DNA of 64,000 nucleotides. Source: Candidatus Iainarchaeum sp. Its GTDB lineage: Archaea > Iainarchaeota > Iainarchaeia > Iainarchaeales > JAFCCJ01. The stretch covers positions 3,548 to 67,547 of the forward strand of contig JBDRHK010000015.1 of NCBI GenBank assembly GCA_043816965.1. The letters are read 5' to 3'. Under the pieces are notes generated by a model. The model did not search any database, had not been told where the DNA came from, and was given only the letters and a program-made list of their open reading frames with translations. Positions 1-64,000 of the stretch are shown one piece after another (within the stretch, counting starts at the first letter, position 1; each line of letters opens with the position of its first letter). Made by a program: the position numbers and the translations under genes.

Positions 1-282
1 CACGCAGTGCACATCAACAGTAACCCCGGTCGCAAAATCATACCTGAATGCCCTTGCACAGTAACCATATGCTCCTGTTAATGGGGGAGGGATTCCTCCA
101 CCGGCAGGTCTCGTATAAAAAGAAACCATTGCAGCATCAATTGCCTGCTGCCTTGTGCTTTTGGCGGCCTCAACATCTGCCTTTTCAACAAGGTAAAGGT
201 TTGCATAGGCGGCCGCAAGAATAACAACCACAGCTATTGCAAACATGGCGTCAACACTGAAAGCAAAACCTTTATCAGACAT
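1..282 (-). CDS. pilin-like protein with class III (type IV prepilin) signal peptide, partial (runs off the window start)
   Basis: Manual translation of the minus strand from ATG at 282..280: MSDKGFAFSVDAMFAIAVVVILAAAY... Short charged leader then a hydrophobic helix. The start overlaps the stop of ORF 275..916. Not in the ORF track because no stop codon lies inside the window. Confidence 0.5.
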   Translation of the reverse strand, partial: MSDKGFAFSVDAMFAIAVVVILAAAYANLYLVEKADVEAAKSTRQQAIDAAMVSFYTRPAGGGIPPPLTGAYGYCARAFRYDFATGVTVDVHCV

Positions 283-916
283 TCTTCCACACCTTTAGCG
301 TTATTGTCCCCTGCTCCAAAGGGCAACCTAAACTGTCATTGTCCCTAATGCAATTATGGTATAACTCTTTTTTGAATATCCACTCCTCAAACCCTGGGCC
401 TTGTGTGCCATTAAGAAAAACAACATCCCTTGTCGATGAATACACATTGCTTGCGGACCCGTCAAAAATAGCTCCGCATTCATTTGCAGTCAGGTTTAAT
501 TCAGCAGTGATATTGCCAGAAACTGAACCATTTCCAGTAATATTGCAGGAATAGTCAGATGGAATCCCCAATTTTTCCTTTGTTATTTCTAATTCCGGGG
601 GAGGAGCCGTGAAAAGAGGAATGCAGCCCATCACAGGCGCAAGAGAGGTAAGCGTACCTGCAAAATCGCGTCCTGCCATTCTGCAGGAAAAATATTCATT
701 ATCTGTCGCAAGAAAGGAAGGCTTGCTCATAAGGATAAGTGTGGCGGTCTCCCCAACTGAATAAAGTTCGTTATTGATTTCCGCCTCCCTTTGGTTGTAT
801 TCCTGCAACTCCATAAACTGAAGCATCAGCCCAATTGCAAGAATTATGATTGTGAGGGAAAGGATAAAATCCAATGAAAAAATCTGGCCTTTTTTATTCA
901 ACATATCACCCAACAT
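275..916 (-). CDS. pilin-like protein (class III signal peptide, N-glycosylation sequon-rich)
   Basis: N-terminus MLGDMLNKKGQIFSLDFILSLTIIILAIGL (KGQ then hydrophobic helix). Many NxT/S sequons. Sits in the pilus gene cluster. Confidence 0.6.
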   Translation of the reverse strand: MLGDMLNKKGQIFSLDFILSLTIIILAIGLMLQFMELQEYNQREAEINNELYSVGETATLILMSKPSFLATDNEYFSCRMAGRDFAGTLTSLAPVMGCIPLFTAPPPELEITKEKLGIPSDYSCNITGNGSVSGNITAELNLTANECGAIFDGSASNVYSSTRDVVFLNGTQGPGFEEWIFKKELYHNCIRDNDSLGCPLEQGTITLKVWKNV

Positions 917-1364
917 CCACCGTTTCTCCGCATTTTATTGGAAAGGTTCCATTAAGGGTCGTTGTCTCCCTTGTTACAGCAACAGCCAGTTCCTCCGGGG
1001 CATCACCATAAATATTTCCCGCATCATCAAAATCAAAATTCATTGTCAATTTGTTGCCGGCATAATTTATCTCACAATCCAATGCCCGTCTCTCGCCAAT
1101 AAGAATTAGTTTTGGCACCGAATACGTAATATCAACAGTACTGGTGATTTCTGCCCCTGTTCCCGCAGTAAAAGACTGCGAAAGCTCCTCATTCAAGGTG
1201 TAAATCCTTGCAACCTCGTTTAAAATTGCCCTTCCCTGGGAACGTATTGAAATCGCCTGCTGGCTTTCAGTGACATCATCCATTAAAATTGCCATTCCCT
1301 GCACAAAAAGCATTGCCACCAAAATGGTTAATGTCAAATCAATGCTTACCTGACCCCTCTGCAT
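906..1364 (-). CDS. pilin-like protein (class III signal peptide)
   Basis: N-terminus MQRGQVSIDLTLTILVAMLFVQG. Overlaps neighbouring genes in an operon-like arrangement. Confidence 0.6.
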   Translation of the reverse strand: MQRGQVSIDLTLTILVAMLFVQGMAILMDDVTESQQAISIRSQGRAILNEVARIYTLNEELSQSFTAGTGAEITSTVDITYSVPKLILIGERRALDCEINYAGNKLTMNFDFDDAGNIYGDAPEELAVAVTRETTTLNGTFPIKCGETVDVG

Positions 1365-2582
1365 TCAATCACCATAAAGAATTGCTTTTCCCGCAATATT
1401 AATCAGCTCAGGAACAAGATCTCTTCCGTTAATCCTCTGCAATCCCCCTGATGCGCAGGCCCTCTCCCCAAATTCCTTTACAGCATCAACCCTGACCCCT
1501 GGGCCATTTATCAGGATAGGGAGAGGGTCGCCTGAATGTGCCTTAAGTGAGCAGGGAGTTGAATGGTCCCCTGTAACCGCAATCACCGTATTCTTAAGTC
1601 CCCTTAATTCACCAATCGCCAAATCATCCTTCTCAATAAACTTCATTTTGCCCCTGCAATTTCCATCCTCACCCAAAGAGTCAGTTCCCTTTACATGCAG
1701 GAAGATGAAATCGTATTTATTCAGGGCTTTTTTCGCCTCCCTGAACTTTGCCCCGGCATTTGTTGCAGGGGTACCTGTCGCCCCCTTAACATCTATCAAA
1801 TCCATTCCCAAAAATCTGGCAACTCCCCTGTAAAGTCCCCCGCCTGCAATGCACCCTGCCTTCAGCCCAAACTTTTTCTCAAAACTTTCCAGTTTCGGGA
1901 CAAATGCCGCGCCCCTTATGAGGACATAGTTTGGAATAAGTTTTCCGGATTTTTTCCTTTTTGCATTTTCAGGATTTTTGGAAACCACATCCCTAGCCTT
2001 AGCCAGGAAGTTGTTCATAACCTTTGCGGTAAATTTCGCCTGCCTTGTATTTTTGGTGGGCCTTACGGCAAGAACATTCTCCCCCGCAATATGGGGGTCA
2101 TTGTCGGCCACATCCCCCGATAATCCTTTTCCCCTTGCAATAATTCCCATGCGGTGCGCGGTGCCTGGCTGAACCATAAATTTAATCCCGTTAATTGCAA
2201 TCCCATCCAGTTTCTTTGCATAGGGGGAAGTGTCACCAATCCTCCCTGCTCTCCGGTCTATTATTTTCCCGCCTTTATCCACGGTCGCAAGGTTTGCCCT
2301 GAAACAAACATCTCCCTTTTTTGGGTTCATCCCAATTCCCAAAACCTCAAACAGGCCCCTCCCTGCATAATACTTTTCAGGAGGAAAGCCAAGAATTGAA
2401 AGATGTGCTGTGTCACTCCCAGGCCTTACTCCCCTTCCGATTGTGTCCATTAAGCCAGTGATTCCATTTTTTGCAAGTTTGTTAAGGTTTGGGGTTTTCG
2501 CTTTCTCCAAAGGAGTAAGGCCCCCGAATTCCTTAACCGGCCTATCCCCGAGACCATCCAGAATTACAAGTAAAATCTTCAT
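1365..2582 (-). CDS. apgM: 2,3-bisphosphoglycerate-independent phosphoglycerate mutase, archaeal type
   Basis: MKILLVILDGLGDRP...TPLEKAKTPNLNKLAKNGITGLMD...PGSDTAHLSILGF. Typical ApgM N-terminus and length (405 aa). Confidence 0.88.
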   Translation of the reverse strand: MKILLVILDGLGDRPVKEFGGLTPLEKAKTPNLNKLAKNGITGLMDTIGRGVRPGSDTAHLSILGFPPEKYYAGRGLFEVLGIGMNPKKGDVCFRANLATVDKGGKIIDRRAGRIGDTSPYAKKLDGIAINGIKFMVQPGTAHRMGIIARGKGLSGDVADNDPHIAGENVLAVRPTKNTRQAKFTAKVMNNFLAKARDVVSKNPENAKRKKSGKLIPNYVLIRGAAFVPKLESFEKKFGLKAGCIAGGGLYRGVARFLGMDLIDVKGATGTPATNAGAKFREAKKALNKYDFIFLHVKGTDSLGEDGNCRGKMKFIEKDDLAIGELRGLKNTVIAVTGDHSTPCSLKAHSGDPLPILINGPGVRVDAVKEFGERACASGGLQRINGRDLVPELINIAGKAILYGD

Positions 2583-2602
2583 CAGAACCGATATTAATTA
2601 AA

Positions 2603-3022
2603 TCAAACTACTATAAATTCTTGTTGCTTTCCCCCAGAATCAAATGCAGCGATGGATTCCAGGTCATATGGATATGCTGCAATAAGATGGAAATCCCCGA
2701 ATTTTGTAAAACTGCTTAAATCCGCCATTGAGGGATATGCATTGGGGGATGGGTGGGAATGGACACTCCCCATTACCCTGGAATCTATGGGGATAAGCCA
2801 GCTCTTTATTGCGGTGAAATTTCTTCCATAAGTTGCGGGAACCACGACCAATTCATCAATAATGCCATTTTTCTTATCCCCGCCAAGAAGGGAAAAGAAC
2901 TCGTTAGGATAGGTATTGTGAGAAGCAATAATTATTGATTCTATTGTTTCCTTTTTAATTCGGTACATCGGAACCCCAAATAATAAGGGCAGAAAAATTA
3001 AAATACCGCAACAAATCAGCAA
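2603..3022 (-). CDS. JAMM/MPN-family metalloprotease (Mov34-like)
   Basis: JAMM motif HSHPSPNAYPSMADL (HxHx7Sx2D). 139 aa. Confidence 0.8.
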   Translation of the reverse strand: MLICCGILIFLPLLFGVPMYRIKKETIESIIIASHNTYPNEFFSLLGGDKKNGIIDELVVVPATYGRNFTAIKSWLIPIDSRVMGSVHSHPSPNAYPSMADLSSFTKFGDFHLIAAYPYDLESIAAFDSGGKQQEFIVV

Positions 3023-3354
3023 TTTTCCAATTGGGAAGGAATTCCGTTTGGGTATTCCTTGGCAGAGCAGACTTGGTTTTTAACATACCAACAGCAACCC
3101 ATAGCATAGCTGGCTCCAGCTGGGGCGAAATCACCTAAATCTGATGGATCAGCCTTACAGTTATTTTCATCGCCACCATATGTATTAATACATGATATTT
3201 TTGCGCCAGACAGCCGGCTAGGGGGATCGGGATTGATCGGAGGTAATATCGAAATTAGCACCACCGAAACAACAACTACGACAACCAATGTCATCAGAAC
3301 AGCCGCACCGACAATCAAAATCAACTTCTTATCCATGCAAACGAATAAGCCCAA
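3016..3354 (-). CDS. cysteine-rich secreted/membrane-anchored protein, paralog of the Cys-rich pilin at 7861..8193 (leader motif degenerated; likely start at MDKK, 3336)
   Basis: Shares AKISCINTYGG, LGDFAPAGASYAMGCCW and VCSAKEYP blocks plus 6 conserved Cys with the 7861..8193 protein. N-terminal hydrophobic helix. Confidence 0.5.
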   Translation of the reverse strand: MGLFVCMDKKLILIVGAAVLMTLVVVVVVSVVLISILPPINPDPPSRLSGAKISCINTYGGDENNCKADPSDLGDFAPAGASYAMGCCWYVKNQVCSAKEYPNGIPSQLENC

Positions 3355-3377
3355 ACTACTATTTATTTATGCCTGAT

Positions 3378-4568
3378 TCAAATTCCCAGGTAAAAAACTA
3401 TCACCGGCACCATCAGGAACGCCATGCAATTTGTCCTTTTTGTCCCTGTGCAAATTGTGAGCAACCCAACAGCTGCTGAAACAACCAGCAAAAGAATTCC
3501 AACAACCCCGCTAAACCAATAGACCAAAAAGAAAAGTAAAATAATTATTATTTTGTTAATTAGGGAGTAATCGAATCTCGAAAGATTCTTTGCAACAATT
3601 ATTGCCATCACCTCAGCGGCGATTGCCCCCACCCCAATCGCAATCAAGATAACCGCAATGAAAATCAGCAGGGTATTCCAGTCCAGTTTAACCAATTCCT
3701 TGACCGCAACAGCTGCTCCTGTCCTTGTTTTCCCAAGCAGGAAAAGGATAAAGAAACTGAAAATTATATTGGTTGTATTAATCCCGCCCAGCATTACAAG
3801 ATAGCCCTTGCTGCTCATTTTCCCCTTTAGTTTCCCTGCCATGAATGCTGCCTGGCTTGCCCCGACCCCGGGCAGTATGGAAACAAAACCCCCGGCCAGT
3901 GTGCTAAGAAGGGAATATTTTAAGACAGGATTTAATGGATATGAATCCTTTTTCACCAATTGTTTCCTCAATCTTGTTTTCACCCTTAAGGAGTTGAGCA
4001 GCGTGGATAGGCCAAAAAAACCAGTAACCAACGGAAATATTGGATTGCCTATTGCAAGGAAGTTCAGTGAAATTAATCCAATTACTGAGGAAAGCGCTAC
4101 AATAGCAAAACTCCACAGGATTTTATTCTGTTTCTTCTGCCAGAAAACCATAAAGAGAAGAATCAGGATAAGGATGAACGGAACAAACTGGTAAATTATT
4201 TTTCCCCATTCCTCAATGAAGAGAAAGTAAACAGGGGAAATCAGCACCGCAACAACACCCCCAAAAACCCCGCCAATGATTGTGAATTTTATCGCCGAAA
4301 CCCCCTCCCCCTTAAGCAGTAATTTATGCCCGGGAAGAACCGAAAGAAAAGTGCTTTCTTCCCCTGCCCCCAAAAAAACACTTGGGATGAAATCAACAAA
4401 TGACTGCACTGTGCTCATTGCGACAATCATCACCGCAACACCCAGGCCAAATTCCCCGAAAAGGCTGACCGCAACAAGGGCAACAGTGTTTGCATGGATT
4501 CCTGGAACCAGGCCTGTGGCAACTCCAAAAAAACAACCTACAAAAATAAAAAACAGAATCTCAATCAA
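3378..4568 (-). CDS. polytopic membrane protein, TctA/DUF112-like
   Basis: About 10 predicted TM segments. Repeated G-x-x-PG-I/V motifs (GLVPGIHANT, ILPGVGASQAAF) resemble tripartite tricarboxylate transporter TctA-family proteins. Family assignment is tentative. Confidence 0.4.
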   Translation of the reverse strand: MIEILFFIFVGCFFGVATGLVPGIHANTVALVAVSLFGEFGLGVAVMIVAMSTVQSFVDFIPSVFLGAGEESTFLSVLPGHKLLLKGEGVSAIKFTIIGGVFGGVVAVLISPVYFLFIEEWGKIIYQFVPFILILILLFMVFWQKKQNKILWSFAIVALSSVIGLISLNFLAIGNPIFPLVTGFFGLSTLLNSLRVKTRLRKQLVKKDSYPLNPVLKYSLLSTLAGGFVSILPGVGASQAAFMAGKLKGKMSSKGYLVMLGGINTTNIIFSFFILFLLGKTRTGAAVAVKELVKLDWNTLLIFIAVILIAIGVGAIAAEVMAIIVAKNLSRFDYSLINKIIIILLFFLVYWFSGVVGILLLVVSAAVGLLTICTGTKRTNCMAFLMVPVIVFYLGI

Positions 4569-4923
4569 CGCTTTCCACTTCCTCGGCGATGATTTCCAGC
4601 TGCCCCTTATATTTCTTAACCACGCCCCTGATTCTCACAAATTCATTTTCCCTTACCCCCGCCAATTCCCTGACAGTTGGGGAGAAAACAACAACCCTCA
4701 AACCCCCTTCCCCCCCGAGTGAAAAGAACAATGTGTCATTTGCGAAAAACCTTTCCCCAACCTTTCCCTGGGAAATAACTCTTTTGTCTAGCCAGCTTTC
4801 ATCAATTTCCCCGGGGGAGATTTCCAATGGCTCCTCCATAAACGCCAGAAACAGGAGCAGGATAATTCCTGCAAGGGAAACCAGGAGAGAAATCTTTTTC
4901 ACCAGAAAATCATTGAATTCCAT
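4561..4923 (-). CDS. membrane-anchored OB-fold-like protein (hypothetical)
   Basis: N-terminal TM helix then a beta-rich segment (RVISQGKVGERFF...VRIRGVVKKYKGQLEI) suggestive of an OB fold. An operator-like palindrome lies upstream. Confidence 0.3.
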   Translation of the reverse strand: MEFNDFLVKKISLLVSLAGIILLLFLAFMEEPLEISPGEIDESWLDKRVISQGKVGERFFANDTLFFSLGGEGGLRVVVFSPTVRELAGVRENEFVRIRGVVKKYKGQLEIIAEEVESVD

Positions 4924-4955
4924 AGCTTATTTGGAAAAGAAAAGAAGATAAATAA

Positions 4956-4971
4956 TTCGTCAATTGACGAA
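4956..4971. promoter_or_regulatory. perfect 16-bp palindrome TTCGTCAATTGACGAA next to TATA-like element (copy 1)
   Basis: About 30-45 bp upstream of the minus-strand ATG at 4923, followed (in gene orientation) by aattatttatc. Confidence 0.35.
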
Positions 4972-4973
4972 TA

Positions 4974-5567
4974 TTAGATTTTCTCTATTTCGACAGGCCT
5001 GGGCCCCAAAAGGCCCCTTTTAAGCCTAAGCTTAACCCTTTCCCCTTTTTTGAATTTCAAGCCTGATTTTATATTGTGCTTTTTCGCAACAGTCCAGGAC
5101 CTAAGATCAAATTCTGTTTCCACAAGGCAGTTCTCCCCGTCACTCATAATAACCTTTCCAAAACCATAGTTTCTTCTGAAAACCACCCAGAAAATTGCCA
5201 TGAAAATAAATAGCAGAATAATAAGCGCAAAAAAGAAAAAGCTCTGGCCTGAAAATTCAGGGGCAAAAACCGGCCCAAGCCAGCTCAGTTGGGCAATAAT
5301 AATCAAACCGACAAAGAAGTAGAGGTATGCGAAAAAATCCTCCTTGAATTCCTCCCGCCCCTCTGTTGCAAGCTCATAAAGGAGAATAACAATCAGAATT
5401 AATTCCGCAATCAAAAATAATTCATAAGGAATCAAAAATTTGAGAAAAACCCCTGCAATAATAACAAGCAGCAGAATCTGCATCTTGTAAACAAGATATG
5501 TGCGGTGGCTGAAATTGCCGACATTTTTCTCCAGGAATTTTTCAATCAAGCCAATCAGCTCGGGCAA
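4974..5567 (-). CDS. hypothetical membrane protein
   Basis: 4-5 hydrophobic helices and a basic C-terminal soluble tail. No recognisable family. Confidence 0.3.
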   Translation of the reverse strand: MPELIGLIEKFLEKNVGNFSHRTYLVYKMQILLLVIIAGVFLKFLIPYELFLIAELILIVILLYELATEGREEFKEDFFAYLYFFVGLIIIAQLSWLGPVFAPEFSGQSFFFFALIILLFIFMAIFWVVFRRNYGFGKVIMSDGENCLVETEFDLRSWTVAKKHNIKSGLKFKKGERVKLRLKRGLLGPRPVEIEKI

Positions 5568-5980
5568 TTAGTGCTAGAAGGAATATTGTCCCTATCTGTG
5601 CCGTTAATGCACACATGCACAGTCTCATATTTGCTCCTCAAAATAATCTCGTCCCGAAGATAATCTTTGAATGCGGTGGTGTCTAGGTTCATGCTGCCCC
5701 CGGAAAGAATTAAATCCAGCTTAATTGTGTCATCGCCTACAGTCTCAAAAAGTATTTCCTCAATGTACTCCATAGAATCAATCTGGCTCAGTTTGTCGAT
5801 TGTTTTTTCCTTTGCAATTATCAGCGCAATTGTTGAATCTTTTATGACCACGTAATTGGAAAGAATCATGGTAACCAAACCTATTACCGCCGCGAAAACG
5901 ATAATCAGCTCATAGCTGACCTGGCCGGAATTACTAAGCCAATTTGACAGTGGTTGTAGAACCATCTTTTTCAACCTCAA
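5555..5980 (-). CDS. pilin-like protein (class III signal peptide)
   Basis: Leader ...NSGQVSYELIIVFAAVIGLVTMIL. Located in the pilus cluster. Confidence 0.55.
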   Translation of the reverse strand: MRLKKMVLQPLSNWLSNSGQVSYELIIVFAAVIGLVTMILSNYVVIKDSTIALIIAKEKTIDKLSQIDSMEYIEEILFETVGDDTIKLDLILSGGSMNLDTTAFKDYLRDEIILRSKYETVHVCINGTDRDNIPSSTNCPS

Positions 5981-6488
5981 GAGTTACCACTATTCCGGCA
6001 TAATTATCCATATTGTCTATTTTTAATCCGCCTGAGCAGTTAACACTGCTACTATCTAATAATAAGTCAAACACCTTGGCACATTTTTCATTATCCCCAT
6101 CAATGTCATTAATGCAGGCAGACGGGGCCGAGTAAGCATTCAATAAAATCCCGTCCAGCGCAACCTGGAAGCAGATCCCATTCACGCAAGTTGCGCCAAT
6201 ATCGCTTAACTGGCAGGTTAGGATGGTGTTCCCAGGCACAAAAAGAGTAATGGTCCTTTTATTTTCCCCGGGAGCAACGCTCACAGCATCAATGGTATTT
6301 GCAAGCTTTTCCGCGGCAAATCTCGCCTGGCCAATCCTTGCGGTTTCCTTGCCGCTTGCGGCGGCAATTGTAAGCGAAGGGTTAACGACAGTCTGAATGA
6401 ACAGGGCAATAATCATCACAAGCATAATTATTTCAATAGAGGCCTGACCCCGCCTGCCTAAATTTTGAAAAAAGGAAATAGAACCCAT
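5934..6488 (-). CDS. pilin-like protein (class III signal peptide)
   Basis: Leader ...GRRGQASIEIIMLVMIIALF. Confidence 0.55.
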   Translation of the reverse strand: MGSISFFQNLGRRGQASIEIIMLVMIIALFIQTVVNPSLTIAAASGKETARIGQARFAAEKLANTIDAVSVAPGENKRTITLFVPGNTILTCQLSDIGATCVNGICFQVALDGILLNAYSAPSACINDIDGDNEKCAKVFDLLLDSSSVNCSGGLKIDNMDNYAGIVVTLEVEKDGSTTTVKLA

Positions 6489-7669
6489 AAAACATCCCCT
6501 ATCAATTGAAGCAACAAATAACCAATCAATATTCCTGGCACAAATGCTGTTGTTCCCTTCACCTCTATCTTTTTCGGAATTAAGCCCTTATTCGCAAGTT
6601 CCTTAATCTCTTTTAATTGCTCCCCTGTAAGGCCGCCGGCGCTTGAGGAACTTGCAACAACCCTTGCCCCTGGCTTAATCGCCTGGTTAAGGGCATCCAA
6701 ATTATTATCCATTAACTGCTTTATAAGTGTTCCTATAGAGGCCCCTTCCAGAATCTCTATTTTTCCGCCCTTTTCAACAATGGTTTTTAGCGGAATCTCC
6801 CCCTCCTCCAGGTCCCTGACATCTTTCTCCATTCCCAAAAGCCTTGCCAATGCCTTTTTTGGCCTGTGGTGCACAACAATTTCAATTGTGAGAGTAATGG
6901 TGAGAATGATAACAAAAACTACGGCAAAACTAAATATTGCGCTTGGCACAGAAAGGTAGAGCGCGAAGGCCAACAGAATGGCCGCAAGGAATTTCTGCAG
7001 GAGATAGCTTATTTTTTTAAGCCCAAGCAAGCCAATCACTGTAACAATTGGCAGATGGAATATTTCAGGAACTCCCAGGAAAATAAGAAGGGTTGCTGTC
7101 CCAACAATCGCCGCAGTTGTTATAACAATGCCGTTAATTTTTCTTTTCACCAATGCAACAACAACCCCCTTCAAATTCATTTTCTTTATCATTTCCCTTC
7201 TATCAATCATGCGCTTTAATGTTATTGCAGTCACCCATGGGACCATTGAAATAATGCTGAAAACGAAAAGCGAAAAAGGGAAGATTGGCTCTGAAACAGA
7301 CGCAAAATTAAAAGTAATGCCGAGAAGTGAAAGGCTTTCTAAACCAATTAAATCCCTGAGGACACCATGGTTTACTGTGTTGATTGTGGCAAGCCCTGTC
7401 ATCAGCTTAACATCGCCCCCCGCCCATCCCCCTGCCTTGTAAAGGAGCAATGAGCCAACGGCGGTGGCGAAGGTTACGGCGCCGGTTACAATGATTATTG
7501 AAGGGTCATTCGCAAGCAGGGACCTGATTCCCTGCAGAATCAGCCCGCCAAAAATAAGTGAAAATGTGAGTTTATTGGAAACAATCCTTTCCCGTAAATC
7601 GGTAAATGTGGCGATAATAAGGGCGATTATTGAAATTATGAAGAAGAAAATAGGAAAGCTGATAGGCAT
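6458..7669 (-). CDS. archaeal type IV prepilin peptidase (A24 family, PibD/FlaK/EppA-like) with C-terminal soluble extension
   Basis: Polytopic protein with the two catalytic Asp motifs, TDLRERIV near the N-terminus and GGWAGGDVKL. Adjacent to pilins and the assembly ATPase. Confidence 0.78.
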   Translation of the reverse strand: MPISFPIFFFIISIIALIIATFTDLRERIVSNKLTFSLIFGGLILQGIRSLLANDPSIIIVTGAVTFATAVGSLLLYKAGGWAGGDVKLMTGLATINTVNHGVLRDLIGLESLSLLGITFNFASVSEPIFPFSLFVFSIISMVPWVTAITLKRMIDRREMIKKMNLKGVVVALVKRKINGIVITTAAIVGTATLLIFLGVPEIFHLPIVTVIGLLGLKKISYLLQKFLAAILLAFALYLSVPSAIFSFAVVFVIILTITLTIEIVVHHRPKKALARLLGMEKDVRDLEEGEIPLKTIVEKGGKIEILEGASIGTLIKQLMDNNLDALNQAIKPGARVVASSSSAGGLTGEQLKEIKELANKGLIPKKIEVKGTTAFVPGILIGYLLLQLIGDVLWVLFPFFKI

Positions 7670-7673
7670 GTTA

Positions 7674-7844
7674 TCAGCCCATCAGAGATTCAATAGTTTC
7701 CGACCTGAATGAAAGAATTTTTGCCTGCGCAACATTCGCAATCGAAGCCAAGTTCATGGTTACAACCGAAGCTACCAAAACCAGCACCAGCACAAAGCCG
7801 ATGCTGATAAGGTACTCCAATGAAACTTGTGCCCTATTGTTCAT
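7674..7844 (-). CDS. small Flp-like pilin (56 aa), not in the ORF track
   Basis: Manual translation: MNNRAQVSLEYLISIGFVLVLVLVASVVTMNLASIANVAQAKILSFRSETIESLMG. Classic class III leader (RAQ then VSLEYL). Ends 5 nt before the prepilin peptidase start. Confidence 0.6.
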   Translation of the reverse strand: MNNRAQVSLEYLISIGFVLVLVLVASVVTMNLASIANVAQAKILSFRSETIESLMG

Positions 7845-7860
7845 GCTTTACACATCATTC

Positions 7861-8193
7861 TTAGCAATCTGTAAGTGCGGGAAGTGGTGTAGCATATTCT
7901 TTTGCAGAACAAACCTTATCTATAGTGTCCCAACAGCAACCAGCAGCGTAGTCTGCATTAGCAGGTGCGAAATCACCCAAAGCTTTGTCTGTTGCGTCAC
8001 CCAAACAGCCAGTGCCGCCTACAGCTCCCATAGTACCGCCATAAGTATTCAAACAGCTTACTTTCGCAGCACTAATTCTTGCCGGTTTGTCGTCACTTAT
8101 GGTTGTCAGCAATACTATAACCACCACAGCAACAAGCACAGCACCGCCAATCAGCAGCAGATACTCAAGTGCACCTTGTCCTTTTCTATCCAT
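7861..8193 (-). CDS. pilin with cysteine-rich C-terminal domain
   Basis: MDRKGQGALEYLLLIGGAVLVAVVV (class III leader). The mature part has 6 Cys (SCLNTYGG...GCLG...GCCW...VCSAKEY...TDC). A GGAGGA Shine-Dalgarno-like element and a TATA box lie upstream. Confidence 0.65.
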   Translation of the reverse strand: MDRKGQGALEYLLLIGGAVLVAVVVIVLLTTISDDKPARISAAKVSCLNTYGGTMGAVGGTGCLGDATDKALGDFAPANADYAAGCCWDTIDKVCSAKEYATPLPALTDC

Positions 8194-8278
8194 ATGTTCA
8201 TCCTCCTTTTGTTGGTTATAAATATGATATAATCTATCTAAACATATCCATTCTAGTATTTAAACCTTCTTCCGGCAT

Positions 8279-8443
8279 TTATCCAGTACTTTCCTCAAGC
8301 GCTTCGCCTGAAGTATCCTGGAGCTCCCGGCCAAGTGTTTTTAGATAAAAACCAACTGCCGCTGCAACTGCCAGAACCCCCCCTAAAATAAGGAGCATTT
8401 CAAGCGAACTTTGCGCCCTTTCCTCAAAAATCAATCCTTTCAT
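8279..8443 (-). CDS. small Flp-like pilin (54 aa), not in the ORF track
   Basis: Manual translation: MKGLIFEERAQSSLEMLLILGGVLAVAAAVGFYLKTLGRELQDTSGEALEESTG. Its start ATG overlaps the TadC-like stop (ATGA). Confidence 0.6.
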   Translation of the reverse strand: MKGLIFEERAQSSLEMLLILGGVLAVAAAVGFYLKTLGRELQDTSGEALEESTG

Positions 8444-9414
8444 GAAATACCACCCATTATTGACCTTGAACCAAACAATACAACTGTAAAGCAGATGTAT
8501 GCCACTAATAAGAGGAGTGGGAAGTATATAATACTTTTGCTCATCTTTCCATCTCTCATAAGTGAAATCATTATGCTTGCCGCAAGGGTTTCTATAAGAA
8601 CATATATCTGGATAAGCAGGGTTATGTCCTCCCTTGCCTTATCAGCAGCTTTGATTGCGGCATCATCTGCAACACCCTGGGCCGCAAGTATTAGGAAGCT
8701 TACAACAGTTGAAATAAAACCAAAGATTGCGGGAGCAACCAATGAGCCTGCAGTTACTAAGAAGATTACCTGCAGGCCTGTTTTTGACCTTCTTTCCTTG
8801 TTTATTCTATGTGTGGATCTGACATCTTCCGCAATCTGCTCAAGGATATCTGCCAATCCAGCACCTGCCTTGACAGAGTCAACAATTATTGTGACAGTTC
8901 TCTGTATAAGCCTTGAATCAATCTTGGAAAGAACTTTCAGCGAATTCTCGAAGTTTTCCCCCTCCTCAAGCTTCCTCAGGACATAGCCCATCTCCATTTT
9001 CAGTGCCCCATATTCGGATGCGGCAACTTCCCTCAGGGCATATTCATATGTTCCCCCGGCCCTCAATGTGTCGGCCATCTGCCTCAGCGCATCAGGCAGG
9101 GTTTCCTCAATTTCATCAATCCTTTTAAGTGCGTTCAGCAGGGGAAAGCCGATTGTAAGGTCAATGGCAACTATAAAAACTACTAATGGCAGGCCAGCCA
9201 GAACGCTCGTAAGAGAATCCATTTCAAGATAGTTTATCAGGGCATCAGAACCTGCCCAGGAACCGACAACAAGAAAAATCGACAAAAAAATGGAAAACAA
9301 AATCCAAAGGAAAGGGTCAAACCTGAATCCGCTCCATGCAAGCATTTTTGAGTAATATTTCAAAAAGCCTATGCTGTTCAGGACAGGAATCCTTTCCATC
9401 AGTCTCAATGCCAT
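8440..9414 (-). CDS. pilus assembly membrane protein with T2SS-F domain (TadC/FlaJ-like)
   Basis: Single T2SSF-type domain (LRQMADTLRAGGTYEYALREVAASEYGALKMEMGYVLRKLEEGENF) flanked by TM helices. Confidence 0.75.
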   Translation of the reverse strand: MALRLMERIPVLNSIGFLKYYSKMLAWSGFRFDPFLWILFSIFLSIFLVVGSWAGSDALINYLEMDSLTSVLAGLPLVVFIVAIDLTIGFPLLNALKRIDEIEETLPDALRQMADTLRAGGTYEYALREVAASEYGALKMEMGYVLRKLEEGENFENSLKVLSKIDSRLIQRTVTIIVDSVKAGAGLADILEQIAEDVRSTHRINKERRSKTGLQVIFLVTAGSLVAPAIFGFISTVVSFLILAAQGVADDAAIKAADKAREDITLLIQIYVLIETLAASIMISLMRDGKMSKSIIYFPLLLLVAYICFTVVLFGSRSIMGGIS

Positions 9415-9418
9415 AACA

Positions 9419-10570
9419 TCACACCGTCGGTTGCGCTATTTTTAGGTAATAAACAAGTAAAATCATTATCCCTGGCATAAGCACCAGGTAGAATATTCCC
9501 ATCATTGTGGGGTTAAGCCCAAGGCCGCCAACATTCGGCAGTGGGGAGTTTGTTATTCCCCCAATAACGGCAACAAACACAGGAATAACAATTGCCATAA
9601 AGATAAATATCACCCCGAAGAAATTCATCTTCTCCCCGAAATCCCTCATCGCAATCCTGAGCTCAAAAGAAACATCCTCGGCAATCTTGTTCATTATGTC
9701 CGAGAGGTTTCCCCCTGTCTTAAGCGCACGTATTATGTGGAGCAATGCGCTTCTTAAGGATTTGGATTCTGTCCTCAGTGCAAAGTGCCTTAGGGCAACT
9801 TTAGTGTCTGTTCCCTCCTCAACCTCGGAAATGGTCCTTGAAAATTCCTCTGAAAGGACGCCATAATCAGAAACAGCGATTGCCTGCAGTGTTTTGTAAA
9901 GCCCTATTCCTGCCTTTAATTCTGTTGACATATGCCTGAGGGCAAAGGGAAGCTCAACACTGATTTCCTTACCCCTCTTCATTGCCTTACTTTTTGGGTT
10001 GAGGAAGCAGATAATGGCTGCAAATAGGAACACAAAAATTGCAATAATCGGCGAAAGCAGCAAAATTAAGTTGTTGTCAAGGAACCAGCCAAGTCCTGCA
10101 AACAAAAGCAGCACAAAGAATGCAGCAATCACTGAAACAGAGGTTGAAATCGCAAGATATTGCTGGATGCTGTATTTCATGTTTGCGCTGTAAAGGTAAT
10201 AGCCTAACTCCCCCGCCCCCGGCATTCTTCTCAGAATCTTTGAAATGAACTTTAAGGGAAGCTCAAACAAAAGATAAACCCTGCCCAAGCTCCTGATTGT
10301 GGGGGAACTGAATTCAGTTAAATCCTCAATTCCCTGCACCCTTATTTTTGACAGCTGGCTTTCGGCAATTATTCCCCGCAGTTCGCTTAATCTGCCGCCA
10401 ACTTCCTCAAATTCAACTCCCTGATCCCGATATTTTTTTTTCATCCTGGTTACAATCTTGTCCACCGCATCAAGGTCGATTGATTCCTCATCCTTTTCAA
10501 TCGCGCCGAACTTTTTGGCCGTTTTCTTTTTTTCTTCAACCTGTTTTCTCAGATCATCAAGTTCAGGCAT
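9419..10570 (-). CDS. pilus assembly membrane protein with T2SS-F domain (TadB/FlaJ-like)
   Basis: T2SSF-type domain ([43 protein letters not shown]...[13 protein letters not shown]) with TM helices. A separate gene from the TadC-like one. Confidence 0.75.
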
Positions 10571-13500
10571 ATTCTCCCCTCTTCTTTAGCAGGTGGTCCT
10601 GGCAGGCTTTTGATACCTCTTCTATAGACCTTATCTTCTTGTCAACAAGGCTCTTAAGAAACCTTTCCCTGTCCTTAAGTTCGGCATCAATCTGCTTTTT
10701 TGACAGTCCGGTGTATTTTTCAAGTGTCCTGAGGTATGCGCTGGAGAAATTGGACCGAATGAGTTGATCAGTTATTGCATCCCTTTCGAAAAGGGTTTGG
10801 GTTGTTGATTTGCCCTCCAAGACCCCGCCAACCTCCGCCATCTCGGTAATTCTTCTAATGGTGCCTTTTTTCCTGTCATGAAGCCTGTGTTCTATAAGCA
10901 CGAAATCAAGCCCTGAAAGCATCATCTTAGGGACATTCATCGGAGGGCTTGTGACCCTTACTAGTGCCTCTTGGGGAGAGTTTGCGTGGACAGTCCCCAT
11001 GCAATTTGAAACAAACAAGCCATTGGCAATGTAATTGTGGTTATCTTTAACAGTCAGGTCGTAAACATATCCCTCGAATTCCCGGTCCTTCACTTCAACT
11101 ATTTCCTCGAACCTGAAATCAGATTCAACTAATTTTAAAAGTTCCTTTCCAATGGAATTTTCGGAAGTTATCATTGCAATTTTTTCCAGTTGCCCTCTCG
11201 ACGGATTTCTTTGGTTAGTTTCGTATGCCTCAATCGTTGACCTTGTTTTTGCATTCATAAAAGATGCCAATTCTGTTTGCGTTAAGTAACAATCGCTCCT
11301 CGCCCTTTTGATTAAACCGGAAATTTTCGGGAACAAATCCATCGAATTTTTTGAAACTTTCAATAGTCCTGCTAGTTTTTGCCTTTTTGCAGAATGCCTG
11401 AAGCCGATTTTCCCCTGGTATTTTTCAAGGTTATCCTTACCATAAATTGAAATTCTGTAGTAAGGGCCAATATTTCCTTTGCCGTCTTTTTCCTGAATAT
11501 TTGTTGAGGAGTGAATCCCGAATCTCTGGAGAATCATCGGAAGTTTTTTTGCCAGGTCGGGGTTTGATGTTGAGAATTGGATTGAGTTTGAATGCAGATT
11601 CACATGGGCCTCAGCATCGAAAAACCCGCATAATAATTCCCCGATATTTGACTCACTTGAACTTAAAGCCTTTTTCGTTATTTTGAATTTTTTTGTTTTA
11701 TTCCCTAGAGGAATATCATACTCCTCTTCAAAAAGTTTAACCAATTTTTTGTCAAAAACATTTACTCTGGAATAGTTTCCATAGTTTTTGACCGATACCT
11801 TGTTTTTGGTGGTTTTTCCAATCCCGTCCGCAAAATTTTCAATGACTGATTTTTCGTTGTTCACAAACTGAATCCCTTCGCTGTGAATGTGCCCATCTCC
11901 ATAAATCAATCCTGCCAAGTAGGGATGTTTTATTTTTTCCGTGGCACTAATCGTGATTGCCTTTGGAAATGCAATGAAATCCCCCCCCTTTGCCTCTTCA
12001 GAATTTATTTCCTGAATGCCATTATGTATCCTGTAAATCGGATGGTCTTTTGTCAAACAAATGCGTTTTCCTGAGCGGGTTTTTATTATTTTCATCATTT
12101 CTTTTGTTTTCTTCTTCCAGACCCGCGTAATTGGCCTGTTTTCAATTTTCAATGTCTTTTTGTTAAAGCTTGGGACAAGCAGTTCTTCACTTAATTCAAC
12201 AAATTTAAATTCTCCGTCGCTTATTGGACATGTTTCATTAAATTGCCTTTCAACAAAATCCCCAATTGCCTCAATATTCCCGTCTGAAAACTGAATTAAT
12301 GTTTCTCCATTTAATGCGCCTTCATGGCCGGTATTCATGGCGGTAAAAAGCGAGAATGCCTCATCATGCCTTATCTCACCAACTATAATTCTGTCAGGCC
12401 TCATCCTGAGGGAATTTTTAGTCAAAATATCCATTGTTATTTCCCCAGTTCCCTCCATTCCCGGGGGCCTTGATTCAAGCCTTATCCAGTGTTTTAAGGG
12501 AAGGTTCAGTTCTGCAGTGTCCTCAATTGAAACAATCCTTTCAGAAGCAGGAATAAATGAGGCAAGAACATTCAAAGTTGTTGTTTTCCCTGAACCGGTT
12601 CCTCCCGCAATCAGAATGTTTGCGGGCTTTACCCTCAATCCCTCAACACAAAGCCAGAGGAATGCAGCGGTTTCAAGGTTTACTGTATTGAGGTTCAGCA
12701 AATCAACTATTGACAACGGGTCTTCCCTGAATTTCCTTATAGTGAGGGTTGCACCACTTACAGATATGGGGGGGATGGTCGCATTAACCCTGCTCCCATC
12801 AGGGAGTCTTGCATCCAGCAAGGGGGCGGAAATATCAACCCTTCTTCCCACCTGCCTTCCTATCCTGTTTACGAGGTCCTCTATCTCGGACTCGGAAAAG
12901 AATTCAATATTGGTTTTCATCATTTCATATTCCCTGTGGAAAACATAAACCGGGCGTTTTGCGCCAATAACCATAATTTCCTCAAGCCTGTCATCCTTTA
13001 TCAGGGAATCAATAAGCCCATATCCGACCATCTCCCTCACAACAGCATCTGCATAAAACTCAAATCTTCTAGTTGGAATCCTTAACTCTTTCGAGGTCTG
13101 CAGGATTTCCATTATTTTCTGCTGGTAAACACTTCTCCTCTCTTCAGGGTCACGGATTTTGTAGGGGATTATGCTGATTATTCTTGTTGCAGCTTCCTTT
13201 ATTGTGTTGATTATTGTTTTATCCCCCTTCGTCGGCCTTGGCACAGGGGTATAGTAGTACATCAGGGGTTGGCCAGGAATTTCATATATTGTCGTATTTC
13301 CGTAAGATGCAACCTTAATTTTCTTTACATTTTCCATCTCCTTTTCGATTGTTGATTTATCCGGTTCTTCCTCTCCTTCTTTGGCGGGAATTCCCTCCAC
13401 CGAGGCAGGCCCCTTAGGCACTTCAGGGGATTTTCTCCTCTCAAAAATGTTCATAATCCCCTCCTTCCTGCTCTCAATTTCAGGAGTCTCCTCTTTTACC

Positions 13501-13682
13501 GGGGCAGCCACTGGCTCTTGGCGGGCCAAAAATTCATCTGCAGAAGGACCATTGGCTATAGGTTGCGAAGTTGCAGGGCCAGTTTCTATAGTAGACCCCT
13601 CTACCTTAATCCCCTTTTTTTCCTTTGCCTTTCTAATCAGATCATCCAAAGGGTTAGACATATATATCCCATTAATCAACAA
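10563..13682 (-). CDS. type IV pilus assembly ATPase (TadA/CpaF/FlaI family, GspE-like), intein-containing
   Basis: Walker [10 protein letters not shown], Asp box, His box AMNTGHEG. A 438-aa intein follows, then CMGTVHANS resumes host sequence. The N-terminal region is a low-complexity linker. Confidence 0.85.
11004..12317 (-). mobile_element. intein with LAGLIDADG homing endonuclease domain, inserted at TGHEG|C of the pilus ATPase
   Basis: Residues 456-893 of the ATPase. Block [14 protein letters not shown], block [19 protein letters not shown] motifs [11 protein letters not shown] and [11 protein letters not shown], block [25 protein letters not shown], +1 Cys. Coordinates checked codon by codon. 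Confidence 0.8.
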
Positions 13683-13827
13683 CGTTTCTTTTATTTAATG
13701 GTTTTGGCACGGCTATTTCCCTCCGGGAACTTGCACCCTTCCGGGCACAAGCGAGCTCCGTGCACACGGCGGCTCCCTACGGGGAACCTTGTTCGCTGCG
13801 TTCGCCAATTTGAATTATAAAATCAGC

Positions 13828-15732
13828 CTATTCCTTAGTTTCAATTTCCTTTTTCAATTTTTTTACAAATTCGCCAATCTTAAGCGCCTTCAATACCTTT
13901 TCATCCCTTGTGCGGGGAGTTACGGTTTTTCCTTTTTCTTCCCTTTCACCGACAACAACCATGTAATTAATTTTTTTCATCTGCGCATCCCTTATTTTGT
14001 AGGAAACAGTTTCAGTCCTCAAATCCAGTTCGGTTCTGATTCCCCCGGCCAGCAGTTTTCCATTCACGTCCTCCGCATAATTATTAAATTTCTCACTGAC
14101 AGGAATAACCTTAACCTGAACAGGGCTCAACCAAAGTGGGAACCGCCCGGCATAATGCTCAACAAGAATCCCCATAAACCTTTCAATCGAGCCATAGCAC
14201 GTCCTGTGGAGCATGGTTGGCCTGTGCTCTTTGTCATCCTTTCCGATATAGGAAAGTTCAAACTTCTCAGGCATAGTAAAATCAAGCTGGATTGTTCCGC
14301 ACTGCCAACTCCTTCCCAAAGCATCATTGATATGGAAATCAATCTTTGGCCCGTAAAATGCGCCATCGCCCTCATTCAATTTGTAATCAATCTTCTTTGC
14401 ATTCAATGCATTTTTCAATCCTGATTCTGCGGCCTCCCACATCTCAGCAGAACCCATTGCCTTCTCTGGTTTTGTGCTTAATTCGATTCTGTAATCCTTG
14501 AAGCCAAATGTCCCGTAGATGAAATCAAAAAGATCAATCACGCCGATAACCTCGCCCTTAATCTGCTCGCTTGTGCAATAAATGTGGGCATCATCCTGGG
14601 TAAATTTCCTCACCCTGAACAAACCATTCAGAACCCCGGAAAGCTCATGCCTGTGAACAGTTCCCAGCTCGGCAATCCTTAATGGCAAATCCCTGTAGGA
14701 ATGCCTCCTGGTTTTGTAAATTAAAATTCCTCCAGGACAGTTCATTGGCTTAACAGCATAATCCTCCTCATCAATTTGCGTAAAATACATGTTCTCCTTG
14801 TAGTGGTCCCAATGCCCTGACTTTTCCCACAACTCCCTTTTCAGGATTATGGGTGTGTTGACCTCGCCATAGCCTCTCTTAGAATGCTCATCCCTCCAGA
14901 ATTTCAGGAGCTCATTCCATATCACCATTCCATTCGGATGGAAGAAGGGAACCCCCGGAGATTCAGGGTGGAATGAGTAAAGCTCCAGATCAGTTCCAAT
15001 TTTGATGTGATTTCTTTTCTCTGCCTCTTCAATCAAATGCAGCCACTCATCCAGCATTTTTTTCTCGGGAAAAGCAATTCCATAAATTCTTGTAAGCATT
15101 TTATTTTTTGAGTCTCCTCTCCAATAAGCCCCTGCAATTTTTGTCAATTTAAAGGCGTTAATATAATGCGTATTTGGAACATGTGGCCCTTTGCATAAGT
15201 TATCAAATTCGCCCTGGCGATAGATGCTGACTTTCCCGCCCTTAACTGCATTAACCAGTTCAGTTTTATATGGGTCATTTTTGTAAAAGGCGAGTGCCTC
15301 TTTTTTGGGAACATCCCTTTGGCTTATCCCCCGTTTTTCCTTCACAATCTTCCGCATTTCTTCCTCAATTTTTTTTAGGTCCTCGGGATGCAGTTCTTTT
15401 ATATCATAATCCTGGTAAAAACCGTCATCTATTGCCGTACCCACGCCCAAACCAATATTTTGGCCTTTAAAGACCCTTAATACTGCCTGGGTCATAATAT
15501 GGGATGCGCTGTGCCAGAAAACGCTTTTTCCTTCATCATTTTTGAAAGTGATTATCTCAATCTTCCCATTTTTTTCAATCGGCTTGTTCAAATCCAGCAA
15601 TTCATCATTTACCTTAACCGCGAGCGCGGCCCTTGCAAGGCCGCTGCCTATTGATTCCGCTATCTTCCCGCCGGTAATGCCCTTCTTGAACTTCTTTTTC
15701 GAATTATCCGGAAATGTAAGTTCAATATCCAT
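13828..15732 (-). CDS. thrS: threonyl-tRNA synthetase
   Basis: TGS domain at the N-terminus (MDIELTFPDNSKK), class II aaRS motifs (FRxE-like ...HRHELSG..., GPKIDFH...). The track ORF (to 15960) over-extends upstream; the first in-frame ATG with homology is at 15732..15730. Confidence 0.9.
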   Translation of the reverse strand: MDIELTFPDNSKKKFKKGITGGKIAESIGSGLARAALAVKVNDELLDLNKPIEKNGKIEIITFKNDEGKSVFWHSASHIMTQAVLRVFKGQNIGLGVGTAIDDGFYQDYDIKELHPEDLKKIEEEMRKIVKEKRGISQRDVPKKEALAFYKNDPYKTELVNAVKGGKVSIYRQGEFDNLCKGPHVPNTHYINAFKLTKIAGAYWRGDSKNKMLTRIYGIAFPEKKMLDEWLHLIEEAEKRNHIKIGTDLELYSFHPESPGVPFFHPNGMVIWNELLKFWRDEHSKRGYGEVNTPIILKRELWEKSGHWDHYKENMYFTQIDEEDYAVKPMNCPGGILIYKTRRHSYRDLPLRIAELGTVHRHELSGVLNGLFRVRKFTQDDAHIYCTSEQIKGEVIGVIDLFDFIYGTFGFKDYRIELSTKPEKAMGSAEMWEAAESGLKNALNAKKIDYKLNEGDGAFYGPKIDFHINDALGRSWQCGTIQLDFTMPEKFELSYIGKDDKEHRPTMLHRTCYGSIERFMGILVEHYAGRFPLWLSPVQVKVIPVSEKFNNYAEDVNGKLLAGGIRTELDLRTETVSYKIRDAQMKKINYMVVVGEREEKGKTVTPRTRDEKVLKALKIGEFVKKLKKEIETKE

Positions 15733-15855
15733 ATTCACCACTATAATGCTTACTATGAATTCATTAATAAATAATTTAATATAATAAGCCCATAAACTGA
15801 ATTTTACCAATTTCGCGCAGAAGCAGATTAAAGCACTTCTTTCCCAAAATTTTAT

Positions 15856-17088
15856 ATGATTTCGCCCTCGTTCTGCGTAAGGTGCAAGGGAAGGGGCTGG
15901 TGTGGGGGAAACTGCAGAATTCTCGAAAAGCACACCAACCAGCTGAAGGCTCTTTCCCAATTCTCAGGCACAGAACTGCATGGAAACAGCCCTCCTGCGC
16001 TTTTTGTGGGAAGATACGGCTACCCAAAAGTGAATTTAGCCCCGCTTTCCCCGCCATCGATACTCAAGGATTCCTCCATTCTGGAATCCCCTGAAAGGTG
16101 GTTTGGCCTGTCGCAGGAAAAAATAATTTCCATGCGCGAGCAGTTGGTTAGGGGCAATATAAAGGTTGAAATCAATTCAGCAAGGGACCCCTCCTACCAA
16201 ATCGGCGAAATTCAGGAAACCGCAATGGCAGCCTCCCCGGTAGAAGTTGAAATTGATTTGAAAAACCGGCCCATCCCAAAACTTTCCTTCTCAGATTCCT
16301 CTGCACCAATGGGGCCTAGTGCGGAGATGAAAAAATTCACCCTCACTGAAAATCCATCAATTCCCACTAAAGTGGATTACCTGGTTTCTGATACTGATGT
16401 GCTAAGCACAACCGCCCTCAACGAATTATACCGTTCAGGAATTCCTGTTTCTTCCCTGAGCAAATTATTAAGTGCCGGCCTTTTAGGTGTGAAAAAAAGA
16501 AGAAAGTTTGTTCCGACCAGGTGGGCGATAACAGCTGCAGACTCCAACATCGCAAAAGAGATGGTTGAGGAAAAGGTAAAGGGATTCCAGCAGATAGGTT
16601 CCCATTTCCTGTTCAATTCCAACTACCTTGACAACAACTTTTTTGTCCTCCTGATTCCTGGCGAATGGCAGTTCGAGCAGCTTGAGGCATGGGCTCCTGG
16701 AGGAGTGTGGACAGAGGGGGCGAAAGAACCGAGTGTAATTTCTGATTTCGAATTTTACGGAGGGAGGAAGAAATATGCGGACAATGTTGCAGGCGCCTAC
16801 TATGCGGCAAAGCTTGCAGTTGCAGAATATCTGGTGAAAGAGAAGAGGCAGGCAGGGGCGTTAATTTTCAGGGAGATTGGAGCTGGCTACCAGACGCCAA
16901 TGGGCGTTTGGGTAATTCGCGAGGTGGTAAGGAATGCCTTCTCCAAAAAACCAATGGAATTTTTCGATTTGAATTTGGTGCTAAAATACATCGAATCCAG
17001 ATTAAAAATCCCGATGAAATTCTACCGAAAGGAAAGCAAAATCCTCGAAAGAATAAGAACACAGCGCAAATTGAGTGAATGGTATTAA
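15856..17088 (+). CDS. NreA-like DNA repair protein (archaeal Nre family)
   Basis: N-terminal Cys cluster CVRCKGRGWCGGNC typical of the Nre N-terminal domain. 410 aa. Sits in a replication/repair neighbourhood. Family recalled from memory. Confidence 0.5.
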   Translation: MISPSFCVRCKGRGWCGGNCRILEKHTNQLKALSQFSGTELHGNSPPALFVGRYGYPKVNLAPLSPPSILKDSSILESPERWFGLSQEKIISMREQLVRGNIKVEINSARDPSYQIGEIQETAMAASPVEVEIDLKNRPIPKLSFSDSSAPMGPSAEMKKFTLTENPSIPTKVDYLVSDTDVLSTTALNELYRSGIPVSSLSKLLSAGLLGVKKRRKFVPTRWAITAADSNIAKEMVEEKVKGFQQIGSHFLFNSNYLDNNFFVLLIPGEWQFEQLEAWAPGGVWTEGAKEPSVISDFEFYGGRKKYADNVAGAYYAAKLAVAEYLVKEKRQAGALIFREIGAGYQTPMGVWVIREVVRNAFSKKPMEFFDLNLVLKYIESRLKIPMKFYRKESKILERIRTQRKLSEWY

Positions 17089-17705
17089 TCAGAACTTTCC
17101 AGTTCCTTAATCCCTTTCTCAATCTCCGCCTTTAATTCCTCATATGTGTCGGTAATTGGAATCCCGTGCTTTTCTTTTATGATATTTTTGGGCGGCCTGA
17201 AGAAAACCCCCCTATCCGCCTCCTTCAAAAACGTAATATCGTTGTAACTGTCCCCGACCCCAATTATTTTAAAACCCATTTCATGGAATTTTTGAACGGC
17301 CTTCTTTTTCCCGTCCTGCTGCCTTAGGGAGTAACCAATCAATTCCCCGTTTCCATTAACCTCGATGTTGTTGCACAACAGCGGCGGATAGCCAAGCTGC
17401 GCAACCAATGGCATTGCAAACTCGTAAAATGAATCAGAAAGAATGATTGGAACACTCCTTTCCCTTAACCACTGGATGAAATCTTTCGCTCCCTCAAGAA
17501 CACCCATTGAGCCAATCACTTCCTGTATCTCTTTCAGCCCAATGCCGTTCTCTTTCAGGATTCCAAGCCGCCATTTCATTAATTTATCATAATCTGGCTC
17601 ATCCCTGGTTGTTTTCCTCAGGACCTCAATACCTGTTTTTTCAGCCACTCCAATCCAAATCTCAGGGGTAAAAACACCCTCAAAATCAAGGCATACAAGA
17701 ATCAT
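17085..17705 (-). CDS. thrH: HAD-family phosphoserine phosphatase, ThrH-like
   Basis: MILVCLDFEGVFTPEIWIGVAEKTGIEVLRKTTRDEPDYDKLMKWRLGILKENG...GDSYND. Near-collinear with Pseudomonas ThrH (DxDG(T/V) HAD motif I, motif IV GDSYND). Confidence 0.78.
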   Translation of the reverse strand: MILVCLDFEGVFTPEIWIGVAEKTGIEVLRKTTRDEPDYDKLMKWRLGILKENGIGLKEIQEVIGSMGVLEGAKDFIQWLRERSVPIILSDSFYEFAMPLVAQLGYPPLLCNNIEVNGNGELIGYSLRQQDGKKKAVQKFHEMGFKIIGVGDSYNDITFLKEADRGVFFRPPKNIIKEKHGIPITDTYEELKAEIEKGIKELESSD

Positions 17706-17782
17706 CGCTTATTCACTTTAGTGATTGACTATAATTAGTTTTTTAATTGTATTAGTTAACGCCGTTATTTTTCCACCATCCC

Positions 17783-18388
17783 CTAATCCTTCGGCAAGTG
17801 GCTTTCAAGTAAATCTCTATTTAGATTAACGCTCGGGTACTTATACCTTGCTTCTTCTTCCAGGAGCTTTAAAATGACTGACAAGCCATAATTTGCGCTT
17901 TCAGCAGTTACCGATTTCTTAACCATGCTGCCCAGTTCTTTGGAATATCTGCTGATTAGTTCATCCCCCTCAGGTTTCCTGCCAACAGTTCTGGCGTCGC
18001 CCCTCCGATGCGTGAACCATTCAAAAGTATGTGGCATTGAAATCTGATTTTTCCCGTAAAACAGCCTAGATACCTCTACTTTGGCACCAGTCAGTTCTTT
18101 CAATTTATTCGCGAGAATATGGGATGACGGCACAGTTTTCCAACGTCGTGAATAATCGCCTATAAATATATCGACGACCGTTATTTCTTTTGGAAATTCC
18201 CCTTTATTTTTAGGCAAAACGCGGTATTTTTTCAGTGCTGTTTGAAACTTTTCATTTTGTGTTTTATCATCCTTGTTTCTATCGGCACTAAATGGCAGAA
18301 GGATTAGCCGGTTTTTCGCTTTTCCATTCTTTGCGCCCCTTGCAACTGCATTAGCCATTTGGTAACCAATTCTTGCCCCTACATCCAT
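17783..18388 (-). CDS. hypothetical protein
   Basis: No confident family. The frame stays open upstream to 18484 without an ATG (...KIIFMDVGARIGYQMANAV has a weak Rossmann/FkbM-like DxGA motif). The true start may be non-ATG. Confidence 0.3.
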   Translation of the reverse strand: MDVGARIGYQMANAVARGAKNGKAKNRLILLPFSADRNKDDKTQNEKFQTALKKYRVLPKNKGEFPKEITVVDIFIGDYSRRWKTVPSSHILANKLKELTGAKVEVSRLFYGKNQISMPHTFEWFTHRRGDARTVGRKPEGDELISRYSKELGSMVKKSVTAESANYGLSVILKLLEEEARYKYPSVNLNRDLLESHLPKD

Positions 18389-18484
18389 GAAAATTATTTT
18401 ATCCGCCTCACTTTGGAGAAGCCCCCTAAAATAATTAACAATGCTGGCTGCATCATAATGCGAAAATTTTTCAAAGAATCTTTT

Positions 18485-18811
18485 TCAGTTCAAGCTCAGA
18501 TTTTCGGCCTCTAAACGCGCCATTAGTTCTCCTTCGTGCGCCCGATTTCTTCGCACGTTTCTATTAAATGCTTCAGTTTCAAGCTCCTCGAGCCTTTTGT
18601 TGAACAATCGTTCTCTGGAATTTATTAATCTTTTTACTAGGGCATGAAATTGCTTTTTCGGCATTGAATTTTTTCCTTTGAGAAGCCTTTCATCGGCGCG
18701 CATCATGGACAGGACTTGCTCACGCAATCTCCCCCGTTTTAAAGAGTTTTTTCTGGCCAGCACTTTTTGCAAAGGCACACTTTTTCTGGCCAGCACTTTT
18801 TTCAAATCCAC
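18485..18811 (-). CDS. small highly basic hypothetical protein (possibly spurious)
   Basis: 108 aa, Lys/Arg-rich. The N-terminal repeat KKVLARKSVPLQKVLARKNSL is encoded by a 33-bp tandem DNA repeat immediately downstream of rfcS. Confidence 0.25.
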   Translation of the reverse strand: MDLKKVLARKSVPLQKVLARKNSLKRGRLREQVLSMMRADERLLKGKNSMPKKQFHALVKRLINSRERLFNKRLEELETEAFNRNVRRNRAHEGELMARLEAENLSLN

Positions 18812-18813
18812 AC
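18747..18813. repeat. tandem direct repeat (about 33 bp x2) containing palindrome CTGGCCAG
   Basis: ttttctggccagcactttttgcaaaggcacac / tttttctggccagcacttttttcaaatccacac, immediately 3' of the RFC small subunit stop. Confidence 0.6.
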
Positions 18814-19776
18814 CTACTTCTCAGGCTTCATAAACTGCGCCAGCAGCGCCTCTAATTGAATCCTCTCGTTCGCCCCTTCAACCAACCTAAAATTATACTC
18901 CCCAATTGTATCAATCAGGTCAATTTTCCTCTTGTCATCAATAACCGATTTATCAAGGTTTACAAGTTCGCGGTACATCTGAACAATTATGTCCTCCCCA
19001 CTCAGCCCATACTCGTAGAGCAATTTATCCAGCTTGTCCCTTGCCTCCATGAATTTCTTCCCGAGCGCAAGTTCGATTAATTCCTTAACCTCTTCAGGCC
19101 TTGCGCGTGAGGAAACACTGTAAACAATTTTCTCAGAAATATCCTTGTCAAGTGTTGAAGCTGCCTGCAGTATATTCACGGCCTTCCTCATGTCCCCCTC
19201 TGAAACATAATTGATGGCAACCAATGCATCATTTGCAATTTTAATTCCCTCAATTTTCGCTATCTTTTCCAGTCTTGCATCAACATCTTTAGATGAAAGC
19301 GGCCTGAACCTGAAAATCACGCACCTGGACTGAATAGGGTCAATTATTTTGCTGGAGTAATTCACATTCAGTATAAACCTGCAGGTTTTTGTGTATTTTT
19401 CCATAGTCCTTCTCATGGCCTGCTGGGCCTCAGGAGTTAAAGCATCTGCCTCATCAAGGAAAATAATCTTGAATTTAGTGTTAAATGCAAGGGTCCTTGC
19501 AAAATCCTTGATATTTTTCCTTACAATCCCTATTCCCCTGTCGTCAGAGGCATTCAATTCAAGGAAATTCTGCCCAAAATGCTCGCCAAAAAGTTCATTA
19601 GCAAGCGCAACAGCTGCAGATGTCTTTCCCACCCCTGCAGGGCCTGAAAACATCATGTTCGGGACATTGCTGTTGGAAACATATCTGCTAAGCCTTTTAG
19701 TAATTTCTTCCTGGCCGATTACCTCATCCAAATTCTTTGGCCTGTATTTTTCAACCCAAGGCAGCTCTAAATCCAT
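18814..19776 (-). CDS. rfcS: replication factor C small subunit
   Basis: [24 protein letters not shown]...[10 protein letters not shown]...[11 protein letters not shown]...SRC motif. No intein. Confidence 0.92.
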
Positions 19777-19847
19777 CTTCCCACCGAAAAAATCATTCCA
19801 TCAAAACAGTTTTAAAGTAATAGATGTTATATTTTAGTGGTGTTGCA

Positions 19848-20204
19848 ATGGCCGAAATTAATACCGAAAAACCGGAAAAAGGGATTCAGATAGTTTCCCT
19901 TGAAAATGTGCCTGGCTACAGGACAGTGGAGATAAAGGGCCTGGTTTGGGCAAGCAGTGTAAGGGCCAAATTTATTCTCAGTGACATAATTGCGATGGTA
20001 AGGATTTTTCTTGGCGGGGAAATTCACGAGTACAGGGACCTCATGAATGAGACAAGGCACGAAATCCTCCAGAGGCTGAACAAAAGCACAAAAGAACTGG
20101 GGGCAAATGCAGTCCTTAATGTGAGGATGGTTTCCTCACAGATAGTTCCCGGAACAATTGAAATCCTCGCCTATGGAACCGCGGCAATAATTGAAAAAGA
20201 GTGA
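19848..20204 (+). CDS. YbjQ/UPF0145 (DUF74) family protein
   Basis: MAEINTEK...IQIVSLENVPGYRTVEIKGLVWASSVRAK...GANAVLNVRMVSSQI. Typical YbjQ_1 fold sequence. The track ORF starts 24 nt earlier at 19824. Confidence 0.7.
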   Translation: MAEINTEKPEKGIQIVSLENVPGYRTVEIKGLVWASSVRAKFILSDIIAMVRIFLGGEIHEYRDLMNETRHEILQRLNKSTKELGANAVLNVRMVSSQIVPGTIEILAYGTAAIIEKE

Positions 20205-20737
20205 TTTTATTGGAATTTAACCGCCCACTTAAACTGTTAGCGCTTTTTGCAGTAAGTTACATACTGCTCTATTTCCTGCCGGCCTTGACCCAAATGATCG
20301 GAATTTTCCCCATGCATCCCTGGGGAGATTTAAGTGTCGGGCTTGGAAATCTGGATTACATGTTTTTCCTTATCCCAATTCCGGGGTTCTTCCTGATTTA
20401 CCTCCTTATTGGCTGGATGGATGAATACTTCAATACTGAATTTGGCCATTCGCTATGGTTTCCGATAGTGTTTTTCCTGATGGCAGTACTTGCATTCTAT
20501 GTTGCAATCTTCTGGCAGAACTGCAATTTGCTAACTCTTTCCCCGAGTGTAGGCGGGGAGGTGATACCCTTTACCGGTTGCAGTTCTGAAGCTGCCGGAA
20601 AGCTGCTCCCTGCACTGACTGCGCAATTTGCCGAAAACCTTAAGGAATCAGCATTCCTCATATTTGTCCTTGCCGGAATTCTTGGCTGGGCGTCAAAAAT
20701 GGTACTTGAGAAAATTGAGGAAGAGCCAGAGGATTAA
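20201..20737 (+). CDS. hypothetical membrane protein
   Basis: 4-5 TM helices. No family recognised. Confidence 0.35.
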   Translation: MILLEFNRPLKLLALFAVSYILLYFLPALTQMIGIFPMHPWGDLSVGLGNLDYMFFLIPIPGFFLIYLLIGWMDEYFNTEFGHSLWFPIVFFLMAVLAFYVAIFWQNCNLLTLSPSVGGEVIPFTGCSSEAAGKLLPALTAQFAENLKESAFLIFVLAGILGWASKMVLEKIEEEPED

Positions 20738-20775
20738 TTTATAACCCTCATGCAGCCAGATTTTTTGGGTAAAAT

Positions 20776-22020
20776 ATGAAATTCCATGTAGAGGGCTATG
20801 GCTGCTCACTTAACAGGTCTGATACCGAAAAGATACGCCATTTCCTGTCCAAGCACAACTGCACAATTTACCCACTTGATAAGGCTGAAACAATAATAAT
20901 CAACACCTGTGCGGTGAAGGAACCTACCGAATTCAAGATGCTGAACCGCATAAGGGAACTGAAGAAAATAAGCGATTCAAATAATGCCGAACTTATTGTG
21001 TTTGGCTGCCTTGCAGGAATGAATGCCGCAAAGGTGATGGAAATATCGAAGGATATTATCCTAATTCCCCCAAGCCTGGAAGAGCTCGCCAGGCATTTAG
21101 GCATTGAAGAAACTGAATTCTCGCCTGCAATTGAAAGCATAAGGGAGAATGAATTTGTTGCAATAATCCCCATCTCAAGAGGCTGCAGAAACAACTGCAG
21201 CTACTGCGGCGTAAAACAGGTCAGGGGAGAACTAAAAAGTTACGGGATAAAAGAACTTAAGGAGAATTTCACAAAGGAAATTGCAAGGCCTTGCGAGGTC
21301 TGGCTTACCGCGCAGGACACCGCAGACTATGGCTTTGATTTGGGAAATTCCCTTCCTGAATTGCTGGGGCAATTGCTGGAGATTGAGGGAAACTATATGA
21401 TAAGGATTGGGATGATGAATCCCAAAAATTTGATGCGGATTAAGGACGAGCTGATTCCGCTGATGCAGGATGAAAGGGTTTACAAATTCCTCCATATTCC
21501 TGTGCAGTCAGGCTCTGACAGGATTCTGAAAGCAATGAAAAGGAATTACATTGCCGCAGAATTCCTTTCCCTGGCAAAAGAACTCAAGGAAAAAATCCCC
21601 GGGCTGAATATTTCGACAGATGTAATCGTTGGCTTTCCCGGGGAAAGCAAAGATGATTTCAAAAAATCCGTCGAATTGCTGAAAGAGTTAAAGCCAGGGG
21701 TTGTCAACATTTCCCGATATGGGGACAGGCCAAATACTGCTGCGGAAAAGATGGATGGAAAGATACATGGAAGGGATAAGAAGGCAAGGAGCAGGGAACT
21801 TTCCTCCCTTTGCAGGGAGATTTTTCTTGGCGAAAATAAGGCGATGGAGGGAAAAACCCTTAAAATTTTTGTTTCAGAGAAGGGCCCAAAGGGCGGTTTT
21901 GTGGGCAGAAACCTTTCCTACAAGCCGGTTGTAATAGGGAAGGATTTGATGGGTAAAATGGCAAAAGTGAAGATTTTAAGGGCCCATCCATTTTATCTGG
22001 AAGCAATGGCTGAGCTATAA
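20776..22020 (+). CDS. radical-SAM methylthiotransferase, MiaB/MtaB (CDKAL1-like) family
   Basis: N-terminal MTTase domain (MKFHVEGYGCSLN), radical SAM CxxxCxxC (CRNNCSYC), C-terminal TRAM-like domain. Confidence 0.85.
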   Translation: MKFHVEGYGCSLNRSDTEKIRHFLSKHNCTIYPLDKAETIIINTCAVKEPTEFKMLNRIRELKKISDSNNAELIVFGCLAGMNAAKVMEISKDIILIPPSLEELARHLGIEETEFSPAIESIRENEFVAIIPISRGCRNNCSYCGVKQVRGELKSYGIKELKENFTKEIARPCEVWLTAQDTADYGFDLGNSLPELLGQLLEIEGNYMIRIGMMNPKNLMRIKDELIPLMQDERVYKFLHIPVQSGSDRILKAMKRNYIAAEFLSLAKELKEKIPGLNISTDVIVGFPGESKDDFKKSVELLKELKPGVVNISRYGDRPNTAAEKMDGKIHGRDKKARSRELSSLCREIFLGENKAMEGKTLKIFVSEKGPKGGFVGRNLSYKPVVIGKDLMGKMAKVKILRAHPFYLEAMAEL

Positions 22021-22055
22021 ATATTTAATCACTTCCCAATTCAATAATTCAGTGG

Positions 22056-22829
22056 TTGGGAATGGTTTTTAGGGAATCTTTGAAGCAATATGTGCAGAAC
22101 TACAAGACTGCTTTGGGCTTTGCCCTCCTGCTTGTTTTTGTGCTTTTCTTTGTCCTATCCCAGAATTTCTTTGTTTCATCAGGGTCAATCTTCGCCGATT
22201 TCAACATTATCAAGAGCGGAGCAATCGATGCAGTGCTTGCCCTGCTTGCCATTGCGGTCTTTGAGTTTTTCTATGCGATACTTATTACCCTTGTTGTTTT
22301 TGCGGTCAGGAATAACATGAGCAAAGTGAGGGTACAGTATTATCTTTCTGAGAAAATACAGAAATTCTCCTTCAAACTGTTTATTTTCTTCTTTGCATTT
22401 ACCCTTGCGGCCCTTGCCCTCCAGTCATTTCTCCCCCTAGTGGGAATACCCATCGCGGCCGTTAATCTGCTTTTACTTATTGCATCACTTCTATTAATCT
22501 TCTTCCCTCAGGCAGTGGTCATTGACGAATCAGGAATAAGAAGCTCAATAATTGCAAGTGCGGAATTTCTCATGTCCCACCTTAAGGAATCTGCCCAAAT
22601 AATTATTGCCGGGGCGCTAATGCTCATTGCATTGGGGATTTTTGAGTTTGCCCTTGACCAGTTTTTTTTTGCGGGAAATTTCATCACACCCCTGATTTCA
22701 CTGGTGTTCATAATCCCCTTCCTGGAAATAGTAAAATCGGTTATTTACCTGCACAAATTTGAGTTGGTTAAATCCGTTAACAGGGAAATAAAACCAAAAG
22801 CGGCACCGGCATCAGTCAATGCCAACTAG
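22056..22829 (+). CDS. hypothetical polytopic membrane protein
   Basis: 6-7 TM helices. No family recognised. Confidence 0.35.
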   Translation: MGMVFRESLKQYVQNYKTALGFALLLVFVLFFVLSQNFFVSSGSIFADFNIIKSGAIDAVLALLAIAVFEFFYAILITLVVFAVRNNMSKVRVQYYLSEKIQKFSFKLFIFFFAFTLAALALQSFLPLVGIPIAAVNLLLLIASLLLIFFPQAVVIDESGIRSSIIASAEFLMSHLKESAQIIIAGALMLIALGIFEFALDQFFFAGNFITPLISLVFIIPFLEIVKSVIYLHKFELVKSVNREIKPKAAPASVNAN

Positions 22830-24413
22830 GTCTGTTCCACTGTCGATAATTTTTCCGGCATCTTTCAAATTTCCGGCCCTGGCCAGGCTGAAACATCCCC
22901 CACAATCTCCACAGCCCCATCTCTCTGATTCCATCCCGGTTTTTTTAAGGGCTTCCCCGTTAACTTTCCCAAATCTTCTAATGCCCCCAACATCGCCGAA
23001 CATGTTGGTATGCATGCCGTTTTTAGAATGCACTAAATCAACAAGCTTCTGGCGCAGTTCCCTGCAGGATGTTTTCTTTTCCGAAAACTTTTTCAGCGCA
23101 AATTCCATGCCATAAAACCCAACAAATGAAACAAGCTCCTTTGCTTCAATTCCTGCTGAAGGAAGGTAATCCCTCCTGGCGAGATTTTCCTCCTTAATCT
23201 TAACAAGCCCGCCAATTCCCTCAATCACTTTGGCGGCATTTTGCAGGAATTCCGGTTTATCCTGTGAATTTTCCGCAATCTTAATCAGATTGACCCCACA
23301 ATTAAGCAGCACCCCTGAAGCATTCTCCAGAACAAAGCCATTGCAGTTTCTTGTCCGGTCCTTTTTCGCATTCAGAAGGCTTACTCCTGATAATTTGATG
23401 TCCCCATCAATCAGCTTGGTTTTGAATTTACTGTCGACAGAAAGGCATGCCTGGAGAAATGGATTTTTATTCGCACGCAAAAATTCATTTGCAAAGAAAA
23501 ACGCATCCTCTCTTGAGGAATTAAAGTCCAGGAGATGGTCGGGAATAAATAGGCCAAGATTGATGGTTGCGGGGGAATTTCCCGAATAGGAGGAGTCCAG
23601 CAATTTGGAGAAAAGCCTGACAATCCTTTCCTTATTTTTCCTGCTTTTTCCGGAAAGGAATTTTGATAAATATATATTTGGGGATGCGATAGACGGCGCG
23701 AATGAAAGCACCGGTTCAAGCTTATTGATTTTCGCATTCAGCCCTATAAGCATTTCCTCAAAGCCATCCTCATTTTCAGGCTCAATGCAATATGCCAAAG
23801 GCCTTGTTGAAAAATCAGCCACATTTGAGATATGGATTACTGACTCAAAGTGCAGGGCCCTCATATCTTCAGGAATCACCTCAAGAAAATTGTACTCCCT
23901 CAGTATTTCCCTCTCGTTTGTGAGCTTGCCAATCCTGTTTTTCACATCATGCACTGGCAGGCCAAGGCGGGTATACTGCCTGTGCGCAATCTCATGCCCA
24001 TACTCCAGAAGCTTAACATCAGCCATCTCCCTTATGAGTGAGGTGGTAATAAAGCCAATGCTTAGGTCCTTTATTTTGTCCTCAACCTCAGAACTTATTT
24101 TCTCAGCAACAGTTCTTGAAAGGCTTGTTTCCCGAAGAAGGGATTTGGTTATGTTTCCCCTGTCAAATGCCTCCTTACTCTCCCCTGAAGTGTAAACCTG
24201 GAGCCGTTCAAAAGAGCTATAGACCTTTGCAGCTTCAGGATTCAGTTCCCACAATATCTCGAGAGCCAGTTTCCTGAGTTCTTTCTCCCCGCCCCCAATG
24301 CCTGAAATCTCCTTGATAACCTTCATTGCCTCGAATTTAGTTGCACCAGCCTCCCGGCATTCATTGGCAATCTTACCTATAGTTTCCTTTACTGGCTTTG
24401 ATTTTACTTTCAT
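22812..24413 (-). CDS. ATP-cone domain protein, class III (NrdD-like) ribonucleotide reductase-like
   Basis: N-terminal ATP-cone (ITKSLLRETSLSRTVAEKISSEVEDKI...ITTSLIREMADVKLLEYG), then ...VIHISNVAD..., NCNGFVLE. C-terminal Cys cluster WGCGDCGGC but no RxxGY glycyl-radical motif visible. Confidence 0.45.
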   Translation of the reverse strand: MKVKSKPVKETIGKIANECREAGATKFEAMKVIKEISGIGGGEKELRKLALEILWELNPEAAKVYSSFERLQVYTSGESKEAFDRGNITKSLLRETSLSRTVAEKISSEVEDKIKDLSIGFITTSLIREMADVKLLEYGHEIAHRQYTRLGLPVHDVKNRIGKLTNEREILREYNFLEVIPEDMRALHFESVIHISNVADFSTRPLAYCIEPENEDGFEEMLIGLNAKINKLEPVLSFAPSIASPNIYLSKFLSGKSRKNKERIVRLFSKLLDSSYSGNSPATINLGLFIPDHLLDFNSSREDAFFFANEFLRANKNPFLQACLSVDSKFKTKLIDGDIKLSGVSLLNAKKDRTRNCNGFVLENASGVLLNCGVNLIKIAENSQDKPEFLQNAAKVIEGIGGLVKIKEENLARRDYLPSAGIEAKELVSFVGFYGMEFALKKFSEKKTSCRELRQKLVDLVHSKNGMHTNMFGDVGGIRRFGKVNGEALKKTGMESERWGCGDCGGCFSLARAGNLKDAGKIIDSGTDLVGID

Positions 24414-24427
24414 TTATTTAACTGTAT

Positions 24428-24997
24428 TTGCAACAATTCTTAACTATTGCCAGGCAAAAGTGGATTTTCTTTGAAAAGCAAACTTTTTATTTGTTTTCGC
24501 TTAGAATTACTAATGGTGCTAATTTGGAAATAACCCTTGATAAGACCGACCATAAGATTATTCAGTGCCTTCTTGAGGATGGGCGCATGAGTTTCAGCAG
24601 CATAGCAAAAGACGTCCAGCTTACCGATGTTGCAATAAAGAAAAGGGTTGAAAGGCTTAAGAGAAAGGGCGTGATAAATTCAATAACTGCCGATTTGAAC
24701 CTCAAGGTTTTGGGCTATGAAAATCCGATTTTTGTGCAAATCCGCTCCGAAATGGGCAAGACAAAAAATTTGGTTAAGAGGCTTTCTGATTTTGATTATG
24801 TGATAGAACTCTACCAAATTCTGGGCGAGTATAATCTCCTTGCGAAGTTAGTGCTTCCGGACATTGATTCTGCCGAGAAATTCATTAACCAGCTTGGGGT
24901 TTTGGATGGGATTCTTGACATAAAAACCCAGATGATTCTTAGCGAACTGAAGAAAAGCAATTCTCTCCCCATATTCTCCTTCCAGAAAAAACTTTGA
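24428..24997 (+). CDS. Lrp/AsnC-family transcriptional regulator
   Basis: HTH (DKTDHKIIQCLLEDGRMSFSSIAKDVQLTDVAIKKRVERLKRKGVI) plus AsnC-type C-terminal domain. Probable TTG start near 24524. Confidence 0.7.
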   Translation: MQQFLTIARQKWIFFEKQTFYLFSLRITNGANLEITLDKTDHKIIQCLLEDGRMSFSSIAKDVQLTDVAIKKRVERLKRKGVINSITADLNLKVLGYENPIFVQIRSEMGKTKNLVKRLSDFDYVIELYQILGEYNLLAKLVLPDIDSAEKFINQLGVLDGILDIKTQMILSELKKSNSLPIFSFQKKL

Positions 24998-25092
24998 TTT
25001 CAATTACGCTTATGGCGCCCTGTATTTTTATGCTTTTTGATGTAAGAAAATCTAATGTTGATTTGTTGATGGGTTTTTGTTGGTGAGCTGAC

Positions 25093-27234
25093 TTGAGAAT
25101 AATAATCGCAGAAAAGGCAATAGCAGGAAGGAGAATTGCGTCAATTCTGGCGGGAAAAGATGTCCCATCCACCATGCTGGGCAATGCACAGGTTTTCAGT
25201 TTTGGGTCTGGTGAGGGCAAAAATATGGTAATTCCCCTGCGCGGCCATATATCTGATGTTGAATTCCCAAAGCAGTACAGCTACTGGTTAGGCACTGATT
25301 TGAAAAAACTGGTTGATGCAGATATAGAGTACATTGGCAAGGAAGTGGCAATAATTTCGGCGCTCAAAGCGGCGGCCAAGGATGCAGACAGTGTTGTAAT
25401 CGCTACTGATGCCGATAGGGAAGGGGAAGCTATTGGTGTTGAGGCACTGAATTATATGAAAGAGACAAATCCGAAAATCAAGGTTGAGAGGGCATATTTT
25501 TCTGCAATAACCCCTAAAGACATTGAAGTTGCGTTTTCCAAATTTTCAAAGGTTGATTATAATTATGCAGATTCCGCAGATTCAAGGAGGGAAATTGACC
25601 TCATCTGGGGTGCTGTTCTAACAAGGTTCCTTTCGCTCATTTCAGGGAGGTTAGGGAAAGAATTCCTTTCGGCAGGAAGGGTTCAGACACCGACACTTGC
25701 AATAATAGTTGACAGGGAGAATGAAAGAAGGGCATTCAAATCAAAAAAATACTGGGATCTGAATGCGGAGTTTGAAAAGGATTCCAAAAAATTCGAGGCC
25801 CAGCATAAGGAAGGGAAGTTTTGGGATAAGGAAAAGGCTGAAAAGGCATTTGAGAAAGGCGGGAAGAAAGGAAAGGTCATAAATGCCATAAAGAAGAAAA
25901 GGATACTGCAAAGGCCAATCCCCTTTAACACAACAGGCTTTCTTCGTGCGGCAACGGCTATCGGCTACACCGCAGGAGAGGCAATGAGTATAGCGGAATC
26001 CCTGTACCAGTCAGGCTATACCTCATATCCAAGAACAGACAACAGCGTCTATTCCCCCACGCTAGACCTGAGAGAAATACTCAATGAACTTTCCAAAATT
26101 CCTGAATTTTCACTGATGACTGGGAAACTCCTCGCAATGCCAAAGTTTGACCCATCAAAAGGAAAGGAATCCAAGGATCATCCACCCATACACCCGGTTA
26201 CCGCCGCACCAAAAGCAAAGATCAGTGAAAAGCAGTGGAAAATCTATGAGCTCATATGCAGGAGGTTTTTCGCTACCTTATGGGAGGAGGCTATAACAAA
26301 CAATGTTACTGTTGAAATTGACCTGAATTCAGAGATTTACCTTGCCCATGGCCAGGTGCTGGAGAAAGCCGGCTGGAAAGAATTTTATCCCTACTCCACC
26401 TTGAAAGAGGTTCATCTCCCTGAGATGGAGAAGGGCGATGAAGTTGACCTTGTAAAACTTTCAATGGATGGGAAGGAAACCCAGCCGCCAAACCGCTACA
26501 GCCAGGCAACGCTCATAAAGTTGATGGAGGATAATGGCTTGGGGACTAAATCAACGCGGCATACAATAATCCAGAAGCTTTTTGTGAGGCATTACATCTC
26601 CGGCCTTAAGGCAATTGAGCCAAATGAAATTGCCTTCTCAGTGATAGGGGCGCTGGAGAAGTATTCTGAGGATCTTGCAAAACCAGAGATGACAGCCAAA
26701 CTCGAAAAGGAAATGGATGAAATTTCTGCCGGAAAGAAAACCAGAAAAGAAGTTGTTACAGATTCAAGGGAAATGCTGAAAAGGATGCTCCTTGAGCTCC
26801 TGGAAAATAAGGACAAAATAGGGGCTGATTTAAGGAAGGCCCTTCAGGCAGATTCAATTCTGGCTAAGTGTGATGTGTGTGAAGGGGATTTGAGAAAGAT
26901 AAAGAGCAGAAACAACAAGTGGTTTTTGGGCTGTACCAATTACCCAAAATGCACAAACACATATCCCCTTCCCCAAAAAGGAAGAATCATTACTGCGACT
27001 GAACTCTGCAAGACCTGCGGCAAAGGGGCAATAAAGGTTTTTGGAAAACGCTATCGCTATGAAATGTGCATTGACCCAAATTGCGCAAGCAAAAAGGACT
27101 GGGCAAAAAAGAAGGAAGAGAAGGAACAAAAAGAGAAAGAAAAGAAAGATGCAGAGGAAAGTGCCGCAAAGGAAACCAAGAAATCAGCTGCAAAAGAAAA
27201 GAAGCCCAAGAAAGCTGCAGCGAAGAAAGATTAA
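25093..27234 (+). CDS. topA: DNA topoisomerase IA (Topo I/III-like) with C-terminal zinc ribbons and lysine-rich tail
   Basis: Toprim (MRIIIAEKAIAGRRIA...ATDADREGEAI), catalytic region ...SGYTSYPRTDN..., two C4 zinc ribbons (CDVCEGDL...CTNYPKC, CKTCGKG...CIDPNC), KA-rich tail. Confidence 0.9.
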   Translation: MRIIIAEKAIAGRRIASILAGKDVPSTMLGNAQVFSFGSGEGKNMVIPLRGHISDVEFPKQYSYWLGTDLKKLVDADIEYIGKEVAIISALKAAAKDADSVVIATDADREGEAIGVEALNYMKETNPKIKVERAYFSAITPKDIEVAFSKFSKVDYNYADSADSRREIDLIWGAVLTRFLSLISGRLGKEFLSAGRVQTPTLAIIVDRENERRAFKSKKYWDLNAEFEKDSKKFEAQHKEGKFWDKEKAEKAFEKGGKKGKVINAIKKKRILQRPIPFNTTGFLRAATAIGYTAGEAMSIAESLYQSGYTSYPRTDNSVYSPTLDLREILNELSKIPEFSLMTGKLLAMPKFDPSKGKESKDHPPIHPVTAAPKAKISEKQWKIYELICRRFFATLWEEAITNNVTVEIDLNSEIYLAHGQVLEKAGWKEFYPYSTLKEVHLPEMEKGDEVDLVKLSMDGKETQPPNRYSQATLIKLMEDNGLGTKSTRHTIIQKLFVRHYISGLKAIEPNEIAFSVIGALEKYSEDLAKPEMTAKLEKEMDEISAGKKTRKEVVTDSREMLKRMLLELLENKDKIGADLRKALQADSILAKCDVCEGDLRKIKSRNNKWFLGCTNYPKCTNTYPLPQKGRIITATELCKTCGKGAIKVFGKRYRYEMCIDPNCASKKDWAKKKEEKEQKEKEKKDAEESAAKETKKSAAKEKKPKKAAAKKD

Positions 27235-27240
27235 AAGTTA

Positions 27241-27330
27241 GGGAACGGGGTTCAAAATAAACCAATTAGCTTGGTGAGCCTAACCCCGTCCCTTGGTTTT
27301 TATTTTTTTGATTTTTTTTACTTTTTAGGA
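27241..27330 (+). terminator. hairpin plus oligo-T terminator downstream of topA
   Basis: gggaacggggtt...aaccccgtccc inverted repeat (27241-27252 / 27282-27292) followed by ttggtttttatttttttgattttttttacttttt. Confidence 0.45.
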
Positions 27331-27400
27331 TTGGATCCCCCCAATTTCTTGTACGATATAATTACTGCTTATCCACCTTAAAAGTATTTAGTAGTTTTAG

Positions 27401-28006
27401 TTGTACAAAAAAGTACATTTAATTGCCTTTCGTTATACAATATGTTATAATTTACAGGTGGTAATTATAGCATCCAATAAACAAATAGATGACGAGATAA
27501 GGCTGAATATCCTTAATGCCCTGCTAGGGAAGGGGACAGTGCAGCCAAACATAAGGCGGCTGCAAAAAATCACCGGCTACCACAAAGCAACGATAAAGGC
27601 AAGCCTTGATTTTCTGGAAAAAGAAGGGGTTCTTGAAGGCTATGGCCCAAAGGTTGGCTTTAAAAAATTCGGCTACAACCTTGAGGCAAAGGTAATGCTG
27701 CAGATTGACAGTTCAGAAAAGGACATATTCAAAAAATTCCTGAAGCAGGCAGAGGGTGATCCCCACCTCTACAGGATGACGGCAATAATTGGGTCAGGCA
27801 ACCTGAACATTATGACCAACCACATCTATCCTGATGTGGAATCCTACCACAAAAATGTTCAGGAAAGATATTATGAGTCCATTCCTGGAATTTACAAGCT
27901 GATAAAGGATCGGCAAATATTTTATGCCACCGAACCTTATTACAAAAACGTTTCAAGGACAAGTTCAGTGATAGAGCTTATAAGGAAGGAAAAGGGATTC
28001 ACGTGA
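27401..28006 (+). CDS. putative transcriptional regulator, divergent Lrp/AsnC-like (wHTH + RAM-like C-terminus)
   Basis: RLNILNALLGKGTVQPNIRRLQKITGYHKATIKASLDFLEKEGVLEGY winged-helix-like. The start may be a downstream GTG. Confidence 0.4.
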   Translation: MYKKVHLIAFRYTICYNLQVVIIASNKQIDDEIRLNILNALLGKGTVQPNIRRLQKITGYHKATIKASLDFLEKEGVLEGYGPKVGFKKFGYNLEAKVMLQIDSSEKDIFKKFLKQAEGDPHLYRMTAIIGSGNLNIMTNHIYPDVESYHKNVQERYYESIPGIYKLIKDRQIFYATEPYYKNVSRTSSVIELIRKEKGFT

Positions 28007-28809
28007 AGGTAATAATAAACCTGAAAAAATCCCTGCAGGAGAATGCCAGCCTCTATTTTGATGCCGGGAAGAAATCCAAAAGAAAGCTAATTGGTTTGGA
28101 AAAGGCCCTGCTTAGTTCTGAGAAAAGGAAAAGTGAGCTGGAAGAGAAGGCAGCAAGGCTTGGGGATGCAAAGGCAATAATGAAAAGGAAGAAGAATTGG
28201 TTTGAAAAATTCCACTGGTGCAATTCAAGCGATGGTTTCCTCATCATTGGGGGGAGGGATGCAAAGAGCAATGAGATTGTGGTAAAGAGGCATATGGAAA
28301 AAGATGACCTTTACTTCCATGCGGAAATCCAGGGAGCCCCTCATGTAATAGTTAAGGCAGATGGGAAAAAGGTAAGTGAGGCGACAAAAAAAGAGGCCGC
28401 AGAATTTGCCGCCGCCTTCTCAAAGGCATGGAGGGAAAAAATACCCGCAATTGATGTTTATTCTGTTTCCCCGGAACAGGTCAGCAAAAACGCCCCAAGC
28501 GGCGAGGCATTGGGCACAGGGGCATTCATGATTTATGGGGAAAGGGAGTATTTCAAGAAAACAGCGCTTGCCTTTGCAACTGGCCTAATTGAGGAAGAAG
28601 GTTCATTTATCGTAATTTCCGGGCCTGAATCTGCGGTGAAAAAGCAGACAAAACACTTTCTAAGGCTTAAACAAGGCCCTTTGGAGAAAGGGGCTGCGGC
28701 AAAGAAAATTAAGCAGATTCTTGAGAGGAAGATTGGAGGGAAAAATCCGGTTGATTTGGATGAGATTAATTCCATGCTCCCGAATGGCGGAATTGAAATC
28801 AGGGAATAG
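28003..28809 (+). CDS. NFACT-R (DUF814) domain protein, RqcH/Tae2 C-terminal-like
   Basis: [49 protein letters not shown] matches the DUF814/NFACT-R signature. Confidence 0.6.
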
Positions 28810-31210
28810 ATATATAAGTATATTTCGGCTAATTGGATTTAGAGGGAGTTCATTGATAGATAAATTGAAGGAAATTGTTTTGAGGGTCCAGGACCCTGAC
28901 CCAAGCCATGTGGGAAGAAATATTATTACCCTAGATAGGCAGTCCAAGGAAAAATTAGGGGTTACATCAGGAGACATAGTCGAGCTGGAAGGCTCAAGAA
29001 AAACCGCGGCAGTCATCTGGCCTGCAAGGCAGGAGGATGAGGGAAAGGACATTATTAGGATGGACAACCTCATAAGGCACAACTCGGGCATAGGTTTGGG
29101 GGAAAGAGTAAGGGTAAGGAGGGCGGCTTATACTGATGCAAAAAGGGTTGTTCTTGCGCCGACACAGGAGGTAAGGATTATTGCCTCAGGATATGACCGG
29201 ATATTGAAGAAAAATTTTATCGGCAGGCCATTGACAAAAGGGGACAATGTCTGGATTTCAGTTTTCGGCTCTGGCTTTGTTTATTCTGTTATTGACACAA
29301 ACCCGCGGGGAATAGTGAAGATTACTGATTTCACCCAATTTGTCCTGAAGCAGGAACCTGTCAAGGATGATTTGGCTGGAATTCCACGCATTGCTTATGA
29401 GGACATTGGCGGATTGGAGGCCCAGGTGCAAAAAGTCAGGGAAATGATAGAGCTTCCTATGCGCCATCCGGAAATTTTCAATAAGCTGGGCATTGCCCCC
29501 CCAAAAGGGGTTTTGCTGCATGGCCCCCCGGGAACCGGAAAAACCCTTTTGGCAAAAGCGGTTGCAAACGAAACCCAGGCACACTTTATTTCTGTTGCCT
29601 CGCCCTCAATAATGAGTAAATTTGTCGGGGAAGCGGAAGAGAGAATAAGGAAACATTTTAAGGATGCCGAGAAAAATGCCCCATCAATAATTTTCTTTGA
29701 TGAGATTGATGCAATTGCCCCAAAAAGGGATGAAGTGGTCGGCGAGGTTGAGAGAAGGGTTGTTGCCCAGATACTTTCCGCAATGGATGGCATGGAGGCA
29801 AGGGGAAATGTGATTGTAATTGCCGCCACAAACAGGCTTAATTCACTGGATGAGGCTTTGCGAAGGCCAGGAAGGTTTGACAGGGAGATTGAAATAGGGG
29901 TGCCTGATGTTACCGGAAGAAAAAAGATTATGCAGATTCACACAAGGGGAATGCCAATCGCTCCGCCATTGGAAAAGGAAAGCATTGACCATGCCCTTAC
30001 TAAAATAAAGGAAAATTATGCGTCTGAAACCACTAAAGAATTGCTTAAAAAGCTTTCAGAAACAAAAACAATGGATGAAAAGAGAAAGTTAATGTCTTCC
30101 TTGGATGAAAAATCCAGAAGCGATTTATCAAACCTGCTGGTATCTGTTTTTTTGGATGATTTGGCAGCCATAACCTATGGTTTTGTCGGGGCTGATTTGG
30201 AGGCCCTTGCAAAAGAGGCTGCGATGAAAGCCCTGAGAAGGTATCTTCCGAAAATACATCTGGAAGACGAAACAATCCCTCCCGAGGTATTGGAATCCCT
30301 TGAGGTAAACAGGAATGATTTCATGAATGCGCTTAAGGAGGTTCAGCCCTCGGCCCTGAGAGAGGTCGCAATAGAAATCCCCAATGTCAGGTGGAAGGAT
30401 ATAGGTGGGTTGAAAGAGGTTAAGCAGGAACTGCAACAGGCGGTTGAATGGCCGCTGAAGAAACCTGAAGCTTTCAAAAAATTAGGGATATCCCCGCCGA
30501 GGGGGGTTTTGCTTTACGGGCCGCCAGGATGCGGAAAAACAATTCTCGCGAAAGCGGTCGCAACAGAGAGTGAGGCAAATTTCATTTCAATCAAGGGCCC
30601 GCAGCTGATTTCAATGTGGGTCGGCGAGAGCGAAAAAGGAATCCGGAAGGTCTTCCATCGCGCAAGGCAGGTTTCCCCGTCAATAATTTTCTTTGATGAG
30701 ATTGATTCCATAGCCTCAAGGAGGGGAGGCAATCATGACGCAGGAACAGGGGAAAGGGTTGTTAACCAGCTGCTTACTGAATTGGACGGAATTGAAAACC
30801 TCAAAGATGTTGTTTTCATAGCCGCCACAAACAGGCCTGATTTGCTTGACCCTGGCCTGATTAGGCCTGGGAGGATTGATAAAGTTATAAGGGTCACCGC
30901 ACCCGACAAGGAGACTAGGCTTGCGATTCTTAAGGTGCATACAAAAGATGTCCCCTTGGCCAAGGACATATCCCTTGAGGAATTGGCAGATAAGACTGAA
31001 GGCTATAGCGGAGCCGATTTGGAAGGCGTGATAAAAGAGGCTGCGCTAATAGCGCTGCAGGAATCCAATTTCAAGGCAATTGTGGTCGATAAAAAGCATA
31101 TTGATGCCGCCCTTCTTAAAATAGTTCCAAGCATCAGCCAGGAAACAGCAGACGCATATGCTGCTTTCAGGACCCAGATGGCGGAATTCAAGCCAAGTTA
31201 TGCCAGATAG
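28784..31210 (+). CDS. cdc48: Cdc48/VCP-like AAA+ ATPase (two AAA domains)
   Basis: N-domain ([21 protein letters not shown]...[12 protein letters not shown]), D1 and D2 Walker A GPPGTGKT / [11 protein letters not shown]. The start is uncertain: ATG at 28784 overlaps the upstream gene, the track ORF starts 28721, and an in-frame TTG at 28862 is possible. Confidence 0.9.
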
Positions 31211-31216
31211 GCTGTT

Positions 31217-31837
31217 TCAGAATATTGGCTGCAGGATTAAAAAATAAATCCACGGGGCAAACACACCTATTGCGGCAATCGCCATTGCCACCCCCCAAAC
31301 AGGAATGCTCCATGTAAAAACCTTGGAGCCATCCAAAGGCCCAATAGGGAGAAGATTGAACAGGGCGAGGAAGAAATTTATCATTGCCGAATAAGAGAAA
31401 ATGTCTGACACCAAATCCGTCGGCTTAAACACGGCAAGCAGGATAAGGAACATGAATGCCACAACAATATTTGTGGCAGCACCGGCAACAGAAATTAGCC
31501 CATTTTGCTCCCTTGTTATATGGCTGCCAGATATGTAAACTGCGCCAGGTGCGGCAAACAAAAACCTTCCAAAAGTTATCAGCGGAAGGAGTATTGTGAA
31601 AAGCAATCCTGTTGTCCATGCCCTGTATTCTGCGTTAAGCCCATAATATTTGGCAACCTGCCTGTGCGCAAGCTCATGCAAAATAAAGCCAGTTCCAACC
31701 CCGACCAGTGCGATGGGAAGTTTTTCCCCAAAATCACCAAAATTCAGAAATTCCGACAGCACCCATGCAAACCCAAGGCTGATGGTTAACCATGAAATGA
31801 TTAAATCGTTTCTTTCCCTGGATTCCAAAACAACCAC
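31217..31837 (-). CDS. site-2 protease family zinc metalloprotease (M50)
   Basis: HELAHRQVAKYYG (HExxH) and LLPIGPLDGSKV (LDG) motifs. 5-6 TM helices. Confidence 0.85.
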   Translation of the reverse strand: MVVLESRERNDLIISWLTISLGFAWVLSEFLNFGDFGEKLPIALVGVGTGFILHELAHRQVAKYYGLNAEYRAWTTGLLFTILLPLITFGRFLFAAPGAVYISGSHITREQNGLISVAGAATNIVVAFMFLILLAVFKPTDLVSDIFSYSAMINFFLALFNLLPIGPLDGSKVFTWSIPVWGVAMAIAAIGVFAPWIYFLILQPIF

Positions 31838-31981
31838 CTAAAAGCAGTAATTATTTGTTATCGGCATCACTTAAATAAGCTTTAGGTCTGTTTATCGCCC
31901 CTTTTTGCGTACTAATTTCTTTAAATATAAATATCGTCAATCAACGTAATATTTAAGTTATTTTCCCAGCACCATTATTGC

Positions 31982-32554
31982 ATGAATCCCCGAGGAATTT
32001 TCTCCTTCATATTGGTTTTGCTCTTCATCCAGCTAATTGTTGTTTCTGCAGGAATCAATTCCTCAACCAGCAGGGAAATTGGGGAAGCCATAAACACCCT
32101 CATTGAACTTGAAAACTCCTCCCTGAAAAGGGCCGAGCTGGAGCAGAATCTGGATTTCCTGATAAAAAAGGCTGTTGAGAGGGAGGTTTTCTTTGGAAAT
32201 TCCGAGCCTGAGTTGATTGAGCAGAAACTAAACCATGAAATTGATTCCTTTGTTTCCCAAACTGAAAGCATTTACGGTGCAAGCCCGAAAATGGAATTCA
32301 ATTTAGTTCAGGATTTCCAAAGATTGAAAATTCCCCAAAAAAAGGCCCGCAGGAAACTGGGAAAAGGGGAGCTGCACAACTACTTCAATGTAATGGTTCT
32401 GAACCTTGAGGAAAATATTTTCATCGTGGAATTTGATTATTCCGGGGGCCTGATGAAAGACCATCGCTTCTTTGCGGTAATTTCCTCTCCAAAAACCGAG
32501 CAGTTGTTTGAGATTCCGGCAGGATACACGCAAATCATTACGGTGGTTAGATGA
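31982..32554 (+). CDS. pilin-like/secreted protein with class III-like N-terminus
   Basis: MNPRGIFSFILVLLFIQLIVV resembles the KGQIFSLD leaders of the first cluster. Confidence 0.4.
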   Translation: MNPRGIFSFILVLLFIQLIVVSAGINSSTSREIGEAINTLIELENSSLKRAELEQNLDFLIKKAVEREVFFGNSEPELIEQKLNHEIDSFVSQTESIYGASPKMEFNLVQDFQRLKIPQKKARRKLGKGELHNYFNVMVLNLEENIFIVEFDYSGGLMKDHRFFAVISSPKTEQLFEIPAGYTQIITVVR

Positions 32555-32892
32555 TAAGTATTGAGGCGATGATTTGCTTCCTTGTGTTTGTAATACTTCT
32601 CGGAATTATTGCCGCAGGAATTGGGGAACAGATTCAATTGTTTGATTTTTCATCAGGCGCATTCATTGCAAGAAATGAATCAGAAAAATGCGCGGTTCTT
32701 GTTGATGCCCTCTATTCGAATGGAGGGGGGACACTGAATGAAAACAAATTTGGCTGCTTTATTTCGGAAAACGGGATTTCCTCAAAGTTTGGGGATTGGG
32801 AAAAGGCATCCCTCACTGTAAGCAATTCTGCAGTGCAGGTTGAGGGGGATTTAAGCATGATTGAGGTTAATGGGGATGGCCATTATAGGTGA
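32551..32892 (+). CDS. small pilin-like protein (short leader)
   Basis: MISIEAMICFLVFVILLGIIAAG. Overlapping starts and stops give an operon-like arrangement. Confidence 0.35.
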   Translation: MISIEAMICFLVFVILLGIIAAGIGEQIQLFDFSSGAFIARNESEKCAVLVDALYSNGGGTLNENKFGCFISENGISSKFGDWEKASLTVSNSAVQVEGDLSMIEVNGDGHYR

Positions 32893-33361
32893 GAGGGGCC
32901 TTATATTCAGCCTGGATTTGGCTGTGGCGGTGATGGTTATGTTTGCGATTGCCTTTCTCATACTCCTGCATTCAGCCTCACTAATCGAAAATAACGCTTC
33001 CCTCCAAAACAGGCTCTCTTTGGAAAGAAAGGCAATCTATCTTGCGGATTCCCTTGTAAAAAACCGGAGTCCTGAAAATCCGCTTTTAGGGTCGGCCAGT
33101 TACAATCCTCTCCTGAAAAGGGTGGAAACAAACAAAATTGATTATTCACTACTCAAATCAATTTCAGATAAAAATTTTGGCCTTAATGGAATTTCAATTT
33201 CACTTTTGGAAATCGAATACAAAAACAGGGAAAAGGAAAAAATAATTGAAAACCCCCTTTCTGGCGAATGCATCTCAGTTGAAAGATTTGTCCTGATGCA
33301 AAAAATCTTGCCTGAAAAGGCATTGTTAAGGCTGGTGGTGTGTGATGCATCTCTCAACTGA
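32876..33361 (+). CDS. pilin-like protein (class III signal peptide)
   Basis: MAIIGERGLIFSLDLAVAVMVMFAIAFL, homologous to the 275..916 leader. The track ORF starts at 32861. Confidence 0.5.
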   Translation: MAIIGERGLIFSLDLAVAVMVMFAIAFLILLHSASLIENNASLQNRLSLERKAIYLADSLVKNRSPENPLLGSASYNPLLKRVETNKIDYSLLKSISDKNFGLNGISISLLEIEYKNREKEKIIENPLSGECISVERFVLMQKILPEKALLRLVVCDASLN

Positions 33362-33686
33362 GGCCCTATTTTCCCTCTTTCTGCTTTGCTCAGTCCTGCT
33401 GCTCCCAGCCTCCTTTTCCAGCCCATCCTATTCCGAGGTGCTGCTTGTGCAGAAGGGGAATGACCTATTGGCGGTATGGATGATGCAGCGCTCATTTTCG
33501 CAGAGGGAAATCCTTTCTGACATCCAATTGGTTTTTCCCATGCATGCTGTTCTTGTTGAAATTGACGGAAGTGAATACTGGCACAATAAAAGAAATTTTG
33601 CGGGAATGGACGCAACGTCCTCATCAATATTTTTTCTTGATGATTCCCTCCAGCTGAAAGAATTAAGGCTCACCATTTACCACTGA
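33342..33686 (+). CDS. hypothetical secreted protein
   Basis: N-terminal hydrophobic segment STEALFSLFLLCSVLLLPA. No family. Confidence 0.3.
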   Translation: MMHLSTEALFSLFLLCSVLLLPASFSSPSYSEVLLVQKGNDLLAVWMMQRSFSQREILSDIQLVFPMHAVLVEIDGSEYWHNKRNFAGMDATSSSIFFLDDSLQLKELRLTIYH

Positions 33687-34076
33687 AACTTTCCCGGAAT
33701 TTTTTTCCAGTTTCAGCCTGATTTCATTTTCGGCCCTGAAAGGTAAAAGGGAAAAATTTGCATTCACTTCCCTCTCGAGTTTCTTCCCTCTCCCAAGTTC
33801 TGAACTTTCAACTATCAGGATTAATTTCATGTTCTCGTTTTTGAGTTCCCATTGATTTATCACGTTAGAGGAAATTTGGAGGGAACTTCCATCACCAAGG
33901 ACATTCATCCTCTCTATCCCCAATTTTAAATCATCAATAAAGTGCTCGGCATTCCTCACATCCAGGCCAAACTTGGCGGCCTGGACAGTATTGTTTATCG
34001 CAGGAACAAGGAAAAGCAGGCAGGAAAAGAATGCGGCCAGAAGTATGATATATTCCAGGCTTAGTTGTCCGCGCAT
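33663..34076 (-). CDS. pilin-like protein (class III signal peptide)
   Basis: MRGQLSLEYIILLAAFFSCLLFL, a textbook class III leader. Confidence 0.6.
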   Translation of the reverse strand: MRGQLSLEYIILLAAFFSCLLFLVPAINNTVQAAKFGLDVRNAEHFIDDLKLGIERMNVLGDGSSLQISSNVINQWELKNENMKLILIVESSELGRGKKLEREVNANFSLLPFRAENEIRLKLEKNSGKVSVVNGEP

Positions 34077-34247
34077 TCAGATATCCTCAATCTGCTCGAA
34101 TATTTCGCTTGTTTTGTTGTCGATTACCTTTGCCCCCTCCTCGGTTGTTTTCTGGAGCTGGCTTACGAGAAGCAAAACTATCGCAACAACCGCGGCAAGG
34201 ACAATAATCATTTCCACAGAAATCTGCGCTTTTTCCTCATAAAACAT
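34077..34247 (-). CDS. small Flp-like pilin (56 aa), not in the ORF track
   Basis: Manual translation: MFYEEKAQISVEMIIVLAAVVAIVLLLVSQLQKTTEEGAKVIDNKTSEIFEQIEDI. Its stop TGA directly abuts the ATG of 33663..34076. Confidence 0.6.
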   Translation of the reverse strand: MFYEEKAQISVEMIIVLAAVVAIVLLLVSQLQKTTEEGAKVIDNKTSEIFEQIEDI

Positions 34248-34280
34248 AAGGAAATGATGAAGGGAAGTTATTTTAAATAT

Positions 34281-34298
34281 TACGTCAATTGACGAATA
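34281..34298. promoter_or_regulatory. palindrome ACGTCAATTGACGAA next to TATA-like element (copy 2)
   Basis: Core cgtcaattgacg at 34283..34294, about 35-50 bp upstream of the small pilin ATG (34247), followed by atatttaaaataa. Confidence 0.35.
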
Positions 34299-34318
34299 TA
34301 ATCAATTGCCCTTTTTTG

Positions 34319-34345
34319 CCTAGGGTTTCGGAAGGCATAAATACC
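34319..34345 (+). promoter_or_regulatory. promoter module cctagggtttcggaaggcataaatacc (BRE/TATA-like), copy 1
   Basis: TATA ataaata centred about 28 nt upstream of ATG 34368, consistent with a leaderless transcript. Confidence 0.4.
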
Positions 34346-34367
34346 AGTTTGGGCTTATTTGTGAGTT

Positions 34368-34679
34368 ATGGATATTACTTCAGTATGTATTTTTTTCTCA
34401 GCTATCGTGAGCATAATTTTTTTGATTAGCGGAATTCTTATTATTATTTTTAGTAAAAAATGTGCAGATTTTATTGTAAGATTTGAAATAGGATTGCCAG
34501 ATTTCCTGCCACCTAAAATTATTTATAACACTGTTTTCAATAGTGATGAAAAAAGTTATGGGTCTTTTAGAAGGATTATTTTTATTTTGCTCGGTCTTTT
34601 TTTAATTATTGGTTCCCTTTTGAACTTTTTAGTTTGGAGTTTTTTGTTTTGTGGGCTATTTCCCCCACTCACTCTGTAA
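34368..34679 (+). CDS. small hypothetical membrane protein
   Basis: Three hydrophobic helices. No family. Confidence 0.35.
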   Translation: MDITSVCIFFSAIVSIIFLISGILIIIFSKKCADFIVRFEIGLPDFLPPKIIYNTVFNSDEKSYGSFRRIIFILLGLFLIIGSLLNFLVWSFLFCGLFPPLTL

Positions 34680-34764
34680 AGGTCTTTTTGCTCAACCCCC
34701 CACACCCCGAAAGGGTTGGTGGCTGCCTGAAGATGGATTTTGCACAAAAAGGGAGCTGGCGCTG

Positions 34765-34791
34765 CCCAGGGTTTCGGAAGTAATAAATACC
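34765..34791 (+). promoter_or_regulatory. promoter module cccagggtttcggaagtaataaatacc, copy 2
   Basis: 24/27 identical to copy 1. TATA about 26 nt upstream of in-frame ATG 34812. Confidence 0.4.
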
Positions 34792-34811
34792 GTCACGAAC
34801 TTAAATTATGC

Positions 34812-35828
34812 ATGGTTAGTAAAAGGAAATTTCTATCTGTGCCATTAGATGCTTTAAAAAGGGCGAGAGCAAAAACAAGAACTGCTGAAAAATCATCCTC
34901 TCCAAATCAACCAAAAAAGAAATTTTCGAGAAGGAAAATGCTTGGTTTATTGGGAACTGGTGCCGCAGCAGGTACTGGATTTTACCTATCCCGAAAAAAA
35001 AGATATTTTGGGGTTTTAAAGTTTTTAGGCAGGGAATGGCCCTATTCAGTAAAGCTTTTTTTTAGTTCACATGGGGAAAGAAATAATGCACAAAAAATTT
35101 TAGAGGAGTTAGATAAATCCAAAAAGAAAGGAAGAAAATATGACCTCGTTTTTTTGGAGGGCCCCATTAGTGAAGAAATGAAAAAACAATTTATGAATGG
35201 TTTTTCAAGAATTCGAAGTAACTATTTAAGTGGAAAATATCGGGATGAAAAGGGGATTCAATCTGATCTTCAAAAAGAGTATGGTAAACTGGTTCCTTTT
35301 CCTGAATTTACCGTTGAATTGTTTGCCGGATGTATAAAAAGAGGAGTATCTATTGAGCCTATCGAGGTTTATTCTCCTAACAGGTTTGTAAAATTGACTA
35401 GTCATGAATTGTATAAGGATGACTCTCTTCGAAATTATAGAAAAATTCCAAAAACTGATATTGAATCAAAAAAGAAAGCTGCAATGGAATACTTAGTTGC
35501 CAGAACAAATTATTTAAGATTTAGAAATAAAATGATTGAAATAACTTTAGAAGATAAAGTAAAAGAAAGATTTAAATCTTTAAAGGTTAAAGATGGAAGA
35601 TTAACTGATATGCTTTTTGTTGGAGCAGATCATCAGTCACTTTCAGATACCTTTGCTAAAAAAAGAAGCTGGGATTTAGATTATGAATTTGAGAGTGTTT
35701 TGCCCTCTAGATTTGAGACAGTATTTAAGCAAACCTTGTTAAGAATGGTTGAAGATCCAAAGTATGTTCCCAGTGAAAGAGATTTGGAAAAAATAATGAA
35801 CTATCTGGATATGGGACATGACTTGTAA
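34812..35828 (+). CDS. hypothetical protein with possible twin-arginine signal peptide
   Basis: ...KKFSRRKMLGLLGTGAAAGTGFYL resembles a Tat signal. The track ORF (34740) over-extends through the promoter module. Remainder has no family. Confidence 0.4.
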   Translation: MVSKRKFLSVPLDALKRARAKTRTAEKSSSPNQPKKKFSRRKMLGLLGTGAAAGTGFYLSRKKRYFGVLKFLGREWPYSVKLFFSSHGERNNAQKILEELDKSKKKGRKYDLVFLEGPISEEMKKQFMNGFSRIRSNYLSGKYRDEKGIQSDLQKEYGKLVPFPEFTVELFAGCIKRGVSIEPIEVYSPNRFVKLTSHELYKDDSLRNYRKIPKTDIESKKKAAMEYLVARTNYLRFRNKMIEITLEDKVKERFKSLKVKDGRLTDMLFVGADHQSLSDTFAKKRSWDLDYEFESVLPSRFETVFKQTLLRMVEDPKYVPSERDLEKIMNYLDMGHDL

Positions 35829-35897
35829 AAAGATATTCAGGTAATTCATCTAAGTAATCTAATCATATTGCCCCTGGTTCAAACCCCCCACAGCCAG

Positions 35898-36611
35898 TTA
35901 CCCCTTCCTCTTCCTAATTAAAACCGCCGCGAAAAAGCCCACAATAAGTGCGGTTGCGACTATTGGGATAAGGAACAAAATTGCCTGCTCAAAAGTAATT
36001 ATCGGGTCTGTGGGGATATCGGTCCACATTACCTGTTTATCTTCAGGAACCAGATTTTCCCCGGCCTTCCCTATCTCATCTTCCCTTTCAGCAGCTGGTT
36101 TTGGCTCCTCCCCGCCTGCCACAGTGGTTCCTCCTCCGGAATCGACTAAATCCTTATCAGCCACAGGTGCCACAATATTGTCCACCCCGCCATCACCGAA
36201 CATTTGAGGAGGGGCCATTGTTTCAGAGGATGCAAGTGTGCCTGTTGACATATAATAAATTCCAAAACTGCTTGCAAACAAAAGCAAAAATCCAACCAAT
36301 GCAATTGCCGAGATTGAAAGAACTATCAGTATTGTTGTATCGCTCTCATCCCCCTCAAGAAGGTTCTTCCCCTTCCTTGTGAGCGTATAATACTTCCATT
36401 TTCTCCCCTCATCAATCTGCTCAATAATCTCTGACTTAAGGAGAATGTCCAAATGCTGCTTAATGCTGGGAGAAGCCATCTCCATTTTAGAGGCAATTTC
36501 AGTAAGTGTGTGGTTCCTCTCCTTTAGCAGCTTAATTATTTGCACCCTGGTATCAGAACTCAGGGCCTTGAATTCTGTTGATGAAAGTGTCAGTTCAGCC
36601 ATGCAAATCAC
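35898..36611 (-). CDS. ArsR-type HTH regulator fused to membrane-spanning and extracytoplasmic segments
   Basis: N-terminal wHTH (LSSDTRVQIIKLLKERNHTLTEIASKMEMASPSIKQHLDIL), internal TM, Gly/Pro/acidic linker, C-terminal TM plus RKRKG. Confidence 0.5.
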   Translation of the reverse strand: MICMAELTLSSTEFKALSSDTRVQIIKLLKERNHTLTEIASKMEMASPSIKQHLDILLKSEIIEQIDEGRKWKYYTLTRKGKNLLEGDESDTTILIVLSISAIALVGFLLLFASSFGIYYMSTGTLASSETMAPPQMFGDGGVDNIVAPVADKDLVDSGGGTTVAGGEEPKPAAEREDEIGKAGENLVPEDKQVMWTDIPTDPIITFEQAILFLIPIVATALIVGFFAAVLIRKRKG

Positions 36612-36728
36612 ATAGTTAGCTAATTACATAACTATCCTTTTTAAGCTTTAAATAGCTTTCATTTTAGTTAGCTAACCGGCTTTCTGAAAGGATTAAATAC
36701 TCGAATGGAGTAATAAATTAGGGTCAAA

Positions 36729-37562
36729 ATGGTTGATTTGAACACTCTGAATGTGGAGCAAATAGCTACGGATAGCGTAAACTACATCCAGAACAACTTT
36801 ATCCCCAGTGTTTTTGCCCTTGACCCGGGTGCGATTGCAATAGTGGGGATTGCGGCATTAATCCTGATTGCAATTATATTCAAAACAAGCCAGATTCTTT
36901 TCACCTTGGTAAAAAAATTATTCCTCCTTATAATTGTCGGCTTCTCCCTTTTCTTTTTCATTTCAACTTTTGGGGAAAAGCTTCTGGCCGAAGGCTTTAG
37001 TGGCCAACTAATAATAGTTGGTGTTGTGGGCATTTCCCTGGGGTTGGTTGCACTTGTAATGGCTCTTCTCTCTGCGCACAGGCACACAAAAAGTGCAATT
37101 GCCGGAAGCAGGTCTGAGGTGTTTGAGGAAAAAGTGGCGAAAGAAAAGAAGGAACCGCTGCAAGAGGGCAAAACAACATTTTCTGCCAGCGGCTTCCTGG
37201 ACTCAATGCAGAACGACAGGAGCATTCTTGCGGTTTTGAGCTATGTGATTATCGCCCAGTTTGGCGTTTTCAGTTCAGTTACCCTTGCCGCCCCAAATTC
37301 AACAACAGGAATGGTGCTTGCTGCCGTTTTCTTTATCGGGGCATTTATTTTCATAAAGAGCTCATACCACAACTATCTCACAGGGGTAAAGCATCTCCTG
37401 ATTGCTGCGGCATTTGCCCTGGTCCTTTCTGTCGTGCTTGGGCTTTACTGGGCCGAGATTCCACAGGATATTTTGTTTTCAATAGAATATTTCGCATCGC
37501 CCTCGATGATTGCATTTGCAACAAGCATAGCGGTAAGCCTCTTGATGGGAAGCAAGGAGTGA
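36729..37562 (+). CDS. hypothetical polytopic membrane protein
   Basis: 7 predicted TM helices. Confidence 0.35.
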   Translation: MVDLNTLNVEQIATDSVNYIQNNFIPSVFALDPGAIAIVGIAALILIAIIFKTSQILFTLVKKLFLLIIVGFSLFFFISTFGEKLLAEGFSGQLIIVGVVGISLGLVALVMALLSAHRHTKSAIAGSRSEVFEEKVAKEKKEPLQEGKTTFSASGFLDSMQNDRSILAVLSYVIIAQFGVFSSVTLAAPNSTTGMVLAAVFFIGAFIFIKSSYHNYLTGVKHLLIAAAFALVLSVVLGLYWAEIPQDILFSIEYFASPSMIAFATSIAVSLLMGSKE

Positions 37563-37843
37563 TTCAAATGCCCCTTGATGTTGGATGGCCTGGTGGCAAG
37601 AAGAAGGCAAAGAAGCATGAAAACCAGGTTATGGCCGACTCTGGAAAGGAAAAGATTGAAGAGATTCTTATCAGCTCATTAAAGAAGGAAATTGGCGGGG
37701 ATAATGTATTTTTCCTAATTAAAATGGAGCCGACAAATGTGGGGTGGCGTGCGGAAGTGAAAATAAACAACGCCCTGTATGAAATAAAACTCAACAAGTT
37801 TGGCGAACTCATGAGCTATAGTGAAATTTCAAAAGCTAAGTGA
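37559..37843 (+). CDS. hypothetical small protein
   Basis: 94 aa. Start overlaps the upstream gene stop. No family. Confidence 0.3.
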   Translation: MIQMPLDVGWPGGKKKAKKHENQVMADSGKEKIEEILISSLKKEIGGDNVFFLIKMEPTNVGWRAEVKINNALYEIKLNKFGELMSYSEISKAK

Positions 37844-38663
37844 TCTTTCTCAAGTATTTCTGCATCTTCAGCGCATCTTCCTCTAAATTGGGGCTTTCAC
37901 AAATGACCGTTCCTGAAACACCCGATTCCTTCAATGCTTCAATTGCAAGTTTGTAATTCAGGGTGTTTCCCGCATCATCAAAATTCAAATGCTTCCTCTC
38001 ACCCTTCTCAGTGAATTTTATTCCCGAACAATGGAAGTGCGCGTCCTTCAGGAACTTTTTATCCACAGTGCCCAATGCCTTAATGAAATCTTTCTTCTCT
38101 TTAAGGCAGCCAACACCTCTTGCATGGAGATGGGAAAAATCAATCACAGGATAGACAGAATCAATCTCATTGGAGAGGGTAGCGATTTCCTCCAGCGAAC
38201 CAAACTGGCTTCCCTTGCCCGTAGTTTCCAGGCCAATTTTGATTTCAATCCCCTCGTGTTTCAACTGCTCATCAATTTTCATCAATGCCCCCTCCACACT
38301 TACATAAGCAATTTCAGATCCCATCCCCAAATAGAAACCAGGGTGTGCAACGATGATTTTTGCCCCTGCCGCGGCACCGATCCTCGCGCTGTCAAGAATC
38401 CTCTTTTTGCTTGCCTCAAGTTTTGCCCTTTCCTTTGCATTAAGGTTGATGTAATAAGGGGCATGTACACTCAGTGAAATATCCTGTTTTTCCGCAACTT
38501 TCCTGACCTCTGCAGCAAGTTCCAATCCCATATTTACTCCATAAACAAACTCCAGCTCCATTGCCCCCAAACCCAGTTCGGCAACCCTTTCAATACCAGA
38601 AACAGTATCCTGCTTTTTTGTGGAACATGGGATTCCTGCAGTCCCAAAAAGAATTTTCGCCAT
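37836..38663 (-). CDS. nfo: AP endonuclease family 2 (endonuclease IV-like, xylose isomerase-like TIM barrel)
   Basis: MAKILFGTAGIP...HAPYYINLNAKE...IIVAHPGFY...IGLETTGKGSQFGSLEE...HLHARGVG, Endo IV-like metal ligand pattern. Confidence 0.75.
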   Translation of the reverse strand: MAKILFGTAGIPCSTKKQDTVSGIERVAELGLGAMELEFVYGVNMGLELAAEVRKVAEKQDISLSVHAPYYINLNAKERAKLEASKKRILDSARIGAAAGAKIIVAHPGFYLGMGSEIAYVSVEGALMKIDEQLKHEGIEIKIGLETTGKGSQFGSLEEIATLSNEIDSVYPVIDFSHLHARGVGCLKEKKDFIKALGTVDKKFLKDAHFHCSGIKFTEKGERKHLNFDDAGNTLNYKLAIEALKESGVSGTVICESPNLEEDALKMQKYLRKIT

Positions 38664-38699
38664 ATTAGCAATTAAATTGTAAAATTAATAAAAAGGCAA

Positions 38700-39575
38700 T
38701 CATCCTTTCCTCTGTGTCTGCCGATATGCGTCCTGACTTACCTCTTTTATAAGATTCCCCAGTATTTCAATATCCCTTTTTCCTCTAATTGGCAATTTAT
38801 TAACAATTTTCTGCGCCTCTTCAAGTTTTCCTGATAATGCAAGACAGATAACAACCATGCGAACATTGCCATCTCTTCTATAGTTCCTCGCAAGATTTTC
38901 AAGAGTGGTATGCGTCTTAATTTCTTCAGTAATTAAACTCCTTACAGTTCTTGCATCCTCCGATTTCATAAGAAGTAATTTTTCATAAATCTCAAGAGCT
39001 TTTATGAATTTTTTGGCTATGCAAAAATTTATGGCGGCAAGTCTATACTTCCCCCGCCTAAGAGAAATATTCCCCAATTTTTCTAATGCTTTCCTATCAT
39101 TTAATGCTTCTGCTATGCTGGAAGCCACTGAAAAATTCCCCCGCCTTTCAGCAGATGCCATCAGATCCCCCATCAAACCGATCTGCCCCATCCTCCTAAG
39201 AATGAAAGGAATATGCTCAAAGTCCTTCATCCCTGAATTTAATAACCTCTTAAGTGTTCTTTCTGCCGCATTATTTTCGCCATTAATCATATGATTTAAA
39301 GCGGTTTTTAAAATAATTTCATCAGGGCTAAGATGAGACTTATTCAAATCTGCCAATATTTGAGAAAGGGCCTGTTTTTTAGGTTTAAAACTCCTGGCGG
39401 TTTTTCCTTTATGGCTTACAGCCCGCTTGTCAACGGATGAAGGTTTACTTTGAGTTGGTTTGAGAAGGATTAAGTTGGTAGTTTTCCTATTACCCATAAA
39501 AGAAGAACACTTCCACGAAATATAATAATTTGCTTCTTTAAAAATTCCGAAAAAACCAATAAAAACAGAATTCAA
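38700..39575 (-). CDS. hypothetical protein (alpha-helical repeat)
   Basis: No family recognised. Probable start at internal MGNRKT. Confidence 0.3.
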   Translation of the reverse strand: MNSVFIGFFGIFKEANYYISWKCSSFMGNRKTTNLILLKPTQSKPSSVDKRAVSHKGKTARSFKPKKQALSQILADLNKSHLSPDEIILKTALNHMINGENNAAERTLKRLLNSGMKDFEHIPFILRRMGQIGLMGDLMASAERRGNFSVASSIAEALNDRKALEKLGNISLRRGKYRLAAINFCIAKKFIKALEIYEKLLLMKSEDARTVRSLITEEIKTHTTLENLARNYRRDGNVRMVVICLALSGKLEEAQKIVNKLPIRGKRDIEILGNLIKEVSQDAYRQTQRKG

Positions 39576-39578
39576 AAT

Positions 39579-39815
39579 TCACATTTTCCTTATTCCGTCG
39601 CAGGAAGGATATGCCGCGCAGCCCCAGAAATTTCCATATTTTCCAACTCTAGGAGCCATCGCAATCCCGCATTCAGGGCATAGTGGCGCTTTCCCGATAG
39701 TTTGGGTGTGCTTGCCGCAGACAGGCTGTTTTGCCTTGTTATAGGCCACAGCATTTCCATCGCATACAGTGCATTTCATCAAAATCAACCTTGCCGGATT
39801 ATATGTAAGACTCAT
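39579..39815 (-). CDS. small zinc-ribbon protein with topoisomerase-type C4 zinc finger
   Basis: CTVCDG...CGKH...CPECG...GKYGNFWGCAAYPSCDG resembles zf-C4_Topoisom. Divergent from orc1/cdc6. Confidence 0.5.
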   Translation of the reverse strand: MSLTYNPARLILMKCTVCDGNAVAYNKAKQPVCGKHTQTIGKAPLCPECGIAMAPRVGKYGNFWGCAAYPSCDGIRKM

Positions 39816-39891
39816 ATGTTTAAATTACTTTTCACGAAGGGGACTCAATTCTTTTTTAATATTGTTTTTACAACTATTAAATAGGTACAAT

Positions 39892-41019
39892 ATGAAAAGG
39901 AACATTTTTGACAATGCCAGGGGTGAAAAGCGCATTTTCAAGGACGAAAGATATCTCTATCCGGAATTTGTCCCTGAGAGGCTTTCCCACAGGGATTCTG
40001 AAATCAACAGCCTTGTATACGCATTCAATCCTGTTGCCAAGGGCGGAAAACCCCATAATGTTTTTGTCACAGGGGCAACAGGGACAGGGAAAACAGTGAG
40101 CGTGAAATATGTCCTGAACGAACTGGAGGAATACAGCGACAGGGCTAAGAAACTATACCTGAACTGTTTTGAATACAATTCCCGCCATGCAATCCTATCA
40201 AAAATCGCGAATTTTCTTGGGGCGCCGATTCCAAGAAGGGGCCTTGCAACAGACGAGATTTACTCCAAGATGCTGGAGGCAATGAAAAAGGTGGATTTCT
40301 TCCCGATAATAATCCTTGATGAAATCGACCAGATAATGAACATAACAGAATCCTCCAATCTGCTTTATGATTTATTGAGGGTAATTGAGTATCAGAGAAA
40401 CCGTTTCGGACTTGCGATAATTTCCAATGACCCGTCTTTCACCTCAAAACTTGACTCAAGGGTCAAAAGTTCCCTTGCGGAGGAGAAAGTTGTTTTCAAT
40501 CCCTATACCCCGATCCAGATTAAGGACATATTGAAAGAAAGGGCAAACTACGCTTTCCAGGGGGATGCGCTTAATGAAGAGGTAATCCCAGTTGCCGCAG
40601 CCCATGCCGCGAAAAGGGGAGGGGATGCGAGGGTTGCGATAGAGGCGCTCTGGAAAGCAGGAAGGGAAGCTGAAAGGGAAAATGCGGGGAAAGTTGAATT
40701 AAAGCATTTGAAAATGGCATTTGAGATTGTGGATTCGGTTTCTGCCCTGAAGCACGTGAAGGAGCTTGATGACAACGAAAAGGCGGTTCTCAAAATCATC
40801 GCCGAGCTTAGCCCAATCGCTTCAGGGGATTTGTATGAGAAATACTGCGCTTCAGAAAAGGAGCCCCTTTCCCAGCGCAGGGTGAGTGAATTCGTAACCA
40901 ACCTCGAAAAAAGGAATTTAGTTTCTGCAGCTCTTATAAGCATGGGCAACAAGGGAAAAACAAGGCAGATTTCCCTCACTGCGCCAAAAGATGCCGTGCT
41001 GAAAGAATTAACGGATTAA
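39892..41019 (+). CDS. cdc6: Orc1/Cdc6 replication initiator
   Basis: ERYLYPEFVPERLSHRDSEINSL...VFVTGATGTGKTVSVKYV...ILDEIDQ..., C-terminal winged helix. The track ORF (39769) over-extends; the ATG at 39892 matches family N-termini. Confidence 0.9.
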   Translation: MKRNIFDNARGEKRIFKDERYLYPEFVPERLSHRDSEINSLVYAFNPVAKGGKPHNVFVTGATGTGKTVSVKYVLNELEEYSDRAKKLYLNCFEYNSRHAILSKIANFLGAPIPRRGLATDEIYSKMLEAMKKVDFFPIIILDEIDQIMNITESSNLLYDLLRVIEYQRNRFGLAIISNDPSFTSKLDSRVKSSLAEEKVVFNPYTPIQIKDILKERANYAFQGDALNEEVIPVAAAHAAKRGGDARVAIEALWKAGREAERENAGKVELKHLKMAFEIVDSVSALKHVKELDDNEKAVLKIIAELSPIASGDLYEKYCASEKEPLSQRRVSEFVTNLEKRNLVSAALISMGNKGKTRQISLTAPKDAVLKELTD

Positions 41020-41100
41020 TTCGATAACACCTTCTTTCGTACGCCGCACCGGAAACCCACTCCCGAAGGCGTATTTAAAGACCCAATACAAAATTTTATT

Positions 41101-42363
41101 ATGGGTATTAAAGGACTTGATTGTAAAACAGAATATCATTGGTTTGATGAGCCAGATACTGTAAGAGTTAGATTAGAAAAAGAGCTCTGGGAAATATTTA
41201 TAAATAAGGCAATTGCGAAGGCAGGCTCAAGAACCAGATTAGCAAATGCAACTGGACTATGCAAGGTAACTGTTTTCAATTATTTCCACAATATAAGTTT
41301 GACCGTAGGAGGGGTAAAGAAAATTCTTAATTTTTTAAACATTGATTACATGTCGGTTGAAGATAAAGTTAGGGAAATTGCTTGGACTAAAAACATTAAA
41401 TTGCCAATAAAACTTAATACGCCATCTATGGCTACTATTTTAGCAGCAGTAATTGGAGATGGAACTATTAGTGAAGTGCACGTAGAATATAAAAACAAGG
41501 ATAGTGAGCTACTGAATAAAGTCGAGAAAGAAATAAAAAAGACTTTTGGAAATGTTAAAATAGATCATAGAATTTCTGAGAAGGGCATTCCTTATATAGT
41601 TGCTAACAAAATTGTTAAAAGAGTTTTAATAAACGTTGGAGTGCCCGTTGGCAAAAAATTAAATAAAAATTCTGGAGTTCCAAAGATTATTGTGAATGGT
41701 TCAAAAAGAATGCAAAAAGCATTTATTCAGCAATTATTTGATGATGAAGGTTGGGTTGAAAACACCAATTATAAAATTGGATTATCGCAAGCCAATGAGT
41801 GTACTAATGCAATTAACAAAAAATTTTTTTCTGGAATGAAAATAAACAAGCCCTACAGCATAAATAAAATCCCCGAAGAAAATCGAAATAATGTTTTGCC
41901 TCCTCAACTCTTAACAGGCATAAGAAAAATCCTACATGAAAAATTTTTAGTCGAGTCCAATCTAAGGCTAAAAAGAATAATAAGGCGGAGAAAAGGATAT
42001 GTTACTGCATTCTGGGAACTTAATGTGGGCAAGAAAGAATCATTATTAAACTTCAAAAATAGAATTGGATTTTATTGCAAGAGAAAAAGAAAAGACTTTG
42101 ATTTAATGGTTGGATTAAGAGAAAGCATGGTTCCAAAAGACATTCTAAGTCAAATATTTTACGAAGGAGCGAATCTTTCGAAGGAAAATGGGAGGTTTAA
42201 AGTTAAGGAAATATCCAAAAAGGTAAATCTCCACCCGTCCCGTATCAGGAAGAGGCTACAGACTCTCGTAAAAAGAGGTGTTTTTTATAAGAAAAATGGC
42301 GACTATGGCCTAAATCATAGTTATTTAATTAAAACCTTTTTTAACTCAACTAATAGGGGTTTA
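41101..42363 (+). CDS. HTH-LAGLIDADG homing endonuclease-like ORF, in frame with the downstream GTPase (no stop between)
   Basis: Motifs ILAAVIGDGTIS and FIQQLFDDEGWV. Shares the WTKNIKLPIKL / HTKGAKRAVPLAL block and HTH region with the HEN at 54451..55527. Confidence 0.55.
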
Positions 42364-43560
42364 ATGCAAATAGGTTGTGTGGGTAAACCATCGAGTGGTA
42401 AGAGCACGTTTTTCAGTGCTGCAACACTTACTGATGTTGAAATTGATATGCGGCCATTCACAACTATCAAAGCTAATATTGGAACAGGATATATAACGAC
42501 AAAATGCGTGCATGGGGAATTTGGCAAACAGTGCCAACCCCAGAATAGTAAATGCGTAAATGGCATTAGACTCATACCAATTCAACTTTTAGATGTTGCA
42601 GGGCTAATTGAAGGTAGCTGGCAAGGTAAAGGACTTGGAAATTCTTTCATGTCGGATTTAATGCAAGCAAGTGCTTTAATCCATGTTTTGGATGTTGCCG
42701 GAATAACAGATGCGCAGGGCAATGTCTGTGGTTCAGGAACGCATGATCCGGCAGTTGACATTAAGTTTCTCGAGAGGGAGATTTCATATTGGATAAAAAG
42801 CATTTTAACAAAAAACTGGGCTAAAATAAGTAAACAATCCGGATTGAATGAGAAGGGTCCTGGAGTAGCATTGGCAAAACAGTTGAGCGGATTGGGAATA
42901 AGTGAAGATTGTGTGAATGATGTTTTGAAAGAAGGCAATTTCAGTGATAAGCCATATTCATGGAACGAAGAAGAAATTTTGAGATTTAGCGGGCTGGTTA
43001 GGGATAAAAGCAAACCTTTGTTGATTGCTGCCAATAAGATAGATCTTGCTGGGGCGCGAGAAAAATATGAAAAAATAAAGAAAGAATTTCCAAATTATAA
43101 GATTTTTCCAACTTCCGGAGCGGCAGAGCTTGCATTAAGAAAAGCAGAGAGAAATGGGATAATAAAGTATGTTCCAGGTGAAGATAAGTTCGAGATTGTA
43201 AAAGGAGATATTGATGAAAAGCAAAGGAAAGGATTAGATTTTATTCAGAAAAATATCCTTGATAAATATGGTTCGACCGGGATACAGAACGTGTTAAATA
43301 AAACAGCATTTGAACTTTTGGATTTGATAGTAGTTTATCCTGTTGAGGACCAGAATAAGTGGACAAGTGGGCAGGGAAATATTCTCCCAGATGCTTATTT
43401 GTTGAAGAGAGGAAGTACTCCAAAAGATTTATCTGGCAAAATTCACAGTGATTTTATTGATAAGTATATTGGGTCAATAAATTGCAAAACAGGCCAAAAG
43501 ATTTCTGAAAATTATAAACTGCAAAACAACGATGTTATCAAAATTATGCTCTCTCACTAA
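42364..43560 (+). CDS. Obg-family GTPase (YchF/Ygr210-like) with C-terminal TGS domain
   Basis: G1 MQIGCVGKPSSGKSTFFSAAT, G3 DVAGL, NKID G4 (ANKIDL), C-terminal TGS. 399 aa is full length for the family. Confidence 0.85.
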   Translation: MQIGCVGKPSSGKSTFFSAATLTDVEIDMRPFTTIKANIGTGYITTKCVHGEFGKQCQPQNSKCVNGIRLIPIQLLDVAGLIEGSWQGKGLGNSFMSDLMQASALIHVLDVAGITDAQGNVCGSGTHDPAVDIKFLEREISYWIKSILTKNWAKISKQSGLNEKGPGVALAKQLSGLGISEDCVNDVLKEGNFSDKPYSWNEEEILRFSGLVRDKSKPLLIAANKIDLAGAREKYEKIKKEFPNYKIFPTSGAAELALRKAERNGIIKYVPGEDKFEIVKGDIDEKQRKGLDFIQKNILDKYGSTGIQNVLNKTAFELLDLIVVYPVEDQNKWTSGQGNILPDAYLLKRGSTPKDLSGKIHSDFIDKYIGSINCKTGQKISENYKLQNNDVIKIMLSH

Positions 43561-43707
43561 CATTATATAAGATTTTATAAGATTTAAGAATTTACCAACA
43601 ATTCCTATCTGCATTCAACCACAATTAATCAATTTATGGAAAAAGCCTTATTAGGATATACTAAAATTCAGTCAATATATTTATGGATTTCCCTCAGAAT
43701 ATATATT

Positions 43708-45081
43708 ATGGCTGATTTATGGACAGACAAATATTCCCCGAAAACTCCTGAGGAATTTGTCGGAAACAGCGAAATTCTCGCAAAAGCCCTTGATTGGGCC
43801 AATGGATGGGGCCAGGGGAAAAAACAATCCCCGCTGCTTTTATGGGGCCAGACAGGCTCAGGGAAAACATTGCTGGCATATTTGATTGCAAAGCTGCAGG
43901 ATTGGGAGATGTTTGAGTTAAATGCATCTGATTTCAGGTCCAAAGATATAATTGAAAGAATTGCAGGTGCGGCGGCGGCAAATGCGAGCTTCTCCGGAAA
44001 GAAAAGGCTTGTGCTGATTGATGAGTTGGACGGGCTGCACGGCACCAAGGACAGGGGCGGAGCCGGAGCGATTGCTTCTGTAATCCGGCAGGCGCAGAAC
44101 CCGATGATTTTAACCGCGAATGACATTTACTCCAACAGGAATATTTCCTCCCTGAGGTTTGCCTGCACAACACTGGAATTCAAGAAAATAAATTACCTTT
44201 CCATTGCAAAACGCCTGAGGGAAATTCTGGATGGGGAGAATGCAAAGTATGATCCTGAAGCAGTAAAGGAACTCGCAAAAAACTCCGGGGGGGATTTTCG
44301 TTCTGCGCTTCTGGATTTACAGACCCTTGCAATGGAGGATGAAATAGGGATGAAGGAAGTCCAGTCCATGGGGGGGAGGGAAAGAAGCGAAAAGATATTT
44401 ACAGTTATGAAATACGTCTTTAAAGGAAAGGATTTAGGGGAGATAAGGAAGGCAAGGATGGCATCTGACCTAAGCAATGATTTATTGCAAAGATGGGTTG
44501 AGGAAAACATCCCTAGGCAGTATTCCGGCGCAGATATGGCAAAGGCATTTGACAGGTTCAGCAGGTCTGATATTTTTAACGGGAGGATAAGAAGGATGCA
44601 GTACTGGGGCTTTCTCCGTTATTCATCAGAACTTATGACCTCAGGAATTGCATTTTCTAGGGAGAATGATTACAGTTCATTTGTCCCCTACCAGTTCCCA
44701 ACACTCCTCTCTAAACTTTCAAAATCCCGCCCAATAAGGGAGCTGAAAAAAGGGCTTGGGAGAAAAGTGGGGAAACAAATACACTCCTCAGCAAGGGATG
44801 TTATGGCCCATGACCTCCCTTTTATGCAGATGCTTTTCGAGCAGAAAGAACTTGCCCCAAGAATCGCCGCCCAGTTTGACCTGAATGAGAAAGAAGTTGC
44901 GTTCCTAATGAACACAAAACCAGAAACAAAGAAAGTGCAAAAAGTAATTGAGGAGGCTGCTGAATTGAGAACCCAAAACATTACTGAAAAAAGGTCAATC
45001 TTCCGCGAAAACTTCAGCTCCAAGGAAAAAATCGAAGAGAAACCGGAAGAAGAAAGCGGCAACCAAACCAAATTATTCTAA
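43708..45081 (+). CDS. rfcL: replication factor C large subunit
   Basis: MADLWTDKYSPKTPEEFVGN...LLLWGQTGSGKT...VLIDELDGL... The track ORF starts at 43636; the ATG at 43708 fits homologs. Confidence 0.88.
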   Translation: MADLWTDKYSPKTPEEFVGNSEILAKALDWANGWGQGKKQSPLLLWGQTGSGKTLLAYLIAKLQDWEMFELNASDFRSKDIIERIAGAAAANASFSGKKRLVLIDELDGLHGTKDRGGAGAIASVIRQAQNPMILTANDIYSNRNISSLRFACTTLEFKKINYLSIAKRLREILDGENAKYDPEAVKELAKNSGGDFRSALLDLQTLAMEDEIGMKEVQSMGGRERSEKIFTVMKYVFKGKDLGEIRKARMASDLSNDLLQRWVEENIPRQYSGADMAKAFDRFSRSDIFNGRIRRMQYWGFLRYSSELMTSGIAFSRENDYSSFVPYQFPTLLSKLSKSRPIRELKKGLGRKVGKQIHSSARDVMAHDLPFMQMLFEQKELAPRIAAQFDLNEKEVAFLMNTKPETKKVQKVIEEAAELRTQNITEKRSIFRENFSSKEKIEEKPEEESGNQTKLF

Positions 45082-45143
45082 TCATGAATTAACCTACCCA
45101 AAAGAATAAATATAATAATCTGCCTAATTATGTCGGTGTTTTT

Positions 45144-45569
45144 ATGAGAAAACCAAGAAAGCCATCTACCCCGACTCCTGATGGGAAAATGGTAAAAGGA
45201 GAACAAATGGAAAAAAGGCTTGGCGACAGGCGTCAAATAGAAACCTGGACTAAAGAGCACCCGCTGCCTAAAGAAATTTACGGTAGACGAAACCCCCCCC
45301 TTAGTTATGCAATTGTTAATGGTGCCGGAAAAAACAGAAAAGTTATTGATTTACGTGAGTCTGAACATGGGGAGCCGTATCCTTATAAGGAAGGGCTGAA
45401 AGTAGTAAAAGGAAGAAGAGATGGTCTGGTTAAACGTGTTATTAAACGTGTTATGAAAACAAATTCCAAATACCCTTTTCTCAATGGAAAGGTCATAACT
45501 TCGGAAGATGCAGGGCCGCGATTAGCAACCACGAGAAGAGAAAGAGGGGAAAGGCGCATAAAAAAATAA
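45144..45569 (+). CDS. hypothetical basic protein
   Basis: 141 aa, Arg/Lys-rich. TATA-like aaagaataaatata upstream. No family. Confidence 0.3.
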   Translation: MRKPRKPSTPTPDGKMVKGEQMEKRLGDRRQIETWTKEHPLPKEIYGRRNPPLSYAIVNGAGKNRKVIDLRESEHGEPYPYKEGLKVVKGRRDGLVKRVIKRVMKTNSKYPFLNGKVITSEDAGPRLATTRRERGERRIKK

Positions 45570-45586
45570 AACCAAGGGCCAGCTTT

Positions 45587-47224
45587 CTAAATTTCAATTT
45601 CCATAACACTAACAGGCATTTCCAAACCAAACGCATCAAGGGTTTTCCTGTTTATTTCCCCGAGAACACCCCTCTTCTTTCCCATTGAAATTTCCCCGCT
45701 TTTCCCCTTCTCAAATGCAGGGTCGCTGGAATCTGAAATGGAATAATTAATTCCCAAATTGCTGCAGACCGCATCGAGGACAGATTTCATCTGGGTAAAC
45801 CCAAATCTCCTGTCGCTTACCACAATACATAGCTTTTCCATTTCCTTAACGCCAGTTTCGTTTTTAGGGCCCAGTTCAAGTGCCCTCCCTATTTCAAAAA
45901 TCCTCTGAGGATAATCTGCGTTCTTGTTCCTGAATAAAAATCCCAAATGCTCGGGGTAAAGCCTTTTTCGCATAATTACCCAGTTAAGTGAAACAGGATT
46001 GGCAAGCTCAACAAATTTCTCGCCCTTAAGGCCAATCTTTCTCTCCTGCCTCTCCCTGGAGCTAAGGACAAAAGTGAGAATTTCCTGCAGGCCCAAACCA
46101 ACACAGACATCCCTCACCTTATCAAGGTAAATGCTTTCCACCCTTTCATGCCCGACAACATCCATCTCCACCTTTTCCGGTTTTATGGAATTAAATCCCT
46201 CACTAATAAGCACATCCTCAATAACATCCACTGCATGTATTATATCTCTTCTATAATCCGCATAAGTAACCTCAACTTTCTTACCCTTCAATTTCCCGAC
46301 CATTCCTGATTTCTGAATTAGGGAAAGGAAATGTCTAGATGTAAAATCAATTCCCGACATCTTCCTTGCAAAATCCAAATCAACAGAAATTTTCTTCGTT
46401 CCAAATTCAGGAGTTGTTAATTTCTTTCCATTATACTTAATCTCGACAGATTCAATCTTCCCGCCCCTGTCTGCCAAAGCCATGCAGATTATTTTCAGCG
46501 CGGTGTTAATCTTCTCCTGATCAAAACCAGTGACATCAACAAACAAATTCCTTGTTTTTTCAGTTATCTTCCCGCTTCCAGCAGAATTGATGATTGGCGG
46601 CATTGAAAGAACCTCGCCCTTGCTGTCCACCAGCAGTGGAAACTTGTCAAACTTCGCAATTAAATGTCCGTACTCCTTTCCCTTCGGATGCTCCTGCAGA
46701 ATTTCATCCAGCCTCATTTTCACACCATAATCAAGCGGAATAAATTCCTCACTCTTCTTGGCGGCATAGTACTTAACATTTCCATGAACCTGATCCAAAT
46801 CAAATAAACCTATTGCAACTTCATCCCGTTTCCTGCCAAAAGTCATGCAGATTTTCTCCTGCAACTGAACTATCTGGCGAATAAATTCATCAGTAACTTT
46901 AACCCCCCTCGCAATCGCATATGCTGCCTTTGGCCTTATATTTTTGAGAGCAGGGTCAACCTCAGCTGAAATCCCTGATTTCTTAACCTTGTATTCAGGC
47001 ATTCCTTTCCTTATACCCAATCTCCCCTTAAGTTCCCTTGCAATTCCTTCAGTGCTCCACAAATCTGGCCGGTTGGTATCTTTCATATCAACCTTTAGCA
47101 AATCCCCTTCCCAGGCATCAACCTCGCCCTTGACATACATGAGCGCGTCCTCAAGTTCCTGCTTGGAGAATTTCTTCCCGATTAATTTTTCCAGATCTTT
47201 CTTCTCAACTTCCACAGTAGGCAT
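45587..47224 (-). CDS. pheT: phenylalanyl-tRNA synthetase beta subunit (archaeal type)
   Basis: MPTVEVEKKDLEKLIGKKFSKQELEDALMYVKGEVD..., B3/4 and B5 regions. 545 aa. Confidence 0.9.
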   Translation of the reverse strand: MPTVEVEKKDLEKLIGKKFSKQELEDALMYVKGEVDAWEGDLLKVDMKDTNRPDLWSTEGIARELKGRLGIRKGMPEYKVKKSGISAEVDPALKNIRPKAAYAIARGVKVTDEFIRQIVQLQEKICMTFGRKRDEVAIGLFDLDQVHGNVKYYAAKKSEEFIPLDYGVKMRLDEILQEHPKGKEYGHLIAKFDKFPLLVDSKGEVLSMPPIINSAGSGKITEKTRNLFVDVTGFDQEKINTALKIICMALADRGGKIESVEIKYNGKKLTTPEFGTKKISVDLDFARKMSGIDFTSRHFLSLIQKSGMVGKLKGKKVEVTYADYRRDIIHAVDVIEDVLISEGFNSIKPEKVEMDVVGHERVESIYLDKVRDVCVGLGLQEILTFVLSSRERQERKIGLKGEKFVELANPVSLNWVIMRKRLYPEHLGFLFRNKNADYPQRIFEIGRALELGPKNETGVKEMEKLCIVVSDRRFGFTQMKSVLDAVCSNLGINYSISDSSDPAFEKGKSGEISMGKKRGVLGEINRKTLDAFGLEMPVSVMEIEI

Positions 47225-47225
47225 T

Positions 47226-48665
47226 TTATTTCACCATTTTGCTGTTTCTTAACCAGTTCAAATCTTCGCTGAACAAATATCTAATATCTTTAATCCCAAG
47301 CTTAAACATCGCCAACCTGTCAATTCCAATCCCCCAAGCAATTGCCTGGCCCTTAATCCCCAAATTCTCCAGCATCTCAGGCCTGAACATTCCACTTCCC
47401 CCCAATTCAATCCACCCTAAATCAGGGTGCTTGGCGGAAAGTTGCACAGATGGTTCTGTAAATGGATAATAATCGGGATAAAATTTCACTTCTTCAGCCC
47501 CCGCAAATTCAATCGCAAACTGTTTCAACATCCCTAGCAGATGCCTGAAATTCAAATCTTCGCCGACAATAAATCCCTCACACTGGTTGAACTCAATCAA
47601 ATGCGTGGCATCCAAAACATCAGGCCTAAAGCATCGCGCAATCGCAAAATATTTCCCAGGAACCTGCAGATTGTGAATCAGCTGCCTTGCCGAATGTGCG
47701 GTCCCATGCGCGGCAGGCATCAATTTTGCCGCAATTTCCTCAACCCAGCTATAACCCCAGCCAGAAGAGGCAGAAACACCTCCTGTTTCGTGCGCATCCT
47801 TCACTGCCTTGACAATTTTCTTGTCAGGCAACTTTCCCAATTTAGGATTCTTCAATTGATAGGTATCGGACCAGCTCCTTGCAGGATGGTTCTGCGGCTG
47901 GAAGAGAACATCAAAATTGTAAAACTCCTGAACAACTAGAGGGGCATACATTTCCTTAAAGCCCAGTTCAGTTAACTTCCTCCTAACACTATTAAGGAAC
48001 TGAACATAAGGCTGCTTCTTTCCAATAAATATTTTCGGAACCTCGCCATGGATGTTATACTTTCTTTCCTTAACTCCCTTAAGCTGGGAAAGAACCTTCT
48101 CCCCTGGAGAATTAATCTTCACCTTCCTTTCAACAGCCTCTCTCTTCTCAACCAGCCCCCGCTTAATCAAATTCGCAACTTCAGATTCGGCCGTATTTTC
48201 AATTTCCGAGAGAATGCTTTTCCCGGATTTCCTTGAAAGAAAATCCTTCCCAACCTCTGTAATTTCAATCTCCTGTTTTCCGGGAACAATCGCAATATAC
48301 GCATTCCTCTTGTTCAAACCAAGAGCAATATTGAATTCCTGCTGGTCCAATTCAGCACTCTTTTTCAAATCATCAAAGCCCTGCCTTTCCCTCCCGCTCA
48401 AAGAATTCAGCATCCTTTCCTCAGGAAGCCCTTTCTCCAAAGCAGTCTTCCCCTTGGCAGTAAGCCCAAGCATAATTTCTCCGCTTTCGCTTAGGTCAAC
48501 AATCTTTTTCTCAGCCATCCATGCCATTGCCCTCCGCGCAGAATCAATTCCAATTCCTGCCCTTTCGCCCAATTCCTTGGCATTCATTTCCCCCCCTTCA
48601 GAGAGGGCCTTAAGCGAATCCTGCTCTATTTTTGACAAACTCTCGGCAATTGCTTTCAGATCCAT
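47226..48665 (-). CDS. pheS: phenylalanyl-tRNA synthetase alpha subunit (archaeal type)
   Basis: Class II motifs, FQPQNHPARSWSDTY, N-terminal wHTH region. 479 aa. Confidence 0.9.
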   Translation of the reverse strand: MDLKAIAESLSKIEQDSLKALSEGGEMNAKELGERAGIGIDSARRAMAWMAEKKIVDLSESGEIMLGLTAKGKTALEKGLPEERMLNSLSGRERQGFDDLKKSAELDQQEFNIALGLNKRNAYIAIVPGKQEIEITEVGKDFLSRKSGKSILSEIENTAESEVANLIKRGLVEKREAVERKVKINSPGEKVLSQLKGVKERKYNIHGEVPKIFIGKKQPYVQFLNSVRRKLTELGFKEMYAPLVVQEFYNFDVLFQPQNHPARSWSDTYQLKNPKLGKLPDKKIVKAVKDAHETGGVSASSGWGYSWVEEIAAKLMPAAHGTAHSARQLIHNLQVPGKYFAIARCFRPDVLDATHLIEFNQCEGFIVGEDLNFRHLLGMLKQFAIEFAGAEEVKFYPDYYPFTEPSVQLSAKHPDLGWIELGGSGMFRPEMLENLGIKGQAIAWGIGIDRLAMFKLGIKDIRYLFSEDLNWLRNSKMVK

Positions 48666-48730
48666 AATAACCCTACTATTTGAACAATGAATTAATTAAA
48701 TATTAAATAGGTGTATATATAAGTTGTCTT

Positions 48731-49123
48731 ATGAAAGATAAGAAAAAAGAGTTAATTCTGCTGGATTCCAGCGCGGTCCTAAATGACTTCAATTTCGAGT
48801 TTGATTCTGAAAAGGGCTATTACACAACCTCGAAAGTATTTGGCGAATTCAGGGATTTAAGGTCAAGGGCATTGGTTGATAATGCCCTGAAAATGGAAAC
48901 CCTGAAAATTGTCGACGCCTGCCCATTGAGCGTCCAGAATACAATGAAAGAGATTGGAAGAACCAGGCTTAGCGATGCCGATATTTCAATAGCGGCACTT
49001 GCAAGGGATTTCAAAAAAAAGAACGAAATTTTCTTAGTAATAACCGATGATTTCAGCCTGCAGGCCGCGCTGAAAAAAATCGGAATAAAATTCAAAGGGG
49101 TTTTCCGCGGAAGCATAAAATAG
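48731..49123 (+). CDS. PIN-domain protein (Nob1/VapC-like)
   Basis: LILLDSSAVLN...LSDADISIAALARDF...LVITDDFSLQAALKKIG, acidic residues in the PIN pattern. Confidence 0.55.
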   Translation: MKDKKKELILLDSSAVLNDFNFEFDSEKGYYTTSKVFGEFRDLRSRALVDNALKMETLKIVDACPLSVQNTMKEIGRTRLSDADISIAALARDFKKKNEIFLVITDDFSLQAALKKIGIKFKGVFRGSIK

Positions 49124-58492: not shown

Positions 58493-59467
58493 ATGCCTTT
58501 TTGGGGCCTGAAAATGGATACTGAAAAAATGAAACAGGTTGTATTTTTGGTGGTGGTTGCCATAATTGCGGCTGCCCTGCTGATTGGCTTATTTGCAATG
58601 GATTTCATCATTGCGAATGCGCCAATAATTCTGGGAATTATCTTCATTATAGTGCTCCTCATAATTCTGCTTAATTTCGGGCTTATTATTTTCCTCAAGG
58701 ATTATGAAAGGGCAGTAATTTTTCGTTTTGGAAAGGTGAACAGGGTAGGCGGGCCTGGATGGGCCATAATGATTCCTGTTCTTGAGAGCTTTACAAAAGT
58801 TGATACAAGAGTTCACACAATTGATGTAACCAAACAGGACGTGATAACAAAAGACGGAATTGAGGTAAGGGCAGATGCGGTAATCTACATCAGGGTTAAG
58901 AGGGACAAGCAATCCGTGATAAATTCTGTTATTGAGGTTGAGAATTATGAAAAGGCGTCATTGCTTTATGTTGTTGCATTAATCCGTGATATTGCGGGTT
59001 CACTGGAATTGAATGAACTCATCTCAAATATTGACGCATTGAATAAGCGCCTTACCGATGGCCTGGATAAAATTTCCGTAAACTGGGGAGTTGACTGTGA
59101 GACCGTTGAAATAAAGGACATCCAAATTCCAAGGCTGGTTCTTGATGCGATGCACGAGGAAAAGGCGGCGGTCCAGCAGAAGCTGGCGAGAATGGAATCT
59201 GCAAAGGCCCACCAGGCAGAAATTGATGCAGTTAAGGAGGCAGCGGAAAACTTAAGTGACAGGGCACTTGCATACTATTATGTGAAGGCACTTGAAAAAT
59301 TGGGGGAAGGGCAGAGCACAAAATTCATTTTCCCAATGGAGCTGACCAAGCTAGCCTCAGCTGTTAGTGGCGGAGGCTCCAAGAGCGAGGATTTGGAGGA
59401 GCTGTTCAGGAAATATGCCCCTGCAATAAAGAAAATCGTCGGTGCAGCGGCAAAGAAAAAGAAATAA
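58493..59467 (+). CDS. SPFH/band-7 (stomatin/prohibitin-like) membrane protein
   Basis: TM then LKDYERAVIFRFGKVNRVGGPGWAIMIPVLES..., coiled-coil, KA tail. Confidence 0.8.
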   Translation: MPFWGLKMDTEKMKQVVFLVVVAIIAAALLIGLFAMDFIIANAPIILGIIFIIVLLIILLNFGLIIFLKDYERAVIFRFGKVNRVGGPGWAIMIPVLESFTKVDTRVHTIDVTKQDVITKDGIEVRADAVIYIRVKRDKQSVINSVIEVENYEKASLLYVVALIRDIAGSLELNELISNIDALNKRLTDGLDKISVNWGVDCETVEIKDIQIPRLVLDAMHEEKAAVQQKLARMESAKAHQAEIDAVKEAAENLSDRALAYYYVKALEKLGEGQSTKFIFPMELTKLASAVSGGGSKSEDLEELFRKYAPAIKKIVGAAAKKKK

Positions 59468-59485
59468 CCATTTTTTTTCATAAAT

Positions 59486-60628
59486 CTACTTTTTCAGAAT
59501 CACAAATGCCGCAACCAAGCCCATGATTAACCATGAGCCGAGTGTGACAAGCAGAATAAGCATTGAATCCCCTGAAACAATTGCCACTGCCTCAATAATC
59601 CCCCCAATGAGAAGGAAGAAGAGGGCGAAGAAAAGCAAAATCAAAACATCCTTTGCAATAATCTCAAATTCATGGGTCATGTATTTCTTTTTTGTAATCG
59701 CGACCGAAATAATTCCCCCCGCAATCGCGCCTATGAAATAACCCACCAATTCAGGAATTCCATGCGGCACAAATGAAACCGCCCTTAGAATTCCCATCCC
59801 GATATCAGTTGTCAAAATTTCCTTCCCTATAAACAAGCCCATTACAGATGCATTCCAGCTTAGGAGCCAGAGGGCACCTGCCCCTAGAAGAAATGAAAGC
59901 AGCACTGCAAGCAGCAAAACCATCGTGTTGTTCATGAAGACCAATTCAAAGCATGCCGGAATTGATTTTGTTGAATCGTTCTTGCATTCACTGTAACCCT
60001 TGCCAACCTCAACGGCTTTTGCGGTTGTGATTTCGGTGAAATTGCCCCCTGTTATCGCCCTCCAGCTGTTCTCCTGCTCCATGAAAACTTTGTCTTTGGT
60101 GGGCATAATGCACTCAAATCCACCTCCCTCAGCGCAGTTTTGGGGCTTTTCCAAAGGGAGTACTACAAACCAGAAACTGTAGCTTATAACCAGGCCTATG
60201 AAGAACCAGCCATAGATTTTTACTAAACTAAAATGCCTTGCCATAAACCCCAAAGTCGGACCTGGATGCCTTGCCTCGGCGGTTTCCTCAGCCACGAAAA
60301 TGCTGTGTATTATTGGCATAAGGCCCAATGCCACAATCAGCAATGCGGAAACACTTGCCGCATTCGGGAACAAATGATAGCTGATAAAAATCGCAAAACT
60401 TGAGAGCAGAATGGACATTACAAGTATCTTTACAGGATGGGTCCTAACCCCAGAATAACTGAAAATCGCTTCCAGAACCATAATATTGAGATTACAGCAC
60501 CGCAATTTATATATCTTTCTAATTAAAAGAATCTTATAGGCATAGAAAAGTATAAGCAGTTTTATTGCAGGCAAAATAACTGATTTTATGCGGTTTTTTA
60601 AAGAGGGGATTTGATTGAAAAAAGACAA
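59486..60628 (-). CDS. SpoIIM/DUF95-like membrane protein with Cys-containing external loop
   Basis: ...VFMNNTMVLLLAVLLSFLLGAGALWLLSWNASVMGLFIG...FVPHGIPELVGYFIGAIAGG, loop with CAEGGGFEC...C...C. Confidence 0.4.
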   Translation of the reverse strand: MSFFNQIPSLKNRIKSVILPAIKLLILFYAYKILLIRKIYKLRCCNLNIMVLEAIFSYSGVRTHPVKILVMSILLSSFAIFISYHLFPNAASVSALLIVALGLMPIIHSIFVAEETAEARHPGPTLGFMARHFSLVKIYGWFFIGLVISYSFWFVVLPLEKPQNCAEGGGFECIMPTKDKVFMEQENSWRAITGGNFTEITTAKAVEVGKGYSECKNDSTKSIPACFELVFMNNTMVLLLAVLLSFLLGAGALWLLSWNASVMGLFIGKEILTTDIGMGILRAVSFVPHGIPELVGYFIGAIAGGIISVAITKKKYMTHEFEIIAKDVLILLFFALFFLLIGGIIEAVAIVSGDSMLILLVTLGSWLIMGLVAAFVILKK

Positions 60629-61181
60629 GGAAATGGTTTATCCAGGCAGCTTTCTTTCAACTGAAGAGGAATTTGTTCCTGGAAAAAATGCATATGGTGA
60701 TGAGGAAGGCAATGTCACTTCGACCACTGTTGGCGAAAAAGACCTTGACATGGAAACAAGGGAAGCCAATGTGATACAGAAAACCGGCGAGGTAAAGCCC
60801 CTTGATGTTGGGAGCATAGTTATTGCAAGGGTATCTCTTGTGAAGGACAGCTCGGCAATGGTTGAGATGCTCTCAGCGGAGAAAGATGGCGAGGAAAGGA
60901 AAATACTGAAATCCTATGCAAGCATTCCTGTCTCAAATATCAGCACAGAATATGTCAGGAATGTCAAGGACATGTTCAGGATTGGGGATTTTGTAAAGGC
61001 AAGGGTCGCAAAAGTTGTTCCTTGGGGAATTGATTTGGAAACAAGGGACAAAGGACTGGGGGTCATAAAGGCATACTGCGTTGAGTGCAGGAAGCCGATG
61101 GAATTGTTTGATGGTAATTTGAAATGCCCTGGCTGCGGGGCATCAAGCCCAAGAAAAGTTTCCGCAGACTACGTACATTAA
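60615..61181 (+). CDS. csl4: exosome subunit Csl4 (S1 domain + zinc ribbon)
   Basis: VYPGSFLSTEEEFVPGKNAY...S1-like core, C-terminal CVECRKP...CPGCG. Confidence 0.7.
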   Translation: MKKDKEMVYPGSFLSTEEEFVPGKNAYGDEEGNVTSTTVGEKDLDMETREANVIQKTGEVKPLDVGSIVIARVSLVKDSSAMVEMLSAEKDGEERKILKSYASIPVSNISTEYVRNVKDMFRIGDFVKARVAKVVPWGIDLETRDKGLGVIKAYCVECRKPMELFDGNLKCPGCGASSPRKVSADYVH

Positions 61182-61194
61182 AGGAGGAATTCAA

Positions 61195-61470
61195 TTGGAC
61201 ATAGAAATTGTAAAAAATGAAAAGAATTTGCTGGAGTTTATTCTGAAGGGGGAGAGGCACACCTACCCAAACCTTTTGAAAAGCGCACTTTTGGAGGATT
61301 CAAGCGTTGAATTTGTTTCCTATATCCTTGACCATCCAATGGACAATGATTCAAGGTTTGTGGTGAGAACCAAAAAATCCACCCCGAAAAAGGCGCTGGA
61401 AGATGCAACAAAAAAGATTGAATCAGATATTAATGCATTTGATTTGGCGATGAAAAAGGCCCTTAAATAA
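61195..61470 (+). CDS. rpoL: DNA-directed RNA polymerase subunit L (Rpb11 homolog)
   Basis: MDIEIVKNEKNLLEFILKGERHTYPNLLKSALLEDSSVEFVSYILDHP. Confidence 0.8.
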   Translation: MDIEIVKNEKNLLEFILKGERHTYPNLLKSALLEDSSVEFVSYILDHPMDNDSRFVVRTKKSTPKKALEDATKKIESDINAFDLAMKKALK

Positions 61471-61509
61471 TTGCATTAATTTAAATAAGTCTCCACTCAA
61501 TTCATATTC

Positions 61510-62355
61510 ATGCTTAAGGAACTAAAGGAAAAATTAAGGTGGCTGGACCCCTTCACCTATGTTGACATGTTTATTGTTGATAAGGTTAAGGGACAAAACA
61601 AAACCATCCAGAACATAGTTTTCCTTTTCAGCATGGCTCTGGTCTCGGTTTTATTTTACCTATTTGCAATTAAGGGGGCAGAACTTTCATTCCTCCCCAT
61701 AATAATTTTCATTGTATTTACTGCACTCATATATTTCGTTTTGAAAGAAGAATATGTTGAATGGGGCATTTACCTTGCAACAGCATTCATTCTTGCACTG
61801 GTTGTTTTTTCAGCTTCAGGATTAATCCTTGGCACAGATTCCCCGATGGTGATAGTGGTGAGTGGTTCAATGGAGCCATTCTACTATAGGGGGGATGTTG
61901 TCTTTTTGCAGGGAGTGCCACCCGAACAACTCGTGGGCAAGGAAGTGACAATTGACCGTTCCCTTAAGGGCATTCCACTAAGCCAGTTGGGCCGGATAAT
62001 AAGATCCAATGGCGAAACAACCGCAATCCAGTTCAACGATGGCCCTCTTTTGGAACTGGATGCTAAGGGGGATATTGTTGTTTACCCATCCAGCTACATA
62101 AACGGCCCGGTAATCCATCGCATTGTGGCAAAAATTAATGCAAAGGACGGCATTTACCTAATCACAAAAGGGGACAACAATACCAAACTCGATCAGGAAA
62201 CTGCAATAAGCCCAACATTAGTGGATGCCTCAAAAATAACTGGGAGGAGTGTTTTCGACATTCCTGCAATTGGGTATGTAAAGCTCATACTTTTTGATGA
62301 CCTGTCAATTTTAATTTTCGGCTGCCCAAATCAATTGGGATGCCCCTTTCCATGA
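61510..62355 (+). CDS. signal peptidase I, archaeal Sec11/S26B type
   Basis: VVSGSMEPFYYRGDVVFLQG, 2 N-terminal TM helices, ...ITKGDNN... Confidence 0.85.
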   Translation: MLKELKEKLRWLDPFTYVDMFIVDKVKGQNKTIQNIVFLFSMALVSVLFYLFAIKGAELSFLPIIIFIVFTALIYFVLKEEYVEWGIYLATAFILALVVFSASGLILGTDSPMVIVVSGSMEPFYYRGDVVFLQGVPPEQLVGKEVTIDRSLKGIPLSQLGRIIRSNGETTAIQFNDGPLLELDAKGDIVVYPSSYINGPVIHRIVAKINAKDGIYLITKGDNNTKLDQETAISPTLVDASKITGRSVFDIPAIGYVKLILFDDLSILIFGCPNQLGCPFP

Positions 62356-62492
62356 GATATTGTGTATAAAATGCTGAATTTATGCGTAGAAATCAGTTTT
62401 TAGGCATTTTTCAGATTAAGTATCTATTATTAATAGAATTCTCAAAGGGAAAAATTTTAAATACTACTTCATATAATATGTAATAGATAAGT

Positions 62493-62535
62493 CCCCCGCC
62501 ATTCTGTAAGGAACGGCGGGCTTTCTCTTATTTTA
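62493..62535 (+). terminator. GC hairpin plus T-tract terminator after the signal peptidase gene
   Basis: cccgcc (62495-62500) / ggcggg (62515-62520) stem, followed by ctttctcttatttt. Confidence 0.4.
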
Positions 62536-62573
62536 ACATTGTTTTTTATTGTTTTCATGGCCTAATTTCTTGG

Positions 62574-63212
62574 ATGAGTCAAAATAAAAATTTGAGAAAG
62601 GTCTTGTTTATAGACGGCAGTAATTTGTATCACAGTATGAAGGATAACGACTACGACCCCAACAATCTCCATTTTCTAAAGTTTTGTGAAAAAATTTCGA
62701 GGGAGGAGAAGCCTGTCGTTCGCTATTATACTGCCCCGAGAAAAAGGCAAGATGGTCTCAGAAAGTATGTTAATCAACAAAACTTCCATGAGAAAATAAA
62801 GGGACAAAACCCTAACCTATCTATCTATTTTGGGAGATTACAGAGCAATCATAGAATAAAAGACCTTTATGATAATGCGATTATGAAAAGTTTTGGGTTT
62901 GATGAAGAAACTATCCTAAAAATTCATACTTTAATGAAAGCATTGAAACTACATACACTTCATAAAGAAAAGGGGGTTGATGTAAAAATCGCTGTTGACT
63001 TAATAGATATGGCACAAAGAAATGAATACGACATTGCCATTTTGGTTTCCGGGGACGCGGATATTACCCCGTCTGTAAAACTTGCCAGAAGAGAAGGCAA
63101 AAAAATCATCAACGCCCATTTTTACAAGTGCAGTTCTTCAGAGCTTCGAATGGCCTGCAATTCACATTTTGTTTTAGCTGAAAAGACCTTTGAAGGGTGT
63201 TGGATTAGCTAA
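62574..63212 (+). CDS. NYN-domain (LabA-like/DUF88) protein
   Basis: VLFIDGSNLYHS...GVDVKIAVDLIDMAQRNEYDIAILVSGDADITPSVKLARREGKKI. Confidence 0.7.
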   Translation: MSQNKNLRKVLFIDGSNLYHSMKDNDYDPNNLHFLKFCEKISREEKPVVRYYTAPRKRQDGLRKYVNQQNFHEKIKGQNPNLSIYFGRLQSNHRIKDLYDNAIMKSFGFDEETILKIHTLMKALKLHTLHKEKGVDVKIAVDLIDMAQRNEYDIAILVSGDADITPSVKLARREGKKIINAHFYKCSSSELRMACNSHFVLAEKTFEGCWIS

Positions 63213-63310
63213 TATGCAAATATTATTGCACAGAACCTTATCCAGAATTAACCCCTTCCCATGAGAGAGGTTTTTAAGGATAATCAAACTAAATGGTTTT
63301 AGTGGTAAAA

Positions 63311-64000
63311 ATGACTGAACTAATGCTTGAGAGCGCAACCAATTTCAAGAAGTGCATTGATGCAATTTCCGTGCTTATAGATGAGGCGGAATTCACAATC
63401 GACAAGGAAAAACTGAGCCTAAAGGCAACAGACCCAAGCCAGATTTCAATGATTGATTTCGAGATTCCAAAATCAGCATTCAAGGAATTCAATCTTGCCG
63501 CACCTACCAAAATCGGCCTTGATCTGGATTATTTAAGCCAGATAATGGCAAGGGCAAGCGCAAAGGACTCGCTGAAACTCTCTTTGGATGAGGAAAAATC
63601 AAGGCTGAAAATCACATTCAAGGGGGATTCAACACGCTCCTTTTCTGTTTCGCTTGTTGATGTCAGTGCAACTGAGCCCCCATCACCGAAAATAGAATTC
63701 GACGCCGAGATAAGGATAAAGGCAGACGCCCTGCAGAACGGGCTCAAAGATGCGGCACTTATTTCCTCGCACATAACAGTCGGGGCAGATGCAGAGGAAT
63801 TCTATATCAAGGCATCTTCCTCAAAGGGAAATTTGAAAAACGACACAAAGAAGGGCGATGCCTCTCTTGTAGAAATGAAGGTGAAAAACCCGGCAAGCGC
63901 AACCTTCCCCCTGGATTACTTGGCAGATATGGTAAAGGCAGCCAGCTCAGACACAGATGTAACGGTAAACCTCAAAAACGACGCGCCAATTGAAATCTCC
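63311..64000 (+). CDS. pcn: PCNA (DNA polymerase sliding clamp), partial, runs off the window end
   Basis: Manual translation: MTELMLESATNFKKCIDAISVLIDEAEFTIDKEKLSLKATDPSQISMIDFEIP...LDYLADMVKAASSDTDVTV. Collinear with archaeal PCNA. Absent from the ORF track (no stop in the window). Confidence 0.85.
   Translation, partial: MTELMLESATNFKKCIDAISVLIDEAEFTIDKEKLSLKATDPSQISMIDFEIPKSAFKEFNLAAPTKIGLDLDYLSQIMARASAKDSLKLSLDEEKSRLKITFKGDSTRSFSVSLVDVSATEPPSPKIEFDAEIRIKADALQNGLKDAALISSHITVGADAEEFYIKASSSKGNLKNDTKKGDASLVEMKVKNPASATFPLDYLADMVKAASSDTDVTVNLKNDAPIEIS

Follow-up and report, generated by a model that had tools for sequence, protein, structure and literature searches.

Epd, Tad and other archaeal type IV systems

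In archaeal systems other than the Epd type, the platform consists of one two-domain protein of the FlaJ/PilC type. The archaeal Epd-type pilus is the sister of the bacterial Tad pili. In Methanococcus maripaludis, EpdL is paired with two paralogues of PilC, EpdJ and EpdK (PMC4371748). Gln at +1 and Glu at +5 are the hallmark of the M. maripaludis substrates of a "much larger" peptidase, EppA; the cleavage sites of EpdA-E read RAQI, KGQV, KGQL and KGQI, and FlaK of this organism cannot process Gln+1 pilins (PMC4371748). The gene of the major pilin MMP1685 (EpdE) counts among stand-alone class III genes that lie apart from the main locus (Makarova et al. 2016). Denise et al. 2019 (PMC6668835) group the Epd-like systems with Tad by their two single-T2SSF genes, their short pilins and an ATPase close to CpaF, and show a second ATPase, FlaH/KaiC-like or TadZ-like, beside that of Epd.

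Here we describe a single, tightly packed operon of 8.7 kb, running from position 13682 to 4974 on the minus strand of a 64,000-nucleotide stretch (the window) of a contig from a Ca. Diapherotrites/Iainarchaeota (DPANN) MAG. This operon is very probably a self-contained unit that encodes a type IV pilus of the archaeal Epd-like (EppA-dependent) type, an assignment that draws on the features in common with such systems and on pairwise comparisons with CpaF, FlaI and GspE2. As such it is a further example of a known machine, not a new kind.

Assembly machinery of the operon

The features of the operon are the following:

10563..13682, minus strand: assembly ATPase precursor, CpaF/TadA/FlaI (VirB11) superfamily (PF00437 T2SSE, E 5.5e-40)
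11004..12317, minus strand: class-2 (KlbA-type) intein of 438 aa in the ATPase (PF14890, PF14528, PF01381)
9419..10570, minus strand: T2SSF1, platform protein 1, 383 aa (PF00482 at residues 210-336, E 5e-20)
8440..9414, minus strand: T2SSF2, platform protein 2, 324 aa (PF00482 at residues 109-234, E 1.3e-15)
8279..8443, minus strand: A-type small pilin, 54 aa (PF04021 Class_IIIsignal, 27.1 bits, over the gathering score of 23.7 bits)
8202..8264, minus strand: putative internal promoter of the B-type gene, with a strong ribosome-binding site, read from the sequence
7861..8193, minus strand: B-type pilin, 110 aa (PF04021, 32.4 bits)
7674..7844, minus strand: C-type small pilin, 56 aa (PF04021, 20.1 bits, just under the gathering score of 23.7 bits)
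6458..7669, minus strand: prepilin peptidase, 403 aa, A24 aspartyl protease, EppA-like (PF01478, E 4.8e-11; PF06819 Arc_PepC, E 2e-8)
5934..6488, minus strand: p184, pilin-like (N-terminus of class-III type; single TM helix, residues 17-35)
5555..5980, minus strand: p141, pilin-like (marginal PF04021 match, E 0.1; single TM helix, residues 21-39)
4974..5567, minus strand: polytopic membrane protein of the DUF2101 family (PF09874, E 1e-13)

An earlier sequence-only reading had described part of this locus, and all coordinates it gave are exact on re-check of the sequence. The gene order ThrRS, ATPase, T2SSF1, T2SSF2, A, B(n), C, peptidase, p184, p141 recurs in 80 Iainarchaeota loci, among them one in a complete genome (L005). 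Judged by this synteny, the operon is kept phylum-wide in Iainarchaeota, and a complete and real gene cluster for a putative thin adhesive surface filament is present.

The ATPase ORF spans 1039 aa, or 601 aa once the intein is removed. Its true start is probably the ATG at 13661; the ATPases of relatives begin at the equivalent Met. TATA boxes precede the gene, with a TATA-like element TTAAATAA at 13698..13691 upstream of this ATG. The ATPase core reaches 261 bits (45.6% identity) with CpaF, 213 bits (41.2%) with archaeal GspE2 and 198 bits (38.6%) with FlaI, and the spliced protein ranks the same families in the PDB (CpaF 266 bits, A. fulgidus GspE2 234, FlaI 215). Its best plasmid tblastn matches are bacterial genes for a "CpaF family protein" (45-47% identity). 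Among NCBIfam models, on the other hand, the FlaI profile (312 bits) exceeds the TadA-family profile (242 bits), both under their cut-offs; the FlaI profile covers residues 177-590 of the spliced protein, C-terminus included, and this C-terminus is alignable to FlaI and GspE2 but not to CpaF. By these comparisons the core is slightly nearer to bacterial CpaF than to GspE2 or FlaI, by a modest margin, and the tail is archaeal in type. No FlaH/KaiC-like or TadZ-like second ATPase was found beside the locus, and no Walker-A ATPase gene near it.

The sequence-only reading had called the ATPase CpaF/TadA-like; PF00437 and the CpaF matches of the core bear this family out, while the 438-aa intein within the ORF had been overlooked. 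The intein carries LAGLIDADG homing-endonuclease and HTH domains and interrupts the conserved NTGH-G/GT-HA region of the catalytic domain, between NTGHEG and CMGTVHA. It begins with Ala and ends in ...VSN, followed by Cys+1; hallmarks of class-2 inteins are Ala1, Ser at G:6 and Cys+1 (PMC4031507). Its best PDB match is 2JMZ, the KlbA intein precursor MJ0781 of M. jannaschii (109 bits), whose N-extein is identical at the junction (MNTGHDG↓A), and sequence comparison indicates that the two inteins are allelic, at the identical site. The M. jannaschii intein (PDB 2JMZ/2JNQ) shares Ala1, the penultimate Ser, the terminal Asn and Cys+1, and it sits at the same point, MNTGH[DE]G↓A, of a secretion ATPase homologous to the present one. 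The present intein differs in being full-length and residing in a DPANN archaeon, whereas the solved construct is a 186-aa chain, flanking extein residues included. In related loci the first residue of the KlbA-type intein is sometimes Met, Ser or Arg. The closest relative, the 90%-identical L001, which also serves as divergence reference for pN/pS below, lacks the intein and keeps Cys+1. We hypothesize that the ATPase is made as a precursor that would become active only once the intein is spliced out.

T2SSF1, whose start overlaps the ATPase stop by 8 nt, has a conserved cytoplasmic N-terminal extension of ~130 aa followed by two TM helices; a single T2SSF domain and further TM helices at the C-terminus complete the protein. 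In its AlphaFold2 (AF2) model (pLDDT 79), the cytoplasmic domain resembles those of EpsF, OutF and PilC (target-normalised TM-score 0.72-0.76); its 716 homologues derive mostly from Diapherotrites MAGs. T2SSF2 begins 4 nt past the T2SSF1 stop. The best profile matches of the platform proteins are UpsF and ArlJ/FlaJ: T2SSF1 aligns with positions 16-252 of the 484 of NCBIfam UpsF, the N half (E 5e-9), and T2SSF2 with positions 282-479 of UpsF, the C half, and 215-462 of the 465 of ArlJ/FlaJ. An hhalign probability of 99.7% between the two indicates that they are paralogues. Two separate single-T2SSF proteins had been proposed before, with the caveat that a sequencing frameshift might have split one gene; each protein indeed holds one PF00482 domain at exactly the proposed coordinates, and the split is real, since the ORFs are separate in 80/80 loci, with junctions from a 4-nt overlap to about 170 nt. 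T2SSF1 and T2SSF2 may jointly form the platform, possibly as a heterodimer.

The prepilin peptidase, likewise predicted by the earlier reading and supported by PF01478 and PF06819, contains both catalytic Asp motifs, Asp24 (TDLRE) and Asp86 (AGGDVK). Among 56 orthologues the second motif is present in all and the first in 51; PF06819 is an archaeal C-terminal domain. The NCBIfam models for EppA (47 bits, cut-off 450) and FlaK (23.5 bits) both score far below their equivalog cut-offs.

Pilins and pilin-like proteins

The operon encodes five pilin-like proteins, three short (54, 110 and 56 aa) and two larger. All five carry a site of the form [KR/S][GA]↓Q…E (arrow, predicted cut), as in Methanococcus EppA substrates, reading RAQS, KGQG, RAQV, RGQA and SGQV. 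A window-wide scan for [KR][GAS]Q...E[YFLMIVW] plus a hydrophobic stretch returned 6 ORFs against 0.01 expected from 100 triplet shuffles of the window, which is beyond chance. By analogy with EppA of M. maripaludis, the 403-aa peptidase may trim the short leaders off these five substrates, cutting between [KR/S][GA] and the invariant Gln+1 and leaving Glu at +5.

Across related loci, the short pilins fall into three orthogroups arranged as A-B(n)-C. The A-type pilin (MKGLIFEERA↓QSSLEML) would yield a mature protein of 44 aa, the C-type pilin (MNNRA↓QVSLEYL) one of 51 aa, and the RAQ-S/V-SLE leaders named in the sequence-only reading are thus found as ERA↓QSSLE and NRA↓QVSLE. That reading had both genes coupled to their neighbours by ATGA overlaps. 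This holds for the A-type gene, whose ATG (8443..8441) overlaps the TGA of T2SSF2; the C-type gene overlaps neither neighbour, as it begins 16 nt past the end of the gene for the 110-aa pilin and 4 nt separate its stop from the peptidase gene. Both ORFs were described as missed, which is correct for an ORF list with a 60-aa length cut-off. However, both had already been called in the GenBank record of the MAG, as MFH1586396.1 ("class III signal peptide-containing protein", A-type) and MFH1586394.1 ("hypothetical protein", C-type), and are not newly discovered genes. Flp-like they are in size, but their family is archaeal PF04021 with Gln+1. Besides these two, the inventory had lacked the 110-aa pilin and the two larger pilin-like ORFs.

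Given lengths of 54 and 56 aa, a PF04021 score below the gathering threshold for one of them and a database homology search with 4 matches for the 56-aa ORF, one might take the two as chance ORFs or remnants, with only the larger proteins being real pilins. This appears hardly credible: position and sequence are kept across the phylum, with phmmer relatives at matching positions in 63/80 (A-type) and 65/80 (C-type) Iainarchaeota loci. The 62 anchored loci contain 45 A-type ORFs, 19 of them with the same 4-nt overlap with T2SSF2, and 58 C-type ORFs, 34 of which would mature to exactly 51 aa. Relative to L001, the A-type gene shows 13 synonymous and 1 non-synonymous differences (pN/pS 0.02) and the C-type gene 21 and 2 (pN/pS 0.03). 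No other gene of the operon is as constrained, and the ratios point to very strong purifying selection on both. Together with the motif excess in the window and the independent calls by the NCBI pipeline, these data refute chance or remnant ORFs at the level of sequence evolution, and they bear out the conservation that the earlier reading had expected of real small ORFs.

The B-type pilin (GenBank MFH1586395.1; predicted cleavage MDRKG↓QGALEYLLLIGGAVL, 105 aa mature) combines a nearly invariant N-terminal helix with a variable C-terminal domain containing 6 Cys. Its pN/pS of 0.56 against L001 is driven by this fast-evolving C-terminus. Related loci hold 1-3 tandem copies, 33-191 aa in mature length, with the consensus QGALEYLLLIGGA. 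A TATA-like element TTTAAATA at 8264..8257 and GGAGG at 8206..8202 precede the gene. The 85-nt spacer ahead of it is ~90% identical to L001, where synonymous sites have diverged by 30-60%; nearly every locus has AAGGAGG ahead of this gene and about 18/62 have a TATA-like box, and we infer a promoter function for this element. Because of the invariant helix, the fast-evolving exposed C-terminus, the tandem copies, the perfect Shine-Dalgarno sequence and the apparent promoter of its own, the B-type protein is most likely the major subunit. The A- and C-type mini-pilins, p184 and p141 are probably minor or priming subunits, although these roles could be the other way round.

Protein p184 (predicted cleavage GRRG↓QASIEII) has homologues at the matching position in 56 loci and no match in a Pfam search; its AF2 model, of low confidence (pLDDT 42), shows a long N-terminal helix followed by beta-strands. 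For p141 (LSNSG↓QVSYELI), with homologues at the matching position in 32 loci, translation probably begins at an ATG inside the ORF. The exact p141 ORF is absent from the protein collection searched, so public annotation probably uses another start. Both are probable minor pilins. The DUF2101 gene, which shares 13 nt with the end of p141 and has phmmer matches at the matching position in 12 related loci, encodes a possible accessory pilus component, as suggested by operon position alone.

Processed pilins would leave the membrane and polymerise into a thin filament made mostly of N-terminal helices, with adhesion to surfaces or host cells as its likely role. Alternatively, the locus might encode not an adhesive pilus but a short pseudopilus or another type IV filament that serves protein secretion, the uptake of DNA or its exchange with a host. 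Such a use would fit a DPANN symbiont with a reduced genome, and five different pilin-like proteins resemble pseudopilus sets. The type IV filament superfamily reuses its core parts for secretion and for DNA uptake (PMC6668835), and pili of DPANN and CPR are thought to serve cell-cell interaction and eDNA uptake (PMC9938205). We consider this alternative unlikely: neither in the window nor in the 80 loci are genes for ComEC-like (DNA-translocation) proteins, nucleases or secreted substrates linked to the operon, and the only characterised relatives built in this way, the Epd pilus of M. maripaludis and the Tad pili of bacteria, serve in adhesion.

Comparison with Tad, archaellum and Epd systems

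Bacterial Tad/Flp (type IVc) systems, such as Caulobacter CpaF with Flp/PilA or the Paracoccus plasmid locus L081, share with the operon an ATPase core 45-47% identical to CpaF, two adjacent single-T2SSF genes after the ATPase (an order mirroring tadA-tadB-tadC), pilin precursors of 54-58 aa whose +5 residue is Glu and whose +6 residue is Tyr, and a peptidase gene inside the locus. A few related contigs are moreover labelled as bacterial CPR (L047, P0083). These points could speak for recent horizontal transfer of a bacterial-type Tad/Flp (T4cP) locus, or for a mis-binned bacterial contig. We regard this as very improbable; the archaeal pilins, peptidase and intein and the 80-locus synteny, which includes the complete genome, largely refute it. 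The pilins match PF04021 and show no Flp-family match at E<=0.1; the peptidase has 403 aa and the Arc_PepC domain, compared to the 164 aa of TadV in L081; and the ATPase tail is of archaeal type. In tblastn the platform proteins hardly match plasmid TadB/C genes, and they are barely alignable to TadB/TadC, the hhalign scores of 26-40 being non-discriminating. The operon lacks the Tad-specific accessory genes for TadZ/CpaE, CpaB/RcpC, a secretin, TadD and TadE/F/G. The earlier view that the machinery resembles bacterial Tad is supported by the ATPase core and the two separate platform genes; pilins, peptidase, platform profiles and ATPase tail are archaeal. Its label "Tad/Epd-like" fits, given two single-T2SSF genes, short pilins and an ATPase core nearer to CpaF than to FlaI or GspE2. 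Gene content and sequence similarity place the locus on the archaeal (Epd) side, not on the Tad side.

The archaellum (FlaI/FlaJ), Ups and Aap (UpsE/UpsF) systems likewise use an ATPase of the VirB11 superfamily, and their two-domain platforms correspond in their halves to T2SSF1 (UpsF, N half) and T2SSF2 (FlaJ/UpsF, C half). In contrast to them, the platform is here split over two genes and the pilins carry Gln+1. Pfam and NCBIfam searches of the scanned operon products gave no match to archaellins or archaellum accessory proteins.

M. maripaludis Epd differs from the present operon in its methanogen host. Here, in a DPANN archaeon, candidate major pilins and peptidase all lie in one 8.7-kb operon, two pilins have just 44-51 aa when mature, and a FlaH/KaiC-like ATPase is not adjacent. 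The likeness consists in shared features, the proteins being at most putative orthologues of EpdL/J/K/EppA (47 bits with the EppA model): one PilB-like ATPase with two PilC paralogues, class III signal peptides with Gln+1 and Glu+5 (RAQ/KGQ sites), a dedicated large A24 peptidase, several minor and short pilins, and an assembly without an outer-membrane component.

Operon layout and gene order across Iainarchaeota

The pilus gene cluster runs from 13682 to 4974 on the minus strand, and its genes are densely packed, as read from the junctions in the sequence. The coordinates given for every ORF named in a sequence-only reading of this DNA match the sequence exactly.

Genes of the putative Epd-like pilus operon, in order of transcription (window positions)
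10563..13682, minus: ATPase, 8-nt overlap with T2SSF1
11004..12317, minus: 438-aa intein in the ATPase (residues 456-893), between NTGHEG and CMGTVHA, delimited by alignment with intein-free relatives
9419..10570, minus: T2SSF1, platform protein, 4-nt gap to T2SSF2
8440..9414, minus: T2SSF2, platform protein, stop overlapping the ATG of the 54-aa ORF (ATGA)
8279..8443, minus: 54-aa ORF (A-type pilin), 85-nt spacer to the 110-aa ORF
7861..8193, minus: 110-aa ORF (B-type pilin), 16 nt to the 56-aa ORF
7674..7844, minus: 56-aa ORF (C-type pilin), 4 nt to the peptidase
6458..7669, minus: 403-aa peptidase, overlapping the 184-aa ORF
5934..6488, minus: 184-aa ORF (p184, pilin-like), overlapping the 141-aa ORF
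5555..5980, minus: 141-aa ORF (p141, pilin-like), overlapping the 197-aa ORF
4974..5567, minus: 197-aa ORF, DUF2101 (Pfam), last gene of the operon

A scan in which each GTDB species was represented by one genome yielded 80 related loci carrying the operon, among them Ca. Iainarchaeum andersonii (L004) and AR10 (L005, a complete genome). T2SSF1 has 716 homologues, overwhelmingly in Diapherotrites/Iainarchaeota MAGs. Mapping of the window proteins onto all ORFs of the 80 loci displays a near-invariant gene order: ThrRS, ATPase, T2SSF1, T2SSF2, a small pilin, 1-3 variable pilins, the 56-aa pilin, peptidase, p184, p141 and, in some loci, DUF2101. The same Iainarchaeota-type operon occurs on contigs labelled Falkowbacteria, Moranbacteria, Thaumarchaeota or Micrarchaeota (L047, L033, L071, L058, L073; protein P0083); mis-binning or mislabelling of these MAG contigs is the probable reason. 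Earlier work mentions type IV pili of Diapherotrites genomes in general terms (PMC8561730) and comments on the diversity of DPANN pilins (PMC6393860). Our literature search found no account of this particular conserved operon, and the supplements of Makarova et al. (2016) hold no entries for Iainarchaeum, AR10 or MJ0781.

In 52 of the 80 loci the operon is immediately preceded, on the same strand, by the ThrRS gene (in the window 13828..15960, minus strand). Between ThrRS and the ATPase a TATA-like box (TTAAATAA) is located 37 nt upstream of ATG 13661, and similar boxes precede the ATPase in most relatives. This suggests that the operon has its own promoter, and hence the neighbourhood of ThrRS looks like conserved synteny with no obvious functional link. 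Translation of the ATPase probably starts at ATG 13661 and not at TTG 13682. The ThrRS-ATPase spacer further contains a GC-rich double hairpin (13705..13790, minus strand; z -1.7, not significant) that is not conserved in L001, the closest relative, and is probably a terminator or a lineage-specific structure. No RNA genes were detected by ARAGORN or by Rfam (whole window at the gathering threshold; 13600..13900 in E-value mode).

Very short pilins with a predicted class III signal

The Pfam Class_IIIsignal family (PF04021, gathering score 23.7) matches the 54-aa, 110-aa and 56-aa ORFs at 27.1, 32.4 and 20.1 bits. Across the whole window, 6 ORFs combine the motif [KR][GAS]Q…E[YFLMIVW] with a hydrophobic stretch behind it, as compared with 0.01 expected from shuffles. 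In the 62 loci in which the interval between T2SSF2 and the peptidase is anchored, this interval holds 2-5 class-III ORFs each, falling into three orthogroups; a slash marks the predicted cleavage site in the following. A-type pilins (consensus …EE[KR][AG]/Q.S.E.L…) have a median mature length of 45 aa, with a 4-nt overlap between their start and the T2SSF2 stop in 19 of 45 genes. B-type pilins (MD.K[GA]/QGALEYLLLIGGA…) carry C-termini of 33 to 191 aa that are often Cys-rich. Of 58 C-type pilins (…[KR]A/QVS.EYLLT…), 34 have a mature length of exactly 51 aa. Selection was measured by pairwise comparison with L001 (T2SSF1 identity 90%).

Synonymous and non-synonymous differences from L001
54-aa ORF: 13 : 1, pN/pS 0.02
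56-aa ORF: 21 : 2, pN/pS 0.03
110-aa pilin: 44 : 71, pN/pS 0.56
Platform genes and peptidase: 80:46, 81:55 and 117:76, pN/pS 0.17–0.21

Reading the tiny ORFs as products of chance would be compatible with their length, yet this is rejected by the constraint relative to L001 and by the excess of the motif over shuffles. Judged by these comparisons, both small ORFs are real and strongly constrained genes, and the positional orthogroups in related loci bear out their conservation, on which the earlier proposal of tiny pilins depended. Searches in large databases returned 4 matches for the 56-aa pilin and 3 for p184. The word index on which they rely has low sensitivity for proteins that are short or evolve fast, and the 80 loci were therefore used to demonstrate conservation. 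The AF2 model of p184, built from a 3-sequence alignment, reached a pLDDT of 42 and was left out of the fold search.

The same proposal had described ATGA-type coupling for both small ORFs, which holds for the 54-aa ORF, overlapping its neighbour, but not for the 56-aa ORF. It had also presented both as missed by the ORF track. There is no gap in public annotation: GenBank already calls both (MFH1586396.1, 'class III signal peptide-containing protein'; MFH1586394.1, 'hypothetical protein ABID38_00895'), so that 'missed' reflects a length cut-off. As a practical lesson, such cut-offs conceal genuine pilin genes of about 55 codons.

The 85-nt spacer ahead of the 110-aa pilin is about 90% identical to that of L001, whereas synonymous sites have diverged by 30-60%; it contains TTTAAATA and a perfect AAGGAGG. 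A strong SD is nearly universal ahead of B-type pilins. Given also their invariant helix and fast-evolving C-terminus, B-type pilins are the strongest candidates for the major pilin.

Additional pilin-like genes occur elsewhere in the window. A 112-aa protein (3016..3354, minus strand; orthologue in L001 at 9615..9956) is paralogous to the 110-aa pilin (45% identity, E 6e-26) and shares with it the TM helix and a C-terminal domain with 6 Cys. Exactly the 'GQGALE' processing/assembly motif is missing, and the protein therefore looks like a membrane-anchored, non-pilus version. About 25 kb from the operon lies a second pilin-like cluster (33663..34247, minus strand, and 31982..33686, plus strand). 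It comprises an A-type-like 56-aa class-III ORF (34077..34247; MFYEEKA/QISVEM), an adjoining 137-aa protein with MRG/QLSLEY (PF04021, 22.8 bits), and four facing plus-strand ORFs in which a short, charged N-terminus leads into a hydrophobic helix, none of the four with a Pfam match. Two adjacent minus-strand ORFs (275..916 and 906..1364), likewise without Pfam match, display the pilin-like N-termini NKKG/QIFSLDF and MQRG/QVSIDL, in which Asp replaces Glu at +5.

Assembly ATPase, its intein, and the platform proteins

Pfam identifies T2SSE and an intein with LAGLIDADG and HTH domains in the ATPase ORF. The spliced 601-aa ATPase scores 266 bits with Caulobacter CpaF, 234 with A. fulgidus GspE2 and 215 with S. 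acidocaldarius FlaI. Over a common 328-aa core the respective values are 261, 213 and 198 bits at 45.6%, 41.2% and 38.6% identity, and CpaF is the best PDB match of this core. In a tblastn search of plasmids the top ATPase matches are all bacterial CpaF-family genes (45-47% identity). Among CpaF, GspE2 and FlaI, the C-terminal 70 residues align with the archaeal proteins only. In NCBIfam the FlaI profile scores 312 bits versus 242 for the TadA-family profile, both below their cut-offs, and no CpaF equivalog model is matched. Taken together, core, tail and profile scores suggest an ATPase that is CpaF-like in its core and not a bacterial protein.

The intein starts with Ala and ends with Ser-Asn (A...VSN), followed by Cys+1. 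The top-scoring PDB entry for it is 2JMZ (109 bits), the KlbA intein precursor of M. jannaschii MJ0781, with the N-extein MNTGHDG/A, the slash here marking the insertion point. Class 2 inteins are characterized by Ala1, Ser at G:6, Asn at G:7 and Cys+1 (PMC4031507). By these sequence traits the ATPase intein is of class 2 (KlbA) type and shares the insertion site of Mja KlbA. The ATPase of L001, a relative with 90% identity, has no intein. Inteins occur in 25 of the 66 full-length ATPases of the related loci (e.g. L005, L045, L054, L003, L009, L011, L021). The NTGHxG/ site holds two types, differing by lineage: a class-2-like type in 11 loci (Ala, Met, Ser or Arg first; ...SN/Cys; 438, 533 or ~180-207 aa) and a class-1 type in 11 loci (Cys1...GN/Ser; ~460 or 182 aa). 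A second site, IED/TAELNL (Ser1...HN/Thr; 515 aa), is occupied in 4 loci, and the ATPase of L054 has inteins at both sites. The operon family supplies many new alleles of class-2 (KlbA-type) inteins.

According to Pfam, each platform protein has one T2SSF domain. The two are paralogues (hhalign 99.7%). Each has an ORF of its own in all 80 loci, and the junction between them ranges from a 4-nt overlap to ~170 nt, which excludes that a single gene was split by a sequencing frameshift. In NCBIfam, T2SSF1 covers the N-terminal half of the UpsF profile, and T2SSF2 the C-terminal half of two two-domain profiles, ArlJ/FlaJ and UpsF. These half-profile alignments agree with the fission of a platform gene that has been proposed for Epd-like and Tad systems (PMC6668835). 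The AF2 model of T2SSF1 (pLDDT 79) displays a single EpsF/PilC-type cytoplasmic domain; Foldseek matched it to the generic T2SSF cytoplasmic domain only, and to no full-length TadB, TadC or FlaJ. Comparison of the T2SSF1 and T2SSF2 profiles with single Paracoccus TadB and TadC sequences gave weak hhalign scores of 26-40 and no clear assignment, and tblastn of the platform proteins against plasmids, with 0 and 2 weak matches, was uninformative.

T2SSF1 residues 1-130 (10180..10570, minus strand) form a conserved cytoplasmic N-terminal extension with invariant V36, I39, V40, M43, Y47, G51, G59 and R65. The extension has no family match, the model is of low confidence there, and it possibly docks the ATPase. 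In some loci tblastn matches to T2SSF1 of ~1,700 nt resembled an insertion, which was rejected as the match extends into the paralogous T2SSF2.

Placement among known pilus systems

Five operon ORFs carry the predicted sites RA/QSSLE, KG/QGALE, RA/QVSLE, RG/QASIE and SG/QVSYE, with cleavage before Gln+1 and Glu at +5. They match the sites of M. maripaludis EpdA-E (RAQI, KGQV, KGQL, KGQI), in which organism the substrates of EppA, the larger peptidase, are distinguished by Gln+1 and Glu+5 (PMC4371748). The 403-aa peptidase combines PF01478 Peptidase_A24 with PF06819 Arc_PepC, and both catalytic Asp motifs are present (D24, AGGD86VK). Its best NCBIfam match is the EppA equivalog model, a weak match of 47 bits against a cut-off of 450.

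Epd-like systems are defined by an ATPase with two single-T2SSF platform paralogues (PMC6668835), co-located as found here, and the M. maripaludis ATPase EpdL has two PilC paralogues, EpdJ and EpdK, as partners (PMC4371748). Proxies for a position in the Epd-like+Tad clade are the lead of CpaF over GspE2 and FlaI in score and the KlbA intein allele in common with MJ0781. The sequence evidence makes it highly probable that this operon of a DPANN archaeon encodes an Epd-like archaeal type IV pilus. This supports the Tad/Epd-like reading proposed from the sequence, with the refinement that, within the Epd-like/Tad pairing, the locus falls on the archaeal side. Denise et al. show a neighbouring secondary ATPase (FlaH/KaiC-like, arCOG04148) in their gene-order graph for Epd (PMC6668835). 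Here the assembly ATPase accounts for the only Walker-A ORF in window 1-18,800, and in the related loci no further ATPase ORF was mapped beside the operon; the adjacent secondary ATPase is an organisational trait and not a mandatory component.

A genuine Tad locus from a Paracoccus plasmid (L081) served as comparison. Its TadV has 164 aa, in contrast to the 403-aa Arc_PepC peptidase. The operon, its flanks in the window and the 80 related loci lack TadZ/CpaE, RcpC/CpaB, the secretin RcpA/CpaC and TadD-G, and for the small pilins Pfam at E<=0.1 gave PF04021 only and no Flp-family match. A bacterial origin of the contig, which the CpaF-like ATPase core might suggest, is rejected on the basis of the Arc_PepC peptidase, the PF04021 pilins and the absent Tad accessory genes. 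The FlaI and ArlJ profiles both remain below cut-off (312 vs 550 and 52 vs 400 bits). Archaellin or archaellum accessory families were not matched among the scanned operon products (Pfam, NCBIfam), and archaellum-specific genes are absent from the operon, window flanks and related loci. An archaellum is therefore rejected, given the split platform, the lack of archaellum families, and the lack of a second Walker-A ATPase near the locus.

It appears rather unlikely that the Iainarchaeota system is the closest living archaeal relative of Tad, closer than methanogen Epd, or, separately, that the mini-pilins are co-polymerising core subunits. If closest to Tad, it would indicate DPANN-like, cell-attached archaea as donor lineage of Tad, and would preserve the configuration right after platform gene fission (ATPase, N-half and C-half platform genes, Flp-sized pilins, peptidase). 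If the second idea were true, the ultra-conserved mini-pilins of 44-51 aa would be core subunits of a new filament architecture and not minor pilins.

For the Epd-like operon itself, the data show that an entire DPANN phylum (Iainarchaeota/Diapherotrites) shares a single compact and strongly conserved version carrying all its parts, inclusive of three orthologous families of very short pilins. Organisms of this kind are believed to live attached to other cells, which makes the operon the obvious candidate for their attachment organelle. Current concepts are unchanged, because the architecture and the link to Tad were already described by Denise et al. 2019 (PMC6668835). The operon adds a deep-branching, minimal archaeal member to the Epd-like group, the proposed source of bacterial Tad, and such a representative could sharpen phylogenies of the archaea-to-Tad transfer.

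Follow-up and report, generated by a model that had tools for sequence, protein, structure and literature searches.

The gene that heads a Tad-like pilus operon in a DPANN archaeon is interrupted in its His box by an intein with LAGLIDADG and helix-turn-helix (HTH) domains, very probably an allele of the KlbA (class 2) intein; the sequence predicts class 2 splicing and a homing endonuclease. The window, by which we mean the whole stretch of 64,000 nucleotides analysed (Candidatus Iainarchaeum sp., contig JBDRHK010000015.1), contains the following features of the host gene, the intein and the operon.

10563..13661 (-), host gene: CpaF/TadA/KlbA-like type IV pilus ATPase precursor, 1032 aa plus stop (Pfam T2SSE, E 5.5e-40)
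12318..13661 (-), N-extein, 448 aa, holding Walker A (GGTGSGKTT) and Walker B
11004..12317 (-), intein, 438 aa, Ala1...Ser437-Asn438 (ORF residues 456-893)
12315..12317 (-), Ala1 codon GCA, block A position 1, non-nucleophilic
11943..12317 (-), N-terminal HINT splicing subdomain, aa 1-125, with blocks A and B (CLTKDHPIY); aligns to Mja KlbA residues 1-~130
12042..12053 (-), block B Thr89-Lys-Asp-His92 (Thr B:7, His B:10), invariant in two alignments of relatives
11352..11927 (-), LAGLIDADG homing-endonuclease domain, aa ~131-322 (Pfam LAGLIDADG_3, E 2.4e-18)
11886..11921 (-), LAGLIDADG motif 1, LAGLIYGDG, with Asp141
11601..11636 (-), LAGLIDADG motif 2, LCGFFDAEA, with Glu236
11175..11312 (-), helix-turn-helix (HTH_3 / Cro-C1-like) between the endonuclease and the C-terminal HINT subdomain (Pfam HTH_3, E 5.7e-06)
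11004..11123 (-), C-terminal HINT subdomain, aa 399-438, with blocks F and G (NGLFVSN)
11001..11003 (-), Cys+1 codon TGC, first C-extein residue and sole splice-junction nucleophile
10563..11003 (-), C-extein, 146 aa plus stop, beginning with the second half of the His box
9419..10570 (-), operon T2SSF (TadB/C-like) membrane platform protein (Pfam T2SSF, E 5e-20)
8440..9414 (-), second operon T2SSF protein (Pfam T2SSF, E 1.3e-15)
7861..8193 (-), operon pilin with a class III signal peptide (Pfam Class_IIIsignal, E 7.9e-08)
6458..7669 (-), operon archaeal prepilin peptidase (A24 and Arc_PepC, Pfam)

The open reading frame of the host gene (10563..13682, -) gives 1039 aa when read from an upstream TTG. 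Homologues, and the 1032-aa NCBI protein P0009 with its 100% identity to the precursor, point to Met8 (13661) as the most likely true start. The P0009 record is entitled 'ATPase, T2SS/T4P/T4SS family [Candidatus Diapherotrites archaeon]' and thus names the ATPase alone, with no intein. With the intein removed, the computed mature ATPase is 594 aa, and this spliced sequence matches CpaF (E 6e-78), Archaeoglobus GspE (3e-68) and FlaI (1e-62). The pilus operon around the split gene is intact, and the T2SSF platform gene follows the ATPase gene in the same order at an intein-free locus, L001. No second ATPase copy was seen within the window, and no tRNA or Rfam matches were found anywhere in it.

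On sequence grounds the boundaries of the intein are unambiguous. It lies in frame at a conserved host site, splitting the His box as NTGHEG/CMGTVHANS, and its removal leaves contiguous host sequence. The residue at -1 is Gly; the last intein codon is AAT for Asn438 (11004-11006, -), which follows the penultimate Ser437 and precedes Cys at +1. The spliced sequence aligns with CpaF without gaps across the junction, AMNTGHDGSMGTLHANSP, and the spliced junction, in which the His box is uninterrupted, is identical to that of P0010, an intein-free homologue with 86% amino-acid and 85% nucleotide identity to the host exteins. Pfam matches on the reading frame are T2SSE, Intein_splicing (E 1.4e-24), LAGLIDADG_3 and HTH_3. 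The initial annotation had placed a 438-aa intein at 11004-12317, which is correct to the base, and had read it as having Ala1, a Ser-Asn C-terminus and Cys+1, as the codons GCA, those of Ser437/Asn438, and TGC confirm; the protein strings that it quoted are all present at the computed positions. It had also put the insertion in the P-loop core of the ATPase, and while the site is indeed within the ATPase, it is the His box and not the Walker A P-loop. Cys or Ser at position 1 with a His-Asn C-terminus, a pattern named there as refuting, is not what the window intein has.

The best sequence match in the PDB is the Mja KlbA intein (2jmz/2jnq; phmmer E 2.4e-33, spanning the entire splicing domain). 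Its N-terminal junction reads MNTGHDG/ALAYDEP..., and the flank MNTGHDG/A aligns residue for residue with that of the window intein, at an identical insertion position. The Intein_splicing profile covers aa 9-438, and many other solved inteins are matched as well. Block F and G positions could be assigned as Asp420 (F:4), Tyr429 (F:15), Ser437 (G:6) and Asn438 (G:7). Asp420, His427, Tyr429 and Asn438 are invariant across the aligned relatives, and the set Ala1, Thr89, His92, Asp420, Tyr429 and Asn438 is invariant among relatives with just 44-56% overall identity. Ala1 is kept in all ten aligned full-length relatives, and Ser437 in nine of the ten, with Gly in the remaining one.

Class 2 comprises orthologues of the Mja KlbA intein; these have Ala1 and Ser G:6, and their Cys+1 attacks the amide directly, aided by Thr B:7, His B:10 and Asp F:4 (PMC4031507, PMC2807308, PMC7765530); Thr B:7 and His B:10 activate the N-terminal scissile bond (PMC4031507, PMC2807308). 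Their biochemical hallmark, as PMC4031507 gives it in citing Southworth et al. 2000, is a branched intermediate without a linear (thio)ester. Each of the sequence features is found in the window intein (Ala1, Ser G:6, Asn G:7, Cys+1, Thr B:7, His B:10 and Asp F:4), and orthology is indicated by detectable homology and an insertion site shared with Mja KlbA. A resemblance to KlbA-type inteins that lack an N-terminal nucleophile had been noted in the initial annotation, and the 2jmz match, the shared site and the full set of signature residues support it. Because the host ATPase, too, is homologous to KlbA, the window intein is, by its sequence, an allele of the class 2 prototype, beyond the mere resemblance noted earlier.

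The likeness to the prototype (MJ0781; PDB 2jmz/2jnq) extends to the host family, to the insertion point between MNTGHDG and C-G-T-h-H-A-N-S, to Ala1, Ser G:6, Asn G:7, Cys+1 and the block B T-x-x-H, and to block F, with YDLTV-DNH-YIA, Asp F:4 and Tyr F:15 in both; in a Foldseek alignment the splicing domains are ~39% identical. Mja KlbA is, however, a 168-aa mini-intein from a hyperthermophile, whereas the window intein has 438 aa, with LAGLIDADG and HTH domains between the HINT halves, and comes from a DPANN (Diapherotrites/Iainarchaeota) metagenome-assembled genome. Full-length Pyrococcus KlbA inteins are listed in InBase. Four inteins from other host lineages (P0133, P0137, P0125 and L018 of Methanothermococcus sp. 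Ax23) share the site and the Ala1/Ser-Asn/Cys+1 pattern; P0125 and L018 also have the LAGLIDADG and HTH architecture, at 42-48% identity to the window intein, whereas the Thermococcales-type P0133 and P0137 (~520 aa) have a larger and more divergent endonuclease region.

The LAGLIDADG endonuclease appears intact from its sequence. Two LAGLIDADG helices, each with a catalytic acidic residue at its end, are present, in a predicted alpha-beta-beta-alpha-beta-beta-alpha pseudo-dimer fold, although the final residue of motif 2 is Ala in place of Gly; the GDGH at 140-143, Asp234 and Glu236 are invariant among ten full-length relatives, as are ~60 further positions of the domain. An AF2 model of the intein has a pLDDT of 91.5 and a pTM of 0.89; in it the N-terminal HINT subdomain is predicted to be beta-rich and helices of the HTH region span aa 333-397. 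Foldseek matches of this model include the TliVMA intein (TM 0.79), PI-PfuI (TM 0.74) and I-DmoI. The initial annotation had described a full LAGLIDADG domain, and the Pfam match, the two motifs and the Foldseek matches bear this out. PI-PfuI, TliVMA and PI-PkoII have the same three-part fold of HINT, two-motif LAGLIDADG and helical module as that modelled for the window intein (Foldseek TM 0.70-0.79, E to 1e-28), but these are class 1 inteins (Cys1 or Ser1, penultimate His) of RNR, V-ATPase or DNA polymerase hosts and are merely 14-20% identical to it in sequence. The HTH, presumed to be an extra DNA-binding module, is kept in some mini-inteins that have no endonuclease, such as P0132.

Inteins at the klbA site are not rare. 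The Pfam Intein_splicing domain is present in 15 of the 120 nearest host homologues (the nearest of all has no intein), 54 distinct inteins were found at the site, in Iainarchaeota/Diapherotrites, Micrarchaeota, Methanococcales and Thermococcales-like sequences, and the intein lineage was found in ~30 GTDB species; these counts run against the earlier view of inteins as uncommon in archaeal pilus ATPases. A single profile recovers both the Methanocaldococcus and the Methanothermococcus alleles. Three apparent inteins found by pattern matching (P0020, P0079 and P0100) are tandem-duplicated ATPase domains and were excluded. The reading frame is open in the window allele and in the 13 GTDB alleles checked. 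Mini-inteins without an endonuclease are common at the site, and include P0004, P0006, P0131 and the Methanocaldococcus alleles.

The pattern of the window intein (Ala1, Ser G:6, Asn, Cys+1) occurs in 40 of the 54 distinct inteins at the site. Variants at position 1 are Met (P0006), Val (P0130), Arg (L027) and, in a single allele with Cys+1, Ser (L005, codon TCG); position G:6 is Ser, Gly or His. The +1 residue co-varies with position 1: it is Cys in all 47 clearly bounded alleles that begin with Ala, Met, Val or Arg, and Ser in all five that begin with Cys. The latter (P0048, P0059, P0062, P0134 and P0136) share the host family and insertion point of the window intein and are colinear with it as HINT-LAGLIDADG-HTH-HINT proteins (29% identity over 477 columns, E 2e-36), but differ in having Cys1, Gly G:6, Ser+1 and a longer block F loop. 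In a rough neighbour-joining tree these five fall into a clade of their own, and from their sequences they look like class 1 inteins.

By the route that we propose, the operon ATPase would be translated as a 1032-aa precursor with a split His box, presumably inactive in that form. Because residue 1 is Ala, no N-S acyl shift is possible. By homology to Mja KlbA, the thiol of Cys+1 would attack the Gly(-1)-Ala1 peptide bond directly, the bond being activated by Thr89 (B:7), His92 (B:10) and Asp420 (F:4), and the product would be the block G branched thioester. Asn438 would cyclise without a penultimate His, Ser437 being in that place, to release the intein, and an S-to-N acyl shift would yield the mature 594-aa ATPase with its GHEG-CMGT junction. 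The free intein is predicted to be a LAGLIDADG endonuclease that has two motifs (Asp141, Glu236) and an HTH, and may be expected to cut intein-free alleles across the insertion point, approximately at the junction of ...GGCCATGAAGGC and TGCATGGGGACT..., and so to copy itself by repair; such homing would explain the patchy intein distribution among closely related hosts.

Three other accounts of the splicing domain were weighed against this one. Most inteins in general open with Cys or Ser, and the related allele L005 does have Ser1, so that the window intein might be a canonical class 1 intein whose true first codon, for Cys or Ser, was turned into GCA by faulty sequencing or assembly. That reading is effectively refuted: Ala opens 42 of the 54 distinct inteins at the site, from independent metagenomes and genomes and including the experimentally characterised Mja KlbA, and Ala1 is therefore not a sequencing error; two substitutions would be needed to pass between GCA and TGY; and Ser G:6 co-occurs with Cys+1, which is the class 2 signature (PMC4031507). 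An absence of N-terminal nucleophile is common to class 2 and class 3, and in the latter a block F cysteine attacks first to give a block F branched intermediate. Class 3 inteins have Trp B:12, Cys F:4 and Thr G:5 (the WCT triplet) with Ser or Thr at +1 (PMC2807308). This triplet was not found in the window intein, which has Ile at B:12, Asp420 at F:4 and Val at G:5 and is accordingly not class 3; it is followed by Cys at +1, where class 3 has Thr or Ser, and its host is neither a helicase nor a terminase (criteria in PMC2807308), leaving class 3 with a negligible probability. It is also very unlikely that this is a decayed, non-splicing insertion that has killed the ATPase gene or stays in the protein. 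Most inteins would be disabled by a non-nucleophilic residue 1 and a missing penultimate His, but no stop interrupts the 3.1-kb frame, Thr B:7, His B:10, Asp F:4, Tyr F:15, Asn G:7 and Cys+1 are conserved among relatives 44-56% identical, the pilus operon is intact with no second ATPase copy within the window, and the exteins are still 86% identical to the intein-free homologue. Class 2 splicing is the reading that we retain.

A less improbable alternative, though one we still think doubtful, concerns the endonuclease: the splicing domain may be functional and the endonuclease inactive, with the intein fixed and inherited vertically instead of homing. Consistent with this, mini-inteins without an endonuclease are common at the site, no intein copy more than 70% identical was found elsewhere, and no co-conversion signal was seen. 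On the other side, both LAGLIDADG acidic residues and the ~60 further positions are invariant in the ten full-length alleles, and the intein is patchy among near relatives, with the site of the closest homologue empty.

The GC content is 37.1% in the intein and 45.0% and 46.9% in the two exteins; the intein value is 5 points below the window mean, and since 6% of equal-sized segments are equally low, the dip speaks only weakly for a recent transfer. Among inteins, the nearest relative is 68% identical in protein sequence, a distance at which synonymous sites are saturated and from which invasion is not demonstrably recent. At L001 the empty site reads ...ACAGGCCATGAGGGA up to the insertion point and TGTATGGGCACAGTCCAT... 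beyond it. Comparison of the extein DNA in 30-nt bins with L001 and with four intein-bearing alleles revealed no co-conversion tract next to the insertion; the two bins touching the junction have 80% identity to L001, versus ~85% overall, which is not a significant difference.

In annotation, the 1032-aa "ATPase" should accordingly be described as a pilus ATPase of 594 aa together with a KlbA intein. The window brings to class 2 one more full-length allele, this one of DPANN origin and with an endonuclease that appears intact. Class 2 splicing has, to our knowledge, been studied solely in hyperthermophile alleles, and an allele from a probably mesophilic host is a possible convenient test case for direct Cys+1 attack and for homing. 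The window intein is nonetheless an ordinary addition to a well-studied family, and the variation of that family does not make it unusual. The variation among its relatives (Met1, Val1, Arg1 and Ser1, and the Cys1/Ser+1 lineage) is of more interest than the window intein. In the literature class 2 is described from five orthologues, each of which has Ala1 and Ser G:6. It is quite possible, if somewhat short of probable, that the class 2 lineage is far larger and more variable than these five. If so, the DPANN and methanogen alleles, including that of the window, would form a natural series recording the loss, and perhaps regain, of the N-terminal nucleophile, and would provide class 2 inteins from likely mesophilic hosts that could be used for protein engineering.

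The pilus ATPase gene lies in a minus-strand ORF, 10563..13682, of 1039 residues counted from an upstream TTG. Its homologues and an identical NCBI protein (P0009, an ATPase, T2SS/T4P/T4SS family, from a Candidatus Diapherotrites archaeon) place the start at Met8, and the intein occupies ORF residues 456-893, here numbered from Ala1 with the first C-extein residue as +1.

Features of the ATPase gene and its intein
10563..13661 (-): CpaF/TadA/KlbA-like pilus ATPase gene, 1032 aa; Pfam T2SSE matches on both flanks of the intein
11004..12317 (-): intein, 438 aa
Within the intein: Intein_splicing, Pfam E 1.4e-24
Within the intein: LAGLIDADG_3, Pfam E 2.4e-18
Within the intein, aa 336-381: HTH_3, Pfam E 5.7e-06
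Asp141: LAGLIDADG motif 1
Glu236: LAGLIDADG motif 2

The position and terminal residues are as the initial annotation described: codon 1 is GCA (Ala) preceded by Gly, and the intein ends in Ser-Asn (Asn codon AAT) followed by TGC (Cys+1). These boundaries are unambiguous, because the spliced ATPase aligns with Caulobacter CpaF without a gap across the His box AMNTGHDGSMGTLHANS (whole-protein E 6e-78) and its junction is identical to that of P0010, an intein-free homologue of 592 aa (86% identity). The empty allele encoding P0010 (L001) is 85% identical in DNA to the spliced window gene and has the same operon arrangement, that of an archaeal Tad-like pilus—ATPase, two T2SSF proteins, a class III signal pilin, and an A24 prepilin peptidase. 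Two long ORFs run antisense to the ATPase gene, 12337..12948 (+) and 13381..13820 (+); neither has family support, and both are most likely spurious, mirroring the coding strand.

A shortened (mini) form of the intein, with its native flanks attached, was compared with all solved structures, and the top sequence match is the Methanocaldococcus jannaschii (Mja) KlbA intein (MJ0781; 2jmz/2jnq; E 2.4e-33). The alignment starts in the N-extein (MNTGHEG in the window, MNTGHDG in Mja), continues from Ala1 (Mja ALAYDEPIYLSDGNI) through block B (CLTKDHPIY versus TLTHDHPVY) and block F (Mja HIYDLTVEDNHTYIA), and extends as far as the C-terminal VSN and C-extein GT-H; the window intein thus shares its insertion position and its ATPase family with the prototype of class 2. 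Class 2 inteins are described as all being orthologues of Mja KlbA with Ala1 and Ser at G:6 (PMC4031507, reviews). In their splicing, Cys+1 is described as attacking the amide directly, aided by Thr B:7, His B:10 and Asp F:4 (PMC4031507, PMC2807308, PMC7765530). Each class 2 residue is present in the window intein (A1, T89, H92, D420, S437, N438, and C+1), as is Tyr429 at F:15, a position important in Mja KlbA (PMC2807308), and the class 2 reading first proposed from the sequence is thus borne out.

Both LAGLIDADG motifs, together with the HTH_3 module, lie between the HINT halves, in agreement with the full LAGLIDADG domain originally claimed. The AlphaFold2 model, for which ten homologues were used, is of high confidence (mean pLDDT 91.5, pTM 0.89) and superposes on the full-length archaeal inteins TliVMA (TM 0.79, E 1e-28), PI-PfuI (TM 0.74) and PI-PkoII; at the level of subdomains it matches I-DmoI and the NMR structure of Mja KlbA. 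In ten full-length alleles, which share only 44-56% identity with the window intein, the invariant residues are those of the splice site, GDGH140-143, D234, E236, H238, a GNKTK motif and about 60 more endonuclease positions; invariance at this level of divergence indicates that purifying selection acts on both the splicing and the endonuclease activities.

Several other readings were considered. A sequencing error at codon 1 is ruled out by conservation of Ala1 across independent assemblies, and a class 3 intein by the lack of the Trp/Cys/Thr triplet (WCT), the residues being Ile at B:12, Asp at F:4 and Val at G:5. A dead, non-splicing insertion is unlikely, since the frame is open, the catalytic residues are invariant, the pilus operon is intact, and no second ATPase copy was seen within the window. 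An inactive endonuclease in a vertically inherited intein is the less probable account, though one to which we give some weight. GC content is 37.1% in the intein versus 45.0% and 46.9% in the exteins, which fits a foreign origin, though this places it only among the lowest 6% of equal-sized windows; no co-conversion tract is detectable beside the insertion site.

The anatomy of the intein, its conserved residues, its homology to a biochemically characterised intein, its absence from the same site in the nearest homologue and its patchy distribution are direct observations. By homology, the precursor, with its His box split, would presumably be inactive; Cys+1 would attack the Gly-Ala1 amide directly, Asn438 cyclisation would resolve the branched thioester without a penultimate His, and an S-to-N shift would give the mature ATPase. 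Conservation suggests that the excised intein would be an active LAGLIDADG endonuclease targeting the uninterrupted His-box coding sequence.

Elsewhere in the window, an 819-aa ORF (41101..43560, +) lies in the lowest-GC stretch (GC 0.32-0.33). Its approximately 420 N-terminal residues, with LAGLIDADG_3 (aa 205-323) and winged-HTH (aa 362-394) matches, continue in frame into an Obg/YGR210-like GTPase that has its own G1 motif from Met421 (MQIGCVGKPSSGKST). With no HINT splicing blocks evident, the product does not resemble a standard intein.

The initial annotation called inteins in archaeal pilus ATPases uncommon, a view that the searches do not uphold. Intein_splicing is found in 15 of the 120 best host homologues; the others are 550-680 aa long and have Cys, Ser or Thr at +1. 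When 1.8 billion cluster representatives were searched exhaustively with HMMER and the top matches retrieved, more alleles at the klbA site emerged, including Methanococcales-like and Thermococcales-like sequences. Scanning one genome per GTDB species by pattern placed the window-type lineage in about 30 species, among them Iainarchaeota/Diapherotrites, Micrarchaeota, Methanocaldococcus and Methanothermococcus. The nearest intein in that scan is from archaeon GW2011_AR10 (CP010424.1; 68% intein identity). All searches pooled give 54 distinct inteins at the klbA site, 40 of them with Ala1, Ser-Asn and Cys+1, and by these residues the window allele is typical of its family.

ATPase length alone is no guide to intein presence, because host homologues P0011-P0024 (Hydrothermarchaeota and others) are similarly long (~1020 aa) without an intein; a second ATPase-like His box or an additional N-terminal domain (PF23989) is present in them. 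Homologues P0128 and P0136 have two inteins each, the extra one upstream between IED and TAEL, starting with Ser and ending in HN, which marks the IEDTAEL motif as a second insertion site in KlbA-type ATPases. Contig L005 (JAFCBY010000013.1), labelled 'Candidatus Falkowbacteria bacterium', encodes a Tad-like archaeal ATPase that contains a KlbA-type intein and is probably a mis-binned DPANN contig.

A homologous lineage at the identical klbA site (P0048, P0059, P0062, P0134 and P0136; also P0172) has Cys1, a terminal VGN (Gly at G:6) and Ser+1. It is colinear with the window intein (29% identity, E 2e-36), shares its HINT-LAGLIDADG-HTH-HINT order, forms a clade apart from the non-nucleophile inteins in a rough midpoint-rooted NJ tree, and looks like class 1 from its residues. 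Cys+1 occurs in every clearly bounded allele with a non-nucleophilic residue 1 and in the single Ser1 allele, and Ser+1 in five of five Cys1 alleles.

The window intein is a KlbA (class 2) allele of full length, from a DPANN archaeon, and would come as no surprise to an intein specialist. Within its lineage, position 1 is Met in P0005-P0008 and P0127, Val in P0128 and P0130, Arg (AGA) in the intein-bearing locus L027 (~1427), and Ser (TCG) in L005 (2501), all with a Ser-Asn/Cys C-terminal junction; Ala1 alleles with another G:6 residue have His (P0129, MIVHN before Cys) or Gly (P0057, IIAGN before Cys). The published class 2 description covers five orthologues, uniformly with Ala1 and Ser at G:6. 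Variation at position 1 and G:6 exceeds that description; it concerns the relatives, not the window intein, and these variant alleles may merit separate study.

What the first reader, a model, noticed from the sequence alone, without database searches (positions are those of the whole stretch)
41101..43560. Paralogous HTH-LAGLIDADG endonuclease ORF fused in frame to the start of an Obg-family GTPase
The 819-aa track ORF is two modules. The first 421 codons have LAGLIDADG motifs ILAAVIGDGTIS and FIQQLFDDEGWV plus an HTH. They share the WTKNIKLPIKL / HTKGAKRAVPLAL block with the Lon-locus HEN, so they are paralogs. The last 399 codons are a complete Ygr210/YchF-like GTPase beginning at its own ATG (42364, MQIGCVGKPSSGKST). 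No stop separates them. Either a homing endonuclease inserted just upstream of the GTPase and is translated as a fusion, or the GTPase starts internally. No upstream extein exists (Cdc6 is complete), so it is not an intein.
Basis: seen in the sequence. Interest (0 to 1): 0.6.

Follow-up and report, generated by a model that had tools for sequence, protein, structure and literature searches.

The report
Homing-endonuclease gene run into GTPase gene
A free-standing LAGLIDADG homing-endonuclease-like gene that sits beside the start of one housekeeping GTPase gene in several DPANN archaea has lost its in-frame stop codon in this genome, so it reads straight into the GTPase, which still carries its own start signals; this is a local variant of a known kind of selfish gene, not a new protein architecture.

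Summary
The 819-codon ORF (41101-43560, +) is real. Residues 1-~407 are an intact two-motif LAGLIDADG protein with an N-terminal HTH and a C-terminal winged helix. Residues 422-819 are a complete YchF-related (YGR210-type) GTPase. No stop lies between them.

- **Relatives:** every relative of the endonuclease module found is a separate gene of about 405 aa. In 7 of 8 distinct loci whose upstream flank can be read (window included), it lies at the 5' end of this same GTPase gene. Three are co-directional and four are divergent.
- **Fusion:** none of the 120 closest GTPase homologs listed is fused.
- **Cause:** in the closest relative (66% identity) the endonuclease stops at a TAA inside a conserved box, ATTTAATTAAAAC. 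An endonuclease-free orthologous locus has the same box upstream of its GTPase. The window reads this box one base out of register, so all eight nearby stop triplets fall out of frame.
- **GTPase start:** ATG 42364 has the TATA-like plus SD-like layout seen at 23% of gene starts here but at 1 of 377 internal ATGs.
- **Not supported:** it is not an intein, and the claimed paralogy with the Lon-locus ORF is only superfamily-level.

Likely reading: a long-resident homing-endonuclease gene with incidental read-through, and a GTPase made independently. A sequencing error cannot be excluded. Interest is moderate.

The parts
41101..43560 (+). 819-codon open reading frame: endonuclease module, read-through spacer and GTPase
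   Evidence: ORF list; domain matches; no in-frame stop
41072..41080 (+). TATA-like box TATTTAAAG about 25 nt before ATG 41101, with no SD-like motif. It is the probable promoter of a leaderless endonuclease mRNA (inferred).
   Evidence: sequence. The homologous CATTTATAAAGA lies at the same place in L001.
41101..42321 (+). Endonuclease module proper (residues 1-407), colinear with free-standing homologs of about 405 aa. The first 6 residues (MGIKGL) are not conserved.
   Evidence: alignment A1; model; fold matches to TliVMA and PI-PfuI intein endonucleases, I-Tsp061I, I-DmoI and WhiA
41179..41334 (+). N-terminal helix-turn-helix domain (residues 27-78)
   Evidence: four helices, pLDDT 75-91; weak Pfam matches to Homeodomain in the window protein and to HTH_26 in P0001
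41437..41472 (+). LAGLIDADG motif 1, ILAAVIGDGTIS; putative catalytic D120 is codon 41458-41460
   Evidence: position; G119, D120 and G121 invariant; K131 invariant
41722..41757 (+). LAGLIDADG motif 2, FIQQLFDDEGWV; putative catalytic E216 is codon 41746-41748
   Evidence: D214-W218 invariant; LAGLIDADG_3 at residues 205-323
42142..42312 (+). C-terminal winged helix-turn-helix (residues 348-404)
   Evidence: HTH_24, TrmB and IclR matches, all below cut-off; H348-363, H368-375, H379-391, E395-398, E401-404
42322..42363 (+). Read-through spacer (residues 408-421, HSYLIKTFFNSTNRGL). This is the former intergenic/promoter DNA of the GTPase. It contains the box ATTTAATTAAAACC (42323-42336), the ancestral stop TAA (42326-42328, now out of frame), a T6 run (42337-42342) and the SD-like TAGGGG (42354-42359).
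   Evidence: DNA comparison with L001 and with endonuclease-free L013; residues 413-440 have pLDDT below 50; start-signal statistics
42364..43560 (+). Complete YchF-related (YGR210-type, Obg-like) GTPase of 398 aa, with P-loop GKPSSGKST at residues 7-15 of the module
   Evidence: PRK09602, 520 bits; MMR_HSR1, YGR210-like_G4, TGS; homologs are 381-420 aa

Best explanation
**What it is.** The first 407 codons are a free-standing LAGLIDADG homing-endonuclease-type gene (HTH + two-motif nuclease core + winged helix). Its lineage lives at the 5' edge of the archaeal ychF-like GTPase gene in DPANN archaea.

**Ancestral state.** As in the closest relative, the endonuclease ORF ended at a TAA lying inside the GTPase's own upstream box. 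An oligo-T run and an SD-like motif followed, then the GTPase ATG.

**What changed here.** Small indels in the unconstrained last codons put the endonuclease frame one base out of register across that box. Every stop triplet is therefore missed, and the frame happens to meet the GTPase ATG in phase.

**Consequence (inferred).**
- The GTPase is still made on its own from its own TATA-like box, SD-like motif and ATG 42364.
- The endonuclease is made either as a read-through 94-kDa fusion, or as a non-stop product if its transcript ends at the T6 run.

**Why it sits there (inferred, not shown).**
- The enzyme cuts endonuclease-free alleles in or next to the highly conserved P-loop-coding first ~50 bp of the GTPase gene.
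- Recombinational repair then copies the endonuclease gene into the nearest harmless place, which is just upstream of the GTPase promoter.

**Shown:** anatomy, linkage, presence/absence between orthologous loci, the register shift and the start-signal layout.

**Inferred:** expression pattern, nuclease activity, target site and homing.
For: **1. Relatives are separate genes.** All 4 database homologs and 4 further loci encode the endonuclease as a separate ORF of about 403-426 aa; two of these copies are incomplete (a frameshifted one and one cut by a contig end). None of the 120 best GTPase homologs is longer than 420 aa.

**2. Linkage to the GTPase 5' end.**
- Co-directional: window, L001 and L017.
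- Divergent, with 175-207 nt between the two starts: L002/3, L004, L006-9 and L011/16.

**3. Presence/absence at orthologous loci.** These loci share the PheT, RFC-L and Cdc6 neighbourhood.
- L014 and L015 lack the endonuclease.
- L013 lacks it but keeps a remnant of its 3' end, '..NGKYYLNQDI*', with 38 of 49 nt identical to window 42293-42342 by my hand count of the alignment.

**4. Signs of decay and sloppy 3' ends typical of such genes.**
- The copy in L006-9 is frameshifted in four assemblies.
- L017's ORF overlaps the GTPase start out of frame.
- L001 stops 36 nt before the ATG.

**5. The register shift.**
- The distance from CCTAAA to the ATG is 57 nt in both the window and L001.
- L001 has two in-frame TAA stops.
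- The window has 8 stop triplets, all out of frame.
- 19% of shuffles of the 17-codon stretch stay open, so no selection is needed to explain the open frame.

**6. The box is a DNA-level element.** ATTTAATTAAAACC is conserved as DNA in three different reading contexts, including the endonuclease-free L013.

**7. ATG 42364 looks like a real gene start.** It has both a TATA-like and an SD-like element. This combination is seen at 23% of the first ATGs of 53 long ORFs but at 1 of 377 internal in-frame ATGs.

**8. The nuclease looks intact.**
- D120, E216 and K131 are invariant, and a basic residue is kept at position 225. These are the classes of residue that WhiA has lost (PMC3384342).
- The fold matches I-DmoI and intein endonucleases.

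**9. Composition.** Endonuclease GC is 0.28-0.32 in every locus, always below the adjacent GTPase.
Against: - **Co-divergence.** Endonuclease and GTPase identities track each other across clades. This fits long vertical co-inheritance better than frequent horizontal homing.
- **No recent mobility seen.** No pair of near-identical alleles with and without the gene was found.
- **Two orientations.** The gene occurs in both orientations relative to the GTPase. Simple homing does not produce this, whereas it is common for regulators and their targets.
- **No target.** No cleavage site could be identified, and no activity can be tested here.
- **A conserved fusion elsewhere.** A sister subfamily is fused in frame to a cytidylyltransferase in three clusters at 57-76% identity. 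In-frame fusion can therefore be stable and perhaps selected.
- **Possible error.** The window's own genome is not in the databases searched, so the missing stop cannot be checked against reads or a second assembly. One extra base near 42317 would suffice to create the fusion.
Confidence: 0.55

Rival explanations
1. Domesticated DNA-binding protein. The LAGLIDADG/HTH protein no longer homes. Instead it binds the shared upstream region and regulates the GTPase and itself, as WhiA does in bacteria or I-TevI does as an autorepressor.
For: - Adjacency to the GTPase 5' end is kept in both orientations across deep divergence, and the two genes diverge in parallel.
- The protein has three DNA-binding modules.
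- WhiA is among the best structural matches.
- The divergent intergenic regions carry repeated TGATTTRAA-like motifs.
Against: - Catalytic-type acidic and basic residues are invariant, unlike in WhiA (PMC3384342).
- Distribution is very sparse. About a dozen representatives score at the level of the GTPase-linked copies (E below about 1e-60), against more than 7500 GTPase homologs.
- Orthologous loci do without it.
- One locus has a deletion remnant and another a frameshifted copy.
- In L010 the gene is no longer beside the GTPase.
- GC is consistently low.
Confidence: 0.2
2. Sequencing or assembly artefact. The real genome has one base fewer near 42311-42320, the endonuclease stops at TAA 42326-42328 as in L001, and there are two ordinary neighbouring genes.
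For: - A single extra base upstream of the box is enough to produce the fusion.
- The fusion is unique among all relatives.
- The source is evidently a metagenome-type DPANN genome that is absent from the databases. Best hits are only 65-67% identical.
Against: - The extra base is not in a homopolymer run (AATCATAG).
- Related loci show that real variation of the stop position is common: L001, L017 and the RibL-type fusions.
- The rest of the ORF is colinear with homologs and has no frame problems.
Confidence: 0.2
3. Selected bifunctional fusion. The endonuclease/HTH module is a working N-terminal domain of the GTPase, for example tethering it to DNA or using the host gene's expression. This would resemble the conserved endonuclease-cytidylyltransferase proteins.
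For: - P0205, P0273 and P0274 keep an in-frame fusion of a related module to a cytidylyltransferase at 57-76% identity.
- In-frame LAGLIDADG-host fusions are known in fungal mitochondria, for example rps3 (PMC7902536).
Against: - Within the GTPase-linked subfamily the three co-directional loci have three different outcomes: a stop, an out-of-frame overlap and an in-frame fusion.
- The joining 14 residues are promoter DNA conserved at DNA level, not at protein level, and are predicted disordered.
- The GTPase keeps full start signals.
Confidence: 0.1
4. Intein or degenerate intein at the N-terminus of the GTPase.
For: The best structural and weak NCBIfam matches are to intein-associated endonuclease domains.
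Against: - There is no N-extein. The ORF starts 25 nt after a TATA-like box, and Cdc6 is complete.
- There is no Hint/splicing-domain match.
- The module does not begin with Cys/Ser and does not end in His-Asn.
- The GTPase profile is complete from its Met.
- Homologs are free-standing, and some are on the opposite strand to the GTPase.
Confidence: 0.01

Closest known systems
Monomeric two-motif archaeal LAGLIDADG homing endonucleases (I-DmoI, I-Tsp061I) and the endonuclease domains of archaeal inteins (PI-PfuI, TliVMA)
   Same: - Two LAGLIDADG motifs about 96 residues apart, with a conserved Asp and Glu at their ends.
- Fold match to I-DmoI chains at TM about 0.6 (normalised to the target) and Foldseek E of 1e-6 to 1e-4.
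- Archaeal host.
   Different: - It is neither inside an intron nor inside an intein.
- It carries an extra N-terminal HTH and a C-terminal winged helix.
- No solved structure is detectable by sequence (0 hits at E <= 0.01).
- Activity is untested.
Free-standing homing endonuclease genes of phages (T4 seg/mob genes; 'intronless homing'), named from my own knowledge
   Same: - A stand-alone endonuclease gene parked in an intergenic spot next to a conserved gene.
- Patchy presence or absence between otherwise collinear genomes.
   Different: - Those are GIY-YIG or HNH enzymes in phage genomes.
- This is a LAGLIDADG enzyme in cellular DPANN genomes, apparently resident for a long time and co-diverging with its neighbour.
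WhiA/DUF199 (domesticated LAGLIDADG + HTH regulator)
   Same: A LAGLIDADG core tethered to a C-terminal HTH. WhiA is a top-5 structural match (3hyi).
   Different: - WhiA has lost the metal-binding acidic and neighbouring basic residues (PMC3384342). Here D120, E216 and K131 are invariant.
- There is no WhiA family match in Pfam or NCBIfam.
- WhiA is universal in Gram-positive bacteria, whereas this protein is sporadic.
In-frame LAGLIDADG-host gene fusions in fungal mitochondria (rps3-HEG)
   Same: An endonuclease ORF is joined in frame to a host protein-coding gene without intron or intein (PMC7902536).
   Different: - Those sit in organellar genes.
- Here the fusion is to the N-terminus of a chromosomal archaeal GTPase.
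- Here it arises by reading through the host promoter.
- Here it is found in only one of three co-directional loci.
Fractured genes with split inteins and a free endonuclease ORF (Dassa et al. 2009, PMC2677866)
   Same: A free-standing endonuclease ORF associated with a conserved P-loop protein gene. The window's own LonB locus looks like such a case.
   Different: The GTPase is not split and has no intein halves.

Membership tests
LAGLIDADG homing endonuclease superfamily | [quoted passage not shown] | tested here: met
   - Pfam LAGLIDADG_3 at 28-31 bits, above the 22.5 cut-off.
- GDG and DDEGW are invariant.
- Fold matches to I-DmoI, PI-PfuI and I-Tsp061I.
LAGLIDADG homing endonuclease superfamily | Site-specific double-strand cleavage of a long target | not testable with these tools
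   Needs purified protein and candidate target DNA.
Mobile homing endonuclease gene | Presence/absence polymorphism at the same genomic site in related genomes | tested here: met
   Present in the window and L001. Absent in L014 and L015. A deletion remnant is present in L013. All are in the same PheT/RFC-L/Cdc6 neighbourhood.
Mobile homing endonuclease gene | Evidence of recent horizontal spread (endonuclease much more similar than host genes, or both allele types in one population) | tested here: not met
   Endonuclease identity is no higher than GTPase identity in any pair: 66 vs 67%, 59-71 vs 58-70%, and 33-42 vs 43-51%. No near-identical empty site was found.
Intein | In-frame insertion between two extein parts, an N-terminal Cys/Ser with block A/B, and a C-terminal His-Asn followed by Cys/Ser/Thr | tested here: not met
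   - There is no N-extein and Cdc6 is complete.
- There is no Hint-domain match.
- The junction reads ...NRGL|MQIG.
- The GTPase profile is complete.
YchF-related GTPase (NCBIfam PRK09602; Pfam YGR210-like_G4 + TGS) | Full-length match above the curated cut-off, with G1 P-loop, YGR210-type G4 domain and TGS domain | tested here: met
   - 520.5 bits against a cut-off of 387, over profile positions 3-394 of 397.
- MMR_HSR1, YGR210-like_G4 (124 bits) and TGS all match.
WhiA/DUF199 regulators | LAGLIDADG core lacking catalytic acidic and basic residues, plus a WhiA-type C-terminal HTH | tested here: not met
   The acidic residues and K131 are conserved. No WhiA family hit was found.
Conserved domain fusion (endonuclease module as a true GTPase domain) | The same fused architecture in orthologs | tested here: not met
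   The 120 best GTPase homologs are 381-420 aa. The endonuclease homologs found are 403-426 aa where complete, and separate.

The most novel reading that the evidence does not exclude
This HTH-LAGLIDADG-winged-helix family would be a class of archaeal endonuclease genes with an unusual way of living beside host genes.
- Family size: 961 cluster representatives at E <= 1e-3.
- Lifestyle: they would colonise the 5' edge of housekeeping genes whose conserved nucleotide-binding motif lies at the extreme N-terminus. Examples are the P-loop of the GTPase and GGxFDxxHxGH of the cytidylyltransferase.
- Persistence: they would last there for long periods, sometimes as in-frame N-terminal extensions of the host protein.
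- Significance: this would be a third way, besides introns and inteins, for a homing endonuclease to live with a protein-coding gene, possibly sliding into a regulatory role at the host promoter.
Probability: 0.25. Interest if true: 0.65.

Novelty: new variant of a known kind. Interest (0 to 1): 0.4.

Why it matters
- **Annotation.** The 819-aa 'protein' should not be taken as a new GTPase architecture. It should be annotated as two units, with the GTPase starting at 42364.
- **Biology.** The locus offers a compact natural series for studying a chromosomal homing-endonuclease gene beside an essential gene. The series runs from an intact separate gene, through an overlapping gene, an in-frame read-through and a frameshifted copy, to a deletion scar and an empty site.
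- **Open question.** If the nuclease targets the P-loop-coding start of the GTPase, that would explain how such a gene can persist without an intron or intein.
- **Tool source.** It would also provide a new, sequence-distant LAGLIDADG scaffold with two accessory DNA-binding domains.

Tried and rejected
- **Intein or degenerate intein:** rejected on anatomy.
- **Close paralogy with the Lon-locus ORF:** rejected (also no Pfam hit for that ORF).
- **The 334-aa gene upstream of the GTPase in L013 as a diverged endonuclease:** rejected. It is a tandem Lrp/AsnC-type HTH protein that shares only generic winged-helix similarity.
- **GTPase start in the 278 nt upstream of the endonuclease in L010:** none found. 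Homology to the other divergent loci stops just before the GTPase TATA-like element.
- **Context of P0275, a distant free-standing family member:** no link to a cytidylyltransferase or GTPase, so uninformative.
- **Profile search of PDB sequences:** no hit.
- **Foldseek against afdb50:** the library was unavailable.
- **Literature search for LAGLIDADG plus DPANN:** nothing on this gene pair.
- **Looking for the window's own genome in the protein collection:** the best hits were 65-67% identical. The assembly could therefore not be cross-checked.
- **Discriminating nucleotide pattern in the first 45 nt of the GTPase between endonuclease-plus and endonuclease-minus loci:** none seen by eye.
Full report
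**1. What is in the sequence**

The ORF 41101..43560 (+) is 819 codons long.
- Residues 205-323 match Pfam LAGLIDADG_3 above its cut-off. Residues 362-394 give weak winged-HTH matches.
- Residues 422-816 match NCBIfam PRK09602 'YchF-related putative GTPase' at 520 bits (cut-off 387) over profile positions 3-394 of 397. Pfam MMR_HSR1, YGR210-like_G4 and TGS also match.
- The GTPase is therefore complete from Met422 (ATG 42364).
- The quoted motifs are at the stated places.
- No in-frame stop separates the modules. All eight stop triplets between 42290 and 42366 lie in the other two frames.
- GC drops to 0.30-0.33 over the endonuclease part.
- Cdc6 upstream is complete.

The GTPase's nearest relatives are annotated as Candidatus Diapherotrites (DPANN archaea) at 61-67% identity. 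The window's own genome is not in the protein collection.

**2. The endonuclease module is normally a separate gene**

- A search of 5.8 billion proteins found only four relatives of residues 1-421. They are 403, 405, 407 and 307 aa long, and none is fused to anything.
- The alignment is colinear from residue about 8 to about 407. G119-D120-G121, K131 and D214-D215-E216-G217-W218 are invariant. All homologs stop within a few residues after a K-Y-x-L/I-N motif.
- The window protein runs on for 14 more residues (HSYLIKTFFNSTNRGL) into the GTPase Met.
- An AlphaFold model (pLDDT 72) shows three folded parts: an N-terminal four-helix HTH, the two-domain core and a C-terminal winged helix. Residues 413-440 are unstructured.
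- Foldseek against the PDB finds intein-associated endonucleases (TliVMA, PI-PfuI), I-Tsp061I, WhiA and I-DmoI.
- No solved structure is detectable by sequence.
- A profile search of 1.84 billion cluster representatives finds 961 family members at E <= 1e-3. Most are 380-450 aa.

**3. The gene is tied to the 5' end of this GTPase gene**

| Locus | Arrangement |
|---|---|
| L001 (Diapherotrites MAG, endonuclease 66% identical) | Directly upstream, same strand; stop TAA 36 nt before the ATGCAAATAGG start |
| L017 (331-kb metagenome contig, 36% identical) | Same strand; endonuclease ORF overlaps the GTPase start by about 55 nt, out of frame |
| L002/3, L004, L006-9 (= L012), L011/16 | Divergent; 175-207 nt between the two starts |
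| L010 (4.4-kb contig) | No GTPase in the 278 nt upstream; homology to the other divergent spacers ends just before the GTPase TATA-like element |
| L018 | Cut by the contig end |

Seven of the eight readable loci, counting the window, therefore have the linkage.

**4. Presence, absence and decay**

Orthologous GTPase loci in the same PheT/RFC-L/Cdc6 neighbourhood differ in whether they carry the endonuclease.
- L014 and L015 lack it. A divergent gene begins 47 nt and 21 nt upstream of the GTPase respectively.
- L013 also lacks it. Its 97-nt spacer nevertheless keeps the last codons of the endonuclease ('..NGKYYLNQDI*') and the box. By my hand count of the alignment, 38 of 49 nt are identical to the window.
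- The gene upstream of the GTPase in L013 is an unrelated Lrp/AsnC tandem.
- In L006-9 the endonuclease is broken by a frameshift in four independent assemblies.

Endonuclease and GTPase identities run in parallel:

| Comparison | Endonuclease identity | GTPase identity |
|---|---|---|
| window vs L001 | 66% | 67% |
| within the divergent clade | 59-71% | 58-70% |
| between clades | 33-42% | 43-51% |

The association is therefore old. I found no sign of recent horizontal spread.

**5. How the fusion arose**

- DNA alignment of the junction shows a box, ATTTAATTAAAAC(C), followed by T-rich sequence and a G-rich SD-like motif. It is shared by the window, L001 and the endonuclease-free L013.
- In L001 the endonuclease stop is the TAA inside this box, and a second in-frame TAA follows.
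- In the window the distance from CCTAAA to the ATG is the same as in L001, 57 nt. An extra base just before the box (AATCATAG against AACC-AG), offset by changes after it, makes the ORF read the box one base out of register.
- The 17 codons concerned stay open in 19% of composition-matched shuffles. The open frame therefore needs no selection.
- The box is conserved as DNA in three different reading contexts. It is a DNA-level element, most simply the GTPase promoter, not a protein linker.

**6. Is the GTPase expressed on its own?**

- Upstream regions of 53 long ORFs in the window show a recurrent layout. A TATA-like A/T box lies at about -45 to -30 and a (T)AGGGT/GGTG motif at -10 to -5, for example before pheS and the genes starting at 36729, 20776 and 13661.
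- ATG 42364 has both elements.
- The combination occurs at 23% of first ATGs but at 1 of 377 internal in-frame ATGs.
- The endonuclease ATG 41101 instead has a TATA-like box 25 nt upstream and no SD. This suggests a leaderless mRNA, and the box is homologous in L001.

I infer that the GTPase is still made as a 45-kDa protein. Whether the endonuclease is made as a 94-kDa read-through product, or as a non-stop product ending at the T6 run, cannot be decided here. Archaeal termination at oligo-T is my own knowledge, not a result from these calls.

**7. What the endonuclease is for**

The residues that WhiA-type domesticated proteins have lost are kept here. These are the acidic pair and the neighbouring basic residues (PMC3384342).

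Several observations together fit a homing-endonuclease gene going through the usual cycle of residence, decay and loss:
- the sparse distribution;
- the low GC;
- the empty sites;
- the deletion scar;
- the frameshifted copy;
- the displaced copy.

The P-loop of the GTPase is encoded by nucleotides 19-45 of the gene. A nuclease aimed at that very conserved DNA could be co-converted from a site just upstream of the promoter. This is an inference; I could not identify a target.

The parallel divergence and the two orientations keep a regulator role alive as the main rival.

**8. A parallel in a sister subfamily**

- P0205, P0273 and P0274 (586-629 aa, 57-76% identical) carry a related module fused in frame to a cytidylyltransferase. 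Its GGxFDxxHxGH motif follows the junction at once.
- In L019 the neighbour is a CTP-dependent riboflavin kinase. The junction DNA again has an A/T box and a G-rich run before GTG/TTG codons.
- In-frame read-through into the host gene therefore recurs in this family and can last.
- In the GTPase-linked subfamily, however, the three co-directional loci show three different outcomes. This argues against selection for the fusion here.

**9. Comparison with known systems**

It is a LAGLIDADG superfamily member (tested and met). It behaves like the free-standing endonuclease genes of phages, and in its fused form like the rps3-LAGLIDADG fusions of fungal mitochondria (PMC7902536). It is not an intein, not WhiA and not a conserved domain fusion; each of these was tested and not met.

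**10. Verdict**

- Novelty: a new variant of a known kind.
- Interest: moderate (0.4).
- An assembly error at one base remains possible, at about 0.2.

Noticed in passing
window 52532-57148: LonB is split into pieces.
- ORF 52532-53554 is the LonB N-part. At ...DVRHDPLQ|CFYGFNVLY it runs into what looks like an intein N-half, then stops.
- An unrelated gene remnant lies on the opposite strand.
- A free LAGLIDADG ORF follows at 54451-55527.
- ORF 55727-57148 begins with an intein C-half (...VEDVLVHN|SGGLG) followed by the LonB AAA-lid and protease domains.

This looks like a 'fractured gene' with a split intein and a free endonuclease ORF (compare PMC2677866).
   Followed up: partly
window 53608-54108 (- strand): Two short ORFs on the minus strand lie between the Lon halves. 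One matches Pfam Asparaginase N-terminal (E 1.8e-7). The other has no Pfam match at E <= 0.01, and the two do not form one continuous ORF. This is probably a decayed asparaginase-like gene.
   Followed up: partly
L019 47-1813; proteins P0205, P0273, P0274: A related HTH-LAGLIDADG-winged-helix module is fused in frame to the N-terminus of a cytidylyltransferase. The fusion is conserved in three protein clusters at 57-76% identity. In L019 the neighbour is a CTP-dependent riboflavin kinase.
   Followed up: partly
L013 4925-4975: An endonuclease-free orthologous locus keeps a 3' remnant of the endonuclease ORF ('NGKYYLNQDI*') in its 97-nt spacer, together with the ATTTAATTAAAACC box. This looks like a deletion scar.
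   Followed up: yes
L006 6001-7226 (also L007, L008, L009, L012): The endonuclease gene of this Nanoarchaeota lineage is split by a frameshift. The tblastn pieces cover residues 4-335 and 290-405 in different frames. The same break is seen in four independent assemblies.
   Followed up: partly
L010 1-300: This endonuclease copy (71% identical to that of L004) keeps about 185 nt of the usual divergent spacer but is not next to the GTPase. Homology ends just before the GTPase TATA-like element, so the copy has been displaced or rearranged.
   Followed up: partly
L004 1597-1794; L011 3769-3968; L006 5793-6001; L002 465-641: The divergent endonuclease-GTPase spacers share several conserved blocks.
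- Three to four copies of TGATTTRAA-like motifs occur in both orientations.
- In L004 there is a GGACAG...CTGTCC inverted repeat.

These could be promoter elements or binding sites.
   Followed up: no
L017 4140-4260: In this locus the endonuclease ORF has no spacer at all. Its conserved C-terminus abuts the GTPase ATG, and the ORF continues 55 nt into the GTPase in another frame.
   Followed up: yes
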